Source: Podarcis erhardii (taxonomy: Eukaryota). From it: a stretch of 64,000 nucleotides of DNA. This document shows, one piece after another, positions 1 to 64,000 of the stretch. The notes beneath the pieces are model-generated. The model was not told where the DNA came from, made no database searches, and saw only the letters and a list, made by a program, of their open reading frames with translations. The stretch lies in NCBI GenBank assembly GCA_964252035.1, contig CAXUOO010000263.1; one strand, given 5' to 3'. Positions within the stretch are counted from its first letter, which is position 1. Each line of letters begins with the position of its first letter. The translations under genes and the position numbers were made by a program.

Positions 1-1389
1 TGTTTTGTGCTGCATTCACTCGTGGAATTTGGATACACCAGAAACAACAAATATACGGAGATAGGGTGTGCAAAATACACATATATGTATGTATGTAAGC
101 GTGGTGTCGGTTTTGGAGACAGTGTGTGTGGGTGGAGCAGCCCTTGTCGTGGTGGTGGTGAGTGCTGCGGCTCTTGTTGTGGGAATGGGGAGTTTGGCTG
201 CTCCTTTTGCAATTCTGCTCAGTGTCAGTCGTGTTGAAGAAACACGAATCAGTGGTGTTGTAAAGATGCTGCAAGTGACGCTGGTTTTTGCAGCTGAGCC
301 GAGTGCAATGCAACGCTGATGATGCGCTTTTGCCTTGAATACTTTTCTGTTTCTTTCCCCGTTTCTTTCTCTCTGTCGTTCTCTCCACAGTCTTGCTTCT
401 TTCGCAGAGCTCTTTTCGTGTCTTTCTTCACCTTTTCTTCGCTCGCAAACTTGGGGTTTTCTTTGTCGCGCTTCCAGGCCTCTTTGGTGTCTGTTGTTTG
501 TTTTTGGAAAATAAAAGCTGCTCCTCCTGCCGCGCTGTCTCTGCGCTGACTTGTTACTTTTGAACTCCTGCAATTCTGTTACTACTGGTGGTGGGCTGCT
601 TGCTATATTTTACTGTCTGCAGAAGAAGAAACCACTTCTCGCTGTTGCTCTGCTGTTGTTGCGACTTACTTTCTCTCAATTTCCAGCATTCTTTGTTGCA
701 CTTGCAGCTCCAACATTCGGCTGAATCTTCGCACATCTTTTTCTCCGTTCGTTCTGCGTGTGTCCAGGCTTCTCGAAGTTTCTGCTTTTAATTTTCTGTC
801 GATGTGAAATTGTCTTCACAAGTTGCTGTTGATGCTGATGTGTCAAAGCAAACTGTGTTCGCAGCTCTCCTTCTAACACTCCTTGCTGACAACCAGAGTC
901 GACTTTCTCGCTCATATACATACCAATAATCTCTGCTCTTCAATATATATATGGATGTGTCTCGACATGGTGCAGTTTTGATGTTTATTTTTTCGAGAGT
1001 TTCGAGTTTTGTGAACGGGTGTTTCTGCGTGCGCGTGCATGCACAGTGCAGTCGCACCTTTGTTTGTGAGATTTGGGGCTTCAGAGATCAATAAGCGACT
1101 TGCTCTGACTTGCAGTGTTGTTGGGTTTCTTCTCAAAATTTTGCACTGTTCAATGCACACTGCAGCAAGTCCCACGCAGTGTCTCTACACTCGTCCCATC
1201 ATACAATACATCCGTCCACGTAAACGTACAAATATACATATATATATGTATGTGTAGATGGATTTGTGACGAAAGTCAGGCAGTCGGTGTGGGGTGTGGA
1301 AAGAGAAGCGACAACGCTGAGGCAGATGATTCGTTTGATAAGTCTAAATATGTGTATATGTGTGTGATGTGTGTTTGCGTGTGAATCAG

Positions 1390-4063
1390 GACAAAACGCG
1401 AGTGTGGCAATCATGAGTTACTCAGGATACGATATTGAAGACGCAATTGTGCTGAATCGAGCGTCAATCGACCGCGGCTTCGGCCGCTGCTTTGCCTTTC
1501 GAAAACAGACAGTGGAACTGAAGAGACATTTCAGTGGAGCAGTCGACAAAACTTTTCCACCACCAGCAGCAGCAGTGGCTGTTTCGCGAGCTGCAGCTCA
1601 AGAAAGATTTCGTCACAGTGCTGCTGCAGCTGTTAGCAGCAGTCGTCGCGAAGTGCACTTTTCAGGCGAAACTCAACAAGCCAAGAAATCCACTCCTACT
1701 ACAACTACTACTACTACTACTAACAGCAGCAATAGTAGTGGTAACAGTAGTGGTAATAGTGTTCCTTGCAGTAGTCTTCGACTGAGTTCTTTTTCTGGTG
1801 GGGCTGCGGCAGCTCGCAGTCGCTTTTACTACGAGAATTTGGAGGCTGATGGAGTGGTGCGAGTGGGGGCTTTGCTGCAGGAAGATCAGGTGTACGTACA
1901 CAAGTTCGCGCCGGTGTTGTCGGCTGCTGCTGCAACTGGAGGGGGGAGAACTGGTGTAGACAGCAGTGCTGGCTCTTCTACTACTAGTAGTAGTAGTAAT
2001 AGTAGTGGTGGTGGGAATCGAGGCTTTTACTCGAGCACAGCAGCTGCTGCTGTGGCGGGCTTTAGTGCGAGTGATGCGCAGGCTGGAGTGTGTGGATATG
2101 CGCCTGCTTTTGCGCGTTATAAGGGGCCCGTGGCTGCTCGAGTGGATCGAGTGATTTGCAGCGAAAGCAGTGAAGGCAGCAAAAACTACAAACTCATTTT
2201 TCGGCAAACTCGACTGCCTGAAGTCGGAGACAAGTTCAGCAGTCGCCACGGCCAGAAAGGCGTCGTGGGGCTCATCGTCGGACAAGAAGAAATGCCTTTT
2301 GCTGAAACTGGCTGGATCCCTGATTTGATCATGAATCCCCACGGCTTCCCTTCTCGAATGACTGTGGGCAAGATGCTCGAACTCATTGCTGCCAAAGCTG
2401 GCCTGCTGCTTGGCTGCTGTATGTACGCCTCTGCCTTCGGCACGCATGAAAACGCCGCTGCTTTCGCTGCTGATCCTGCTGCTCCTTATGCTCTCGAACT
2501 CGATCAAACCAGCGCTCAAGTCGCTGCTCACCAAGTTGCTGCTGGTAAGCTACCCAGCCAGCTGCACAAAACCACTCTCTCTAGATATATACATAGGTAG
2601 AGGTGTATGTATTGTGTAGTTTGTGGTAAGTGTGTGTTTCGTTTGTGTGGACTTTCTCAATTCACATGTATCAAAAATACACGCTGGCTCCTGCTCATGG
2701 TGGGGCGCTGGTAATATACACATATACATATATATATATATATGTAGAGTGCATATTTTTGTTTATGTGGCTGGCTGTATTTGGACGTATGTGTATGCAG
2801 AAAGAGAGAGAGAAACACTATTTTGGTACAAAAATATACATGTGTCTACATGTGTGTGTGTGTGGACTTTCATCTCTACGTGCTGCCCACGCTGTGTATG
2901 CTGCTACACACAAAGTACTGGTAGCGTAGCCTGGTGTTGGATTTCCTTTCCTGCTCATACTTGTACACACACGTACATATACTTTTTACACGTGTATATA
3001 TGTTTTTCTGTCTGCCCCGTTGGAGATGGTGATTTCTGTATGGAGACGGTTGTTGAAGAGTACAATTTCCGTTGTATTGTTGCTACCGCTTTCATTTTGC
3101 CATTTTGCTGCTGATGCAGCTAGCAAGAACATGGCAGTTTCTCCATTTTGTGGCACAAGTATATGCAACGCTGCCGCCTCAACTCCCTGTTGTCAATCAA
3201 CCAATTTTGTTGGTTCTGTTGTCTACTCGCTGATATTCGTGCAGTGACGCTGGGACTCTATAATACGGTATTCTTCTATTCAAAGCGCGAATCCTGCGAC
3301 ACTCAAACGCCTGTACACTCTAGCTATACATATATATATATATATGTATATTATTTTTTGGTGTACTTGCTGCTTTCGGTTCTGCTACTCTCAGGGCTGC
3401 AAAGTTGCTAGAACTTTGCTGGTCCTGCTGCTTTTTCTGTCTACGTGTTTTTGCGACCTTTTTGCTGTCGTGTTGCATGCGGTTTCGTGCATGCAATGGG
3501 TTTTTTGCTGCGCATGCGGTTGTTTTTGGGTGCGGATCTTCAACAACAGGGTGTGGGTTGCTGGGACTAGGAAGCGCATTGTCAAGCAGAGGCTTCCACT
3601 ATTCAGGGAAAGAGTACTTGACAAGTGGCATTAGCGGGAAAGTTTGCAGACTTACGTGTTTGCAGGTTCAGTGTATTACCAGAAACTGAAGCACATGGTC
3701 AAAGATAAATTGCATGCACGAGGCAGAGGCCCTCGACAGTTGCTAACTCGCCAGCCAACGGAGGGCAGAGCTCGAGAAGGGGGTCTTCGACTTGGTGAAA
3801 TGGAGAGAGATTGTCTTGTTGCTTATGGTGCTGCTGCTTTGCTGTTAGAACGATTGTTACTCAGCTCAGATGCTGTTTCCGTTTCTGTTTGTCGCTTTTG
3901 TGGGCTCATCACTTCTGCCCGTACTTGCTCTTGCTGCGCTGCTGCTGCTGCTGTGGCTGAAGACGCCACGCGACTGCTGCGCATGCCTTACGCATGCAAG
4001 CTTCTTTTTCAGGAACTCATGAGCATGAACGTCTGTGCGAGACTGAAACTTGAAGATTTGTAG
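1390..4063 (+). CDS. POLR3B: DNA-directed RNA polymerase III second-largest subunit (RPC2), 3' exons only; model join(1390..2544,3550..4063) with an apparent 1-nt frameshift at 3636-3638; 5' exons not found in window
   Basis: Pol III-type motifs: [118 protein letters not shown], Zn-ribbon CRFC..CSCC and [16 protein letters not shown]. Acceptor tcag|1390; donor 2544|gtaagc (phase 1); acceptor aacag|3550 (phase 1); stop TAG at 4061-4063. Confidence 0.93.
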
Positions 4064-5459
4064 GAGCGCAGAGTGCTCCACTGATCCTGCTGTGCGTCTA
4101 CACTTGTATGTGTGTACATACATTATAGTTATATATAGAGATACTGTTGAGGAGCTTACCTTCACCAGGTCTCACATAAACCTATATATATATATATACA
4201 AAGCGTACGGAGATATGGACACATCAGCGACTGCAGCCACATTCGAATGTTCATAAAGGCAGCAGCACCAGCGGCCGCTCCGACGTAATATCGCGAACTG
4301 GCCTCACATATATATATATATGCCGTATGTACAGGTGCTGCCTAGTCACGGCAACCAGAAGCTTTTATATGGCATGCATGCACTGAAACTGCTGTAGATG
4401 TGTAATGTGTGCACGTCACTCAAAAACGATAAGCGATGCTGCGGCAAAAAGGGAACAGTGGCAGCAGGAAAATTTATGCAGGAAAACCGCTTCGTGCCTT
4501 CTTCATTTGAAAGGGCTTTGTTTTGTCGTTGTAACGAGAAACGTGGGCGGAGTTTTTTCTTTCTGCTAAGGCTGCTACTTTTTTCTGCTGCTGACTTAAC
4601 GTTGTCAACGGGTCAGTTTCTGGAAGGACGACTATAGTCTGTTCAATTGATTTTCTACAGAGATGAAAGAAGAAGTTGAAACATCACTTGCGTCTGCTGC
4701 AGAAGCAAGTACAGTCTTGCTTTGTACTATAGTGGCCTTCTGCTGCTGCTGCAATTGACGTGTGCATCGTCGCTCTCCACTGTGACCCGCAGCCTTCTGC
4801 TGCCTATGTGTCTTTATGCTTATGTACTCACAGTATAGGCTATCGAAACCATCAATTTCGAAATCTATACGCATACATGCATAGCATATATATTCAGTTA
4901 TGTGTGCTCCCCAACCCCCTGTGTGGGTCGAGCTATATTTATGGGTGAGTATATCTCCAATAACATTGAAATTTTTAATAATTATGAGTTGGTATCACAA
5001 AATTTTCGAACTCTTTTGTAGAAATAAATGGACAGAGGAACGTTCCAAATCCGATAAAGATGCTTCTTTTTAATGCATGAGGCGAAGAACAAACAGATTT
5101 CTGCTTAAGTATCTTTAGTGCAATATTCGAAAAGGTGTCAGAGGCACCTCACTAGCGTGTGACTCAAGGAAAATCTATATCTGCACTATTAGAGAAAGAG
5201 GGGATTTGCTGCTGTTACGTGATTGCTGATGAATGTGTTTAAGATCTGTGTTTTTGTAATCGGCGTGCTGTCGCGACTCGCGCCTGTTGCTGTAGTAGCG
5301 CCGCCCCCTCGACTGCTATTGCTGCTGATGCAACAGAGCAGCTGTCGATGTTGTTGCAATGCTTCGTTTGCTGCATCTGTGCTGAAAAACAAAGCCTCAG
5401 CTTCTTGTTACACGATCTAATCATATGAATATATATATATATAAATATATCGAGGTATA

Positions 5460-5500
<41 letters not shown>

Positions 5501-5662
5501 ATTGTGTATCATCATGCTTAGGTATCTTGATTTTTCCGCCTGAAAACATATAAGTAATGCTCATCATGCATGTACATCAAGGAGGCATCGTTGTATGTCT
5601 CATATACGAAAATTGGATAAGTGTATATACAGTATAAATAAGTTAACATACCCTGAAAACAC

Positions 5663-6044
5663 CTAATCATAATCTTGTGATATAAGGTTTTTTTCAAAAG
5701 CAGAATGCATGTTTGTGCTGCCATGAGATTGCAAGGGACATATGTGCTGCAATTTATCAGAATAGTAATTCCCATCGCTGCTAGTATCTCTCTCAAAACT
5801 AGTAGACGTAGCGCAGCCGTTGCTGCAGCATTGTGGTGCTCCTGCTGTTGCTGTTTTTTCGTATTTACGTATAATCTCAGCTGAATTATAACGTGAATGT
5901 ATACTGTGAAATAGCAGCAGGAGAAAGTGAAGCACGATTGCCTTTATTATGCTTTGTATATACGGCTGAACATCTGCCGCAACTAACTCTGGCAGCACAA
6001 CAGCATCAGCAGTGTCGCAACTGAACTCCAGCGCATCGCAGCAC
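5663..6044 (-). CDS. Possible internal or terminal exon of an unknown gene (perhaps continuing the 8228..10696 ORF)
   Basis: Open frame CCDALEFSCDTADAVVLPELVAADVQPYIQSIIKAIVLHF...QDYD* begins right after a ttag acceptor-like site. No family recognised. Confidence 0.2.
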
Positions 6045-8227
6045 TAACAGCGGGATAAAGCTGCAGAGAATTCAATACCAAAGGATGCACTCCGGAAGCA
6101 TCTAGTTTTTTGACGAGCGCTCTTGAGTGTTGTGTGCACCTGCATATGCTACCATCTGGTGAACGCATGCAATATTTTTCAAATGTGTATGCACTACTAC
6201 TCTAGAGCATGCACACTCTCGATTGCGCTGGGGTATGAGTACAATAATGGAGCGGGGCTATTGTATCTTCCTCAGACAGTATAAGAAAGATCTCGATACC
6301 AGTACACGGAGTTTGTCGTCGCTTGCGTAGAGTGCGTATTATGTACGGGCACATAGCTATGCATGGATGTGCACATATCAAGTAATGCCAGTGTTCAAGT
6401 TGACCAGCTAACCCATACATACGTTGTCGCTATACTATAGCTCCGCAGCGCCATTTCTTCAGCTTTGTAAGTCTCACTTATCTCAGTTATCATATGTGGA
6501 CGTATCTCATACAGACAGATTTTCTGGAATCTATACGTGTATCCAAATACACATACATGTGAGAGAAAGCAGAATCAAGCACGCATATGCACATTTGTGC
6601 CAGAACTATAACGTCTGAGCATATTACCTACGTACTCTAAGAATACAGTTTAAAACTATACACTGACAAATGAGTCAGTGCATATACAAGTATACAAAGC
6701 TATATATATATTTATATATATTATATGCATGCAGATATGCTTGTACGCCGGCTCTTTCTCTTTCTTTTTTCTCGTATAATTTGTCACAGTGCGTGTACAT
6801 GCTTGAGTAGCTTGTAATCCATAGAATGGCAGCAGACGCATAGGAGAGACATAGCTGCGCAGCACTAAACGCAGCGCCATTCCAATTCTCTGCACTGCAA
6901 TGAGGATAGCTGCACACGTTTCAAATAATATCAACCGTTTGACTTCGCAGAAAAAGCATCAGCAGCTACTTCACTACACAGTGTCGCTTGCTCGGCAGCA
7001 GCTACAGCATAAAATCGACATCAAAATCAATTTTGCACACTGCTGCACTACACTGCAAACATCCTTTCTGTTGTTTTTGTTCACCAGCAGCTGGCTGCTT
7101 GCTAGAGCAGGATGCTGCAGCAACAGTCAAGAGAGCAACGCCAGCAGGTTCAAATCCACATTAACAGCAGCAGCAGTAGAGTAAGAGCAGCAACTTTTCA
7201 AAGATTGCTTAACAGCTGCTGCTAATGATTATCAGCTGCGTTGCTGCTGGTGGTCTTGCTGCTGCTTTGACAGCATGTTCTAAAACATCAGTTATTAGCA
7301 TAGCATCTCTATTGCGGGTGTTGCCTCTTCCCCAACAAGGACACAGGCGACACAGGCGCAACTACAGAAAGCAGGTGAACAATTGAAGAAACACCTGCAG
7401 CAGCAGCAACTTCCAGTGCGGTCGATGCTAGCGTACATATATATGTATAGATAGATGTGAAATAATTAGCACAACATGGGGAAATATATACAAACAAAAA
7501 TAAACGAACACCTTGAATTGAGCATATAACTGCGTAACTATATATATTTATTTATATATATGTACCGTCGTTCATAGACGCATACAAACATTCCACACAT
7601 AGCGTAACATACGTATATATATATATATAGATATGTTTTTGTAACTATATCTATCCAGCTAGTACTAAGCACACAACTGAGTATCCAAATAGATATGCTG
7701 CAGAGCTGAACGAAGATGTAGATTGTAGAGGCTGCAATGAGAGCACACACGGCTAGCACAAGAGCATAAATTTTATTTACATGTATATATAAACGTCTAT
7801 GGAATTTTCAGATGAACAACAAAAGCAGCATTGTAAGAATAAATGTGTTTGTAGGTTGTCAGTCTGCCGTTGTCTTTGCTGGTAGGGCGCGTGCTGCTAC
7901 ATGTCGAATATCTCCAGCTTTGACTGATCAGTTCCACATCTTCTGCTGCTGTTCATCCTAGCTGCCGCTGTGTTGGAATGCCACGATGATGCTCTCTGCG
8001 GTTGTGTATATATATTTTGCGTTGTCAGGTAACCTGCAATGACTTCTCAAGTGTATATTAGCTGCTTCTGCAACTGCTGCAAAACGTTTGGTAAAATTTT
8101 CCTCGCACTCCTTTGCCATTCTTTTTGCTGCACACGAGATTTTACAATGTTATGCATAAAAATATTCTTATACATATATAGTTGTGTATACGAGTTCTTT
8201 TTTTTTGGCACTTGCTTCATATTGATT

Positions 8228-10696
8228 TTATTTCTGCTGTTCTGTTGCAGCGTGTTGTTGCTTTGTAGACCACTCCTCCCCTGCACTAGTAGTCGAGGGC
8301 GTTTCGTCATTTGTGCGCACGTATTTGTCGTTTGCTGCTACACGCATGCAATCCTTTTCTTGTGGCTGTTCTTGATTTGGGGGCGATGGCGCTGCTGCTT
8401 TCCGCAGCAAGTTCGATGCTGCATGCACACCTATTTGTTCAGCAACAGCGAGCATAGCAGGATCTGCACTAGCACTAGATTTTGATGAAGTTGCTAATTC
8501 ACTGTGTGTATTCCTAGGGGCTTCCCCCTTGCCAACAGAGAGTGCAGCGACAGTGCGAGTAGTAGTAGTAGCGTAAGGCGACAATTGTTCTTTTTCGTTT
8601 TCTGTCTCTCTTTCTGGTGCTGAGCTTTCATTTACAGCTGCTGCTGGTGATGAGACAACCGCAAGCGTGAGCAGCCTCCTTGGTTCATTCTGCTGCAACA
8701 ATGTCTGACCAGAAACCTCCTTCGTCAACTCGAGACTGACTCGATTTGTGTCCACACTGAAATTTCTATCGCAAACACAACTTCTTTTGGGGGTGGGTGG
8801 TGCTTGTCTGCTTTTGCCGCTATCCTCAGGAAAGAAAAGATCTTTCTGTACAACAACAACAGCAGGAGGACTTGCAGCGGCTGTTTTTTCCATAGATTGC
8901 CAGCACTGAGCAGGCTGCACTGGACTCGCTGTTTTCGTCACATGAAAATCCCGTTTTTGTTCCGAAGCTTGACGTGAATCGTCAAAGCCCGGAGTCTCTG
9001 CAGCCGCAATACTACCACTAGCAACAGCTTCGTCCAAGGCATTACTGGTGTCGTTGTACGACACGTGGTTGAGGATTTCTTCACTTTCACGGGGTGTACG
9101 TACACCTGAACCAGCCGCATCGACGACGTTCCACCAGTCCTCTGTGCTGCTGCAGCACTTTTCGCGACAGACTTTTTCTTCTGCTGCGCTTCCGTGGTCG
9201 TCTCTTAGACAGCAGCAAACCTCATCCACTGCGGACCACTCACTTTCTCGCTTACAAAGCTCCATTTCCGCTTCAATTTCTTTAGGTTGCTGTTGCGTTT
9301 GCCTCTTCTTCACTTCTTGCTGCTGCTGTTGCTTGTCAAACAAAGCATAGAAGGGATTGACGTCAAACAGAGGCGTACAAGGCATGCTCAGAGACTGCTC
9401 AGTCTCTCCTTTTTTCTCACTTACTTTCGTCGTTTTCCTAGTAGTCGGTAAGAAGTCTGCAGTCGCAGCAGCAGTTAAGAATGAGTTGGAGGTGCTCGGA
9501 ATAGTCGTAGCAGTAGTAGTAGTCGATAGTGAAGGAGGCGCAACAGAAGCAGTGTTGGAGACTGAAGCTGGTGCAGCTGAAGCAGCCGCATGCATGGAAG
9601 AAACGACTTTTTTTTGAGGAGAAGCAGCAGTAGCAACAAAAAATGGGCAGCTCACAGCTGTTTCGCGATCAGTAGCTTGTGTCTTGAGTTCAGGAATAGA
9701 CACAGAAGTAGACGATTTAGCATCTTGCGTGAGATCAGAAGAAGCAGCAGCAGAGTTTCCGTGTGAAGCAGAACCAACCAGAGCAACAGGTGGCTTTGCA
9801 TGAATGGCGGTCTTATCCGCAGCAGCAGCAGCAGTTGTAGAGTGGGCAGCAAGAAGCAGTGGAGGCGGAAATAAAGCACTAGTTGTACTTTTTTTGACTT
9901 CTTCTGTGGCTCGATCAGAGACTACACAACTCGAGAAAGAGGGACCTGCTGTGGTGAGTGAGCTGCTGCCAACAGGAGAAGCAGCAACAACAGCATGGAA
10001 AGTCGAGTCAGCCAGAGAAGAAGCCAACTGCTGCCTGCACTTCTCCTTTTTATCAGTTGTTTCAACTAGTCCTCCTGTTGAGCCCACTGCAGTGGGTTCC
10101 GGTCTTGCAGAGTGTTTCGAGTTTCCTGCTGCGTCAGCGAGTTTTTCTGAGTCGTTTTTCAAAAGCAGAGGTCGTGTTTGCTGCACTGCAGGAAACTGAA
10201 GTCCGTCTCTCGACTCAGTAGAGCAGGAGTTTTGACTGCTTGGGTCGCAACAAACATCATCGAAAACCTCAAAAGTATTGGGTGCAGAAGCGTAGTTCGC
10301 AAGCGACACGTAAACTTTGTCTTTTTCGCGTTCTTCACGGTGAAGCAGATACTGCTGCAAGATCGCGGCTCCTTCTCGAGGAGGCGGAGTCACTGAAGCC
10401 TCCAAGTCTGCGGGTTTTGTTCTTTTGGTGGCAGTTTCTGGTGGGAAAAGGCCTGATTCCACCACGGCTTCTTCTTGCTGCAATCGCGACGACTCATTCG
10501 AGGTCGAATCAAAAGCTACACAGCAGTGCTGCTTTTTTCGTTCAACTCTTGCGTCTTCGCTCCGTTGTGAAGAACAGTCACCCAGCAACACTGGCGCATT
10601 GAAAAACAACTCAGTTTTCGATTCTGATGCTGCTGTTGCTACGTCCTCTTCTTCGTGTTGCCGCTTCTTCCGTCGAGCAGCCAGTCGCTCAGTCAT
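8228..10696 (-). CDS. Hypothetical low-complexity protein (~820 aa, single large ORF; further 3' exons possible)
   Basis: An 881-codon open frame; first ATG at 10696 gives MTERLAARRKKRQHEEEDV (basic, NLS-like N-terminus). A/S/T/E/Q-rich composition like the other genes here. No domain recognised. Confidence 0.65.
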   Translation of the reverse strand: MTERLAARRKKRQHEEEDVATAASESKTELFFNAPVLLGDCSSQRSEDARVERKKQHCCVAFDSTSNESSRLQQEEAVVESGLFPPETATKRTKPADLEASVTPPPREGAAILQQYLLHREEREKDKVYVSLANYASAPNTFEVFDDVCCDPSSQNSCSTESRDGLQFPAVQQTRPLLLKNDSEKLADAAGNSKHSARPEPTAVGSTGGLVETTDKKEKCRQQLASSLADSTFHAVVAASPVGSSSLTTAGPSFSSCVVSDRATEEVKKSTTSALFPPPLLLAAHSTTAAAAADKTAIHAKPPVALVGSASHGNSAAASSDLTQDAKSSTSVSIPELKTQATDRETAVSCPFFVATAASPQKKVVSSMHAAASAAPASVSNTASVAPPSLSTTTTATTIPSTSNSFLTAAATADFLPTTRKTTKVSEKKGETEQSLSMPCTPLFDVNPFYALFDKQQQQQEVKKRQTQQQPKEIEAEMELCKRESEWSAVDEVCCCLRDDHGSAAEEKVCREKCCSSTEDWWNVVDAAGSGVRTPRESEEILNHVSYNDTSNALDEAVASGSIAAAETPGFDDSRQASEQKRDFHVTKTASPVQPAQCWQSMEKTAAASPPAVVVVQKDLFFPEDSGKSRQAPPTPKRSCVCDRNFSVDTNRVSLELTKEVSGQTLLQQNEPRRLLTLAVVSSPAAAVNESSAPERETENEKEQLSPYATTTTRTVAALSVGKGEAPRNTHSELATSSKSSASADPAMLAVAEQIGVHAASNLLRKAAAPSPPNQEQPQEKDCMRVAANDKYVRTNDETPSTTSAGEEWSTKQQHAATEQQK

Positions 10697-11722
10697 TCCA
10701 CGATATTCTCGCAGCAGGCGTCTAAACAGACACAAAAAGAGCTGCACACATGCAACCGTGACAAGCTTGGTGCACAGGATATTATACCTCAGTTTACCAC
10801 GTTCACCAGAAATCTGTGGGTCTAAACATGTACAGGTAAAAAAGACATATTCATATATGTATGTGTTTGGCATTTCAGCGAGGAGTCTGCACGTAGTACG
10901 TACACTTTTATCGGCGTGTGTTGTTCGTAGAGAGACACAGGGGCACTCGAGTGTATTGCAGAAGCATACAGAAGTCCGTCAGTGGCTAGTGTATGACACT
11001 GTGGAACATCTACATAGGAAGTGTACAGCTACTTTTTATATTTGGCAGATGCCTGCTTACGTGCAGAGTCGTTCGCTGGTTCTGCATCAGATGTGACACA
11101 TCAATCACGTGAAAAGCAAAAAGTCCTGAAATTCGCGAATACAAACATTTTGTACCGTACAGGTTATAGCCCCAGAAAAACGCACCAGATACGCACAGGG
11201 CTACGTGCATACAAGGAGGAACTCTGGAAACAGTACAGGAGTTGATCACAATCTTCTAGAATGCATATTCATGTGAATATGCATAGCTTTTGGTAGAATT
11301 CTGCACTTTTTAATCCTCAGCAAAGATTTCACGATCAAAGCATACAGCGGATAAGGCGCTTCTGCACTGCATGCACTTTCAAAGTCAGTCTACCCTTGCT
11401 AAGATCTAAACCTTCAACTCACGCCCGCCTACAACATACATACACAGGCTAGCGTCTTTCTGTGTGTTGCTTGTGGCCCTGCAGCAAAAAAACGGGTGTG
11501 CTTCACCTACGTGTTCGTCCACTTAATTTACATAACAAATTTGTATTGTTTATGCATACCACGAAAGAATAATCGAGATATTTATTGCTGTCCAGATATA
11601 TACGTAGACACAATGCAGGTGTGGATTTCGATTGTGCATAAGGAGACGAGTTTCGCCTGTGGAGTTTCATATGTCTTTGCATGCGCTGCGTCAACAGAAG
11701 AGTCTCCTACACACACGTGTGT

Positions 11723-12850
11723 CTAGTCTTCTTCTTCTTTGTTCAAATCTTTTTGTAATTCACGTGTAACTCTAAGCAGCCACTTGACGCCATCGCAATG
11801 TGTACGCGTTTGTGGGCTGCTGCTGCATTGTACAGTGTGCCCTATATTTCTGTACAATGTGTGTGCCCTGAGTGCATGCAGAGGCCTTATGCGTGAGCAA
11901 AGTCTAGTGAGAGAAATTCCGAAAGCTGTGGAAAAAGCGGTGGTGGTGGTGCAGCTCTTGTTCCACGTCACGTTTGAGCTTTCGTTATACCACGACTTCT
12001 GCAGCTTCTTCGCGCACTACCTGTATTTTTTCCACTGTACATACAGTCGAAGAAGCAGGCCCAGAAAGAGAAAGCCATACAGAAGAGTTCCAAGGCGGCG
12101 AAAAGGCCACCCCCAAAGCCAAGACAAAGGCAGTCTCCAAAGCCCACCATCTACAGCTTCAGCCCCACTATTGCTGACGCTGCTGAATGTGTTGTTGTTG
12201 TTTCTGCTTGACCCATCTGTGATGTGGTGAAGAGGGATAGGCAGGGCTTCTTTAGCGAGCCAGCGTGGACAGAAGCCACTGAAAGTACCTGAAAAAAAGC
12301 GCAAAACTTTCTTGAACAAGTCGAAAGCTCGCACTAGCGCTCCTACTTCGCCTGCCCACTGCAGCAGCTGCAACAGCAGCACTCGAATGCCTTCCAAAAC
12401 AGCCACGCTTTCACCCAGCAGCTGCAGGGCATCTCGTAGCGTCAGTGGAGGCGCTGGTGGTGAAGAAGGAGTAGTAGTTGCTGTTGTTGGAGTAGCAGCA
12501 GCAGCAGTAGAAACAGGAGCCGTAGATGCACAAGCAGTGCCTGTTGCGTCTGTTGCTGCTGGTTTTGGAATTGCTGAGGATTGTTGGGTTGCTTCTTCAG
12601 TTGCTGGCACTGCAGAAAACGGATTGGGTGGGTGTGGGGATCGGGGGCAAAACGCATGGTACGGCGCTGGAAGTGGATACATCACACTATTGTTTGTGGT
12701 GGGTGCACAGTCGAATCGACGTTGCATGTGCTGCTGCTGTTGTTGTGCGTATTGGTGCTGTTGCTGCAGAAGCCCGTACTGCTGTTGTTGAAGCAGCGAG
12801 TACTGTTGCAAGTGCGGAAACCCGCTGGGGAAAGGCTCGCGCATTTGCAT
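11723..12850 (-). CDS. Hypothetical integral membrane protein, weakly PEX13-like; main exon 12021..12850, possible last exon ~11723..11823
   Basis: ATG at 12850 (MQMREPF). Q/Y/P-rich N-terminus, amphipathic helices (LRDALQLLGESVAVLEGIRVLLLQLLQWAGEVGALVRAFDLFKKVLRFF) and a C-terminal hydrophobic segment (LGTLLYGFLFLGLLLRLYVQW). The donor-like AG|GTAGTG at 12020 is phase-compatible with CAG acceptors near 11820. Confidence 0.6.
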
Positions 12851-14090
12851 GGCCGTTACTGGTTTGATGTGTGAGATGCATGAATGTGGCAGATAAGGCA
12901 GCAGCAAAAAATACAGATCACAGACACCGCTCTACTGAGTTCGTCAAGGTCGAAAGACCGGCAGAAAGGGACTTCAAGCTGCACTGACAGCTGATTGTGC
13001 TGAAATTCAAGACCTCTGCACCAGCACTTTTCTCCTCTTAATCGAATCTGGAAACCTCTGATCGACTCCCACAAAAACAGCTTTTAAGACTTCTCGTGTT
13101 GCTGTCATTCTCCACCGTTTCGACTTCACTTAAAAGGAGTTAGACATTTCAATGCTTGGAAACTGCTTCTGTGGCTGTTTCCTGAATTAAATTGTGCGTC
13201 GCAATCACCCCTTCTCGCTATTATTGACCAGTGCTTTCGTGACACTTGCTATGCTCAAGATATACAATGCACCAGGAAAGGGTGATGATGGAGCTACTGC
13301 AGCTGTTGCTGCTGCATAATTTTGAGTGCTGTGCATTTGTATCCCAAAACTGGGAGCATCACATTATTATTGCAGCGAGAAAAACTCCAGTGCAAGCAGA
13401 CTCCAAAGACACGTGTCCACACAATCACATTTGAGGATATATACACTATAGCAAATGCAGGAGCATATATGTGTGTGCGTGTGTGTTATTTATATACGTT
13501 CACATACGTATTATATTCTCGTATGTGGAGGATTGAATACACAAGTCCGTAGCATATTATCCCTGCATGATTCACAGCGTAGAAAAAACCAGTGTGAATG
13601 TAACACTTGTGTGCGCTGGTGAAGTATACAGATGTATGACTCTGTCTGCACGTGTATTCTGACAAAGTGACTTTGACACCTCAAGTGAATACCGATATGT
13701 GCACGATAAAGGGAATATATCTATGCATTTTACTGCCTGCGATGAGGCAATCACGCACAGATACATAAGGGGTGGATTCTATATCACGGAAGTTCCTACA
13801 CAAGTCGTCAAAGGAGAGAGGCTACCGCTCCGAATTCAGCTGGGTTAGATATCGATTCATTGGCTTAGTCGTCAAGAAAAGACGTAAAGTACACTGATTG
13901 CATTTTGACGCCTTTCCTTCAAAAATCGCATCCAGTCTCAATTGTCACGTTTGAAAAGCCACACTGTACAGCGTGTGAACATATTTATATTCGCCGAAGG
14001 AACATTCATATACATAGATCCAGATATTTGAGCACATACTTTGATGAAAATGATCGTATATACGTCGTGTTATACCGATATATACCTACA

Positions 14091-14131
<41 letters not shown>

Positions 14132-15852
14132 TATTTATGTGAGAGAGAGTGCATATATGTGCGGTAACGATTGCGATGAGCCACTTAGAGCACAGATATA
14201 TGAGGGGTGGAAAGAGTAAACGGACATTCTCACACAAGCGGTTGACGTAGAGAGAATACGCTCCGTATACAGCTGAAATGGAGATCAATTTATCGGCTGG
14301 ATTCGCGAATAAAGAAAAGAGGAGTACAGTAAAGTGAATGCGAATTGAAGCCTTTCATTCTGAACCGCGCCTACTCTCAAGTAAAGAAGCACTAAAGATA
14401 TGTGTGTTGACAACCACCATAGTGTTTAGACTTTGAAAAATCTATTTCTACACAGCGTCTCTCTCTGCCGTTTTTGGCGGCGCGGCGCTGTTCTTGATTA
14501 CGTGCTCACGGACTGTGCAGCAGCTGCTGCTGTGAGAAAATGGAATCAAAAAGAGCAGACAACCAAGGACAAAAGATAGGGATAAAGCAGTATTCTAACC
14601 AGAGAAACTACTTATCTCTGTAGATGACTGTGTGTAGAGCGCAGCCGCCTGATAGCAGCCACTGCTCCACGTGTGTGCCTGTCTAACCTGCAGCCGCAAC
14701 AGCTGCAGCGACAGCAGCATCATCAGCGACAGAAACAACAACAACATAACTGGCACCGAATGCTTGACCGACACCAACAAAAGTAACAACACCAGCACTC
14801 GTATATGTAGACGTGATATCTACTCTGTCGACGTCTACGTTCGCTTCGAAAAGACTGATGTACGTACCAACAGACTCAACTGAAACTACTATACACCGTA
14901 ACTCACGACTCTCTTAGCATATTTCTACATATACTCCACTGAAGTATATATATAGAATGTCTCAAGCTTGAAATTTAGCTCAGACGGACTTGTCGAGATG
15001 CACGGGTACATCAGTCGGTCTCCAACCAGTACCGTTTCCCTATCTGTAGATATGACCATCACGTAATACTACTGTAAGTGTTTGAACAGCTTGTCGAACT
15101 TCTAATTTTGCGGCAGTGCACTGAGTATACATGTGTACTTATATCCCATTCCAGAGTTTATTCAAGCTCCTTATTTGTTTCTCCTTGATTCAATAAATAT
15201 CTACATATATATAAGTACTTCTGCGATCACATTGTACACAACTCAAATATGATTACCGAATAATTAAATATATTCGTTGTATATATTATACAAGGGTATG
15301 AAGGGGGTCGCAAATCAACGAATATACGATGTCATATGCCATTTTATAAACACATAAAGTTCCCGTGGCTGTTCTATAGATGAATTCTGTTTATTGATAG
15401 AAGGATACGTTACGAGAAAGCAAGATTTTGCGATATAGAGAAAAAAAAGTATCTATAAGTATCCAAATAATGAAATCTGTATGGCTGGTGAGCATATAGG
15501 GAATCATCATTTATTTAACTTACGCAAAATTATCATTCCATAATTTGTATACAACGTATGCGCTGCAAGACAAGCAACCTTGCTGTCGAGAGAAAAAAGA
15601 AAACAGTCACTTGTATTCGCCGGTGGTTTTGATCAACTCATAGGTATACATGTATGTATGTGTGATTTTCAGGTTTCACCAATGTCAACTTATTTTCATT
15701 GAAGATCTCAGACTTCAATTTGATTGTGTGTGCCTTGATAAGTGCTTTTAACTTTTCCAATGCAAAGGCTAGTACTATATATATTGTTCACGCGCGTGCT
15801 ACAACTACGCATATGTACCTTACGCGGTTATCGTGTCAATCTTGCACCACAC

Positions 15853-15906
<54 letters not shown>
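15853..15906. repeat. (TA)n microsatellite, one of many in non-coding DNA (others near 5465, 14095, 26470, 27680, 28755, 29250, 62230)
   Basis: Uninterrupted TA run of more than 20 units visible at ~15862-15906. Confidence 0.95.
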
Positions 15907-15909
<3 letters not shown>

Positions 15910-18445
15910 TACGTGTAATGGACGTATTCGATTGGTGCCGATAGTATATCGCTTATATTACTTGATATATATTATTATGCTTACTATAATACAATCCACG
16001 TTATATCTATTTATCTGTTGCGTGCCTGTGCTGCGACTAATTCGAGTCAATTACTGCCTGCAGTACACATTACGAGTCGCTGCATTACGTAGTATAGCCC
16101 ACACGAAATCTATGTACTCGCTTCGTACGAGTTGCAACTAGTTCACGTCGACTTTCACCTGATAACCATTTCAAGCCGCTTACCACTTTTGAAAGAGCGC
16201 AGGATGGCAGTGAGACACCATACAGATCATAAAAGTTTCTCGGTAGTAAGCATGGTATATATGCAGACATATACATGTATGTTCTTACCAGCGACTTCGT
16301 TGCGTAAGTGCAGCCATGACGTAGCTCACCGTGAAGCATATATTTCTGTACGTTAGACATAACGAAATGAATAAATATGAGTATATCTCTACGTTCCCTT
16401 CATGATAGTCCTCTGACCTTAATTTTAACTAAAAAAAAATAGAAATAATTTTCGTATACAGACGCGTAGAGAGTGGACACACATCAAGCATGCTAATTTT
16501 GTTGAACTTTATGTGCTTTACATGCATACATATAGAGAGTGTGAGAGAGAGAAGAAAAAAATTTGGAAATTCTTTACGTGACTGACTCATACGTGCAGTG
16601 GTTTATAAAAATGGGATTCTGCATAAAGCTTGAGTTTTCTCAGAGAACGCGCCAGATCAGCGACTGTTTTTGCTATTCGAATGAATATGCGGTACAAGTC
16701 TCTCGGAATTTATTGATTCACTTGAATTTTTGATGCTTATCTACTAGGGCATTCGCGCCTCGGGTTTTTTCAACTCTCCGAGTGCCATTTCTCCACATCT
16801 GTGCAGCATGCGTTTCTAAAAGGAATTAACCTATAGCTCTCGAACTATCATAAAACTCTCCACTGTTTAGGTAGATTACTACCAGCAAGACATATAAATT
16901 CTGACGACGGAATGTGCATCCTTGATGATATAAACCTGTTTATCACATATAATTTTTTAGTCGAAGTAGATAACTAACAGCAAAGACATATGATGTCGTA
17001 GACGAGGGGTGTATGAATGGTGATATATGTTGGTATCGCGTTTTTCTTCTGCAATCTATTGAAGTCCTTTGAGCGTAGTATGTCTCATGGTGCAAGTGAC
17101 AATTTCTCTCTGATTTTTATGATCTCCTGCTTTCTCCGGTGTACCTTCCCTAGTTGTATCTCCTTTTATCCAGCTGGCTGAAGTGCTGCTTCTTCTTTTC
17201 TCACTCTTCGTCAAGTTCTACATCCAGGTCTAGGTTCAGGTACAAGTACAGATGTTTGACTATACATAAACTTGGTCTTTTTAGCGAAGCCGCTTTCTTA
17301 TCTTCTTATTACCTAATCCAGTACGTAGCTATGCATCGTTTTTGCTGTGGATTTGTAATGTAGCTGTTGTTATTCGAAAACGCAGAGATTCTACAATAGC
17401 TTTTGAGTTGCGAAAAATCTTAAATCTAGTTTCTTTCTTCACCCCTTGTGCCTTCCCCCTATTTTCTCGCTTCAGTCATTCCCTTGTTTCTTTTTGTGAC
17501 TCTGTAGATGCCCTCTCTCATTTTAGTGTGTGTAATGGCGATATGTTTAGGATCCGCTCCTTTCTTTGTCATTTTCCGCTTGTTGTAATTGACAACAGAA
17601 TTACTTGTACACGGTTGTAGTATTCCCATTAATATGTATGTTGTACATATACGTTTATATATGTCTACACAAAGCGATGTTGTCGAAAGTAGTTTGTCGA
17701 AGTTTTCTAATTACACTGACGTATTTCGAATACACGTTAAATATCTGAGTTTCCGTGCAGCTCATTTCTTCTAAGAGTTGGCTTTCTGTGCCCCGGGTTT
17801 CCCTGAACTATATGTGGAACTGACCCTCCGAAACGGATGCTATGTCCTTATATTCTTGCATAGTTTCAAGTCGCTAAATTTATTCTCCTTCAAAATTGTA
17901 CGCATAGATATCAGCTACCTAGGTCTCGATATATCTCGTATGTACGAATTTCCTCACTGGACTATCTGCACATACATATATATATTGTGTGGATGTATCT
18001 AAGCAGAAGACGAAGTATATTTAACAGGTTTTCGGTGAAGTGTATGCAGCTTTTTCTTTGAATTCAAGGGACGCTGCTCCATGGGATGTATGACTCCCTC
18101 AGCTCTAACCGTTTTCGACCTAATCTATGGTGAAAAGTCCAGCGTGCGACCCCCTCCGTCACAGAATACGAAACTGAGTATACATATACATTCACATTCA
18201 CAAACATATATATATAGATGTACGTATGTATGTACGTATGTATATATGTATACATGTATGTATTCATGTATGTAAGTGTTTGAATGTGTTTTTTGAGTGG
18301 TTGAGTGTGTGCGTTGAAGAGGGTCACTCAGCACGGTGAGTCCGCTGTGTGTCAAAAAGGTAGAATGTTGCTGTTGTTGTGAAGTGAGTGGGTTCTTCGT
18401 GCCCAAAGACAGAATGCAGTGGAGCGCGAAGAATTGTGGAAAAAA

Positions 18446-21400
18446 ATGCCAACGACAGAAAAGAAAACAACTGCTTTTTTCCCAAATGGTGGCGGTGAAG
18501 GGGGAAGGGAGTGGAGCGGAGGAGGAGGAGGAGCCACGAGACACGCGAAGGCGTGGGCAGTAGACGAGCACAAAAGTAGACACGGTTTTTCTGCTTCAGA
18601 GAGGGAAAAGGAGACACCGAAAAGTGGGCTTCTTTCTTCAGTGGAGTCGCCTCAGCAGCAGCAGCAGCATGCAAAGCAGCAACTGCTGCTGAAGAGCAGC
18701 GGGTGTGCAGCGGGTTTCACTCGCTTAACTGCTTCACTGCAAGCCACAGCAGTCGCTTCAAACCCACCACCATTACCACCACCACCATTACCACCACCAC
18801 CATTACCACAACCACCATTACCACCACCATCCGAAGAAGGTGGTTTTCGTTTGAGGGTGGAGGAGAAGGCGACCGCGACTCCACAGAGAGGGTCGTTTCA
18901 GCGACGACGCTGCAGACCTCGAACTGGCAGACTGCTGCCTCTGGGAAAACTGCATGCACTCGATCCCACCGTCGAGGGCTTGACTGAGGCCTTTCTCGCT
19001 GAGTGCTGCGACGCAAGCAGCAATGGCACTACCACTACCACTACCACTACCACTACCACCACTACCACTACTACCACTACCACTTCTACCACTACTACTA
19101 CTTCTACTACTTCTACTGCTCCAGCACCAGTGAGAACAAGAGCGAAATGCGAAGCAGAGGATGCGCATGCAGAGGAGCACTGCAGCGCTTTGCAGGGAAA
19201 GGCAGCGCCTCGAGTTGGAGACTTTTCGCAGCAGCAGCAAGAGCTGAGAGTGACGGCGAGTGTGGGCTCGCTTGTGGGGAAGTACTCAGGGTGGCGAGTT
19301 CGACTGCCTGTCGCTTTAGACGCAGTGTTGGACGAACAAGCGGAGACTGACGTGAAGTTCGAAGAGCGGATAGTGGCAGACGCGAAAAAAGGGGCTGTAA
19401 AAGAGTCTGAAGCAGACAAAGCAGAGAGAGACCCCGACGAACAAGTGCAGCTTATAGTGCAGCGCCTGTTGCAGCGCCTGCTGCAAACTAGACGCGAAGC
19501 GTACGAGTTCGTGCCTGCGAGGAAAACGCGCGTTTTCGAAGTCGTCGATCGATGCAGTTTGCGCTCTTCTTCCCCTTCTTCTTCTGCTGCGAATCGAGGA
19601 GCCCCTGAAGCTGCACTGAACAACAAACTCATGCAGCAACAACGAGCGGAAGAAGAGGAAGAACTCGGCCTGGGTGGGGCTCGCATTCTCCGTTATCGAC
19701 TTCTTTCTTCCTCCACTACTACTGCCACCACCACGAATACAACTACTACAAATACAAATACAAATACAAATACAAATACAAATGCGAATGCGAATACAAC
19801 TACTACAAATACAAATGCGAATACTACTCCTACTACTGCTACTGCTACTGCTAGTACTCTTTTTGTGAGCAGCAGTGAGGGTGAACAAGGAGAGAGGAAG
19901 ACGAGAGTTTGCAGGGAGGAGGAAGAAAAGAAGCAGGAGCAAAAAAAAGTGGTGGTGGAAGTGGTTGAGCGAGTGCCGTTGGGCAGTCGCACCATTTACA
20001 GGCCCAACAGCAACTTGCACATGCGCTTGACTGCTGAGTCTGAAATCACCACTCGATTCAGCCAGTTGGAGCCGCCCCCTCTTCCGTCGCAGCCACGGAG
20101 AGCGAAGCAAGCAGAAAAAGCAGAAGAAGAAAAAGCAGAAAAAGCAGAAGAAGAAAAAGCAGAAAAAGCAGAAGAAGAAGAGACAGAAAGTGCGCAGCAG
20201 CAGCAGGCAGCAGTGGTTCAGCGCTGGTGGGCTGTGCACGACTTGTGGGAGTTGCGTCTCAAACCGCAGCAGACGCAACGGCGAGGAGAAGAAGAACTCG
20301 AAAGCGAGCAGCATCGAGAGTTTGAGAGCCCGGTCTGGACTTTGGAGGTGAGTGAAGAGGGCGAGTTGGAAGACTGCAGCACTCCAGCTGCTCTTCTGTT
20401 GCTCCGTAGAAGCAGCAGCGAAGGCAGCACACGCAGAAAACCCAGAAAAAGAAACAGCCACTCAAAAAGTGCAAAAAACGCTGTGCTGGAAAAAAACGCT
20501 GTGGTGGTTGATGCTGTGGTGGAAAAAGACGCTGTGGTGGAAGATGCAGCAGGGCAGGAGAGTTTGCAACTCGCAGCTGATCTGGACCGCTATGGAGAAA
20601 CCAAGCAGGTGCTGATTCGCCTAGTGGGTTGTGGACGAGCTCTGCAGCAGCAAAGAGAAAAGATGCGAAACGGAAAACCGCACGTCTTCGGAGCTCTTGC
20701 GCAGCTGCTGCTCGAAAACGCTCGCGTGCTGGCTCGCTGGCTGGATGAGTGCTTTGAAGAAACTGCTTTAATAGCAACTTCTCCTGCTGCGTTTCCGCTC
20801 TATTTCCCCAACCACCTCGGCGACGTCGTCCACGCTGTGCAGCGTCACTACAATCAGCGCAAACTCATTCAAGCGGGAGCGTCTCGAGTCGCTGGATTAC
20901 GCATACATAACAACCAGGTATTTGTCTGTGTGTGTGTGTAGGAGGAGGAGAGCTGCAATGTTTGCAAGAACTGGTCGGTGTTTTTTGGCTGAAGGGTGTT
21001 TGGGTGTGTGGAGAATGCAGAAATTGTGTGCGCTTTCATCACGAGCGAGAGAGACGTCTTCTCTGTGTGTTCTCTTCCCCACACAACTCATGTTTATGTG
21101 ACTCAGAGATGAAGTGGGCAAGTTCTTTTTTTACTTAAAAGTCACGTACACACGAGGCAGTGGGTTTCGAGTGCGCAACTGAGCGTAGGGAGGTACCGAA
21201 AATTCCACACACAGCTTTCTCTAGTAACGTCTATGCAAAAAACATGCATATCCAGTCATGTCAAAAATTCAACAAAGAGAGAGAGAAAGAGCAGTACAGC
21301 GCCTCCGACAAACAGACGAGGCAACTTCTGCAGCTCAGTAGCTGTGCAGAAAGAAGCAAGATGCGCACGTGGTATGCTTTCAGTCACTGTATATTGTCCT

Positions 21401-24400
21401 TCTACATATCCACCTTTTCTGTCTCTTTGCTCGATAAAAGACACTGTGTGTCGTATGCGAATGGTGGTTGCTAAATTTGAGAGATTTGCCAGCGTCTGTT
21501 CGGTGGGTTGTGAGATATTTGCAAGCGTCTATTATTTGTCTACACACCTTTGTATTATATACTTGTGTCTCTACGTATGTATGTGTGAACTGCTTCTCTC
21601 TCCTGTGTCGGTGGTCGCTTTTTGTTGTTCGAGGAAGAACTAGATACACAATAAAACAGGGTTTTGACTTCTTTATTTGGCTTCTGCGGTGTGTTCTTGC
21701 ATGCTGCGTTTCATCGCATCCAGATGAGCTTCTTTGTGTCGCGTTGTACAGTGGAATGTGTCTCGGATTTGGATTTTGAACTTGTTTCGCTTTCGCAGGT
21801 GAAACGCCTGCTGCTGGAAAAGTTCGTGCATGCAGGCGACTCAGTGCTGGACCTAGCTTGTGGGCACGGCCAAGACATATGGAAGTACCTGAACTGCAGA
21901 ATTTCTCAATTCGTAGGCGTAGATATCTCGCACCACGAAATCAGAGAAGCTCGTCGCAGACTGCAGCAGCAGCGCTTTCACCCAAGAAATGGCGGGCACT
22001 CCGCTGCTGGAACAACAGACTCACTGCTGAAGCCCCCAGAATTTCACGTCGGAAACTTGCTGGAAGCGAAGTCGCTGAATTTTCTACGTGGCCAGCAGTT
22101 CGACGTGGTGTCTGTACAGCTGGCGCTGCACTACATGATGCAGTCGCAGGAGCAGGCGAAGCAACTGCTGAGTCGAGCAGCGGCTCACTTGAAAGAAGGC
22201 GGATTTCTGCTAGGCAGCACTGTTTGTTGCGAAGTTTTAGCGGATCGTTTTCTACTGCTGCAGCTGCTTTCTCCAGCTGCGACTTTGCGCAGACGGTCTG
22301 CGGCAACTACTGCTGCGAAATCGCTCGACGACGCAAAGTCGCTGCAACGAGCAGCTGCTGGAAGTGGCTGGTGTTTAGAGGTTGGAAACGATATTTATGC
22401 TATCACCATCAAAGTGCATGCGCTCGTGCAGTTGCTGCGTGACTGTCCAGATGCTGCGGTTGCTGCAGTGGCTAGCAGACTCGCTGCTACTACAGCTGCC
22501 GAAGAAGAAAACACGTCAGCACCGAATCTCCTTGTTGCTGACTCTGCAAGTGAGAGAGGAGAGGAGCTCGCAGTCTGCTTTTCTCGCTAGATGAGGGCTT
22601 TGTTTAGTCGCTGCAGCAGTGTGTGTTGTCTCCAATGTGTTGAAAAACATGCAGAAGCGTGCTCTCCACTGGAAGGGCACACTTTCTTGGTGTGCTTTGC
22701 GTACTCTCTCACACTTTGTGTGGACGAATTTTTTCTGGGTGTATGTGCAGAAATAAGCTTTCAAAGCAGTGCGCACTTGTGAACTGCTGGCTGTGTGCAG
22801 TGACGCGCGTCTTGCTTTTCCTTCCTCGCTACTCTATCTGCAGACAGAGAGAGAGAGTTCGGATGTTGTTTTTTCGTTTTTTCGGCTCTGTGTGTCTCTT
22901 TTGCTTTCTCCTTTAATGTATGTGCCGGGCTTTCTTCTCTTGGCGTATGTGTCTGCTGCTGCTGTGTGTTCTTCCTTGTGCAGCTGAGTTGTTGCGGCTC
23001 AGTTGTTGCTTCTTTTACCCTCCACTTCTTCTCTCTCTCTGCTACAACCGCCTCGCTTGACACTCTGTGCTGCTGTTGCTGGAAATCGATGTGTTCCTGT
23101 GCCAGAATTGTGCTTCTATTGCCTTTCTACTTAATTTCCCTTGTCGATAGTGCTGCTTTTTCCTAGTTTACATCTGTCCTTTCTTTGCTGCTGCCGCTTC
23201 TCGTAGTGCTATCGCTGTTCTGTATCATTGTGTTCCTTCTCTTTGGTTCACTGGGCTGCAGTTGGTGCTTTGCTTTCTTTGCTGTCTCTCATTGTCTGCT
23301 ATTGCAACTGCGACTTCAACTGTTGTAGCAGCTTTACTACGACTGCAATTAGGGCTGGTTGTCTGCTGATGGGGTTTCGGCTTTTTTTCCTCTTCTAATG
23401 ACTGCTTTCGCAGTTTCGACTGTGCTGTGAATATTTGGTATTTGTTGCTGGTTTTTGGCTGTTGTAGCTGCTTCCTTTCTTGGTGCCTGTTGTGGCTGCT
23501 CTTCAACTGTTGTGGTGGCTGTTTTAAGTGTTGCGAACTGCTTCAACTGTTGCCGCTGCTGCTTTACTTGGTGTGGCTGCTCTTCAACTGTTTTTGTGGC
23601 TGCTAACAATGTTGCAGCTATTTCAAAGGGGGCTGCTGTGGCTGCTTCGAATTTGCTGTATCTTCTTTGAGTGTTTGTTTCAGGCGGAATAAAAAGCGAG
23701 GGAGTGGCAGTTTTTCCTGATGGAAGCAATGTTTTCGAAAATTTGAGTATCAGCAGCCGAGCAGCAGCAGCAGCTCATTTGCGCATGCATTTGGAGAAAG
23801 ATTTTGGCATTGTCTACCACTTTTACTTAGCTGACTCGATCGACGCTGAAGAATTTGTTCTTCCCTGGAGAAGCATCTGTGCTGCTGCAGCGTCTCTGCA
23901 ACTAAAGCTGGTGCTTTCACTCTCGTTTCCTGAATTTCTATCTGCAACAGCAAAAGCAGGCAACACCCGCACCACTGCTGCCCTTCAGCAGTGGCTCTCC
24001 GCTCTCACACCAAGCCAGCAACTTGATAAACCTCAATTTGAAGTCTTCTCTCTCTACAAAGTGTTCGCTTTCCAGAAAGTCTCTTCTTTCTCGTCGAGTC
24101 CAACTTCTGCTACGATTGCTACAATTAACGAAACTCCTGCAACAACTAATGTTGCTAAACCATGCGCTACTGTAACAGCGAAAAATGCTACGAATTCAAG
24201 TGTTGCGCCTGTTGTTGCTACTGCTTCCACGGTTGCCATTGCTGCGGAATTCAGTGCTAAGCCTGTTGCTGCTGATGCTGTTGATGAGTGCAAGGGCGAA
24301 TTAAAGCCTGCTCTTTTAGTGCGGAAAAATTGTGAATCGAGCTGCAACGACAATAGCGGCAGCGATAGCAACACCAATATGGCTGCAGCGGCCGAAAATC

Positions 24401-24618
24401 TCTCTTTGTTTCCTTATAGTTACTTAGCCAAAGCGCAGTTTCGTAGCAGCAGTAGTCAAGCAGCTCTCGAAGCAGCTGCACTTGCACCAGTAGTCTCTCA
24501 AATGGTCAAAATAGACGTAGCCGATGGTGCTTCTGCAGGACCACCAGCAGCTACCAGTATATATGAGGGAATTTCTCTTGGCAAGAGAAAGAAGAGACGG
24601 GTTCTTTCGAAAGAATAA
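18446..24618 (+). CDS. RNMT: mRNA cap guanine-N7 methyltransferase (RNMT/Abd1 family) with an N-terminal Cet1-like pseudo-triphosphatase domain; model join(18446..20917,21799..22549,23684..24618)
   Basis: The spliced product reads VQRHYNQRKLIQAGASRVAGLRIHNNQ|VKRLLLEKFVHAGDSVLDLACGHGQDIWKY, then FVGVDIS..EIREARRR, FDVVSVQLALHY, LKEGGFLLGST, GNDIYAI, FGIVYHFYLADSIDAEEFVLPW and QFEVFSLYKVFAFQK, all RNMT/Abd1 motifs in order. Junctions are phase-consistent: 20917|gtattt..tcgcag|21799 (phase 0) and 22549|gtgaga..tttcag|23684 (phase 1). aaaaATG start at 18446; C-terminal KRKKRR NLS-like tail. Confidence 0.9.
19241..20750 (+). other. Triphosphate tunnel metalloenzyme (Cet1/Pct1-type RNA triphosphatase)-like domain with degenerate catalytic motifs
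   Basis: LRVTASVGSLVGKYSGWRVRLPVALDAVLDEQAETDVKFEERI aligns to the recalled Pct1 LEIEAKFGTLIDLETQNRFEFPVMNETILNPEFNLRTRFESDM. VERVPLGSRTIYRPNSNLHMRLTAESE aligns to KKRRVADLFLYCPNDAFDIRISISDE. GRALQQQREKMRNGKPHVFGALAQLLLENARVLARWL aligns to ADLRDRAQKAKDGMEAPLFRRVQLFMDNVRILRRE. Confidence 0.75.
20111..20180 (+). repeat. 24-nt coding tandem repeat (AEKAEEEK x~3)
   Basis: gcagaaaaagcagaagaagaaaaa starts at 20111, 20135 and 20159. Confidence 0.9.
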
Positions 24619-26464
24619 ACCCTGTCTTCAGCTCTCACGACGAAAAAAACGCGATCGATAGACCTAACTTTATATAAAAAAATCATTTGGTGAAAGTGTT
24701 CAAAGTGTTTTCAACGTTTTTTTTAAGTCTGAAGCTACAGATATGATTTTTCACGCTGTTCACAGATTTGGAGGAGATGTGTGTTTGCATAGTCGACTTT
24801 TCAGGTGGATTTGTAAGGAAAACTATTTGGAAGAATTGATTGAAACGCGTCTGCTCAGTGGGAGGATTTCTTTGTTTTCTTGGTGCAAATTCCTGTGTAT
24901 GCTCTCACCTTTAAGAATGAATCGATGACAGACATGTAGACACAGGCACGAAACATGTGCAGGCCCATTTCCTTGAAACTTACGATCGCTCAATCTTACC
25001 TCTCCGAAATGATTTTTTAATGCGATACTGAGCAGCTTTCTTCTATTTATAAAGAGGTTACTCAATGGGAGAGAAAACGAATGTGCAAGCAAATGAAGAG
25101 TCAAATTTAGATGAATAAAATTCGACTTTTGCCGCTAGAGGAAGTTCTATTATTGTTTTATGAATTCCAAGAACTAGCACATCTGTTGTCGACTCGGAAT
25201 GCTCATAGAATATTGTCGCTCTGTCAAATGGGAGAACATACGCATACATATGTGCATCATGTCTAACGAGAGAAGGGGAGGATAAGACAAACTCAATTAC
25301 CCAGTGACACATATACCACATTCTAAATGACTAATAGTATTTTTCATCACTAGTATAGATTGGTGTTTTTGAGTATGGCTACGCTGGACATATATATATA
25401 CATATATATTTATATATATATCTATATCATATGAGACGTTTACATATAAATATAGTCGCGGGATTAGTCGAGCTACACGAAAATTACATTGCGGCAGAGG
25501 TATACAAGCATCGTCTGCAAAGATTTGACGGGAATCGTGAGTGCGCATACAAAAGAATTTGTTCTTGCACAAATGCACATTATTAATTTCAAATTTTTTT
25601 CATCTGTGTATATATCTATTGACTGACCGTTTTGGCGCCTATACCTTTTTTATTTATTATTTTTCTCTTCTATGTGTATATATGTATTGTCCAGCCACTT
25701 TGGCGCCTATACCTAAGTATGCACATGGTCGCTGCTGCAATCATGTTTGTGCTACTCGACACTTCTGCGGGCAGATGATTCCAGATAAAAATCGAAGGGA
25801 TGTCGGTAACCCGTTTGAATTGTGATTGTCATTCTTTCTCCAGTTCTCTCTCGCTTTTGCTATCTCTCTCTATCTCACTATATTGTAGGTCACTTACCTT
25901 TTTGCTGCCATCAAGCTGTCGATGTGACATGTATGACTTCATGTTGCACTTCGTACATACCCATAGAAAAGTAAAAACGAGTATAATAATAACGCATATA
26001 GAAAAGTAAAAAGTATATGATAGTAAAGTATAATATATATATATATATATATACTTTTAGGTGCATCACCCGTACAGTATACGCGTTTCAGAAAATCAGT
26101 GTATATCTGCCCATATCCGCAGCAGGAAAACACCACGACGAGAAACACTTCCGACATCAATAGTAAAACATTCAAATCAAGAATTAAAGAAGGAAGTTAG
26201 CCTTTTACAACGTATATCAAAATATATGATATATATATATATACATATATAATAAGAAGTGTGGCGTTTTCTATTTACTACGAGTTGGTGGGCGAGGTGA
26301 AAGAAATGATCACATGTTACCCAGAGTAATTCCAAACACCTTGCAATATGCCGTCGCATTGTACTCTCGCAAACGAATCAATTGAGGGTTGTGAAATTTG
26401 TATATACATACAATGTGTTTTTCAGCAGATCTCACATCAGCGTTACACTGCACTAAATGACAAA

Positions 26465-26519
<55 letters not shown>

Positions 26520-27674
26520 TAGGTTCAATTGCCTCGCTCACTCATTTGCAGCGGTCTCATCGCCTATGCGTGTACAACATATTTTATATATATATATATA
26601 TATAAATGGATTTCTGCGTAAAGTAGACTCCTGCTTCACCTGGTAGCCCCCACGGAGAAATACGTACAAGGGCGCTTAAGTGTTCATCGACAGTCTTTAC
26701 TTATACATATCTCTCATTTCGATATACGTTGGGCTGCCCTGTAGCGTAGATGTGCCAGATCTGCATATATATAGACAAATATATACATAAACCTGTGCAA
26801 TTACACATTTCAGTACGCCTCAGTTTCAGCTGTGACGTTTTGCTGGATAAAACTTTCATGTCAGGTATTTGACCTTCAACTCGCTTATACATGCACACAC
26901 GTGTGACTTAGTATGTATATATATAATACACATTTACGTACGTTGAATTTTTAGGTCAATTGTTTTGTATGAGTAGACAGAAAGTGCTGGTCGCAGAACG
27001 CTTTTTTTCATCTCGTTAAAGGGACATAGATAAAATATATGTTTACATATATATATACATACAGGAAAGATGATGTCAGGCGTACCGTAAGCATTTTTAT
27101 TATTTTATCGGGCAGACGGGAGGGGACTACAAAGATTGTATTTTTCGAAATATGTAGGCAAATTCATGTCTCCGGGATTCAATGCCTTCCTGCTTTTTTT
27201 CCCTTGATATGCTTGAATGCGTAAATATATCTTGTTCATATATATATACATACTTGTAATCTCGTAGTCTGCGTAGTTGAATATGTATATACTGCATATG
27301 TTTCCTCGTATACCTAGGAAGCTTCCAGGAAAGGTAGACGCTGCTTTTCTTCCATATAAATTGCATGTCATATATATATTTTTTTCCACTGCGAAGAATA
27401 AACTTTTGTTTTCTTCGAATTCTCTTGCGGTTCAAGGAAATCGAGCGAGCTTCCTCTTCTATTTCACACAAATTGGTAGTCTAGTAGATATATTAGTCAA
27501 ACAGAGACCTGTGAATCAAGTCTGTTTTTGACAAAAAAGAGAACCTTTTGCCATAGCGTGAACGCAAATGTTCGTTCATTCTCTTACACATATCCATGAA
27601 CACATGTTTCTGAAAAACACTGTCTAAGTATAAAGAAAAGTACGGTTGCATGCATATTTGCATATAGAAAACAG

Positions 27675-27720
<46 letters not shown>

Positions 27721-27934
27721 GGGACAAATAAAATGATGTTCTTTGAAGTCCTTTCAGCTTGCTCTCGTCCGGCCGGATCATAAGGTTTATACGCGTAGAC
27801 CCATACGTATAGATGTAGCCGTGTACCCAGGTGTGCCACCAGTATACGCTAAACATAACCTTTTCTTTGTTTATACGCTCAGGTATAAATATGCATACGT
27901 TACTCAGAGTCATGAACACAGGCATGTATATACA

Positions 27935-27975
<41 letters not shown>

Positions 27976-28750
27976 CATTATGCAACGAGACCGTGTAAAG
28001 CATATTTCATGATACGGTACAAATAACGACTTCGAGTGAGCAGTCATATGTACCGCTGAGGTACGCGCAATGTGACAATTCCTTATTCTAACAAAGTAAA
28101 TAACGTCAATTTAATGCACATATGTTTTTCCTTGAGAACACGTACGTAGAAGTCACAGAGATATACATACATGCATCATAAATAGTTTACACTACATCAG
28201 TTTTCCGAGAATATATATACAGGTATGCAATTACTTATAACACAAGAATTATTCCCTATATAGAACATGTTCTGAGAACATATATACATATACAAACAGG
28301 TTTTGGGAATTTCACGTATACATATAGACATATAAGCAAATCGACTGGTCCGGCGGTGAGGCTCGTGCATTCTTATAAGCGCTCAGTGGCATAACGCCGC
28401 TCCATCATTACACAAGAAGATGCTACAAGAAGCCTGCTTCTACTCGAAAAATGCCTTCTAAATTTCACAAAAAAGAAATCTTCTGACGTCTTCGCTGCTT
28501 CTTCACAGCACTAACATTTCGGGCTCAAATTTCACTGATCGTTACCTCTATATATCTTCGTTACTGAGGCTGGCGCTACCGCATGCAGCAGCACATCTTC
28601 CTTACCGGATTAGCAGCAACAAAAAAAAGAAAGCTGCTGCTGTTCCCGCAAACACACCTATTGGAAACCACCAAAAACTAATTAACATATATACACACAA
28701 TTTGACCAATGTTGTGTATATGCTATGTACACATATAATGTAAATATCAT

Positions 28751-28791
<41 letters not shown>

Positions 28792-28884
28792 TACTCATAC
28801 CTTGATACGGCCTTCATGAACAAGGATTGTCCAGCGGAACAAAGTGACATGAAGCCGTCCACATATACATGCCCACTACATATG

Positions 28885-28918
<34 letters not shown>

Positions 28919-29246
28919 TATACATCTATACTTGCGCTGTCGGAGTGAAACTGGACTGTTACCAGCGGCATATATGTATTACTCTCGAGCAGCAAATTAG
29001 ACGCAAGTATGCTCCAAGTTTGTTTGCTTGATTGCTGTTATGACTTGCTTTTATGAGCACTACCAAACAGATTTCGAAATCAACAAATTTACTATATATA
29101 TATGTATATCATAAGTAAAAAAGACTTAGATATGCTATTGCCGTGGCCCCTTCTTCGCACACCAACAGGCTCAGAATACAACAACAGAAGCAGCAGCAAG
29201 GCCTTTACTGCTGCGTGAATGGGCTTACTCCACAAACGAACAATGT

Positions 29247-29296
<50 letters not shown>

Positions 29297-31563
29297 TGCT
29301 TGTACTACCTTAGAATAGGGGGACATACAACTTTACACCAGATCATATTCTATATGACTCGCGCTTTCATATATAGGTTTCATGAGCAAAAATACCAAAG
29401 CACATATATATATATATATATATAATTCTTCATAATTACTCATATGTATATACGCAAGTGTGCGCCAGTTTTCAAAGAAGGTGGCTCGAACACGCAGCGA
29501 AAATAAAGAAATTCGACTGAACAACTGCCGAAATCATAAAGACAGAAGAGCCACCGTTGTCTGTGCTGTAGAAACGCAGCTCAGACTTCATCAGCAGCAG
29601 CACATTAATGTATATGTAGCAGTTGGCTTCTGTTACGAAGCAGCACACAATGCTGAAATGTACAACTGCTCAGAGCTGCTTTTCCTGCACGAAAACTGCT
29701 GTTGCGAAGGATTACACTGGTTCAATTGCACAGTCCATCCCTAATGATATGATCTACAGAGATATACTTATGTAGCGATGATGGTGCCAGCAGCAACGAA
29801 AAACAATAGCACCAAAAGATATCTAGTTGCACATATAGCAGAAGCGATGGGACAGTTTATACCAACAAGAACGGGAACCTCAGAAGAGTTCGAAACCACT
29901 TTGGCTCACATGCGCAAGAGTGATTTACATAACATATGCATATTATCTTCTTCACATCCAAATAGATGCATATTTCCCTATATAAAGAAAATCTATATAC
30001 CTCTTATGTTATTTCAGTTGAAAATCTCACCGTTGTACAAAACTCGCGCACGTCTCCAATCACACATCTATAAGTTCACAGATACACATATATATATATA
30101 TATATATATATACGTGTATAGCATCTAGATTGGGTTTTTCAGTAGATGATGATGTCCATGCACTGAGCAAAGTATAAAAACAAAAACGGCATATCAGTTA
30201 TCGAAGGTTGCATTTTATAGAATGCCGGTGACCTGTTGCTCCTGCTGTTGCTATTCTCTTTGTAGAATGAGCATCAGATACGAAAAAAAGTTTTCTTTCT
30301 TCCACAGCTACAGAGCTTGCAAAAAAGGATTGAAGTAGTATCATCATACATTGTTGTGCATAAGCCTCTCAACAATAGATGCAGTCTGCGCATCTCTTTC
30401 CGTCAATATAGTATATAGGTATAATTATGCAGAATTTATCAATTGTGCATGTGATAATATTGCGACATAATCAGAATTGTAAATATCTATATGTATATGC
30501 AGCGGATGCAGGATTTCTGCGACTGTTTCCAGCGTTCCGTTGCTGCACTTTCAGCAGCTATAAATTTGAGGTAACAGCAGCTGTAGAAGGTGCAGCGATT
30601 TCACATAACAAAACTAAATCACTGGAAATGGTGTTTTTGAGAATATGACAGAAGTAGGAACGAAAGCGAGCAGTGAAAAGAATCCCGTTTTAGCAGCAGT
30701 TGTTACGCCAGAAGGGCAGCGCGGATTTTCGGGAAGCTGCAGCAATGATTGTTAAGTATGCGCAAAAACACTGGCGATAGTAATGTTCGACTCCAATTCC
30801 GCCTTTTTAAAAATAAGACACTAGTGAAGGCAGCCGGTACCCCGCAAAAAGAGACCAAAGCAGAAACAACACCAGCTATTGCAGCTAGCTGCGGAGCTTA
30901 TGATGTATGAAGCAGCAGCATCAGCGCAAAAGGAGATCAAGAAAATCAACAGCAGCGGTATTATCTTTGGTGCTTTTACAGTCACGACACGTACAAGGTG
31001 TCGTCAAGTGCAGCAGAAGCTGCTGCTGTAACTGAGCAGAGTCGGCACCACCCATACGTTGGTGGTCTCTTAGAAAAGCAGCAGCCGGTGGTTGATGTGT
31101 GTGTAGATTTCACTTTCGTGAACGCTCAGAACATTTTTTGCGCTCTCTCTTTTCTGGGAATGCTGAGACAAGCATTCTGAAGAGAAGCAATTTCTGAAAA
31201 GAACTTTCCGTAGCACGCACAAGCTGTACGACATGTCTCTCTCTCTATATATGTATGCTGACTGACTCGCAGAAATTTTTTCAGAATTTTTTCTGTGCCA
31301 CACTTTCTATTCTATGTTTTCGTAGCAGCGCTTCTGCAGAGACTGTGTGTGTGTGTGAACCAGCAACTGACTGCGTTTTCGTTAGCGCTCGTGCGTTGAC
31401 TCGTGTTCTTTCCAGCCTGTCATTTTGCACGAGCAAGTCTCGCTAATCGTTTCAGCCCAATCGCGCAGCAATCAGCCACAAAAAAAGCGTTTTGTGGTTG
31501 TTTTTTAGGGTAGAGAATTTGCTGCAAGAACTAGGTGGAGACGGAGAACTGCTGCTAACAGTG

Positions 31564-34500
31564 CTACGCGAAGTCTGAAAGAAAGTCAGGGTCAGAATGC
31601 AACTGCTGCTCATGCTCAGCCGCTGCTGCAGCGGTCAACAAAGAGAGCTGCTTTCGTGGAGACTCACTGAGACTTCTGTGTCTCACAGTATCGGCTAAGT
31701 TCCTATAAATTCCGTCTTCGAAAGCCACACAAGGTAAAGCTGCAGTGGCAGCATCGAGAGCAGCAGCAGCAGCAGCAGACCAGGCACTCGGTGCATAAGA
31801 AAGAGCAGCCTCAACAGTTGCAGTGGCTTTTTTCACTTCTTCTGCAGAAGGCCAAGCCTCTTCGTCAGCTGCTTCGACAGCTGCACGAAAACTCTTTTTT
31901 TCGGGTGATGGGTTACTCAGTGCTTCATCACTATCGCCAGTCGGCGATGCTGCTGCTGAGCCTCTCAGCCAAGCAACAGCAGCTGCTGCAGCAGCAGCTT
32001 CGTCTTCTTTGTGTTGTTGCAGCCATCGTGCAGCTTCCTCAATATTTTCAGCATCACTTTCACCCACAGTCGCAAGAATCGCAGCTGATGGTGGTGGCTG
32101 GCGTTGATTGACTGAAGAAGCAGAGCCCCCAGCTTCAGCTCTTTCGTGCGCAGTCGCCTCCACATTTGCGTGGAAAGTTTCTGTTTGAGGCTGCTGACAG
32201 GCAAGACTAGCAGCTTCGTAGTTTTTTTGCGACTTCTTTTTCTTGTCGACCACAGTAGGTGACGTCGTCGTCGACGACGCAGTTCGGAACTTACTCACGA
32301 TTTGGGGGTCTTTATCAGTTTTTCGAGCACACTGCGCAAAGTCCGTATCTGCAACAGTCGCACTAGCAACAGCACCACCACCACCATCGCCACCACCAGC
32401 AGCAGCCAAAGGAGACCTGCTTTTTCGTCTGCGCTTTCGACTTTGCGGACTGCGTTCAGTGAGTTCTTCCACGCCCAACAATTCTTCGCGAGAATAAGGC
32501 GATGGATATTGAGAACAATGACGCTGCTCTTGTGGCTCCTTCTCTCTACACAAAGAAACCGGCAGCAATTGCTGCTGAAGTCTCTCAACAACCACACCAC
32601 CACCACCACCACTACTACTACAATCACCACCACCACTACTACCACCACCACCACTACTACTACTAATGTCGGCACTGTTGTTATGTTGACTAGTTGGTGA
32701 CAAAAAAGCGTCAACAACCCAGTCTGCAGCAGCAGCAGCAGCACCTCCAGCAACTGCTCTGTCGCCCTCATCCACACTGCTGGTTTTACTGCTGCTTTCT
32801 TTGTTGAGCAAATCCATAGCAGCCAAGCCAGCAACAACAGCAGAGGCTGCTGCTGTTGTGGTTGGTCGCTTGCTTTTGCCCTTGCGACTCGAAGAACTCT
32901 CCTCTCGAAGCGGAGAAGTTTGTCCAGACAAAAAAGCAGAAGAAGAAGAAGCAGCAGCAGCAGTGTGAGCACGTGGCATCAATTTCGCAGCTTCAGCAAC
33001 GAGAGCCAAAGTTTCAGCGACTTCAGCGGCAGTTGGGGCAGTCGCGTTTTCACCAGTGGCGACGACAGAAGACTGAGGGAGAAAGAGGGGACGCCGCTCA
33101 GCTTTTCTAGCGTCAGTGACGTCCACGTCGATCATACAGAGCCCATCAGGAGTTGTAGCAGTCGTGTTGCTGCTACTTGCAGTAGTAGGAGTTGTGGTTA
33201 TCGTTGTTTTCGAGACAGTGCTTTTCGCGCTCGTCGTCGTCCGTGCAGCAGCAGCAGCAGCAGCAGACGAGTGACTTTTTTCAACAGCAACAGCAGCAGC
33301 AGGAGAAGCACTTGTTGCGGTTGGAGAGGGAAGCGAGAGAAGCAAGGGACTTGCATGCAGCAGCTGCTTGGAGACAGCACTGCCTCCTCTGCTGTTCTCA
33401 GTTTTGCCCCGCAGGACGTTGTTCTCTGCACTTTCGCAACTGCTCCTGCTGCTCGTGGGTGTACAGACACTGCGACTGCTCCGCGGGGTGCACGAACAGA
33501 CACTGTCTTCAGCGCCACTGTCTTCTTCTTCTTCTTTGCTTTCGTCGCCAGCAACAGCAGCAGCAGCGAAAAACCTTCTTCCACACAAAGGAGGCAGGCG
33601 CCCTCTGCCGCCACCCACTGCTTCCTCTCCACTTGTTTTGAACGCGCTTTCGTCTCTGCAGTAGTAGCTGGAAACAGCAGCCACTGCTCGCTCGTTCTTT
33701 TTTCTGCGAGAACTCGCTCGACTAGCGCGACTGCGATCGCTGCCGTCGCTCTTCTCACCGCCTCCTCTTCCTCCACCAAAATCAGGCGAAACCGACCTCA
33801 AACTTCTACCTCCACTTACACCTCCACTTACACTTACACCTCCACTTACACTTACACCACTTACATTTACACCAGCTGCTCGAGCAGTGAAAGAAGAAAA
33901 TCCTCCACCGCCTCCGTCATTGGTGCTGCGCGCTGCAGCAGTAGTGGGCGACACTGGCACACTACTACTACTGCTACTACTGCTACTGTTGGTGGTGGAG
34001 TTTCCACTAGTGGAGGCACTGCTGCTGCTGCTGGTGGGGGTGGTGCAGACTTTCTGTTTGAGGGCGCGTTTGCTAGCCATACTCACCGGCAAGTACTCCA
34101 CCACGAACCACTCAGGATTGACTGGAGTGTTGGAAACAGCGCACTTGTACAAAATGGCTGCTTCTCTCGCTTCTTCGAGCGAAGCAAAGTGGCCCAGAGA
34201 AAAGCCCTTGCTGCGCAGACGCCCTTCTTCTCTCCACTGACAGCGCCACAATCGACGCGCTGCATCGAAGTACACCCCTGTAGGCAGCAGCCCCAAAGGC
34301 ACCAGTTCATCTTCACCACCACCAATTCCACCACCATTTCCACCACCATTTCCACCTCCAGAAGAAGCAGAAGGGGACTGTGGTGGTGGTGGTGGTGGTT
34401 GACTGCGAAGCAGTTTTTGCTGCGGCTTCTGCGGCGTGGGCTCTTCGTGGTAAAACAACTGCAACTGCTGATCTTCACTCAGTGGTGGTGGTGACGGTGG

Positions 34501-37500
34501 TGGGGGTGGAGGGTGGTGGTGGTGAAGACTTGCTGACGAAGCTGGTGGTGGTGGTGAAGAAGGTGAAGAAGAAGAAGAAGATGAGGGTGGTAAGAAGAAC
34601 AAGAAAGGTCGTTGTTTTTGTTGTTGTTGTTGTTGTTGTTGACGGTGTGGAGACAAGTTGTGGTTGTCGTAGGCGCGTCGGCTGGTGGTGGGGGGCGACT
34701 GCTGCTCTAGAGGAAGAGGAGAGGAACTTGCGTTTTCTCGCCGACTGCTGCTGCTAGTCAAACTAGTTTCTTTCCCACTTTTCCTTGCGTAGTTGTTTGC
34801 GTTCCACTCGTCACTAGTGTCTTCTAGTCGACTGCGCAAGAAAAAAGACGCATCCACGTTGTTTCCATACAAATCCTGTTTCTCGCCTCGCTTTCCAGCC
34901 TCCTCCTCACTGCGACCACTACTACCACTACTACCACTACTGCTACTGCTTAACAAACCTTGTCGAAGCAGAGCTCGCCCTCTACTTTTGCTCGCACGAC
35001 TACTACTGCTTCTGCTGCTGGTGCTGAGCACCTCTTTTTCTTCGCCACAAAAGAAGGGGCTCTCTCTACTGAGCAGTGCGTCGACTTTTGCTTCTTTCTC
35101 AAACAAAGCAGCTGAAAGACTACCTGCACCACCACCTCCACCAGTACTACTATCATCACCACCAGTATTCGCACCAAAAGCAGTAGTAGCAGTAGCAGTA
35201 GTCTGACTGCCTTCAGCGTTTTCCCTCCTTTGCCAAGTCGAAGCAGAAGAAGAAGGAGAAGAAGAAGCAGCGAACTTTCGCAGCAGTAGGAGTTGATGTG
35301 GTGGTGGTGGTGGTGGTGGTGGTGGTTGTTGGTCGTAAGGAGGTCGACGCGAACTGAGTGCGAGGGAGTTGGTTTTTGCTGCTTTTTCTCCCAACAACCA
35401 GGAACCAGAATCCAGCGACTTCGCTTTCTCTTCTTCCACAGCTTCTGCAGACTGCGACTGCAGCGTCTGCAGCCACAACAAAGGCCCCCCCCCACTCGCT
35501 GCAGAAAAAAATGCAGCTGAATGATCTGCTTGAGCAGCTGAATTCAGCCCCAGCACTGTTTTTTGCGCTTGCGCTTGCTGTCGCAGTTGTTGTCTCGCAA
35601 GAAAGCGAGCCAACAAACCAGTGTTTTGCAGCAAAGAGCAGAAACTCGCTTCTTCTTCTTCGGGGGCTCTGGAAACTGCAGCACGCGTGGTTGCGTTTTT
35701 CTTCTGTTGCAGCGCTGTTTCGAGACATCTTCTCACAGCAAGGAGTTGCTGCAACTCCGCTGCACAAGCAGGAGCAGCAGCAGCACCACTAGCAGCAGCA
35801 GTTGTGTTCGAAGGAGTGGAAACAGCAACAGCAACAGCATTTTTTTCAGTGGAGCCCCTGGGTGAGAGCAGCAGCGGTGGATCCGCTTGTTGTTGCGCGT
35901 TCATTTTCTCGGCTGCGCTTTTCTTCTCTTCGACAGCTGCATTCACTAGCGTGTACAAACCGGCTGCCAGTTGCAGCAGTTTCTGCTCTTCCTCCTCTTC
36001 TTCTTCTTCCTCCTCTTCTTCTTCTGCTTCTCTCGCGTGCCTCTCTGTCTCTGCCTTCTTCTTCTTCTTCTGTGCAGCAGGCGTGAAAAGCCCCACCTCT
36101 TTTTCCCCGCTTTCTTGTTTCCGTTCTTCTTCTTCTTCTTCTGCTCGCTCCACTGGTGGCTGCATGCGCAGCAGTCGTTCCCTCACTTGCAGAGAGCCCG
36201 CTGCTGCCGAGCTTTGTGGCCTGCTGCAGGAAGCAGCGACTGCATGCACTGCTGAGTGAAGCAACTGAAAAGGCTGCTGCTCTACTGCTGCTGCTGTTGA
36301 GGTGGTGGAGGTTGTCGAAGATGATGGTGGTGGTGGTGGTTGTAGTCCAGCAGCAGCAGCAGCCGCTTGTTCTCGCACAAATCGATGCAGCAAACTCGAA
36401 GCACTTACCGCGTTTTTTTCCTCTTCTGCTGTGTGTGTGTGTGGCGTGGCTTTTGTAGGCGAGAAACTGGCCTCGATTTTGCGCGTCGTTTCTTCTTCTT
36501 TTCGTTTCAGGGGCTGCGTCAACTGCTGCTGCTGCAGCAGCTGCAACAGCAAGAGCGCTGCTGCTTCTTCTTCTGCTTCTTTTTCTGCTTTTTCTGCTTC
36601 TTCTGCTTCCTCTTTTTCCGTCGTGGTTGCTGCGCTTCTTCGGAGAGGAGGCTGCGAGTCGTCTGTTTTCACTCTCCAGCGCGTTTTTTGTTCCTCGAAA
36701 GAAAGGGGCTGCATCACTTGGCGTTGTCTTTGTTGCTGCGCAAAAAGAAAGGCCTCAGCCAGTGGCTGGCTTTCTTCGCTCTTCGCTCTTGCAAAAAACT
36801 GCGTGGTCTCTTCTCTTGCTCTCTGCAGTGGAGCTGCTGCTGCAGAGTTTTGCCTCGACTCCACCGCTGTCGGTGAAAAAGTCCGCACCCGCTGAAAACT
36901 CGCTGCAACATCACCACTACTCCTACAACTATTGCTGTTGTTGTTGCTTTCATTACCACTGTGGTGGTCGCCTCTTCTGCTAGTCCGTCTCTCACTTTCT
37001 TCCTCGCTCTCCTCACAATCACCATAAGAGTAATATCCACGACTATCACTACTACTATTACGAGTGCGATTACGATTGATACTACTTTTGGTTCCAGCGC
37101 CCTCTTCTTCTCCAGAGAAATCCACACCCACACACTCACCGTCGTTCAGTGCTTTCTCCACACTACTGTTATTAGTACTAGTAGTTCTTTGAGTGCGTGA
37201 TTTCTGCTCTTCGGTGTTTCGAGTTTCAGCTCCGAAACTGCGCTCAGACTTCTCCGCAAGTGGCTGCTGAGAGTCCGTCAGCGACTGTGTGGGTGAGTGC
37301 GTGAGTGGGAGCTGCTTTGCCTGCTGAAACTGCTGCATGCAAGGCGCTGCATGCAAAAGCAGCAGTCGCTGCTGCGCTGCTTGGGCAGTCGACAGACGGT
37401 CTAGCCAAAAAGAAGGCGCTGCATTGACTGTCCACAAGTGACTGAAAGGAGGAACTCCCGAAAGAGCAGCCGCAGTTTCAGAACCAACTGCAGCAGCACT

Positions 37501-37664
37501 TGCTTCGAAAACTGAGGACGCAGCAGGCGACAAATATCCAGTGCGGTACGCAGAGCTGGCCACTGTCGGAGAAAAAAAGCCGCTTCTTCGACTGCTGCTG
37601 TGGCTACTGCTACTTGTGCATGCGCTGCTTTCCTCTTGTGGAGCTGGGCTCGACGATAGCCCTC
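31564..37664 (-). CDS. ApiAP2 transcription factor (one AP2 domain, otherwise low complexity); 5' end uncertain (first in-frame ATG at 37338, acceptor-like ttttcag|37664)
   Basis: A 2049-codon open frame containing LPTGVYFDAARRLWRCQWREEGRLRSKGFSLGHFASLEEAREAAILYKC. From memory this resembles the Plasmodium AP2-L / Toxoplasma AP2XI-4-type domain; orthology not verified. Confidence 0.9.
34105..34290 (-). other. AP2 DNA-binding domain
   Basis: GVYFD..RRLWRCQW...G..RSKGFS..HF..LEEAR..AI.YK pattern (three beta strands plus a helix). Confidence 0.92.
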
Positions 37665-38071
37665 CTGAAAAGCAGAACCACCACCAGCACACAAAAAGGC
37701 GTCCACACACCACAAACCTTTGCAGAAGAAGAAAAAATGCTGCACAAAAAAGTCCTTGTCAATACACTGAAGTGGCGTTTTCTGCAGTTTATGCAAATGC
37801 ACACAGGCGTCATCCAGCACCACGCAGTGTACATGCACTTGTACGTCGAACACTGGTAAAGATTCACTTCTGTTCGAGAAAAGTTGAAGCGCCAAAACGA
37901 AACAAATCGTCCTCTGCATGTCGCCCGTTTCACTCCATAGACGCGTGTGAACGCAATACACGCGCGTCTCTCGCTTTCTCTCTGTCTGCGTATGAAGTTC
38001 GTACAGTCACAAATGACTGTATATGTGTATGTAAAAAAGCGTGCAAGAGTCTCTGCTCTCTCGCAAACCAA

Positions 38072-41000
38072 TCATCTCAAAAGTAAGTCGAAGAAACCCC
38101 TCTTTTTTTCCACACAAGGTGTCTGTCTGTGGAGAGTGCTTTGCATGCAGAAAGAGCCTGCTCGAAACGCACCTGAGAAAAATCCAGCGCGACAGACAAG
38201 TCTTCTCGGAGACGGGAGTTTGCTGTCTTCAACTGCTCCGAAAAGTCCACTGATGAAACTGGAGAACTGGGGGTCGAAACAGGGCTCTTCAAAGAACTCC
38301 AGTTTCTTTTCCGTCCGAAACTTCGGGAACCGCTGCTGCACCAAAGCAGGAGCTGGAGAACTGGCGCGACTTCGCCCTCCACCAAACGGCGAGTAGTGCT
38401 TGTTGTTGAAAGGCCCCCCAAACCACCACCCAACCACCTCCTCACATCGCTGCAACTGCTCCTGCTGCTGAAGTAATAGTAGTGGAAGCTGCTGCTGTTG
38501 CTGAAGTAATAGTAGTGGAAGCTGCTGCTGTTGCTGAAGTAATAGTGGGGGGAGTTGCTGAGTTTTGTGCGCGTCTGCTGCGTGGCTTTTTTTGCTGCTG
38601 CTTGGGTCGAAGTCTTCCTCTGCTTCTTCACTACTGCTGCTGCTGCTCGTCTCGGTCCAAGGCAGGCCAGCAGCGACTTTTCTTTTTTCAGCAGCGAAAA
38701 ACTCACTGCCCAAGTAGTTTTCTCCATTCCCCACATCGCAGTCGGAGCGCCAGTCGAGGCGATAGTCCAAACCTTCTCGCAACTTGGTCACTTCCACGCC
38801 TCCTGCCCACAACTGCTGCTGTTGCTGTTGTTGCTGTTGTTGCTGTTGCTGTTGTTGTTGTTGCTGTTGTTGATCTTGCAGTTGCGAAAGCAGGTCTTTG
38901 TTGTCGCTGAATCTGCTGCAGTTTTCGTCTCCACTGCTCAGCAGCAACAAGGAGCTCAGCAACTCCTCAGCTTCTGTTTTTTTCTGCCAGCGACAGACTC
39001 GAGACAGGCGTTGGGGGGACTCCTCCTTCAGGCGCTTCTTGTTGTTGCGCTGGTGGTGGTGGTTGAGCAGCAGAAGCAGCAAAAACGCGTTCACATCCAC
39101 TGCCCCTCGACTCCCAGTCAAACTCCCCCTCAGTTGAGCAGCAGTTCTGCGCAAACAGCTACCAAAAAATTCTCCACAAACTCCTCCTCCTCCTCTAACT
39201 ACTACTTCTACTGCTTTCGCTGCGTTCGCTCCTTCGCTGTTTTTTGAGTTTCGGGGGGGACCTGGCCCCTGCGTCGTCGACTCACACCAAAAGCGACTGA
39301 AGGTGGTGGAGGTGCTTTCTTCTTCTTTTTCCTCGCCTACACACAACTGCGCTTCCTCTTTTTCCTCGATTTTCGTCTGTGCAAAGTCGCCTTCGTTTCC
39401 TCCTCCTCGCCTTTCAGCGCTAGGCCTCGACGACGACGCAGCAGCAGTCTCAGCTACTGAGGGCGGCCTTGCAGGCAGCAACAAAAGCTGCTGCAGTGAG
39501 TCTTTGTTCGTCGAAGATCTCGTTGTGCATGCACCGCCACCACTATCTGCAGCCCCCACTGGAGACTCTTCTGCTGTTGTTGAGGTCTGCACATTTGCTG
39601 CTGCAGTGTGTGGCTCGTTCGAAGCAGCTGAAGCGCTACTTTTCCTCGTAGACAACTTCTCCTGGTTGGTGGTAAAAGTCTCGTCGCTGCTTTCCCAGTC
39701 TGCTTTTTCTGTGTTCGGTGGAAAATCCTTCACGCCTGTTTTTTCCTCTTTTTGGGGCTGCTGCTTGCATGCGCCACCACTGCGAATCGAATGAGTCGCC
39801 GAAACTCGCTCGACGAAGTCTTCAGCAGCAACTCCTCGCTCTTTCGCAGACGCTTCCGTTTCTGCTGTTTTGTTTCGTGCGAGTCCTCCTTCCAAAGACT
39901 TGCGCCTGGAGAAAGAGCAACTGGCTTCTTTTTCGACGGAGTTCTTGCCCCTCAAAAAAAGCGGAGCAGCTTCCTCTTCGTCTGCTGCTTGTTTGGTGGC
40001 GTCTCTCTTCTCTCCTTGTTCCTCTTCTTCTCTTCTTTCACCACCACCACCACCATCAAACAAGCAAATTTCGCGTTCCTTTTGCTGCGGATTGCGTCGA
40101 CGCGATAATACGGCACGGCCGACTGGCCACAGTTGCTGCAAAGCTTCACTCAGCAGCAACTCTTCGGCGTTTTCCACTGCCGCCCACCAGCTACTCTCTG
40201 CTGCTGTCGCTGTTCTGCTTTGTCCTTCTTCTGCGTGGGCGGTTTCCCCAACTTCTTCCTCTTTCTCTTTCTCTTTTTTTCCTGCTGCTGCTGCTTCTGG
40301 GCTGCTTCTACCTGCTTTTCTCACTGCTGCTGCCACCTGCTTTTCTGTGTGGTTCTCACTCAGGAAACAACCTGCAATCCGCTCCCGAAAATAATCGACT
40401 TGGTCCACCTGCTGCTCGCGTTCTCTGTTCTCTTTTTCCTTTTCTGCTTCTTTTCCTGCTTTTTCGTGGAGCATGCGCTGCTCCACCAGCAACTGCGTCT
40501 GAGTCGGAAACAACACAGCCAGCAACACCACAGCTTTGCTCGAAGAAGGAAGAGAGTCTGTCACTCCAGTGTAGCGACACTCCACCTGCAACTGTTTCAC
40601 TTGTTGTTGTTGTCGCAGCACACCTCCGCCCCGCCCCCGAAGAAGAGCCTCCTCTTTCTCCTCAAACTCAAACTCCTCTTCAACTTCACCCTCGACTTTC
40701 TCCTCCTCTTCTTCTTCGGCAACTTCGCCCTCGACTTTCTCCACCTGCTCCACCACCTCTTCTTCTTCTTCTTCCACTTCACCTTGGACTTTCTCCACCT
40801 CTGCTTCTTCTGCTTCTTCTTCGACTGCACCGTCGACTTTTTCCGTGATTTCTTCTTTTTCCTGTGGTTGTTTCTCCGCACTTTCCGGGGGATTTTCCAG
40901 CACCGCCGCCCCCAAAAAACTTCTCTTTTTCGTGCGAATTTCGCGCTTTTTAGGCGCCACTGGCTGCTGAACTGAGCGACTTTGCGCGACGACGGAAAGC

Positions 41001-42514
41001 TGCAGCAACTGCCGCAACGCTGTCGACAGTCTGCGCCAACGCTGCACCTGCAGCACTTGAGAAGGCAGCCAGTTTTTCTCCACCAAGAAACAAGAGTTTC
41101 TGCTCTCGCAGCAGTAGTTTTCTCCGCTCTCTGTCTCCCTTTCAACGCACCAATCAGGAGTTTCAGGAGTTTCGGTCGAAGTGGGGGCTGCAGCGCTGCT
41201 GCCAGTGGAGGCCCGAAGCAGAAGAAGCCAAGTTGAGAGGAAAGACGGGGGGCTCTCCACTCCTTCACTCAGTTCTTCTTCGTTTCGATTCAGGACTGCT
41301 TCACACACAGCTGCGGCTGTTTCTGCTGAACACACCCCCAACTGCTGCTGCTGCTGCAGCCAAGCCAAAAAAGAACTCCAAAAAACTGCTACACCACCAC
41401 CACTATCACCACCACCAACACCACTAACACCATCATTAACACCACTAACACCACCACTAACACCACTGACACCACCACTAACACCACTGACACCACCACT
41501 AACACCACTGACACCACCACTAACACCACTGACACCACCACTAACAGCACTGACACCACCAACACCACCACTAACAGCACTGACACCACTGACAGCACTA
41601 GTAGCAGCTGAGAGTTTGTGTTTTCTGATTTGAGGCTGGTGTTCTTGCTCTTCTGTCTGCACAGCTTTCAAAACTGCTTCGACTTCCACTGCTGCAGAGT
41701 TAATTCCTCGCTGAGATTGAAGCGGAAGCTGCAAGGCAGCACAGCAGCCAGTGCGGAGTTCAGCAGAGTGCTGCAGCAGCAAGCGCAGAGTCGAAACTTG
41801 GAGCTGCAGAAACGGCAGCAATCTCAACATCACTGCCTGAAAGGTCTGCTGCAACGCATTTACGTCGCACACACACGACTGCATCGCTTCGTCGAGCAAC
41901 AACACCACTACTGGCTGCTGCTTCGCTGCACCCCTTCTCTGGCCTCTTCTTTGTGTTCTTCGTTTTCTCCTCTGTTCTTCGCGCCCGCTCCTTCGACCTC
42001 CACTTTCTTCTTCTGCTGCTTGTTCTTCTTCTGCTTGTTTTTCTTCCTTGTCTTCCTCTTTCGGTTGCTGGGGTGGTTCGAGTCCTTGTTTGTTTGAGCT
42101 TTTTGCTGCTGCTTCTGTTTTTCGCTGGTGACTGGGCGTTCTTTGAGCACAGTCAGCTTTCTTTTCTTCAGGTGTTTGTGTGCACACAAGTGCCACGTAG
42201 TACTCGAAGGCAAAGTAGGCCTCTCGCCAGCGAAGCCCCACACTCAAAAAACACGAAGAATCAGGCTCCAGCTTTGTTTTGACTGCTTCAGTGGGTTTGC
42301 ATGGCGCTGCTGCTGCTTCTGCACTGCTGCTCTTGTTCGCTGTCGTTGCATGCACTGCTTCTTCAACTGCTGGGGGCGCGAAAACGCGCTCCACTGCCGG
42401 TGCTGCGTCGAGCGAAATGCACTGAACCAGTGAAGAAAATCGCCACACTAGTGCATGCGCCAGCACGTGCAAACTCGACATAAACTGGCCTGCACACATC
42501 CCACACACACACAA
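38072..42514 (-). CDS. Large hypothetical low-complexity ORF (1480 codons), probably an internal exon with no good ATG; true frame uncertain below ~38560
   Basis: Long open frame with E/Q/A/S runs and interspersed helical-looking blocks. Acceptor-like ggttcag|tgc near 42424. No domain recognised. Confidence 0.6.
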   Translation of the reverse strand: MCVCGMCAGQFMSSLHVLAHALVWRFSSLVQCISLDAAPAVERVFAPPAVEEAVHATTANKSSSAEAAAAPCKPTEAVKTKLEPDSSCFLSVGLRWREAYFAFEYYVALVCTQTPEEKKADCAQRTPSHQRKTEAAAKSSNKQGLEPPQQPKEEDKEEKQAEEEQAAEEESGGRRSGREEQRRKRRTQRRGQRRGAAKQQPVVVLLLDEAMQSCVCDVNALQQTFQAVMLRLLPFLQLQVSTLRLLLQHSAELRTGCCAALQLPLQSQRGINSAAVEVEAVLKAVQTEEQEHQPQIRKHKLSAATSAVSGVSAVSGGVGGVSAVSGGVSGVSGGVSGVSGGVSGVSGGVSGVSGGVSGVNDGVSGVGGGDSGGGVAVFWSSFLAWLQQQQQLGVCSAETAAAVCEAVLNRNEEELSEGVESPPSFLSTWLLLLRASTGSSAAAPTSTETPETPDWCVERETESGENYCCESRNSCFLVEKNWLPSQVLQVQRWRRLSTALRQLLQLSVVAQSRSVQQPVAPKKREIRTKKRSFLGAAVLENPPESAEKQPQEKEEITEKVDGAVEEEAEEAEVEKVQGEVEEEEEEVVEQVEKVEGEVAEEEEEEKVEGEVEEEFEFEEKEEALLRGRGGGVLRQQQQVKQLQVECRYTGVTDSLPSSSKAVVLLAVLFPTQTQLLVEQRMLHEKAGKEAEKEKENREREQQVDQVDYFRERIAGCFLSENHTEKQVAAAVRKAGRSSPEAAAAGKKEKEKEEEVGETAHAEEGQSRTATAAESSWWAAVENAEELLLSEALQQLWPVGRAVLSRRRNPQQKEREICLFDGGGGGERREEEEQGEKRDATKQAADEEEAAPLFLRGKNSVEKEASCSFSRRKSLEGGLARNKTAETEASAKERGVAAEDFVERVSATHSIRSGGACKQQPQKEEKTGVKDFPPNTEKADWESSDETFTTNQEKLSTRKSSASAASNEPHTAAANVQTSTTAEESPVGAADSGGGACTTRSSTNKDSLQQLLLLPARPPSVAETAAASSSRPSAERRGGGNEGDFAQTKIEEKEEAQLCVGEEKEEESTSTTFSRFWCESTTQGPGPPRNSKNSEGANAAKAVEVVVRGGGGVCGEFFGSCLRRTAAQLRGSLTGSRGAVDVNAFLLLLLLNHHHQRNNKKRLKEESPQRLSRVCRWQKKTEAEELLSSLLLLSSGDENCSRFSDNKDLLSQLQDQQQQQQQQQQQQQQQQQQQQLWAGGVEVTKLREGLDYRLDWRSDCDVGNGENYLGSEFFAAEKRKVAAGLPWTETSSSSSSEEAEEDFDPSSSKKSHAADAHKTQQLPPLLLQQQQQLPLLLLQQQQQLPLLLLQQQEQLQRCEEVVGWWFGGPFNNKHYSPFGGGRSRASSPAPALVQQRFPKFRTEKKLEFFEEPCFDPQFSSFISGLFGAVEDSKLPSPRRLVCRAGFFSGAFRAGSFCMQSTLHRQTPCVEKKRGFFDLLLR
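38467..38546 (-). repeat. 33-nt tandem repeat, ~2.4 copies
   Basis: gctgaagtaatagtagtggaagctgctgctgtt starts at 38467, 38500 and 38533 (plus-strand text). Confidence 0.85.
41420..41595 (-). repeat. 21-nt coding minisatellite encoding (SGGVSGV)n
   Basis: acaccaccactaacaccactg is perfect at 41448, 41469, 41490 and 41511, with degenerate copies on both sides. Confidence 0.92.
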
Positions 42515-42788
42515 GGAAGAAAAGAGAAAAAGAGTAGCGTTGGAGATGTATTTTTTGGTGCAACTACACAGTTACCACTTGTTCCGTTCGCTCCGTCAAA
42601 TTCACACACACTCACACATCGACGATACACCTGAACTGAAGTAGTAGTAGTAGTAGTGGGAGTTACAGACTCAGAAAACACTCTGAACATTCACACACTC
42701 CATACAGATAATACACGAGTGTAGGTGTGTGTGCGCACACTGTAGAGAAGAGAGACTAGACAGCACCCGAGTGGAGCCTGCTCTCCTT

Positions 42789-45700
42789 TCACTCCTCCTT
42801 ACATTCTTTGTCTTCTTGTTCAGCAAGTTGTCTCAAGAGCTTGGTTTCTGCGCTACAAACTGCATGCGAAAAATCAAGGGGCGCAGTGGGTTTTCTTCGC
42901 AGTCCTTCCTCTTCTTCTGCAGCAGCAGGCGCCTCCCCCACACCAAGGAAGGGCGGTGGTTGCTGAGCAGCTTCATCAGCAGACAAACGCTTTTTCGAAG
43001 CGAAAACGAACTCGCAGCAGTTCTCTTCTCTGCCGCTTTCAGCGACCGCAGAAACGTCAGCCACCACTGCACCCTTCTTCGCTCGCTGCTTCAACTTCTC
43101 GTGCTGAAGCTGAAGCTGCTGCGTTTGCTGGTGCAGGAGTTGGTGGCGCTGTTTTGCTCTCCATCGCAGCAACACAGTAAGGAGCTTTTTGTGTCTGAAC
43201 CAAGCTTTGGCCATGTGCTTGACTCGCTTGAGACGCACAGGCAAGGGCTCCTTCGCAGCTGCTGCATGCGCATCTACGAAAAACAGCTTACTCAGCAACT
43301 TGCCTTTCACCCCAACACTACTACTGTTACTATTAATACTGCTGCTGCTGCTCGCCAAAGGCGCATTACTACTACTACTGCTATTATTGTTTGTTGAATT
43401 TGAGGCCCCTAAAGCTGCAGGGCCCGCCCCTGCATTACTGCGACGAACTGAAGAACGACTTCCACTAGAGCTGGTCGAAGATGGAGCAGGCGCTAAAGCA
43501 GCTCTTTCTAGCGCTGCTGCATGCTTTTCTTCGTCTGGACAAAAAACAGAAGCCCGCAGTGCCAGAGCCGTGCCTGTGCGTTTTTCACGAATGAGAAACA
43601 CGCCTTCAGCTTCAGCAGGAACGAGGCCCTCTCTCTGTTGTTGCTGCAGAAAGGAAAGAAAAGGCTCTTCTGCACAAGTTGCAAATGCCCCTCCTGGCAA
43701 CCTCCCCCCCCAAACACCACCACCACCAATGGTCCAGCCACCCCCCCAAGTAGTACTACTACTACTACTACTGTTATTTATATTCGTAGTAGTGTTCGTA
43801 TTCGAACTAGTGAGCGCAGAGGAAGTGGAGAAGAGTCTTTCACGGAGAGACGTCGTTCCATCTGCACAACTACTACTACTACTACCACTGTTACTACTAC
43901 TACTGTTTCCGCCACCCCCTGGTGAGGGACTTGGGCTGTAGCAACTGCTGTGAGAGCTGCCGTTCCACCAACACCACCTACTACTACTATTACTAGTACT
44001 GTTGCTACTTCCACTGCCTCTTACTGTCAGTCCTCCACTACTCACACCGCCGCCGCCTCCTCCTCTTTCACTGCTGCTCCCCGTTCGCCTGCAACCGAAA
44101 GTGCTGCTTCGGTTGTTGCTGCTGCTTACGCAGTAAAAAGTGCGCAGAGGGGGGTCTCGTTCGTACAGAGACTGCTTCGTTTCCTCCTCTTCTTCCTCTT
44201 CTTCTTCGTCTTCGTCTTTGCCTCTTCCACGCCTGTCTTTCCACGTCGAAAAAACAGACCAGTCCCTTCTGCTTGTGCCGCCTTTCCTCCTACAAAAAGA
44301 CCTGCTGTCTGCCATGTTGCTGTTTCCACTGCTACAACACCTGTCGAAGAAACTACTCCTACGAGTGCTACGACTACTACTACTACTACAACTAGTTTCA
44401 CTACTAGTACTCGTGGGGGGGGGGCAGCTGGAGTGAGAGTAGTTGGAGGAAAAGGGCGCACTTTCGCTGCTTTTCTGAGTGCTGCTGTTGCTCCTTTCAA
44501 ACGCAGTCGCTCCACTCTGTTTTCGGTCTCTTTCCCCCACACTGCTGCCGTTGCTGCGACTGCTCACTCGTTTACCACAAAGTAGTGAGTTTTTTTGCTG
44601 CCCAGAACAAGAGGAGCTTTTTTCACGCCCTTCTTTCTTCTGCTTGCCTCCTGCAGCACCCCCACTACTTTTTGCGCTTTCGGCTTCTTCTACCGAGCCA
44701 AAAACTACACCCTTGCTAGTCGTCGATTTTACCGAAAAATTGCATGCCACTGCCTCCACTGCAGCCGCTGCTCTGTGCATGGCTGCATCGCGTGCACCAG
44801 CAGCCAAGCGTCGCGCAATACTGAAGCCGTAAACCTCCACTGGAAAACTGGGCCACTTGCGAAAGGCCTCAAAAAGCGCGAAATTCCTGTCGACTTTCTC
44901 CCTCTCTTCTGCTGCTGCAGCAGTGGTTGACGACGCTTCTCCTTTCTCTACTTTCTCTTCTTCTTCTTCTTCACTTGCTGCCGTCCACATCGGAGGCTGA
45001 CTTTGGAAAACCAGCGGAGCGGGCATGAAGCAGGGCTCGAAACACTGAGGAAACTGTGGAGCTGCTTCGGCTGCAGTCGACGGTGTCCTGACAGCTGAAG
45101 AGACGATGGACGACTGAAAGGGCAGCAGTCGCTGAACCGCCTCGAAAAAAACGCCGCCTCTCTTTCGCTCGCTCTGCCTACTTGCACTCGTCCCCCCTTC
45201 TCCTCCACTTCTCCTAACTCCCTCCTCTCTCCCTTTCTCCCTTCTTCTTCTTCTGCGAAAGCCCCCCCCCTCCTCCTCTCTACTACTGCTACCACTACTA
45301 CTACTGCTACTGCTGTCGTCTGCATTCTTATCACTACTACTACTACTACTGAAACTACTACTACTCCTTTTTGGCCTCGTTTTCTTCCTCCTTCTTGTGC
45401 TGCGCCTGCTGCTGCCCCCACAACTGCTGTGGCCACTGAGCGAGGCACTGCGACTGCGCCAAAGCCACTGGTTCCTGCTGCTGTGGAAACTGTCGAGTGA
45501 ATTGAGGCTGCTTTTTTTGCTGCATGCTGCTGCGCTGAGCAAGCTGTGGGGCGCTTGGGGCTTTTCGCTGTGGGGTTCGCTGGACTGTCGCCGGGGCTGC
45601 AGCAGCATCGCTGAGCGCCGACTTTTCCTCGACTTTCTCTGCAAGAGCGAAACTCGAAAACAAAAGTTGAGCAGCGAGTCAGCTTGCGTGGGCGGCACTG

Positions 45701-48700
45701 CCACTGCTGCAGCTGCAGGCGGCGAGAGCCTCGCAATGCGTTGGGGCGAAATTTGGTGAGAAGAGTAGAAAACGGGAAGCAAGTCGAGGTCTGGCAGGAG
45801 CAAGTGAGGCGAGACGCTGGCGCTGCAGCTGCTGCTGCTGCAGCTGTAGGCGAACTTCTGGTCGCTGCTCCAGTCGCGCGAACTGCTTCTGCGGAACCAG
45901 CGATTCAGTTCAGTGTACACTGCAGGCTGCAACTGCGCAAGACTGAAGGCCACCGTGCGGTCCAGCAGCGTCTCAGTCGGCTGCAACAGTGAAGTCCAGA
46001 ACATCTCACTCGCCGAGGGAGAGAAAGCACCACCGTTTTCACCACCACCGATTTCACCACCACCGTTTTCAGCACCACCTTTTTCACCACCACCTTTGTC
46101 ACCACCGCCGTTTTCACCGCCGTTTTCACCACCGACACAGTGAGGGGTGTTGGTGGCTTTGTTTTGTTGTCGTCGAAACAAGAGCTCCGCTGCAGTTTTC
46201 GCGGCTCGCAGAGAAAGGAGGAAGCGTTGCTGCTCTCCCTTCGTTTCTTTCTGCTGCTGTTCTGCGCCTGCTGCAGCAGCTTTTTTGGCTCGCACTCGCG
46301 CAGTGGCTGCGCCTCTCGCGCTGCCTGCTGCTGCGTGCTTCGCTTCCGCTGCTCTGGGCGAGAAAAGCTCGCTTTCACTCAGCAGCAGCAGTTCCTGGTT
46401 TTTCTCCACTGCCAACTTGCCCCCAGTCTCCACTAGTTGTGCTCCTCCTCCTGCTCTGTTGCTTCTGCTGGTGCTCGTGGTCGTTGCAGCCGCTGCAGGG
46501 GGGGAAACTGCTGAGTCGAAACACTCACCGACACTGTTTGAGGGAAAAGCAGAAGCAGCAGTGAGAGAGCCGGGTCGAAGCGAGTGGTGGCCAGCAGTTC
46601 TCCACACTTTGCGTCGTTTCTCGCCGCCTCTCTGTGGAGACTGCTGTCTCCACTTTCTGCGGCTGTTCGCTTCTTCTTCTTCTGCGGCTGCTGTGGGCAG
46701 TTGGAGCCGTCGTCGCTGTGCCTCGCTTTCTGCAGCCACTGCAGGGGAGCTGCTCCTCTCTCCTTGCGACTGCTGCTCCACAGCATGCGCCAACTGCTGC
46801 AAAACTGACGCCACCTCCTCCTTCTCCTCCACCTCCTCTTCTTCGTTTCGTTTCTCTTTTTCTTTTCGGGAGCTTTGCACTGCTCGTTTCGCTGCTTGCA
46901 GCATGCGTTGTTTGGCCAGCAAAAGCTGCAGCAGCTTCCACAGAAGCACCCGCTGTTGCAGCAGCTGCTGCGGACCACTCTCCACAGGCTGCAGAGAGTG
47001 GTCCGCAAAAACTGGAGCGTTTGCTGGCTTTGCAGTTGGCTTCCACAGCGCACAGTCTGCTGCAGCAGAAAAGGGACTTTCCTCGTCGTTGTTGCTGTTT
47101 TGGTGGTGAGAAACAGCAGCAGCAGCAGGAACAGAAACAGGAACAGGAGGAGCAGGCGTGGTGTTGGGGGGCGGGGATTTCGAGTGAAGAAAAGAAGAAG
47201 AAGGCGCAGAAACTCCCGGTTTTGTGAGGCTTGAGTCGCTGTTTTTCGCTGCTGCATTTGACAGCCGAGAAACAAGAGCTGCAGCAGCAGCTGCGACTTC
47301 AGGTGCCAGGCCTCCTTTGTTCCGCAACGTCTTCAGCAGAGTCTCAGTCGAGTGGTTTTTGAACGAGTCGTCAGTACGCAGCGGCGCTGCTGCAGGAGAG
47401 TGCGAGTTGTGTGGAACTGAACCACTCGCAGAAGCAGAGGAGGCACCGCCAGCACGAGCTTCGAATTTGCGCAGCAATTCATGCAGAAGAAAGCGCGGGT
47501 TCTCAGCACCCCCTCCTGTTGCTGCTTCTTCTTCTTCTGGTGCTGCTGCTCCTGTGTAGTAGTAGGAAGAGGAGGACGAGGAGGAGGAGGGGGGACTGTC
47601 TACTTTTGTGGTTGCCGCACAATTCCCTTCTTCCCCACCACGACGAAAAGCGGCAGCAGCACCTGTCACGTCTTCCACAGGCGAGCCACTCTTCTGCAAA
47701 GGAACTCCGTACGACCTACTCACTCGGTTGATTATACCTGGTAAAAAAGAGCACGTCACTCGCCGCTGCTCAGCGGCAACTCCTGCGCGGACATGTAAAT
47801 CGCCAGTTTCAGAGGGAATGGTGGTGCTGGAGCTGGTGGGAGTGGTTTCGCCGACCTGTCGGTACTGCTGGCTGGCGTCAGTGTCCGTCAGTTGAAGCCT
47901 CGAGTTTGCGTCGAAACTGCTCTTCTTCTTCTTCGACAAAGCAGCGTCTTCTGCAGCGCTCTCTGCGCGATTCTCTGCAAGTCGCTGCTGCTGCTGCAAC
48001 AACATACGCGAAACAGCAGCGAAGGCTGAAGACGCATCTTGCTTTTGCTGCAGCGTTCTGTTGGTGTCTCTGTCCGGCACAAGTGACTGCGAATTCCACG
48101 CTGTATCACTATACGTCTTCACAACTTCAGCACCCCCAGCACCTGCCTGCATAATGGCGGCAACCGCTGCATTCGCAGACACGAGCAGATCAGGCTGTCT
48201 CGTCTCTTCTTTCACTCTACCTTTCGTGGAACTAGTAGTAGTGGAAAGTGTCGCTTTCTCAACACAAACCCCCGCCCCTCCCCCTCCTCCTCCTCCTCCT
48301 GTTCCTCCACTTGTTGTTGTTGTTGTTGTTGCATCTGCATCTGCTATCACACGTGAGAGAAGCGCCCCTGTTGACTTTAGTCCTGCACCCACGAGAGGCT
48401 CCTCCTCAGCTGTTGCGCTGCTGCTGCTGTTGCGGTTAGCACAGCTCTGCAAGTCAGACAACGAACTCTCGCAGTGCGCTTTTTCCTTTTTTCCCTCCTT
48501 TTCCTCCTCCTCTTCTTCGAGCGGCTGCTGCGAATTTGAACTCAGCAGCCGCAGTCGCTCCTCCGCTTTGAGGCCTTTCAACAGCCGCAGAAAAACGCGC
48601 TCGCCCACCTGCTGCTGGTCCTGCGCCTCCGCCTCGAGCTGCATGCGCTGCTGCGAGGAAAAAGAGAGAGACGAGAGAGCTGGGACTTGCGTGGCGTCAC

Positions 48701-49922
48701 TGACTGCGGGTTGAGCAAGCGGCGAAGTTTCCACGCTAGTCAACGGAGAGCCGCCCCCAGTTTTCAGGCGTCGTCGTTCCGTTTCTGCGCTGCTGCTGCT
48801 GCTGCTCGTGCCTGTGCTGCTTCTTCTGCTGCGACTGGATCTGTGCACTAGAGACTGCAGCAACTGCAGTTGCAGGGCCGCTGCAGTTGCAGTAGAGTCC
48901 ACTGACGCTTGAGCCGCTTCTGCTGCTGGGGCTGCAGCTGCTGCAACTGCAGCTGCAGCACAGTCTGCCTGGTTTCGAGCGAAAGGAAACTCGTCGCGGC
49001 TGTCAGCAGCAGCCACAGCCGCAGCTTCTTCTGTCTCTGCTGTGGGCGACGAACTGGGCGCAGCACTTGCAGACGACAAACGAGTGAAGAGGGGCTGCTG
49101 CGTGGCTGGTTCACTGACTGGCAACTCAGCAGCCACTCCAGCAGTGTCGCTGGAGCAGTGCCTGCGCAGGGGACTGGTGGCGTTACTACAACTGCTGCTG
49201 CTTCTTGGAAGAACTGGAAGCTGCTCAGTCTTCCCCAGTCTGGCGCCGCTTTCCGTTCTTCTAGCAGTAGCAGTAGTAGCAGTAGCAGTAGTAGTAGGAG
49301 AGGTACTGCTGTTTCCTGCGTCTGTAGAGTGCAAGGAAGCAGGAGAAGTGTCTGTGGTGACACACAAAAAGCGGTCGGGAGAGTCGCAGAAAGCAGCACC
49401 AGCTGCTGCTTCTTCTTCCGAATCCAGCGGACAGCGATTCGTGACGTTGCTGCTGCTGGGACGGAGTCGCTCACTCTCTGTCTCTCCTACACTTCCTCTC
49501 TTTCGCGCTGGCCTTTGCTCTGTCGCTGGCCCTGGAAGACTCCAAATGTCAGCGAAGGCAGCAGCTGCGGAAACGGGCGTTTCACTTTTCCCTGCAGACT
49601 CTGCACTGGCAACAGCTGCAGTGGACTCCACAGCTCTCAGCTGGATGGAGTCTGCACTTGTAGTATCTTTGCTGTTCATCTCTTTTCCAATGATGTCTGA
49701 ATCGCGGCTGCTGCTCTCGTGCTGGACCGTAGCAGCAGCACCAGCAGCATCGTCTGAGGAGGCACATTTTGATACAGTCGCTTCTTTGGTGGTCGTCGAC
49801 TCTTGCTTAGTGTCAGGGTCCTTCTTAGACGAAGATACGCACACGTCGTCAGTAGTTTCGTCTACACAACTACCTTCACTCTCCTGGAGATTAAAACTGC
49901 TGCTTCTGCTGCTTCCTTCCAT
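42789..49922 (-). CDS. Very large hypothetical low-complexity protein ORF (2377 aa), probably the first exon of a multi-exon gene
   Basis: ATG at 49922 in gagaaATGG context. Open for 7.1 kb; donor-like GAAT|GTAAGG at 42802 just before the stop. S/A/E/Q/T/G runs; no domain recognised. Confidence 0.75.
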   Translation of the reverse strand: MEGSSRSSSFNLQESEGSCVDETTDDVCVSSSKKDPDTKQESTTTKEATVSKCASSDDAAGAAATVQHESSSRDSDIIGKEMNSKDTTSADSIQLRAVESTAAVASAESAGKSETPVSAAAAFADIWSLPGPATEQRPARKRGSVGETESERLRPSSSNVTNRCPLDSEEEAAAGAAFCDSPDRFLCVTTDTSPASLHSTDAGNSSTSPTTTATATTATARRTESGARLGKTEQLPVLPRSSSSCSNATSPLRRHCSSDTAGVAAELPVSEPATQQPLFTRLSSASAAPSSSPTAETEEAAAVAAADSRDEFPFARNQADCAAAAVAAAAAPAAEAAQASVDSTATAAALQLQLLQSLVHRSSRSRRSSTGTSSSSSSAETERRRLKTGGGSPLTSVETSPLAQPAVSDATQVPALSSLSFSSQQRMQLEAEAQDQQQVGERVFLRLLKGLKAEERLRLLSSNSQQPLEEEEEEKEGKKEKAHCESSLSDLQSCANRNSSSSATAEEEPLVGAGLKSTGALLSRVIADADATTTTTTSGGTGGGGGGGGAGVCVEKATLSTTTSSTKGRVKEETRQPDLLVSANAAVAAIMQAGAGGAEVVKTYSDTAWNSQSLVPDRDTNRTLQQKQDASSAFAAVSRMLLQQQQRLAENRAESAAEDAALSKKKKSSFDANSRLQLTDTDASQQYRQVGETTPTSSSTTIPSETGDLHVRAGVAAEQRRVTCSFLPGIINRVSRSYGVPLQKSGSPVEDVTGAAAAFRRGGEEGNCAATTKVDSPPSSSSSSSSYYYTGAAAPEEEEAATGGGAENPRFLLHELLRKFEARAGGASSASASGSVPHNSHSPAAAPLRTDDSFKNHSTETLLKTLRNKGGLAPEVAAAAAALVSRLSNAAAKNSDSSLTKPGVSAPSSSFLHSKSPPPNTTPAPPVPVSVPAAAAVSHHQNSNNDEESPFSAAADCALWKPTAKPANAPVFADHSLQPVESGPQQLLQQRVLLWKLLQLLLAKQRMLQAAKRAVQSSRKEKEKRNEEEEVEEKEEVASVLQQLAHAVEQQSQGERSSSPAVAAESEAQRRRLQLPTAAAEEEEANSRRKWRQQSPQRGGEKRRKVWRTAGHHSLRPGSLTAASAFPSNSVGECFDSAVSPPAAAATTTSTSRSNRAGGGAQLVETGGKLAVEKNQELLLLSESELFSPRAAEAKHAAAGSARGAATARVRAKKAAAAGAEQQQKETKGEQQRFLLSLRAAKTAAELLFRRQQNKATNTPHCVGGENGGENGGGDKGGGEKGGAENGGGEIGGGENGGAFSPSASEMFWTSLLQPTETLLDRTVAFSLAQLQPAVYTELNRWFRRSSSRDWSSDQKFAYSCSSSSCSASVSPHLLLPDLDLLPVFYSSHQISPQRIARLSPPAAAAVAVPPTQADSLLNFCFRVSLLQRKSRKSRRSAMLLQPRRQSSEPHSEKPQAPHSLLSAAACSKKSSLNSLDSFHSSRNQWLWRSRSASLSGHSSCGGSSRRSTRRRKKTRPKRSSSSFSSSSSSDKNADDSSSSSSSGSSSREEEGGGFRRRRRREKGREEGVRRSGGEGGTSASRQSERKRGGVFFEAVQRLLPFQSSIVSSAVRTPSTAAEAAPQFPQCFEPCFMPAPLVFQSQPPMWTAASEEEEEEKVEKGEASSTTAAAAEEREKVDRNFALFEAFRKWPSFPVEVYGFSIARRLAAGARDAAMHRAAAAVEAVACNFSVKSTTSKGVVFGSVEEAESAKSSGGAAGGKQKKEGREKSSSCSGQQKNSLLCGKRVSSRSNGSSVGERDRKQSGATAFERSNSSTQKSSESAPFSSNYSHSSCPPPTSTSSETSCSSSSSRSTRRSSFFDRCCSSGNSNMADSRSFCRRKGGTSRRDWSVFSTWKDRRGRGKDEDEEEEEEEEETKQSLYERDPPLRTFYCVSSSNNRSSTFGCRRTGSSSERGGGGGGVSSGGLTVRGSGSSNSTSNSSSRWCWWNGSSHSSCYSPSPSPGGGGNSSSSNSGSSSSSCADGTTSLRERLFSTSSALTSSNTNTTTNINNSSSSSSTTWGGGWTIGGGGVWGGRLPGGAFATCAEEPFLSFLQQQQREGLVPAEAEGVFLIREKRTGTALALRASVFCPDEEKHAAALERAALAPAPSSTSSSGSRSSVRRSNAGAGPAALGASNSTNNNSSSSSNAPLASSSSSINSNSSSVGVKGKLLSKLFFVDAHAAAAKEPLPVRLKRVKHMAKAWFRHKKLLTVLLRWRAKQRHQLLHQQTQQLQLQHEKLKQRAKKGAVVADVSAVAESGREENCCEFVFASKKRLSADEAAQQPPPFLGVGEAPAAAEEEEGLRRKPTAPLDFSHAVCSAETKLLRQLAEQEDKECKEE
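46029..46133 (-). repeat. 15-nt degenerate coding repeat encoding GGE[N/K/I]G units
   Basis: ttttcaccaccaccg-like units give GGENGGENGGGDKGGGEKGGAENGGGEIGGGENGG. Confidence 0.85.
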
Positions 49923-52900
49923 TTCTCAATCTTATCATGACTTGTATGGTTCGCGCTAGCACCTTCAGGAATGGAGCAGCCAATGATCTTTTGCGCAGCA
50001 CAAAAGGACTCGCAATGCAAAGCAAAAAAAAATTCCAGCAGCGCTCGCACTAAAATAGATCTAAAGAACTGAAAGGATGGCGACCCTCCACACGAAGCAG
50101 CAGCAGACGCCCTTGTTGAAGGAGACTCACACTGCAGCTCTGCAGTCTACGCTCCCGCCCACGTCTCCACTATGCTGCTAAATGGCAACACAACTGCTGC
50201 CTTTACCAGCTGTAGGAAATCCACAAAAATTTATTTTCATAAATAGCTTAGATGCAAATGGAAAAAACTACATATTCATATACATATATGAATAAATATA
50301 TATATATGTATGCAGATGTAGACTTTAGTATGTATGCCGGATTCTGCCTGTGTATGTGTGTAACTTCACATATACACATAGATACACATATATGGATTTG
50401 AATTTAAATTCATGCTATGCTTTGTCTGCTGTATGCTAGCCTCCTGTTTTGGCTTTGTTCTTCTGGGCGTTGCTTTAAATGCAAGGCAAATCTGTGTTGG
50501 TGCTGCACTTTCACTGTAATGATGAAAAACACGCTGCTTCTGAAGCAGTCTCATATCATCCTGCTCTTACTATAATGACGCCTATTACTACATGCTTTGG
50601 CCAGTTGTCAGTTGCCCACTGCTGCTATACGCGGTTAATATCTGGTGCTACTTGCCGCTACAGCAACAGCGTTTACGTGTACTAAGAGGTTCCGAAGGAA
50701 AAAATTTGATGCGATGCGCTCTGGGTGTGCAGCGGCACCTAGCCACCAGCACAGACCGAGAATACGTATCGCATGGTAAATCGACTAGAAAGTCAACCAG
50801 ATGAATTGACTAGAAAAGTCAAACTTCGACAGATCTACTCTAAACCTGACAAATATGGTACGGAATCTTGACTAATTTACGTAGGAGCTCGATGCAGAGA
50901 AGTATGATACGAATAAGGAAACATGGTGCAGCACAGAGAAAAAGTCACCACCAGTACACACAAGTCCCTGGAAGGCGATTAAGGCGTGCTTTGCAGTGAG
51001 CACAGGCAAATTAGCTTATATGATAAACGAAAAATAAGCTTAAAGCTCATAGCTCGAATCTCACGCATCCTGTGCTGACATACGTGTCTGCAGCTTGCTA
51101 CGTGCAGCGCGCACAGGAAGGCGAGAACATCTGATCACATCCACGAATTCGAGGGAACATGCCAAAGGATCTAGTTTGCAAGTAAATTACATTCAAAAAT
51201 AACTTTGTGCTACCAAGATGCAAGTTGCCAAATGCGCAGCGCTTGAATCATGATTCACGACTCAGTATTGACAAGGATCCCGGGCGGGCCACCGTAAAAT
51301 TGACAGAAGATGTTTTGGCGGCGCCAAAAACTAGGAAAAATAGTCGAGAGAAAATCCAAATGCCATTTGGTCTTTTTTACCGATCCCTACACCAGGTTTG
51401 GGCGACAAGTTCAGAAAAAATCATAGCTGCAAACTCGCATCAACGATTCACAATGGTGCGGCGCTTTCCGCGCGGCCCACCACAAAATCGATAGGGATGG
51501 AACGATGGTATGTAGAGGCTCCAGTGAGAAAAAACGAAAGATAATATCATACGTTAGACCGCAGAATACAAAGAGCAAACCGTGTCCCGTCGTTCAAAAG
51601 TACTTGTCACAAGTATGTCTGCAAAAAATGACAATAATTTATCCTTTCAGCTAAGAATCGACAATGAAATCAGGCGCACCCATAACCCATAAGTGACTTG
51701 AAAGTGCTCACATCACAAGGGGAAGTGCATGCACAACCCTTTTGTTACTCACGTGTGCAAGAGAAGCCTCCGCATCGTATCATACCTTGCTGCATCATGG
51801 GGGAGGGTTCGTGGACGCAACTTGACAGTACGAGCCGCTTGAACATCAGCACGTCCTTAACATGGGACCGTCGAACAATACTTACAGGTTAGTCAGCTAC
51901 ACAGGAAAAGAACAGATTTTGACTGGAAACTTACATGAAAATGTTTCTGATCAAATTTATAGCAATTACGGTTTAGACGGTAATAGTCAGCATCAGTCAA
52001 GAAATTCCTTTCTCGTGTGAACACACCTACGAGTGCTCACTCCTCATTCGGTAAGCTACGCCCACGTATATTGCGATGACGGAGCATTTAAAACCAGCTG
52101 AGTTCGGCTAGCAACGTAGGGCGTATTCGCGTTGGCGCACTGTCACAACATAGAAGAACCTGACTTCAATGAAAAAAGTTTGCATAAGAAACAAGTTGAT
52201 GAATGCAAGTTTTTATCCAAAATAAAATAATGATACAAGTTTATTCTCGAACGATGGAGAGATCTGGTCTACACCGCCATGGTGGTTGTTGGGGTGTGCT
52301 ACACACTGTGCAGATAGCGTGAGTAACGCGGCAACAGCTGAGGGTCAGCCACTTTCACTAGAGACGCCTGAGGGTTATGCGGAGTGTGGCTGCAGCAGGC
52401 TTGCAGTTTTGGGACTCTATATACATGCCTGACTAAAAACGCGATGAACCGTCCCTAGTGACTCATTTCTAGCATACTTTTAAAAGTGTCAACTTTGTTG
52501 AGATGTACGTCTCCGATTTTATCGTCGTCTGCTTGTATCCGAGATCTAATACTTTCGTTGTAATGTGTGTGCTTATGTATTCACTGTGGTAGTAGAAGAG
52601 TAGGTAGTTGATCTGTTCTGCGGTGCAACCAAGGCGTGCAACGAAGTCCGAGTGTATTGGATACGCGGATCTGCCGTGGATGCACTGCTTCTCGTGTGTA
52701 GAGTGTGGCTTATACTGGTGTTAACCATGGACGCACTGCTACGTCTAACAAATCAGTATCTGAACAGGTTGTTGCTATCAAGTGCTGAACTCGAAAAAAT
52801 TCAACATCAACGGTGCGGTGAGCTTCCCTTTGTGCGATGCCCGCGCAGTGATCCTGACCCTAGCGCCCAAACAGATTCATTTCTTGAATATTGTGCAGCA

Positions 52901-53573
52901 AGTTGACATGAGCGAGGTTTTTAGAATAACGCTGTAAATAATGCACTTTCTGTGTATAATCTATTATCCATATAGTCTCAATTTTGCGTTAGCTGGTTAT
53001 GCTTGTATGCCACTGATGTATAAGTAAGTGCACACAGTTTTTGTGAGCCTCTTCAACTAAGTATGAAAATCCACAACCACGTCTTTCACAAAAAATCCTT
53101 TTGGTTATAAAAATCAGTGTGATTCGGTTTCAAGATGCCGCATAAATTTTTCTGGCGCTGCAATGTTGACCTTTGAACGGTCTGCATCTAAGTAATTGAC
53201 AAGTATGCGCAAATTCCAAGAACGCGGTAGCGCGCGAGGAATGCTTTTAAAATGCTGTCTAGAAAGAAAGGGAGTCCATTTGCTCAGTGAGTCATGCGCT
53301 GCATGCGCATAAGCGTTAGTTGATCTTACGGTTGGCGTATATACCGTGAACTGGTAAGATGTCCGCATCGAGAGAGAAGATGCAGAGACACGAGATGCGC
53401 TTGTTGAAATGATGAGCTTGACCGACATAGTGACTACATAAACGTGACTTTCCCTTTTACCGCGTTCACCCCCACTAAGCCTGAATACGGAAATATTGAT
53501 AGTTAAGCTTGTGTAATCACAGAGTTAATCTCATCTGTTTTGATCGACAACGTATTATAGGACGAAATCTTGG

Positions 53574-55770
53574 TCATTCTTCATGCTCAGCCGCAACGTC
53601 TCCTCTTCGCTGTAGAAGTCTTCGTTTCTTTTTTATTTTAAAGACGCTTACGAAGACAACAATAAGAAACAGAATAATTAGTGTTACCCAGAACCCAAAT
53701 GAGAACCCATACCAGCTAGTCTTTGGAAATAGCAATAGATCATTGTCCAAGCCAGCTTGAGAGTTAATATTACTCTTACTGCTAGCACCAGATTCACCTG
53801 AAGTCGCTTCTTCACTCGGTGAGCTGATACCATCGACATCACCGGGGGGCGGCGCGAGACCCATGTAGTTATATTCATGTGCACTTCTTCGCTCTCCTAT
53901 TTCTACCGAGGCAGCCTCACCGGAGGGAAGAGTTGATTTCGGTAGCATGCTGCCGCCGAAAGGTTTTTTATTCTTTTGACGACGGAGAATCTCCACAGCT
54001 AGCTCATTCTTCACCCGATATTGCCCCTCACGCCCCTCCTCGGTCTGTCCGAAAGTCTTTAACAAGTGCTCCGCAACAGCAAAAGATCCATTTTCACTCG
54101 CGGAGTCTGTTTCATCGAAGATCAATGACGGGCTCGAACTATGAACAGCATAATCATATAGATCCAGATCTTGCACTTCACCATTCTGTTAGCGTCGAGG
54201 GCAGAATTAATAGTTTTACAACGTATGTAGAAAAGAGTACTGAATCAGTGGTACAGTAAGTCGTAAATTGATCTCAAAAGAACCATGGACTCGTCCCAGA
54301 AGTTCACCATGTGAATTCGTTCACCACTATCACCTACTTAATTTTGGTAGAATCACATAGTGGGGGTCCTAAAAAAGCTTCATCCGATACCGCCCTGTAT
54401 TGTTGTCTTGCAAATTCACACAGAGACTTGATTGTGGATTCAGCTGTGATCTCGCCGCGAGCGCTGCGACAAAGCATTACACAAAAACGGCATATCACTA
54501 GAAGAGAACGTACACGCATGTCATCAGCCGAACTGGATGTGGAGCTAAGTATTGTAGGCATATGTGCATAGTCGGCGTTGGAACCTGGCACGTTGATAAG
54601 CTTGGGTGGCCAATATAACGCTCCTCCTTTCCATACGTGTTCATCGTACAATCTGTCAAAGCTTATCACGACAAGTAGGGGATAGTGACGCTACATCTGT
54701 AATTTCTTCGATTGAAAAAAATTGGGTTATTTTCTATATTTATGGAAGTAAGATCAAGCGCGTTTTTGTGTATGTGTGTATAATTTCGTCAGATTGAACG
54801 TATTATGAGACGTAATTATCTGTGTGAACCAATTCTCTACTGTAAGATTATGCAGTTGCAGCTATTAGACATCATACATTTGTCCATTTATCACAAGAGT
54901 TGGTACGACTGGAAAAACCGATTCGATCTGCTGTTGTAACAATGGTCCAGCAAGGTCTCCACATGCTTCCGCGATATTTGAAAGCGACACATGCAGACTC
55001 GCTAGCTGCCTTTGGCTACAGACGCGTTGGAATTGCAACTCCGCAACTATGCCACTCTGTATCGTATTATTCTTTGAGTTTCCAGTTCCCCTCTCTTCTG
55101 CTTTTGCATCTCCGTTGCCGGTGGCTTGTGCACTTGGAGCTTCTATGTGACTACAGTGCCTGCACCATTCTTGAAGATATCTCCAGAACACAACTTCAGG
55201 GAAAATTTGAGGTCGTGCTTCGCCTTCTCCGGCGTCAGTAAGCAATCGAGCATGTGAGTTGTTTTTTAAATAATCCGCCAGACAGAGCTGTAATAAAGAT
55301 TCTTCAACTACGACGCTACCCCCTAGTGACTCTTCATCCGCAGGAGGAAACGCGCAAAACTGGCCCATTTCACCTGTGAGACAGTGGCGTGCGCTACTCG
55401 GTTCCGCCTGCATGTTAAAAATGTGGTATGTGAGTCTCAAATTGATCTCAGGGTAGGGAGATGCTGGAGAGCCAGGAGATGAGGCGTCGTGGGAATTGTT
55501 ACTAGCATCACCTTTCGAAATTTCTTCCAGCTTCAACTGCTGCATCAGCGGGGCTAGACGAGACAGCAGCTCTACATTTGTAGTCACAGACAAATCAACA
55601 TGAATAACAGCTTCAACTTTTTGTTTGCTAGACGATTGAACTCTCTCTACACTGTCCTCAGATGTAACGGCGGACGTGATGTCGGCCGAAAATGGTACGG
55701 GTGTCATAGTTGCAGCATAATACGCAGCCGACAATTCAGTACGTTCCACGTATATTCTTCGGCCGGTAAA
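53574..55770 (-). CDS. Vacuolar sorting receptor (BP-80/VSR)-like type I membrane protein; exons ~54878..55770, 54338..54463 and ~53574..54185; 5' exons unresolved
   Basis: Motifs resemble the plant VSR luminal thioredoxin-like domain: KVEAVIHVD, GQFCAFPP..LGGSVVVEESLLQLCL, VVFWRYLQEWCRHC and, after a phase-2 splice (54878|gtatga..tcgcag|54463), PTLVINGQI-ARGEITAESTIKSLCEF (recalled VSR: [27 protein letters not shown]). The last exon has TM segment FGFWVTLIILFLIVVFVSVF followed by KIKKKRR. Confidence 0.65.
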
Positions 55771-57374
55771 GATCTACCTGTGGATGAAGTACATGGAAAC
55801 AATTAGCAGGCAAGCAATGGTATATAGTCAAACAGCATTCCCGGCACATTGAACCAATTAGCTCGGACAAAAAGCCGCAATATCTGTGTAGTGCATTTTG
55901 CTTCTACTACTGACCACCCATATATTCCAAAATGTGGAACGATGCACTCAACTAACGAGTCAGCGGAGCGTGACATAAAGCCTAAAAACTGATCTCAAGT
56001 TGGTGTTTTGAACCTACGTAATTTCTCGCTAGTACCGATGCGTATGAACACCACTGGCACCACGCGCGTATAGTATCAGCTGCATCAAAGGCTTTGTTCC
56101 CGGGCATCAGTAACTATTTGCTCTATTTGTGATCCCACAAATCCATCTTACTTATGCTATTGTTACCTATTACGGTAGTCAAATTGAAGTGGAATGAGGG
56201 CGTTACTTCTCGCGAAGCGTCGGATGAAAGCTATCTATCATGAACGCACATGTAGCAAGCATGGTATATCTGAGCATGTCAATTGACATCGAGGGTCGGC
56301 ATGCATGGCGAACCCGATGAAAAGTTTGTATTGTTGAAAGCCTTCACCAATATTTGTCGATCATTTACTGCACTTTCTACATTCTTTTTAAAGAAGATGA
56401 GTTTTTGGTTGTATTCGCTTTCTACATTCTAACAGTATGGTAGCTAGGAGTTTCCCGGTAGTATACGGAAATATTTTCTTTGAGATTGTATGTGATTAAT
56501 TAATAGAAAGTTTGTAGAACCACATTCACACCATAATTGCTTGATTATTTTGTCATGTACGGACGTATGGAAGCTTTAGTCGTTTCTTATCAGACTCTTT
56601 TTGTCTCCCTGACGACAGTATTGAAGCTTGCTCGTCCTCGCAGTAAAGCAGAAGGGTTGGTATCGCTATCTAATAAAGCGGTAAAGAACCTTGACCTTTG
56701 TGATTCAACTTATGTGTTTAATGGCACGTACTCATTTTTGCCACTGCAATAGTTCACAGCATGTTCGTCCACAAATTGTAGGCGTTGCTGACCAGACAAA
56801 TTGCGCCTATCACGGTATTTTCTTTTGCTTTTGCAAATTTTCACTTTTATTTGCCTCACGTTACGATTGTGGGTTATCGACTGCGCCTGAAAAAAACCAT
56901 ATGCCTTCCGATCCAGTCTATTCTGGGTTGTAGCAAACTGTGTGAATCATAGAGGCTGAATAGCGCTCAAACTCGATATCAAAGAGTCATCGCCGCACCC
57001 TTGCTCAAATCGCAGCAACATATTATATTGTACCCAAATATGAGAGCGTAAAAAGACTATGTGGTAGATTTTTATGGAGACAACTAATTACACTGCCGCA
57101 GATTGGCGCGTTTGTAACCCCAGTTTAAGCACGCAACCTTCGGGTGTACATACTTTACGCGCACACGATTCGGTGAAGGTGAAAATAAAGAAACTTCATT
57201 TTTGCACTCTTTCGTGTACTATAACAGAATAAGGACATGATTTTCACGCCGGAGACTGAATACTCATGTGATCTCGGCCTCCATGATAAAATTAGAAAAA
57301 CCTTGAAAATGATTAGCACTACGTAAAGTACAAAAATCTGTAACTGGAGTCTTGTGTGTGCACATTTTTCCGTG

Positions 57375-58291
57375 ATGAAAAAGCACGGTCTTGCAGAAAT
57401 ACTGTGCACGCTCGGTTTTATACATTTTCACTTGCTTGCCGTGCACGCAGAAAGAGAGGCAGAGAGATCAAAATTCATTGGACCTCTTCTTGGTGGCATC
57501 ATGCAAGGTGTGACAACGGGTTTGCAGACAGGTGCTAGCAGCGGCTCTGCTCTTCAAGGTGTTCTTGCCGGAGTGGGAGGAGGAATTGCAGGTTTGCTTG
57601 GAGTGCCAGAAGGGCGTGGTGTAGTCCCCTCGGCGCCTAAAATAGCTGTGAAGTTGATGCCAAACAAACACATGAAAATCTCGAAGGAAGAGCTTCGCAG
57701 CATCCTGTCGGATCTTAAACAAGAAATTCGCGAGCAGGTACGTTTACTGGTGTAGCGGCTATTGTGGTGAAATTTGCTTGAGAAACTTTTAGGTGTTGAG
57801 GGTGGAGAAGCAATACGGAAACGTAACGCCTCCTCCTACAATTGCCGGATCTATGTCTTTTTTGCAGCAGATAGTGCCTGTGAGAATCTACATTCTGCTT
57901 TTTAAGTAAATTAAAGTAAAAAAAGCTGCTGTGCCTTAGCGATTTGCTGAAAGCACCTCCAAAAAAACTTCGGCTTCCCGTGAAGCTTCGCTGAGCAATC
58001 CTGCAGTAAATCTAATTTACAAGTTTGACGCATTTACTTACACCCGTGTGCAGTTCAGGCAAATTAGCGAAAGTATTATAAAACCCGATGCGAAGCTAGT
58101 AGGAGATAATGATTTTGGCATTTCCATTCAACAACTCGAAAAAGTTTGTGTCCAATATTACACTCGAAAGACACCCAGAATTATAATTCAACTTTTTTTC
58201 CAGCAACTTTTTGATGCTGCGAGGCTTCTGAACATAAAAAAACACAAACCTCCCAGCGAACCCGAAAGTTTGCATAATAGGCTTCTCAACG
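57375..58291 (+). CDS. Putative secreted glycine-zipper protein; join(57375..57737,58054..58291,...), 3' end unresolved
   Basis: Signal-peptide-like MKKHGLAEILCTLGFIHFHLLAVHA, then a Gly-rich amphipathic stretch and a coiled-coil-like KEELRSILSDLKQEIREQ. Donor cag|gtacgt at 57738 and acceptor tgcag|58054 (phase 0); next donor g|gtgagt at 58292. Confidence 0.6.
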
Positions 58292-59596
58292 GTGAGTATA
58301 CTTCTATAAGAGGAAAGACTCATCTCCAACTCGTGTATGCAGGCCCCTTGTGACTCGGAGCCGCACAACACTCCCACACTAATGTTAACTCAGCTTCTTG
58401 AAGCAATTTCAGGCATTCGCAGGTTTTGTTCCTTTTTTGAAGAGGTGTTGGTCACGGTGCAATAATCTGCTTATCAGTTAAATGATTCTGTCTAGCGAAG
58501 ACCCTATGCTGATGCAAAAGCAATAATGCTCGAGACTGCGTGGCTACAAAATTGAATACAAGCGTGAATAAAAGCTTGACATGAGTGTCAAGGCTCGTCT
58601 AGAGTAGAAACTGTATGATACTTGTATACCCCTATGCCCTTCTGTACATCTTGTAAGTGTATAAGTGTGCCACACAAGAAGAAGACCCGGGAAAAACGCA
58701 TATTCTGTGTGCAATCTAATAAGTGTCAATGAGCGCTATTTATAAATTCAAGCGTACCGCATCACGACGACAATAATTTCACTCAGTTGTGCTGACGGAA
58801 AACCTTGTACCTTTTGTCGGATGCAAATTTCGGACTAAAGAATTCTATACAACCGACAATGTAAGAAAAGAGATAGTCGAATGCATTTCGAAGAGTGATG
58901 CACATTGCGTTTGCGGACAGTTTTCTTCCTTTACTTCGTTCCCTTTTGCCTTGAGCAGCACATGAAAAGTTTGACAATTCGATACGCATACCGCCTTAAA
59001 GAACTGAACAGAAGCTGCTAACATCAGATTCGTGCATCATATGGCGTTGCCGATTCGAATCTGGATAGTGACTCGAATGTCTGAAACGCATCATTTGCCA
59101 AAAGCGCTCGAGTTTTCAACAATTTATGAGACACAGCCTATTCGCTTGATGCTAGATATCCGAAGCGAAACGAATTCTTCCTATCCAGTGTGAATCTCAG
59201 ATATTTGGGGCTTTGCCAAATCCGAGAACTTATTGAACAGCAAAGCATAGTGTGTTTGAATTCGCCGAAATCGGGGAAGTACGTTCATGGCGAGAATACC
59301 TGTATATCAATTTGGTACGAGTTCGATACGAAACGGCGACACCAATTCCACGCGATGCTGACTCGAATAGTGCGCCCTTTACGGAAGTTTTACGATAACC
59401 GCTTGCATGATTCATCCACAATCACTTGTCGCAACAGAAAATCGTTAATGAGCGAGAAGCAAAAACCTGTCTGCCAAATTTGGACGTACAAAAAAGCATG
59501 GTAAACATGTATTTTACGCGCCGATAAGGGCGATATAATTTATACTTTCGGGCCCTCAATAAGTTGCCAGCTTCACGATAAACCTTGAGCGCTTCA

Positions 59597-60172
59597 TCAA
59601 GCATTCCATTTTTCCGCCAAACTATAAGTGTCCCACATATTCAGCGGAATCTGCTCGATCTGGCAGAGTATATTCGACGATGCGGTTTGGACGAAACAGT
59701 GTGCATATTGTGTGGCTTCTCTTTGGAATTTACAGAAGACACACAAATCTGTTCGCTGTATTCGAGTGTAGGCTACACAGCGATATGCGCAAAATAGTGC
59801 TCATTCTTTGCAGCTCTTCCATTCAGCCAGGTTACACTCATGAACAGTTCTTCACTCAGCATAAACTTATGATAACCGTCTGCGAACAAGACAGTTTACC
59901 ATGAAGGGCTTCCTCTGCTAAGGATGCTCCAGAATTCAATCTACTTTGTCGGGTAGGACGTCGCTTATCTCTTCAGGAATCCCTGCCCGTGAATGCTTGA
60001 ACCAAATCCCAACAAGTGCCAAGAAGAAAAAGAAAAATACAGTCCCTGTAATCCAGTTTACAGGCAGAACTCCGTCTATACCGTCGGATATAGTGCATCT
60101 GCTTTCAACGACCGGTGAAGGTGGAGGACTAGAGTCCAATCCAACCGTTGAATGCGTGTGCAATTCCTCCAT
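59597..60172 (-). CDS. Small single-pass membrane protein (~96 aa); join(59945..60172,59597..59659)
   Basis: ATG at 60172; TM segment WITGTVFFFFFLALVGIWF. Donor aaa|gtagat at 59944 and acceptor ctgccag|59659 (phase 0) give ...VLPDK|IEQIPLNMWDTYSLAEKWNA*. Confidence 0.45.
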
Positions 60173-61099
60173 ATCAAGCCTAAGCAGAGGAAACGAATAG
60201 GCTGTAAAAAGCGCAGCTACATCGCGTTCACGTATCGTGTGTTCAGCCCCACAGATTCGAGATCATAAGGCTGAGAGAATAGGTCTGCTTATCCAGTAAT
60301 CTACTTGCACAAGCATTTACACAAAAATCTTTCGAAAGAGCGGGACGTTTAAATCACACTTCTTTCATGAGGAAAACGGTCACAAAATCTACGCATAATC
60401 GAACACTGCTTTTCGCGTCGCATTATAGCTATCCGTACTATATGAGACGCGTCTACGTGGAAAATGCTTTTTTACCACGTCCATACCACCTACATGAATT
60501 ACTGTTTGTGTGCAGGCGTTGTAGCCTTGCCAACAAAATGAGAATTTGACTGCCACATCAAATTCTTCCATGCTGATTCCGTGCACTCGCTCACGAACAG
60601 CTCTATATTTATACAAGCACACAACTGTTTTTAATTAAATGTTCACACTTCATATGATGTAGCTTCGCTAGACGCTGATGGTCAACTGAGTATCAATCAC
60701 TAGACAAGTTTTTTACTTTATACATACGGGGGAGGAAAAGTAACTCTGTATAGAGCTGATTTCATCGGGGTACTCGGAAAAAGGGTAGCAGTATTGTGTC
60801 CAATTCGATGCACTAATGAAAAAACTTTTCTGATTTCATACATATATGTGCATATAGACTTTCGAGCAACTTGCTCAAGGGTGTAGACCAAACCTCTCTC
60901 TTGCGTGCTGCTAAGTCAGAGTTGATATTCTGTGGTTTTTTTTTCAGCGCGTTTCACAATTGTGCATTTAATTTGGGATAGCTTCTTGTTGGAAAATTCA
61001 GCAGCAGACTACACAACACGTTTTTGTGGAAGGAGTAAAATGATACTACTTACACACTGTGGTGTCTTCACATTCTGAGTTCAGTATTATACAGATTTC

Positions 61100-61338
61100 A
61101 CGCGTAAAGGCTACTAGCATGAATAAGGTACACCACACATAATTACCTCCTCCGTTCCAACTTCGATCTCCTAGAATACGCGTAATGTCTATTAGCATGA
61201 ACAAGTTACACCACACATAATCACCACCTCCGTTCCAACTTCGATCTCCTAGCATACGCGTGAAGGCTACTAGCATGAACAAGGTACAACACAAATAATT
61301 ACCACCTCCGTTCCAACTTCGATCTCCTAACATACGCG
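61100..61338. repeat. 78-bp tandem repeat, 3 diverged copies
   Basis: Units start with acgcgt at 61100, 61178 and 61256 (partial acgcgg at 61334). The core ctccgttccaacttcgatctccta is identical in all three. Confidence 0.95.
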
Positions 61339-64000
61339 GAGGCGGTATATACTCTGCTTTGAGGATCCTGATTGATTTTGATACAAGAATGCGCTATGAA
61401 TTGTAACATTTCACTTTTTGTAAATTCCGACAGCTTCACCTGTGTAAAGAATTCTCTCAGCTGACTAACGCCAACCAAGAAGGCGCTCTATACCGAGACA
61501 GCATTTTCTGCGTGTAAGCAAACGTCTCGAGCGACTGATGACCATGAAACAAGGCGCTGGGCGACGCCTCTAATGTACAGTCAAGCCTCAGTAAAACTTG
61601 AAGCATTCATATGTAGCGACATCCTTCTTCAGTCATTTCGTCATTGTAGGAATTACTCTAGTCCAGAATTTAAACTAGCGCATGATACGCGCAGACTACA
61701 TACTTCGCGCCTTGTCATCTGATTATTTACGCATTTTTAAGCTCTTGAGGGGCAAGCCTTGCGGAAAACAGCATGTAAGATTGCCTCGGGGAGCAGAAGT
61801 CTAATATCAGAAGTACATATCTCAGCACTACATCAGGCTTTTCAACCAGTACCAAAAATTGTGCGACAAGTACGAAAAAATTTATCCAGAATTTCGAAGA
61901 TGCGCAGATGAAGTACGAGGAACGAAAGATCGAGATATGTAAGTCGCATTTGATATGGTGGAGGTATAGACAAATCAAAAGGAAGAAGCCGGGGGAGAAG
62001 CTGTTGATAAGAACTATATAAATACGATTTTTAGAGGGATGGCAGTAATAAAGAGCAGTAACATGCTTTATGAAAAGCCAGGCTGATGTAAGCGAACACA
62101 GTTTGTCGATAAAGCAGAGGAAAATCAATAATAATATGAATATTATTTTTACAGAAAAATTGCTGCATTGCCTCTCCCTTTTGAATAGGGTGTTATGATC
62201 AGCTCAAATCAAGAGTGATAACTATGAATATATATATATATATATATATATATACCTGTGTGAAATCAGTCATAAGAGGCTAGTTCATGCAGGCGGACAA
62301 TCACAATCATATGATCGAACTTCGTTCAAAAGACAGGCAGCATATGTGAAAGCGGAAGTTTCGGGCGTGGATACAATTTTTGGTGGATAATATGTTTGTT
62401 GTGGAAATAAAGATTTTGTATACCTGTTGATAGTGTACGTTTGCATATCTGCAAATAGCATTCATTGATTCGTGCCTATCGGACGTCTCATGTCCGAATT
62501 CATATACGTAGGTATAGCCTTTTTGAATGGGGGTGGCATTTTGAAGAAGCTGTTTACCTAAAGTTTTTCATACGACTACATCTAGAATCTTCTACTTGTT
62601 TTTGCATATATGAACCTTAACATGTATGAATGCAGCATTCGGCACAGATTTTTCGGGGCACTAATATGAAGCAGGTAAGGGTAACGAATTTTTCATGAGC
62701 CCGTATATTTTCTTACAGGAAAATGAGCATAAAGAGAGCTGTATTTACTCCCGGCAAGGACTGCAGCGTCGTATGCATACTGTGGTTGACATTGTAAATT
62801 GTAGTGTAAGCAAGCGTATGCGCAGGTACACCTACCTACATCAAACAGCCACCTATGTGGATTGTCAACGCAGCAATGTTAGAATGCTCGCGCTATCAAA
62901 GAGGTCTTCCAAAACAGTGTATTATAGTCTTCTGCAACGTCACTATTTCACCATTTAGCACGATATATATATATATCTATATTCATACATGCATAGCCAA
63001 AACATTTACTAATATGAAAACTGATGTATAGCACTGCCTCACCCAAGACTTCCATGGAATTACAAAAACTCCTGAAGTTTTAGAGCATTTGACAAGCATA
63101 TCATCATTCGCTTCTTTGTGGAAACCTGCATTCGATAGCGTGCGTATATATAATAGACTTCTCGTCTGGTTCGTATCTTTCTCGCTTGCATTGTAAGACT
63201 GACTCCCCTCGTTTTCGACCTGTGAATTAATGTCCGCCTACCGGTGTTTATTTTCTTGAGTAATACTTTACAATTATATCTTTGGGGACGGTTGTTTGTT
63301 CCGAATGTATTTCTAAACTTATGAAGGTACACAATGAGTGTGCCATTGCCAGCGTATACTAGTGTAGTTTCACATTCTCCTGACGGTGTGCGTACCAGCG
63401 GAACTTAAGCGGAACTAAAATGCATTCGTGTCATTCTGGTATATATATATATATACATATCTTTGTATGTAAGCGTAAACGTTTCAGATATCTTTTTGCT
63501 GGCGTCAAGTCTAAACATTCTTATCATCTTTGTCCCGTGCACGTGTTTTCGTGAGTCTTGCAGGTTGAAACCACAAATCTTAAAATTCAGTAGCACGCTT
63601 ATATATATATTCCCATGTGATACTAACGGGATCTCTACCTATTGCAACTAAACTTTACCTCTCATACGACGCTACTGTCGTTATTACGACGCCCTTCTCA
63701 TACATGAAGCAGATGATCTGATTTATACCGACGCATATGATCTTCACATGAAAAGTTCTTGGAAAAGTGGTGCACAGTTCAGTCCACATATATATATGAT
63801 GTATACATATATATATATATATATAAAGCGGAAACGGCGCAGAAGAACCGTCACACAAACCATATTCATGTAACCTGACACGGATACAATATGAGAAAGG
63901 AAACAGGCGCCATGTTTTCTTATAGCTACGTATACGTCACTGAAAAGTAGATTCAGGACATATACGCGTAAGATAATATGAAGTCCAGAGAGGATATATA

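Follow-up and report, generated by a model that had tools for sequence, protein, structure and literature searches.

Evidence for a degenerate Cet1-type TTM domain at the N-terminus of a coccidian cap guanine-N7 methyltransferase

The window (the whole stretch of 64,000 nucleotides analysed here) contains a gene for a cap guanine-N7 methyltransferase with a long N-terminal extension, raising the question of what this extension is and whether it could still act as an RNA triphosphatase. The Toxoplasma enzyme TgCmt (TGME49_272720, 1283 aa) carries a "large N-terminal extension", and its residues 716-1283 alone have cap N7-methyltransferase activity in vitro; the triphosphatase of this organism, TgCet, is a separate, active TTM enzyme (PMC12215270). 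An earlier note on this DNA had proposed a fusion of the methyltransferase with a catalytically dead Cet1-type domain.

Gene structure and fusion of the two domains

The gene consists of three exons (Table 1) with a product of 1385 aa. Exon 1 lies in an open frame of 840 codons (18419-20941, + strand) with its first ATG at 18446 and encodes a disordered N-terminus, the pseudo-TTM domain, the linker and the first methyltransferase helix. Its N-terminus aligns with the start of the orthologs, M1, F11 and W23 being invariant, and it ends in ...RIHNNQ, with the gt of the intron at 20918. The next exon begins at 21799 (ag/GTG AAA..., translated VKRLLLEKF...). The earlier note had let the gene end at 22549, but it is exon 2 that stops there; a third exon, which matches PF03291 at profile positions 220-315 (E=3.5e-10), had been missed. 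The C-terminal ...GISLGKRKKRR agrees with the ends of the orthologs. In this coccidian, the locus encodes the ortholog of TgCmt, the cap guanine-N7 methyltransferase of Toxoplasma.

Three lines of evidence indicate that the fusion is real. As the earlier note had pointed out, the TTM-like motifs are encoded in exon 1 in the same reading frame as the first helix of the methyltransferase (20819-20917). The three-exon product aligned with the Neospora protein, a close relative of TgCmt, in one BLASTP HSP (residues 158-1250), and a compact homolog of 671 aa, P0126, has both the pseudo-TTM domain and the fusion in one intronless ORF. In the orthologs, the homologous residue (aa 537 of P0005, aa 308 of P0126) marks the start of the PF03291 match, at profile position 9. 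About 25 linker residues separate the TTM domain from the methyltransferase, with no guanylyltransferase domain in between, and the KxDG guanylyltransferase motif, already reported as missing, was not found anywhere in the 1385-aa product. The pseudo-TTM domain is also conserved in Neospora, Besnoitia, Cystoisospora and Cyclospora.

Table 1. Coordinates of the gene and of the elements of its N-terminal domain
Feature	Position (strand)	Remarks
Exon 1	18446..20917 (+)	824 codons; open frame, GT at 20918
Intron 1	20918..21798 (+)	GT...AG, 881 nt; phase 0; spliced product colinear with orthologs
Exon 2	21799..22549 (+)	Methyltransferase core, SAM-binding motif VLDLACGHGQD; PF03291 E=7.1e-25, profile positions 44-188
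Intron 2	22550..23683 (+)	GT...AG, 1134 nt; phase 1
Exon 3	23684..24618 (+)	Methyltransferase C-terminal half, low-complexity tail, stop codon
Low-complexity N-terminal region, aa 1-160, proline/glutamine/glycine-rich	18446..18925 (+)	Poorly conserved; modelled aa 150-170 pLDDT <50
Pseudo-TTM (Cet1/Pct1-like) domain, aa 161-768	18926..20749 (+)	Profiles, hhalign, AlphaFold, fold search, language-model features
Helix alpha1 TVEGLTEAFLAECCDAS, equivalent to N-terminal helix of Cet1/Pct1	18968..19018 (+)	hhalign; pLDDT 76-95
Insert 1 (alpha1-beta1), poly-threonine, then Ala/Glu-rich stretch	19019..19216 (+)	pLDDT <50; absent from other orthologs
Strand beta1 ELRVTASVG, motif A equivalent	19241..19267 (+)	Aligned to NIEVEAKVG with high confidence
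Strand beta6 ARILRYRLL	19679..19705 (+)	R393 equivalent kept as R416
Beta6-beta7 insert, Thr/Asn-Thr repeats, charged stretch	19706..19945 (+)	pLDDT <50; varies among orthologs
Strands beta7 and beta8 VVEVVERVPLGSRTIYRPNSNLHMRLTAESEITTRF	19952..20059 (+)	hhalign, HMMER; pLDDT 86-93
Beta8-beta9 acidic EEKAEK-repeat insert	20075..20203 (+)	pLDDT low over most; varies among orthologs
Strand beta9 AAVVQRWWAVHDLWELRL, motif B equivalent	20207..20260 (+)	Single strand in both AlphaFold models
Strand VWTLEVSEEGELED, most likely beta10	20333..20374 (+)	D471/T473 read E634/S636; alternatively motif C (EEGELED)
Strand TKQVLIRLV, most likely beta11 (motif C position)	20600..20626 (+)	E492/E494/E496 read Q721/L723/R725
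C-terminal TTM helix VFGALAQLLLENARVLARWLDE, equivalent to fungal F..I..FLNNIR.L.RNA helix	20684..20749 (+)	Alignments; pLDDT 87-93
Linker PLYFPNHL between TTM domain and methyltransferase	20795..20818 (+)	P, Y, P invariant in 7/7 proteins
N-terminal helix of cap methyltransferase	20819..20917 (+)	GDVVHAVQRHYNQRK...RIHNNQ

Relationship of the extension to TTM triphosphatases

In at least five of its loops, the domain carries long inserts of low complexity, roughly 40 to 80 residues each. Searches of Pfam and of PDB sequences with default settings returned mucin-like low-complexity matches only: PF02940 was not reported for the window protein by Pfam with default filters, and profiles of the extension gave no direct match to Cet1 or Pct1 among PDB sequences. 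Sub-threshold PF02940 matches occurred in Cystoisospora (0.016), the related ENA protein P0004 (0.089) and P0126 (0.0029), none of these proteins reaching the Pfam gathering score. With a fungal-only Cet1 profile, the window domain scored 35.5 bits, compared to a maximum of 6.4 bits in shuffled sequences (n=2100), and the same profile matched all six homologs. In the opposite direction, a coccidian-only profile searched among 1.84 billion proteins retrieved the TTM enzyme P0006 at E=1.3e-5, which is a genuine TTM triphosphatase (PF02940 E=2.6e-45, Pct1 E=1.6e-32). Profile-profile comparison by hhalign gave a probability of 92.2% and was colinear over template positions 30-299 of 307.

An AlphaFold model of the domain had a pTM of 0.62, with pLDDT >90 in the conserved blocks, and all of its ten best Foldseek matches were Pct1 or Cet1 (E=2.7e-6 to 1e-2), the next match having E >1. 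VIA-align of this model gave Z 19.9 for Cet1 (245 aa), 19.5 for Pct1, 15.4 for RESC2 and 13.2 for RESC1, a fold match that is partly circular because the alignment behind the model contained fungal Cet1 sequences. When the model was built without any Cet1 sequence, TTM proteins still ranked first, weakly (pLDDT 39, Z <=5.7). Language-model features, obtained alignment-free from the window sequence alone, placed PF02940 first, followed by VTC and CYTH. The lines of support from profiles, profile-profile comparison, structure and language model are largely independent.

That the extension is unrelated to TTM proteins, with a merely compositional, low-complexity similarity and a fold match brought in by the Cet1 sequences of the alignment, would accord with the mucin-like matches and the low confidence of the Cet1-free model but is hardly tenable, as the matching blocks are not of low complexity and are colinear across the whole domain, the score exceeds that of every shuffle, the profile searches are significant in both directions, the insert-free P0126 bridges TTM enzymes and the coccidian extension family, and the Cet1-free model and the language-model search both put TTM proteins first. 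Residues 161-768 are a true TTM domain, albeit one that has diverged very far. Profiles, hhalign, Foldseek/AlphaFold and language-model features agree with the earlier note on its Cet1 type, and the predicted fold matches Cet1 and Pct1 at Z about 20. Taken together, the data support a cap N7-methyltransferase to which a degenerate TTM domain of the Cet1 type is joined N-terminally, no guanylyltransferase lying between the two.

State of the active site

The E-x-E-x-K of motif A is a hallmark of all TTM enzymes. In the window protein, Cet1 E305/E307/K309 read R268/T270/S272, and the RVTAS previously noted was found at 19247-19261. In all six coccidian proteins, E305 is replaced by R, V or L, E307 by T, S, Y or V, and K309 by S, C, N or A. 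In Cet1, E305, E307 and E496 coordinate metal (PMC10201420; PMC2699512), and mutation of any one of them inactivates the enzyme (PMC10201420). The motif B lysine suspected to be lost is indeed replaced, K456 reading V591, while R458 is kept as R593. Within beta7-beta8, K409 reads R509, D425 reads H525, K427 reads R527, and E433 is kept as E533. The domain retains equivalents of D377, R393, E433 and R458 and has lost K456, D425 and D471. Of the four basic residues that bind phosphate, three are still present. R416, R509, R527 and R593 are conserved in the window protein and the Sarcocystidae. The Cyclospora protein and P0004 lack three of the retained basic tunnel residues, and the tunnel of P0126 appears still more degenerate in an alignment that is uncertain there.

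Two positions compete for motif C. The C-terminal-half hhalign, the sum-of-pairs score and the strand count favour TKQVLIRL, and HMMER puts the helix RALQQQREKM on the fungal helix that comes after beta11. MAFFT and full-length hhalign select EEGELED, where E492, E494 and E496 would be kept; one alignment retains them in the window protein, Besnoitia and Cystoisospora. From these alignments, motif C probably lies at TKQVLIRL with its glutamates lost, EEGELED with a retained E-x-E-x-E being a live alternative. The earlier call of VLIRL, found at 20609-20623, is probably right in location but one residue off in register.

With EEGELED as motif C, together with E533 and D368, the domain might be a still-active triphosphatase and the protein a bifunctional triphosphatase-methyltransferase, a reading to which the conserved equivalents of E433, D377, R393 and R458 also lend some weight. 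We consider this very unlikely. None of the six coccidian proteins has the motif A glutamates or K309, and a single mutation of E305 or E307 suffices to inactivate Cet1 (PMC10201420); K456, D425 and D471 are gone as well; a separate active triphosphatase exists in TgCet (PMC12215270); and both topology and C-terminal alignments put motif C on the glutamate-free TKQVLIRL. Having lost its motif A metal ligands, the lysine of motif B and, most likely, the glutamates of motif C, the domain is regarded as a pseudo-triphosphatase. Judged by its residues, it would be catalytically dead and incapable of triphosphate hydrolysis.

Possible role and comparison with known systems

Our main reading, to which we assign a probability of about 0.8, is that of a TgCmt ortholog of three exons and 1385 aa whose N-terminal Cet1/Pct1-type pseudo-triphosphatase barrel acts non-catalytically. 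Preferably, the pseudo-TTM domain would serve as a docking or reader module that tethers the methyltransferase to the 5' end of the growing transcript. By analogy with trypanosome RESC2, a phosphorylated RNA 5' end might bind in the still-basic tunnel (R416, R509, R527, R593). Since basic tunnel residues are lost in Cyclospora and P0004, such a phosphate-binding role cannot be family-wide. Alternatively, the domain may associate with the active triphosphatase, a separate protein, as the earlier note had suggested, or with the Pol II/Spt5 machinery, as do the barrels of fungal Cet1 and Pct1. Complex prediction between the TTM and methyltransferase halves gave no signal and weighs neither way.

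The TTM relic might also be an inert spacer or folding unit with no specific ligand or partner, all function residing in the methyltransferase. The activity of TgCmt 716-1283 alone (PMC12215270) and the progressive erosion of tunnel residues in Cyclospora-type proteins, apparently also in P0126, are in line with this. We nevertheless regard it as unlikely, given that blocks of the domain, the PLYFPNH linker and a number of charged residues in the tunnel do not differ between the window protein and the Sarcocystidae at an overall identity of ~39%, and that the TTM-methyltransferase fusion persists in at least three lineages.

The pseudo-TTM domain and its fusion can be compared with several known systems. 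Cet1 (S. cerevisiae, PDB 1D8H) and Pct1 (S. pombe, PDB 4PN0) form an eight-strand tunnel barrel with flanking helices, as predicted here, and are colinear with the window domain in alpha1, beta1 with R.SLPV..ET.L, VEK.....IYSP....RIS.N.E (beta7-beta8) and the FLNNIR helix. Unlike these free-standing enzymes, the window domain shares its polypeptide with a methyltransferase (a fusion in cis), lacks the motif A E-x-E-x-K, contains long inserts and is presumably devoid of catalysis. In the orthologous TgCmt, the extension was left unassigned and only the C-terminal part was tested in vitro (PMC12215270); a TTM identity of this extension is mentioned neither there nor in other literature found. 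Likewise, our literature search found no description of a pseudo-TTM/cap methyltransferase arrangement in any cellular capping enzyme.

Trypanosome RESC1-RESC2 are inactive Cet1-like tunnel folds that miss two of the three metal-binding glutamates and keep basic tunnel residues, and RESC2 binds the 5'-triphosphate of guide RNA (PMC10201420). They (PDB 8FN4, 8FN6, 8CDP) resemble the window domain in fold, with no detectable sequence relationship, but they are separate proteins, paralogs that form a heterodimer and act in mitochondrial RNA editing, whereas the window domain is part of a capping enzyme. In the trifunctional capping enzymes vaccinia D1 and mimivirus R382, as here, the TTM domain precedes a cap N7-methyltransferase within a single polypeptide, and the model matched the mimivirus triphosphatase domain with Z 10.8 and vaccinia D1 with Z 6.7 (VIA-align). 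However, the TTM of these viral enzymes is active and a guanylyltransferase lies in between, in contrast to the window protein with no KxDG. Vaccinia D12 and human RAM, which the earlier note thought the domain might replace as an activator, are non-enzymatic polypeptides attached in trans to a cap methyltransferase. Their folds are unrelated to the pseudo-TTM domain, and the likeness is confined to the concept of a non-catalytic methyltransferase partner.

Gene structure and the methyltransferase part

The 1385-aa predicted spliced product is assigned by Pfam to the mRNA cap guanine-N7 methyltransferase family, and the corresponding activity is predicted. PF03291 matched exon 2 with 88.2 bits (E=7e-25, profile positions 44-188), which is above the curated threshold, and exon 3 with 39.9 bits (E=3.5e-10, profile positions 220-315). 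Profile positions 9-43 fall in the tail of exon 1, as judged from the orthologs, whose PF03291 matches start at profile position 9, the residue homologous to exon 1 GDVVHAVQRHYN. The glycine-rich SAM-binding motif I is present in exon 2 as VLDLACGHGQD, and its core, L..LACGH.QD, is invariant among homologs. In the Toxoplasma ortholog TgCmt, residues 716-1283 display cap N7-methyltransferase activity in vitro without the extension (PMC12215270).

BLASTP of the predicted product against the Neospora caninum protein returned one HSP spanning residues 158-1250, and the Besnoitia protein aligned in like manner. Since the spliced product is colinear with the Neospora protein as a single HSP, and the region upstream shares one ORF with the first helix of the methyltransferase, the claim of the earlier note that both parts are fused within one exon and one frame holds. 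Its interval, 18446-22549, was too short: the right-hand end is that of exon 2 only, and exon 3 lies beyond. The earlier note had also seen no guanylyltransferase motif, and none of the form KxDG occurs anywhere in the 1385-aa product. A guanylyltransferase hidden between the two domains was ruled out, as this motif is missing and the linker between the last TTM helix and the first methyltransferase helix comprises only about 25 residues.

Features of the window
Feature	Position	Strand	Description
Rpb2 domain 6 ORF	1371-2600	+	409 codons; PF00562, E=1.7e-63
Long ORF	8228-10873	-	881 codons
Open frame containing exon 1	18419-20941	+	840 codons; first ATG at 18446
Low-complexity insert	19019-19216		Loop between TTM secondary-structure elements
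Low-complexity insert	19706-19945		Loop between TTM secondary-structure elements
RKTRVCREE	19880-19906		aa 479-487, inside the beta6-beta7 insert; aligned by HMMER to fungal K.RVT.D
Low-complexity insert	20075-20203		Loop between TTM secondary-structure elements
Low-complexity insert	20420-20590		Loop between TTM secondary-structure elements
Exon 1 end	GT at 20918	+	...RIHNNQ, then GT; from the sequence
Exon 2	21799-22549	+	AG acceptor at 21798, phase 0; VKRLLLEKF...VLDLACGHGQD...; last base is codon position 1, then GT
Exon 3	23684 to stop at 24618	+	Predicted splice model
AP2-domain ORF	31564-37713	-	2049 codons; one AP2 domain, PF00847, E=1.4e-11
Long ORF	38072-42514	-	1480 codons
Long ORF	42789-49922	-	2377 codons

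The AP2-domain ORF encodes a transcription factor of the ApiAP2 type and thereby supports the view that the window comes from an apicomplexan. The Rpb2 ORF is presumably one exon of the gene for the second-largest RNA polymerase subunit; together with the ApiAP2 ORF and the best homologs, it places the window among the coccidia. The three long minus-strand ORFs gave no Pfam match at E <= 0.001 and may represent large lineage-specific proteins or exons of such. The window contains no N, and no stretch was taken for human sequence.

Relationship of the extension to the Cet1/Pct1 family

With residues 270-824 of exon 1 as query, matches along its whole length (35-37% identity, E-values of 1e-72 to 1e-80) were obtained to cap methyltransferases from Neospora (1211 aa), Besnoitia (1165 aa), and Cystoisospora (959 aa). 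The ortholog alignment of the extension (aa 161-768 of the window protein) consists of near-identical islands separated by variable low-complexity inserts. These inserts comprise poly-Thr, Asn-Thr repeats, EEKAEK repeats, and a VV(E/D)-rich stretch, and in the orthologs they occupy the same loop positions while varying in sequence and length. A profile of the extension alone matched five proteins among 1.84 billion representatives. Two of them, from Besnoitia and Cystoisospora, were already among the four proteins used to build the profile; the others were the Cyclospora cayetanensis protein (P0005, XP_026193509.1), a related ENA protein (P0004), and, at E=1.3e-5, a 374-aa protein outside the group (P0006). 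The latter is a genuine Cet1-family enzyme that carries all catalytic motifs (PF02940, E=2.6e-45; S. pombe Pct1, E=1.6e-32; Cet1, E=8e-14). No match to the profile was obtained in Plasmodium or Cryptosporidium, which at this high level of divergence does not show absence. The earlier note had proposed to look for the N-terminal domain in the orthologs of Toxoplasma, Plasmodium, and Cryptosporidium; the orthologs of Neospora, Besnoitia, Cystoisospora, and Cyclospora possess it. Prt1 is the only CYTH-like protein in a survey of the P. falciparum phosphatome (PMC4256932).

Further profile comparisons pointed in the same direction as the match to P0006. Alignment of six coccidian extensions (A3) with 30 fungal Cet1 sequences (A4) by hhalign gave a probability of 92.2% (E=5.8e-7) and, with a relaxed threshold, was colinear across template positions 30-299 of 307. 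An HMM built from fungal sequences only scored the extension of the window protein at 35.5 bits (E=2.6e-12 for seven targets), compared to 6.4 bits for the best of 2100 shuffled controls, and matched every homolog with 11-29 bits. Colinear matches to PF02940 below threshold occurred in Cystoisospora (0.016), P0004 (0.089), and the compact 671-aa homolog P0126 (0.0029). The gathering threshold of 24 bits was not reached by this model; orthologs scored 12.9-17.8 bits, and the window protein gave no PF02940 match. Default searches with exon 1 against Pfam and, by phmmer, against PDB returned mucin and low-complexity matches only, extension profiles from four and seven sequences did not reach Cet1 and Pct1 among PDB sequences, and phmmer with residues 1-306 of P0126 found nothing in PDB. 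Alignment-free language-model features of the window sequence placed PF02940 clusters on top (0.88, 0.87, and 0.87), followed by VTC and CYTH, both families of the TTM superfamily; PF02940 also gave the top matches for residues 1-306 of P0126 (0.90). Taken together, these comparisons statistically support a predicted homology of the extension to the Cet1/Pct1-type TTM family (PF02940), in agreement with the Cet1-type assignment of the earlier note.

P0126 was found via its methyltransferase domain in a Logan contig (SRR18693150, L001:221-2236). Its gene is a single intronless ORF on a compact, AT-rich, gene-dense eukaryotic contig, 150 bp upstream of an MCM gene. The protein has no large inserts. 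Its N-terminal half is TTM-like, scoring 28.7 bits with the fungal profile and E=6e-11 with the coccidian one, and the same Y-x-P linker as in the coccidian proteins joins it to a PF03291 domain that is complete (E=3.7e-49). The fusion is real and present beyond one lineage, and P0126 is a practical candidate for structure determination. Complex prediction of its two halves gave an ipSAE of 0.00 in a run in which the supplied alignments were unused and no controls were included; this value counts neither for nor against a contact between them. In two further proteins from Logan assemblies, P0127 (1726 aa) and P0128 (1746 aa), the cap methyltransferase domain spans roughly residues 1010-1260. 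The approximately 1000 residues before it gave no TTM signal with any profile used; these proteins belong to another type of cap methyltransferase with a long extension.

Structure prediction likewise argues that the extension would fold as an eight-stranded TTM tunnel barrel with flanking helices. An AlphaFold2 model calculated from a 36-row alignment (six coccidian and thirty fungal sequences) had a pTM of 0.62, with pLDDT values above 90 in the conserved blocks and below 50 in the inserts, and contained eight long strands as in the eight-stranded antiparallel beta-barrel tunnel. The top ten Foldseek matches were all Pct1 or Cet1 (E=2.7e-6 to 1e-2, target TM 0.53-0.63), followed by a match with E above 1. 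VIA-align against 48,161 chains ranked Cet1 (Z 19.9, 245 residues, rmsd 4.2) and Pct1 (Z 19.5) ahead of RESC2 (15.4), RESC1 (13.2), T. cruzi Cet1 (11.8), and the mimivirus triphosphatase (10.8), with YgiF (9.2) and more CYTH proteins further down; Mediator-complex chains appeared at Z 5.9-7.8. This structural match agrees with the fold named in the earlier note and is partly circular, because Cet1 sequences were part of the alignment. A Cet1-free model from four coccidian sequences was of low confidence (pLDDT 39); Pct1 was among its top five Foldseek matches (E about 0.3), and eight of its nine top VIA-align matches were TTM-fold proteins (Z 4.8-5.7), a low-scoring yet TTM-consistent result.

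Active-site residues and the position of motif C

Cet1 numbering was transferred to the window protein via P0006 and the joint coccidian-fungal alignment. The motif A E-x-E-x-K of beta1 reads R-V-T-A-S in the window protein: E305, E307, and K309 correspond to R268, T270, and S272, and to V or L, to S, Y or V, and to S, C, N or A, respectively, in the other five coccidian proteins. The motif B lysine, K456, is V591 and is lost in the other five as well. Both losses had been read correctly in the earlier note. D425 is replaced by H in all six proteins, and D377, E433, and R458 (R593 in the window protein) are kept in all of them. R393, K409, and K427 are arginines in the window protein (the first two R416 and R509) and in Sarcocystidae, and are lost in Cyclospora and P0004. 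Of the four residues that hold the gamma-phosphate in Cet1, R393, K409, K456, and R458 (PMC10201420; PMC2699512), only K456 is therefore without a basic counterpart in the window protein. Invariant in the tunnel of the window protein and Sarcocystidae are R416, R418, R509, R527, and R593, plus H525 and E533. P0126 has kept the first glutamate of motif A, which reads HEIVARFG.

E305, E307, and E496 are metal ligands, and single mutation of any of them inactivates the enzyme (PMC10201420; PMC2699512). With E305 and E307 replaced, at least two of the three ligands are missing, and loss of metal-dependent gamma-phosphate hydrolysis is predicted. Judged by its residues, the extension is a conserved, catalytically stripped TTM barrel that appears rigidly linked to a methyltransferase of the active type.

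The third ligand, E496, lies in motif C, which probably corresponds to TKQVLIRL (aa 719-726). This is the strand that the earlier note had read as VLIRL, one residue off in register; with motif C placed here, Q, L, and R occupy the positions of its three glutamates. The helix RALQQQREKM, directly after TKQVLIRL, was aligned by both HMMER and hhalign to the helix past fungal beta11, and VWTLEVSEE aligned well to the fungal beta10 sequence IVKIDLTQV. MAFFT and full-length hhalign instead put the fungal HELEIEF on EEGELED (aa 637-643), by which E-x-E-x-E would be kept in the window protein. This minority placement requires residues 588-605 to form both beta9 and beta10. Both AlphaFold models display exactly eight long strands, with residues 588-605 as one of them, and this single strand is too short to be both, especially in P0126, where its equivalent is only about 12 residues long. 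Moreover, with motif C on EEGELED the conserved strand that precedes the final two helices has no equivalent, and the summed substitution score over beta10 and beta11 is lower (-1.8, compared to +5.5 for TKQVLIRL).

HMMER also placed fungal beta6 (K.RVT.D) on RKTRVCRE within an insert. This was rejected, since the stretch is not conserved in the orthologs, whereas G.R(V/I)LRYRL is. The likeness of RKTRVCREE to the beta6 motif is treated as coincidental; alternatively, what is left of the original beta6-beta7 hairpin could survive in this stretch, which is faintly recognisable in Neospora as RRATSETTG.

Possible role in capping and comparison with known systems

Known capping fusions join triphosphatase and guanylyltransferase, guanylyltransferase and methyltransferase, or all three. 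A direct fusion of a pseudo-triphosphatase to a methyltransferase would be an architecture outside these. A literature search for a pseudo-TTM-cap methyltransferase architecture, which the earlier note had considered might already be described, found none; the fold may be visible in InterPro or the AlphaFold database. A 2025 study of Toxoplasma described the methyltransferase as "exceptionally large", with an N-terminal extension without assigned role (PMC12215270). A degenerate triphosphatase barrel would explain the extra 600-700 residues and make this "regulatory extension" concrete and testable.

We infer that the role of the pseudo-TTM is non-catalytic. The invariant tunnel arginines, which recall RESC2, and the use of fungal barrels as dimerisation and docking surfaces suggest a docking or reader module that would place the methyltransferase at the 5' end of the nascent transcript. 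Tentatively, with a probability of roughly 0.3, we propose that the pseudo-TTM is a metal-free apicomplexan capping reader or adaptor, which either binds the RNA 5' end for the methyltransferase or heterodimerises with TgCet, the separate active TTM triphosphatase of Toxoplasma (PMC12215270). As a reader, its basic tunnel would grip a ppp, pp, or GpppN end and hand the transcript to the fused methyltransferase. Phosphate binding would not be universal in the family, since the basic residues are lost in Cyclospora-type proteins. As an adaptor, it would be the inactivated paralog of a once-homodimeric enzyme and would unite the first and third capping steps in one parasite-specific complex. In Toxoplasma, capping is an essential process, and work on the TTM triphosphatase as a drug target specific to the parasite is already under way. 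If the proposal is true, the parasite would require this reader or adaptor and the host would lack it, which would offer a drug interface.

In the trifunctional enzymes of poxviruses and mimivirus, a KxDG guanylyltransferase lies between TTM and methyltransferase, which is absent in the window protein. In fungi, Cet1 and Pct1 barrels serve as dimerisation and docking surfaces; Pct1, for instance, is described as binding the Spt5 CTD (PMC4274631). A functional parallel is provided by the trypanosome proteins RESC1 and RESC2, TTM-like barrels without metal ligands in which basic tunnel residues are kept; the tunnel of RESC2 binds 5'-triphosphate RNA (PMC10201420). Both have been called inactive on the same argument that applies here, the lack of at least two of three metal ligands. 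The likeness is one of fold (Z 13.2 and 15.4) and an analogy of function, with no sequence relationship seen, and the pseudo-TTM would join RESC1/2 as a second case in which a Cet1-type tunnel has been put to non-catalytic use.
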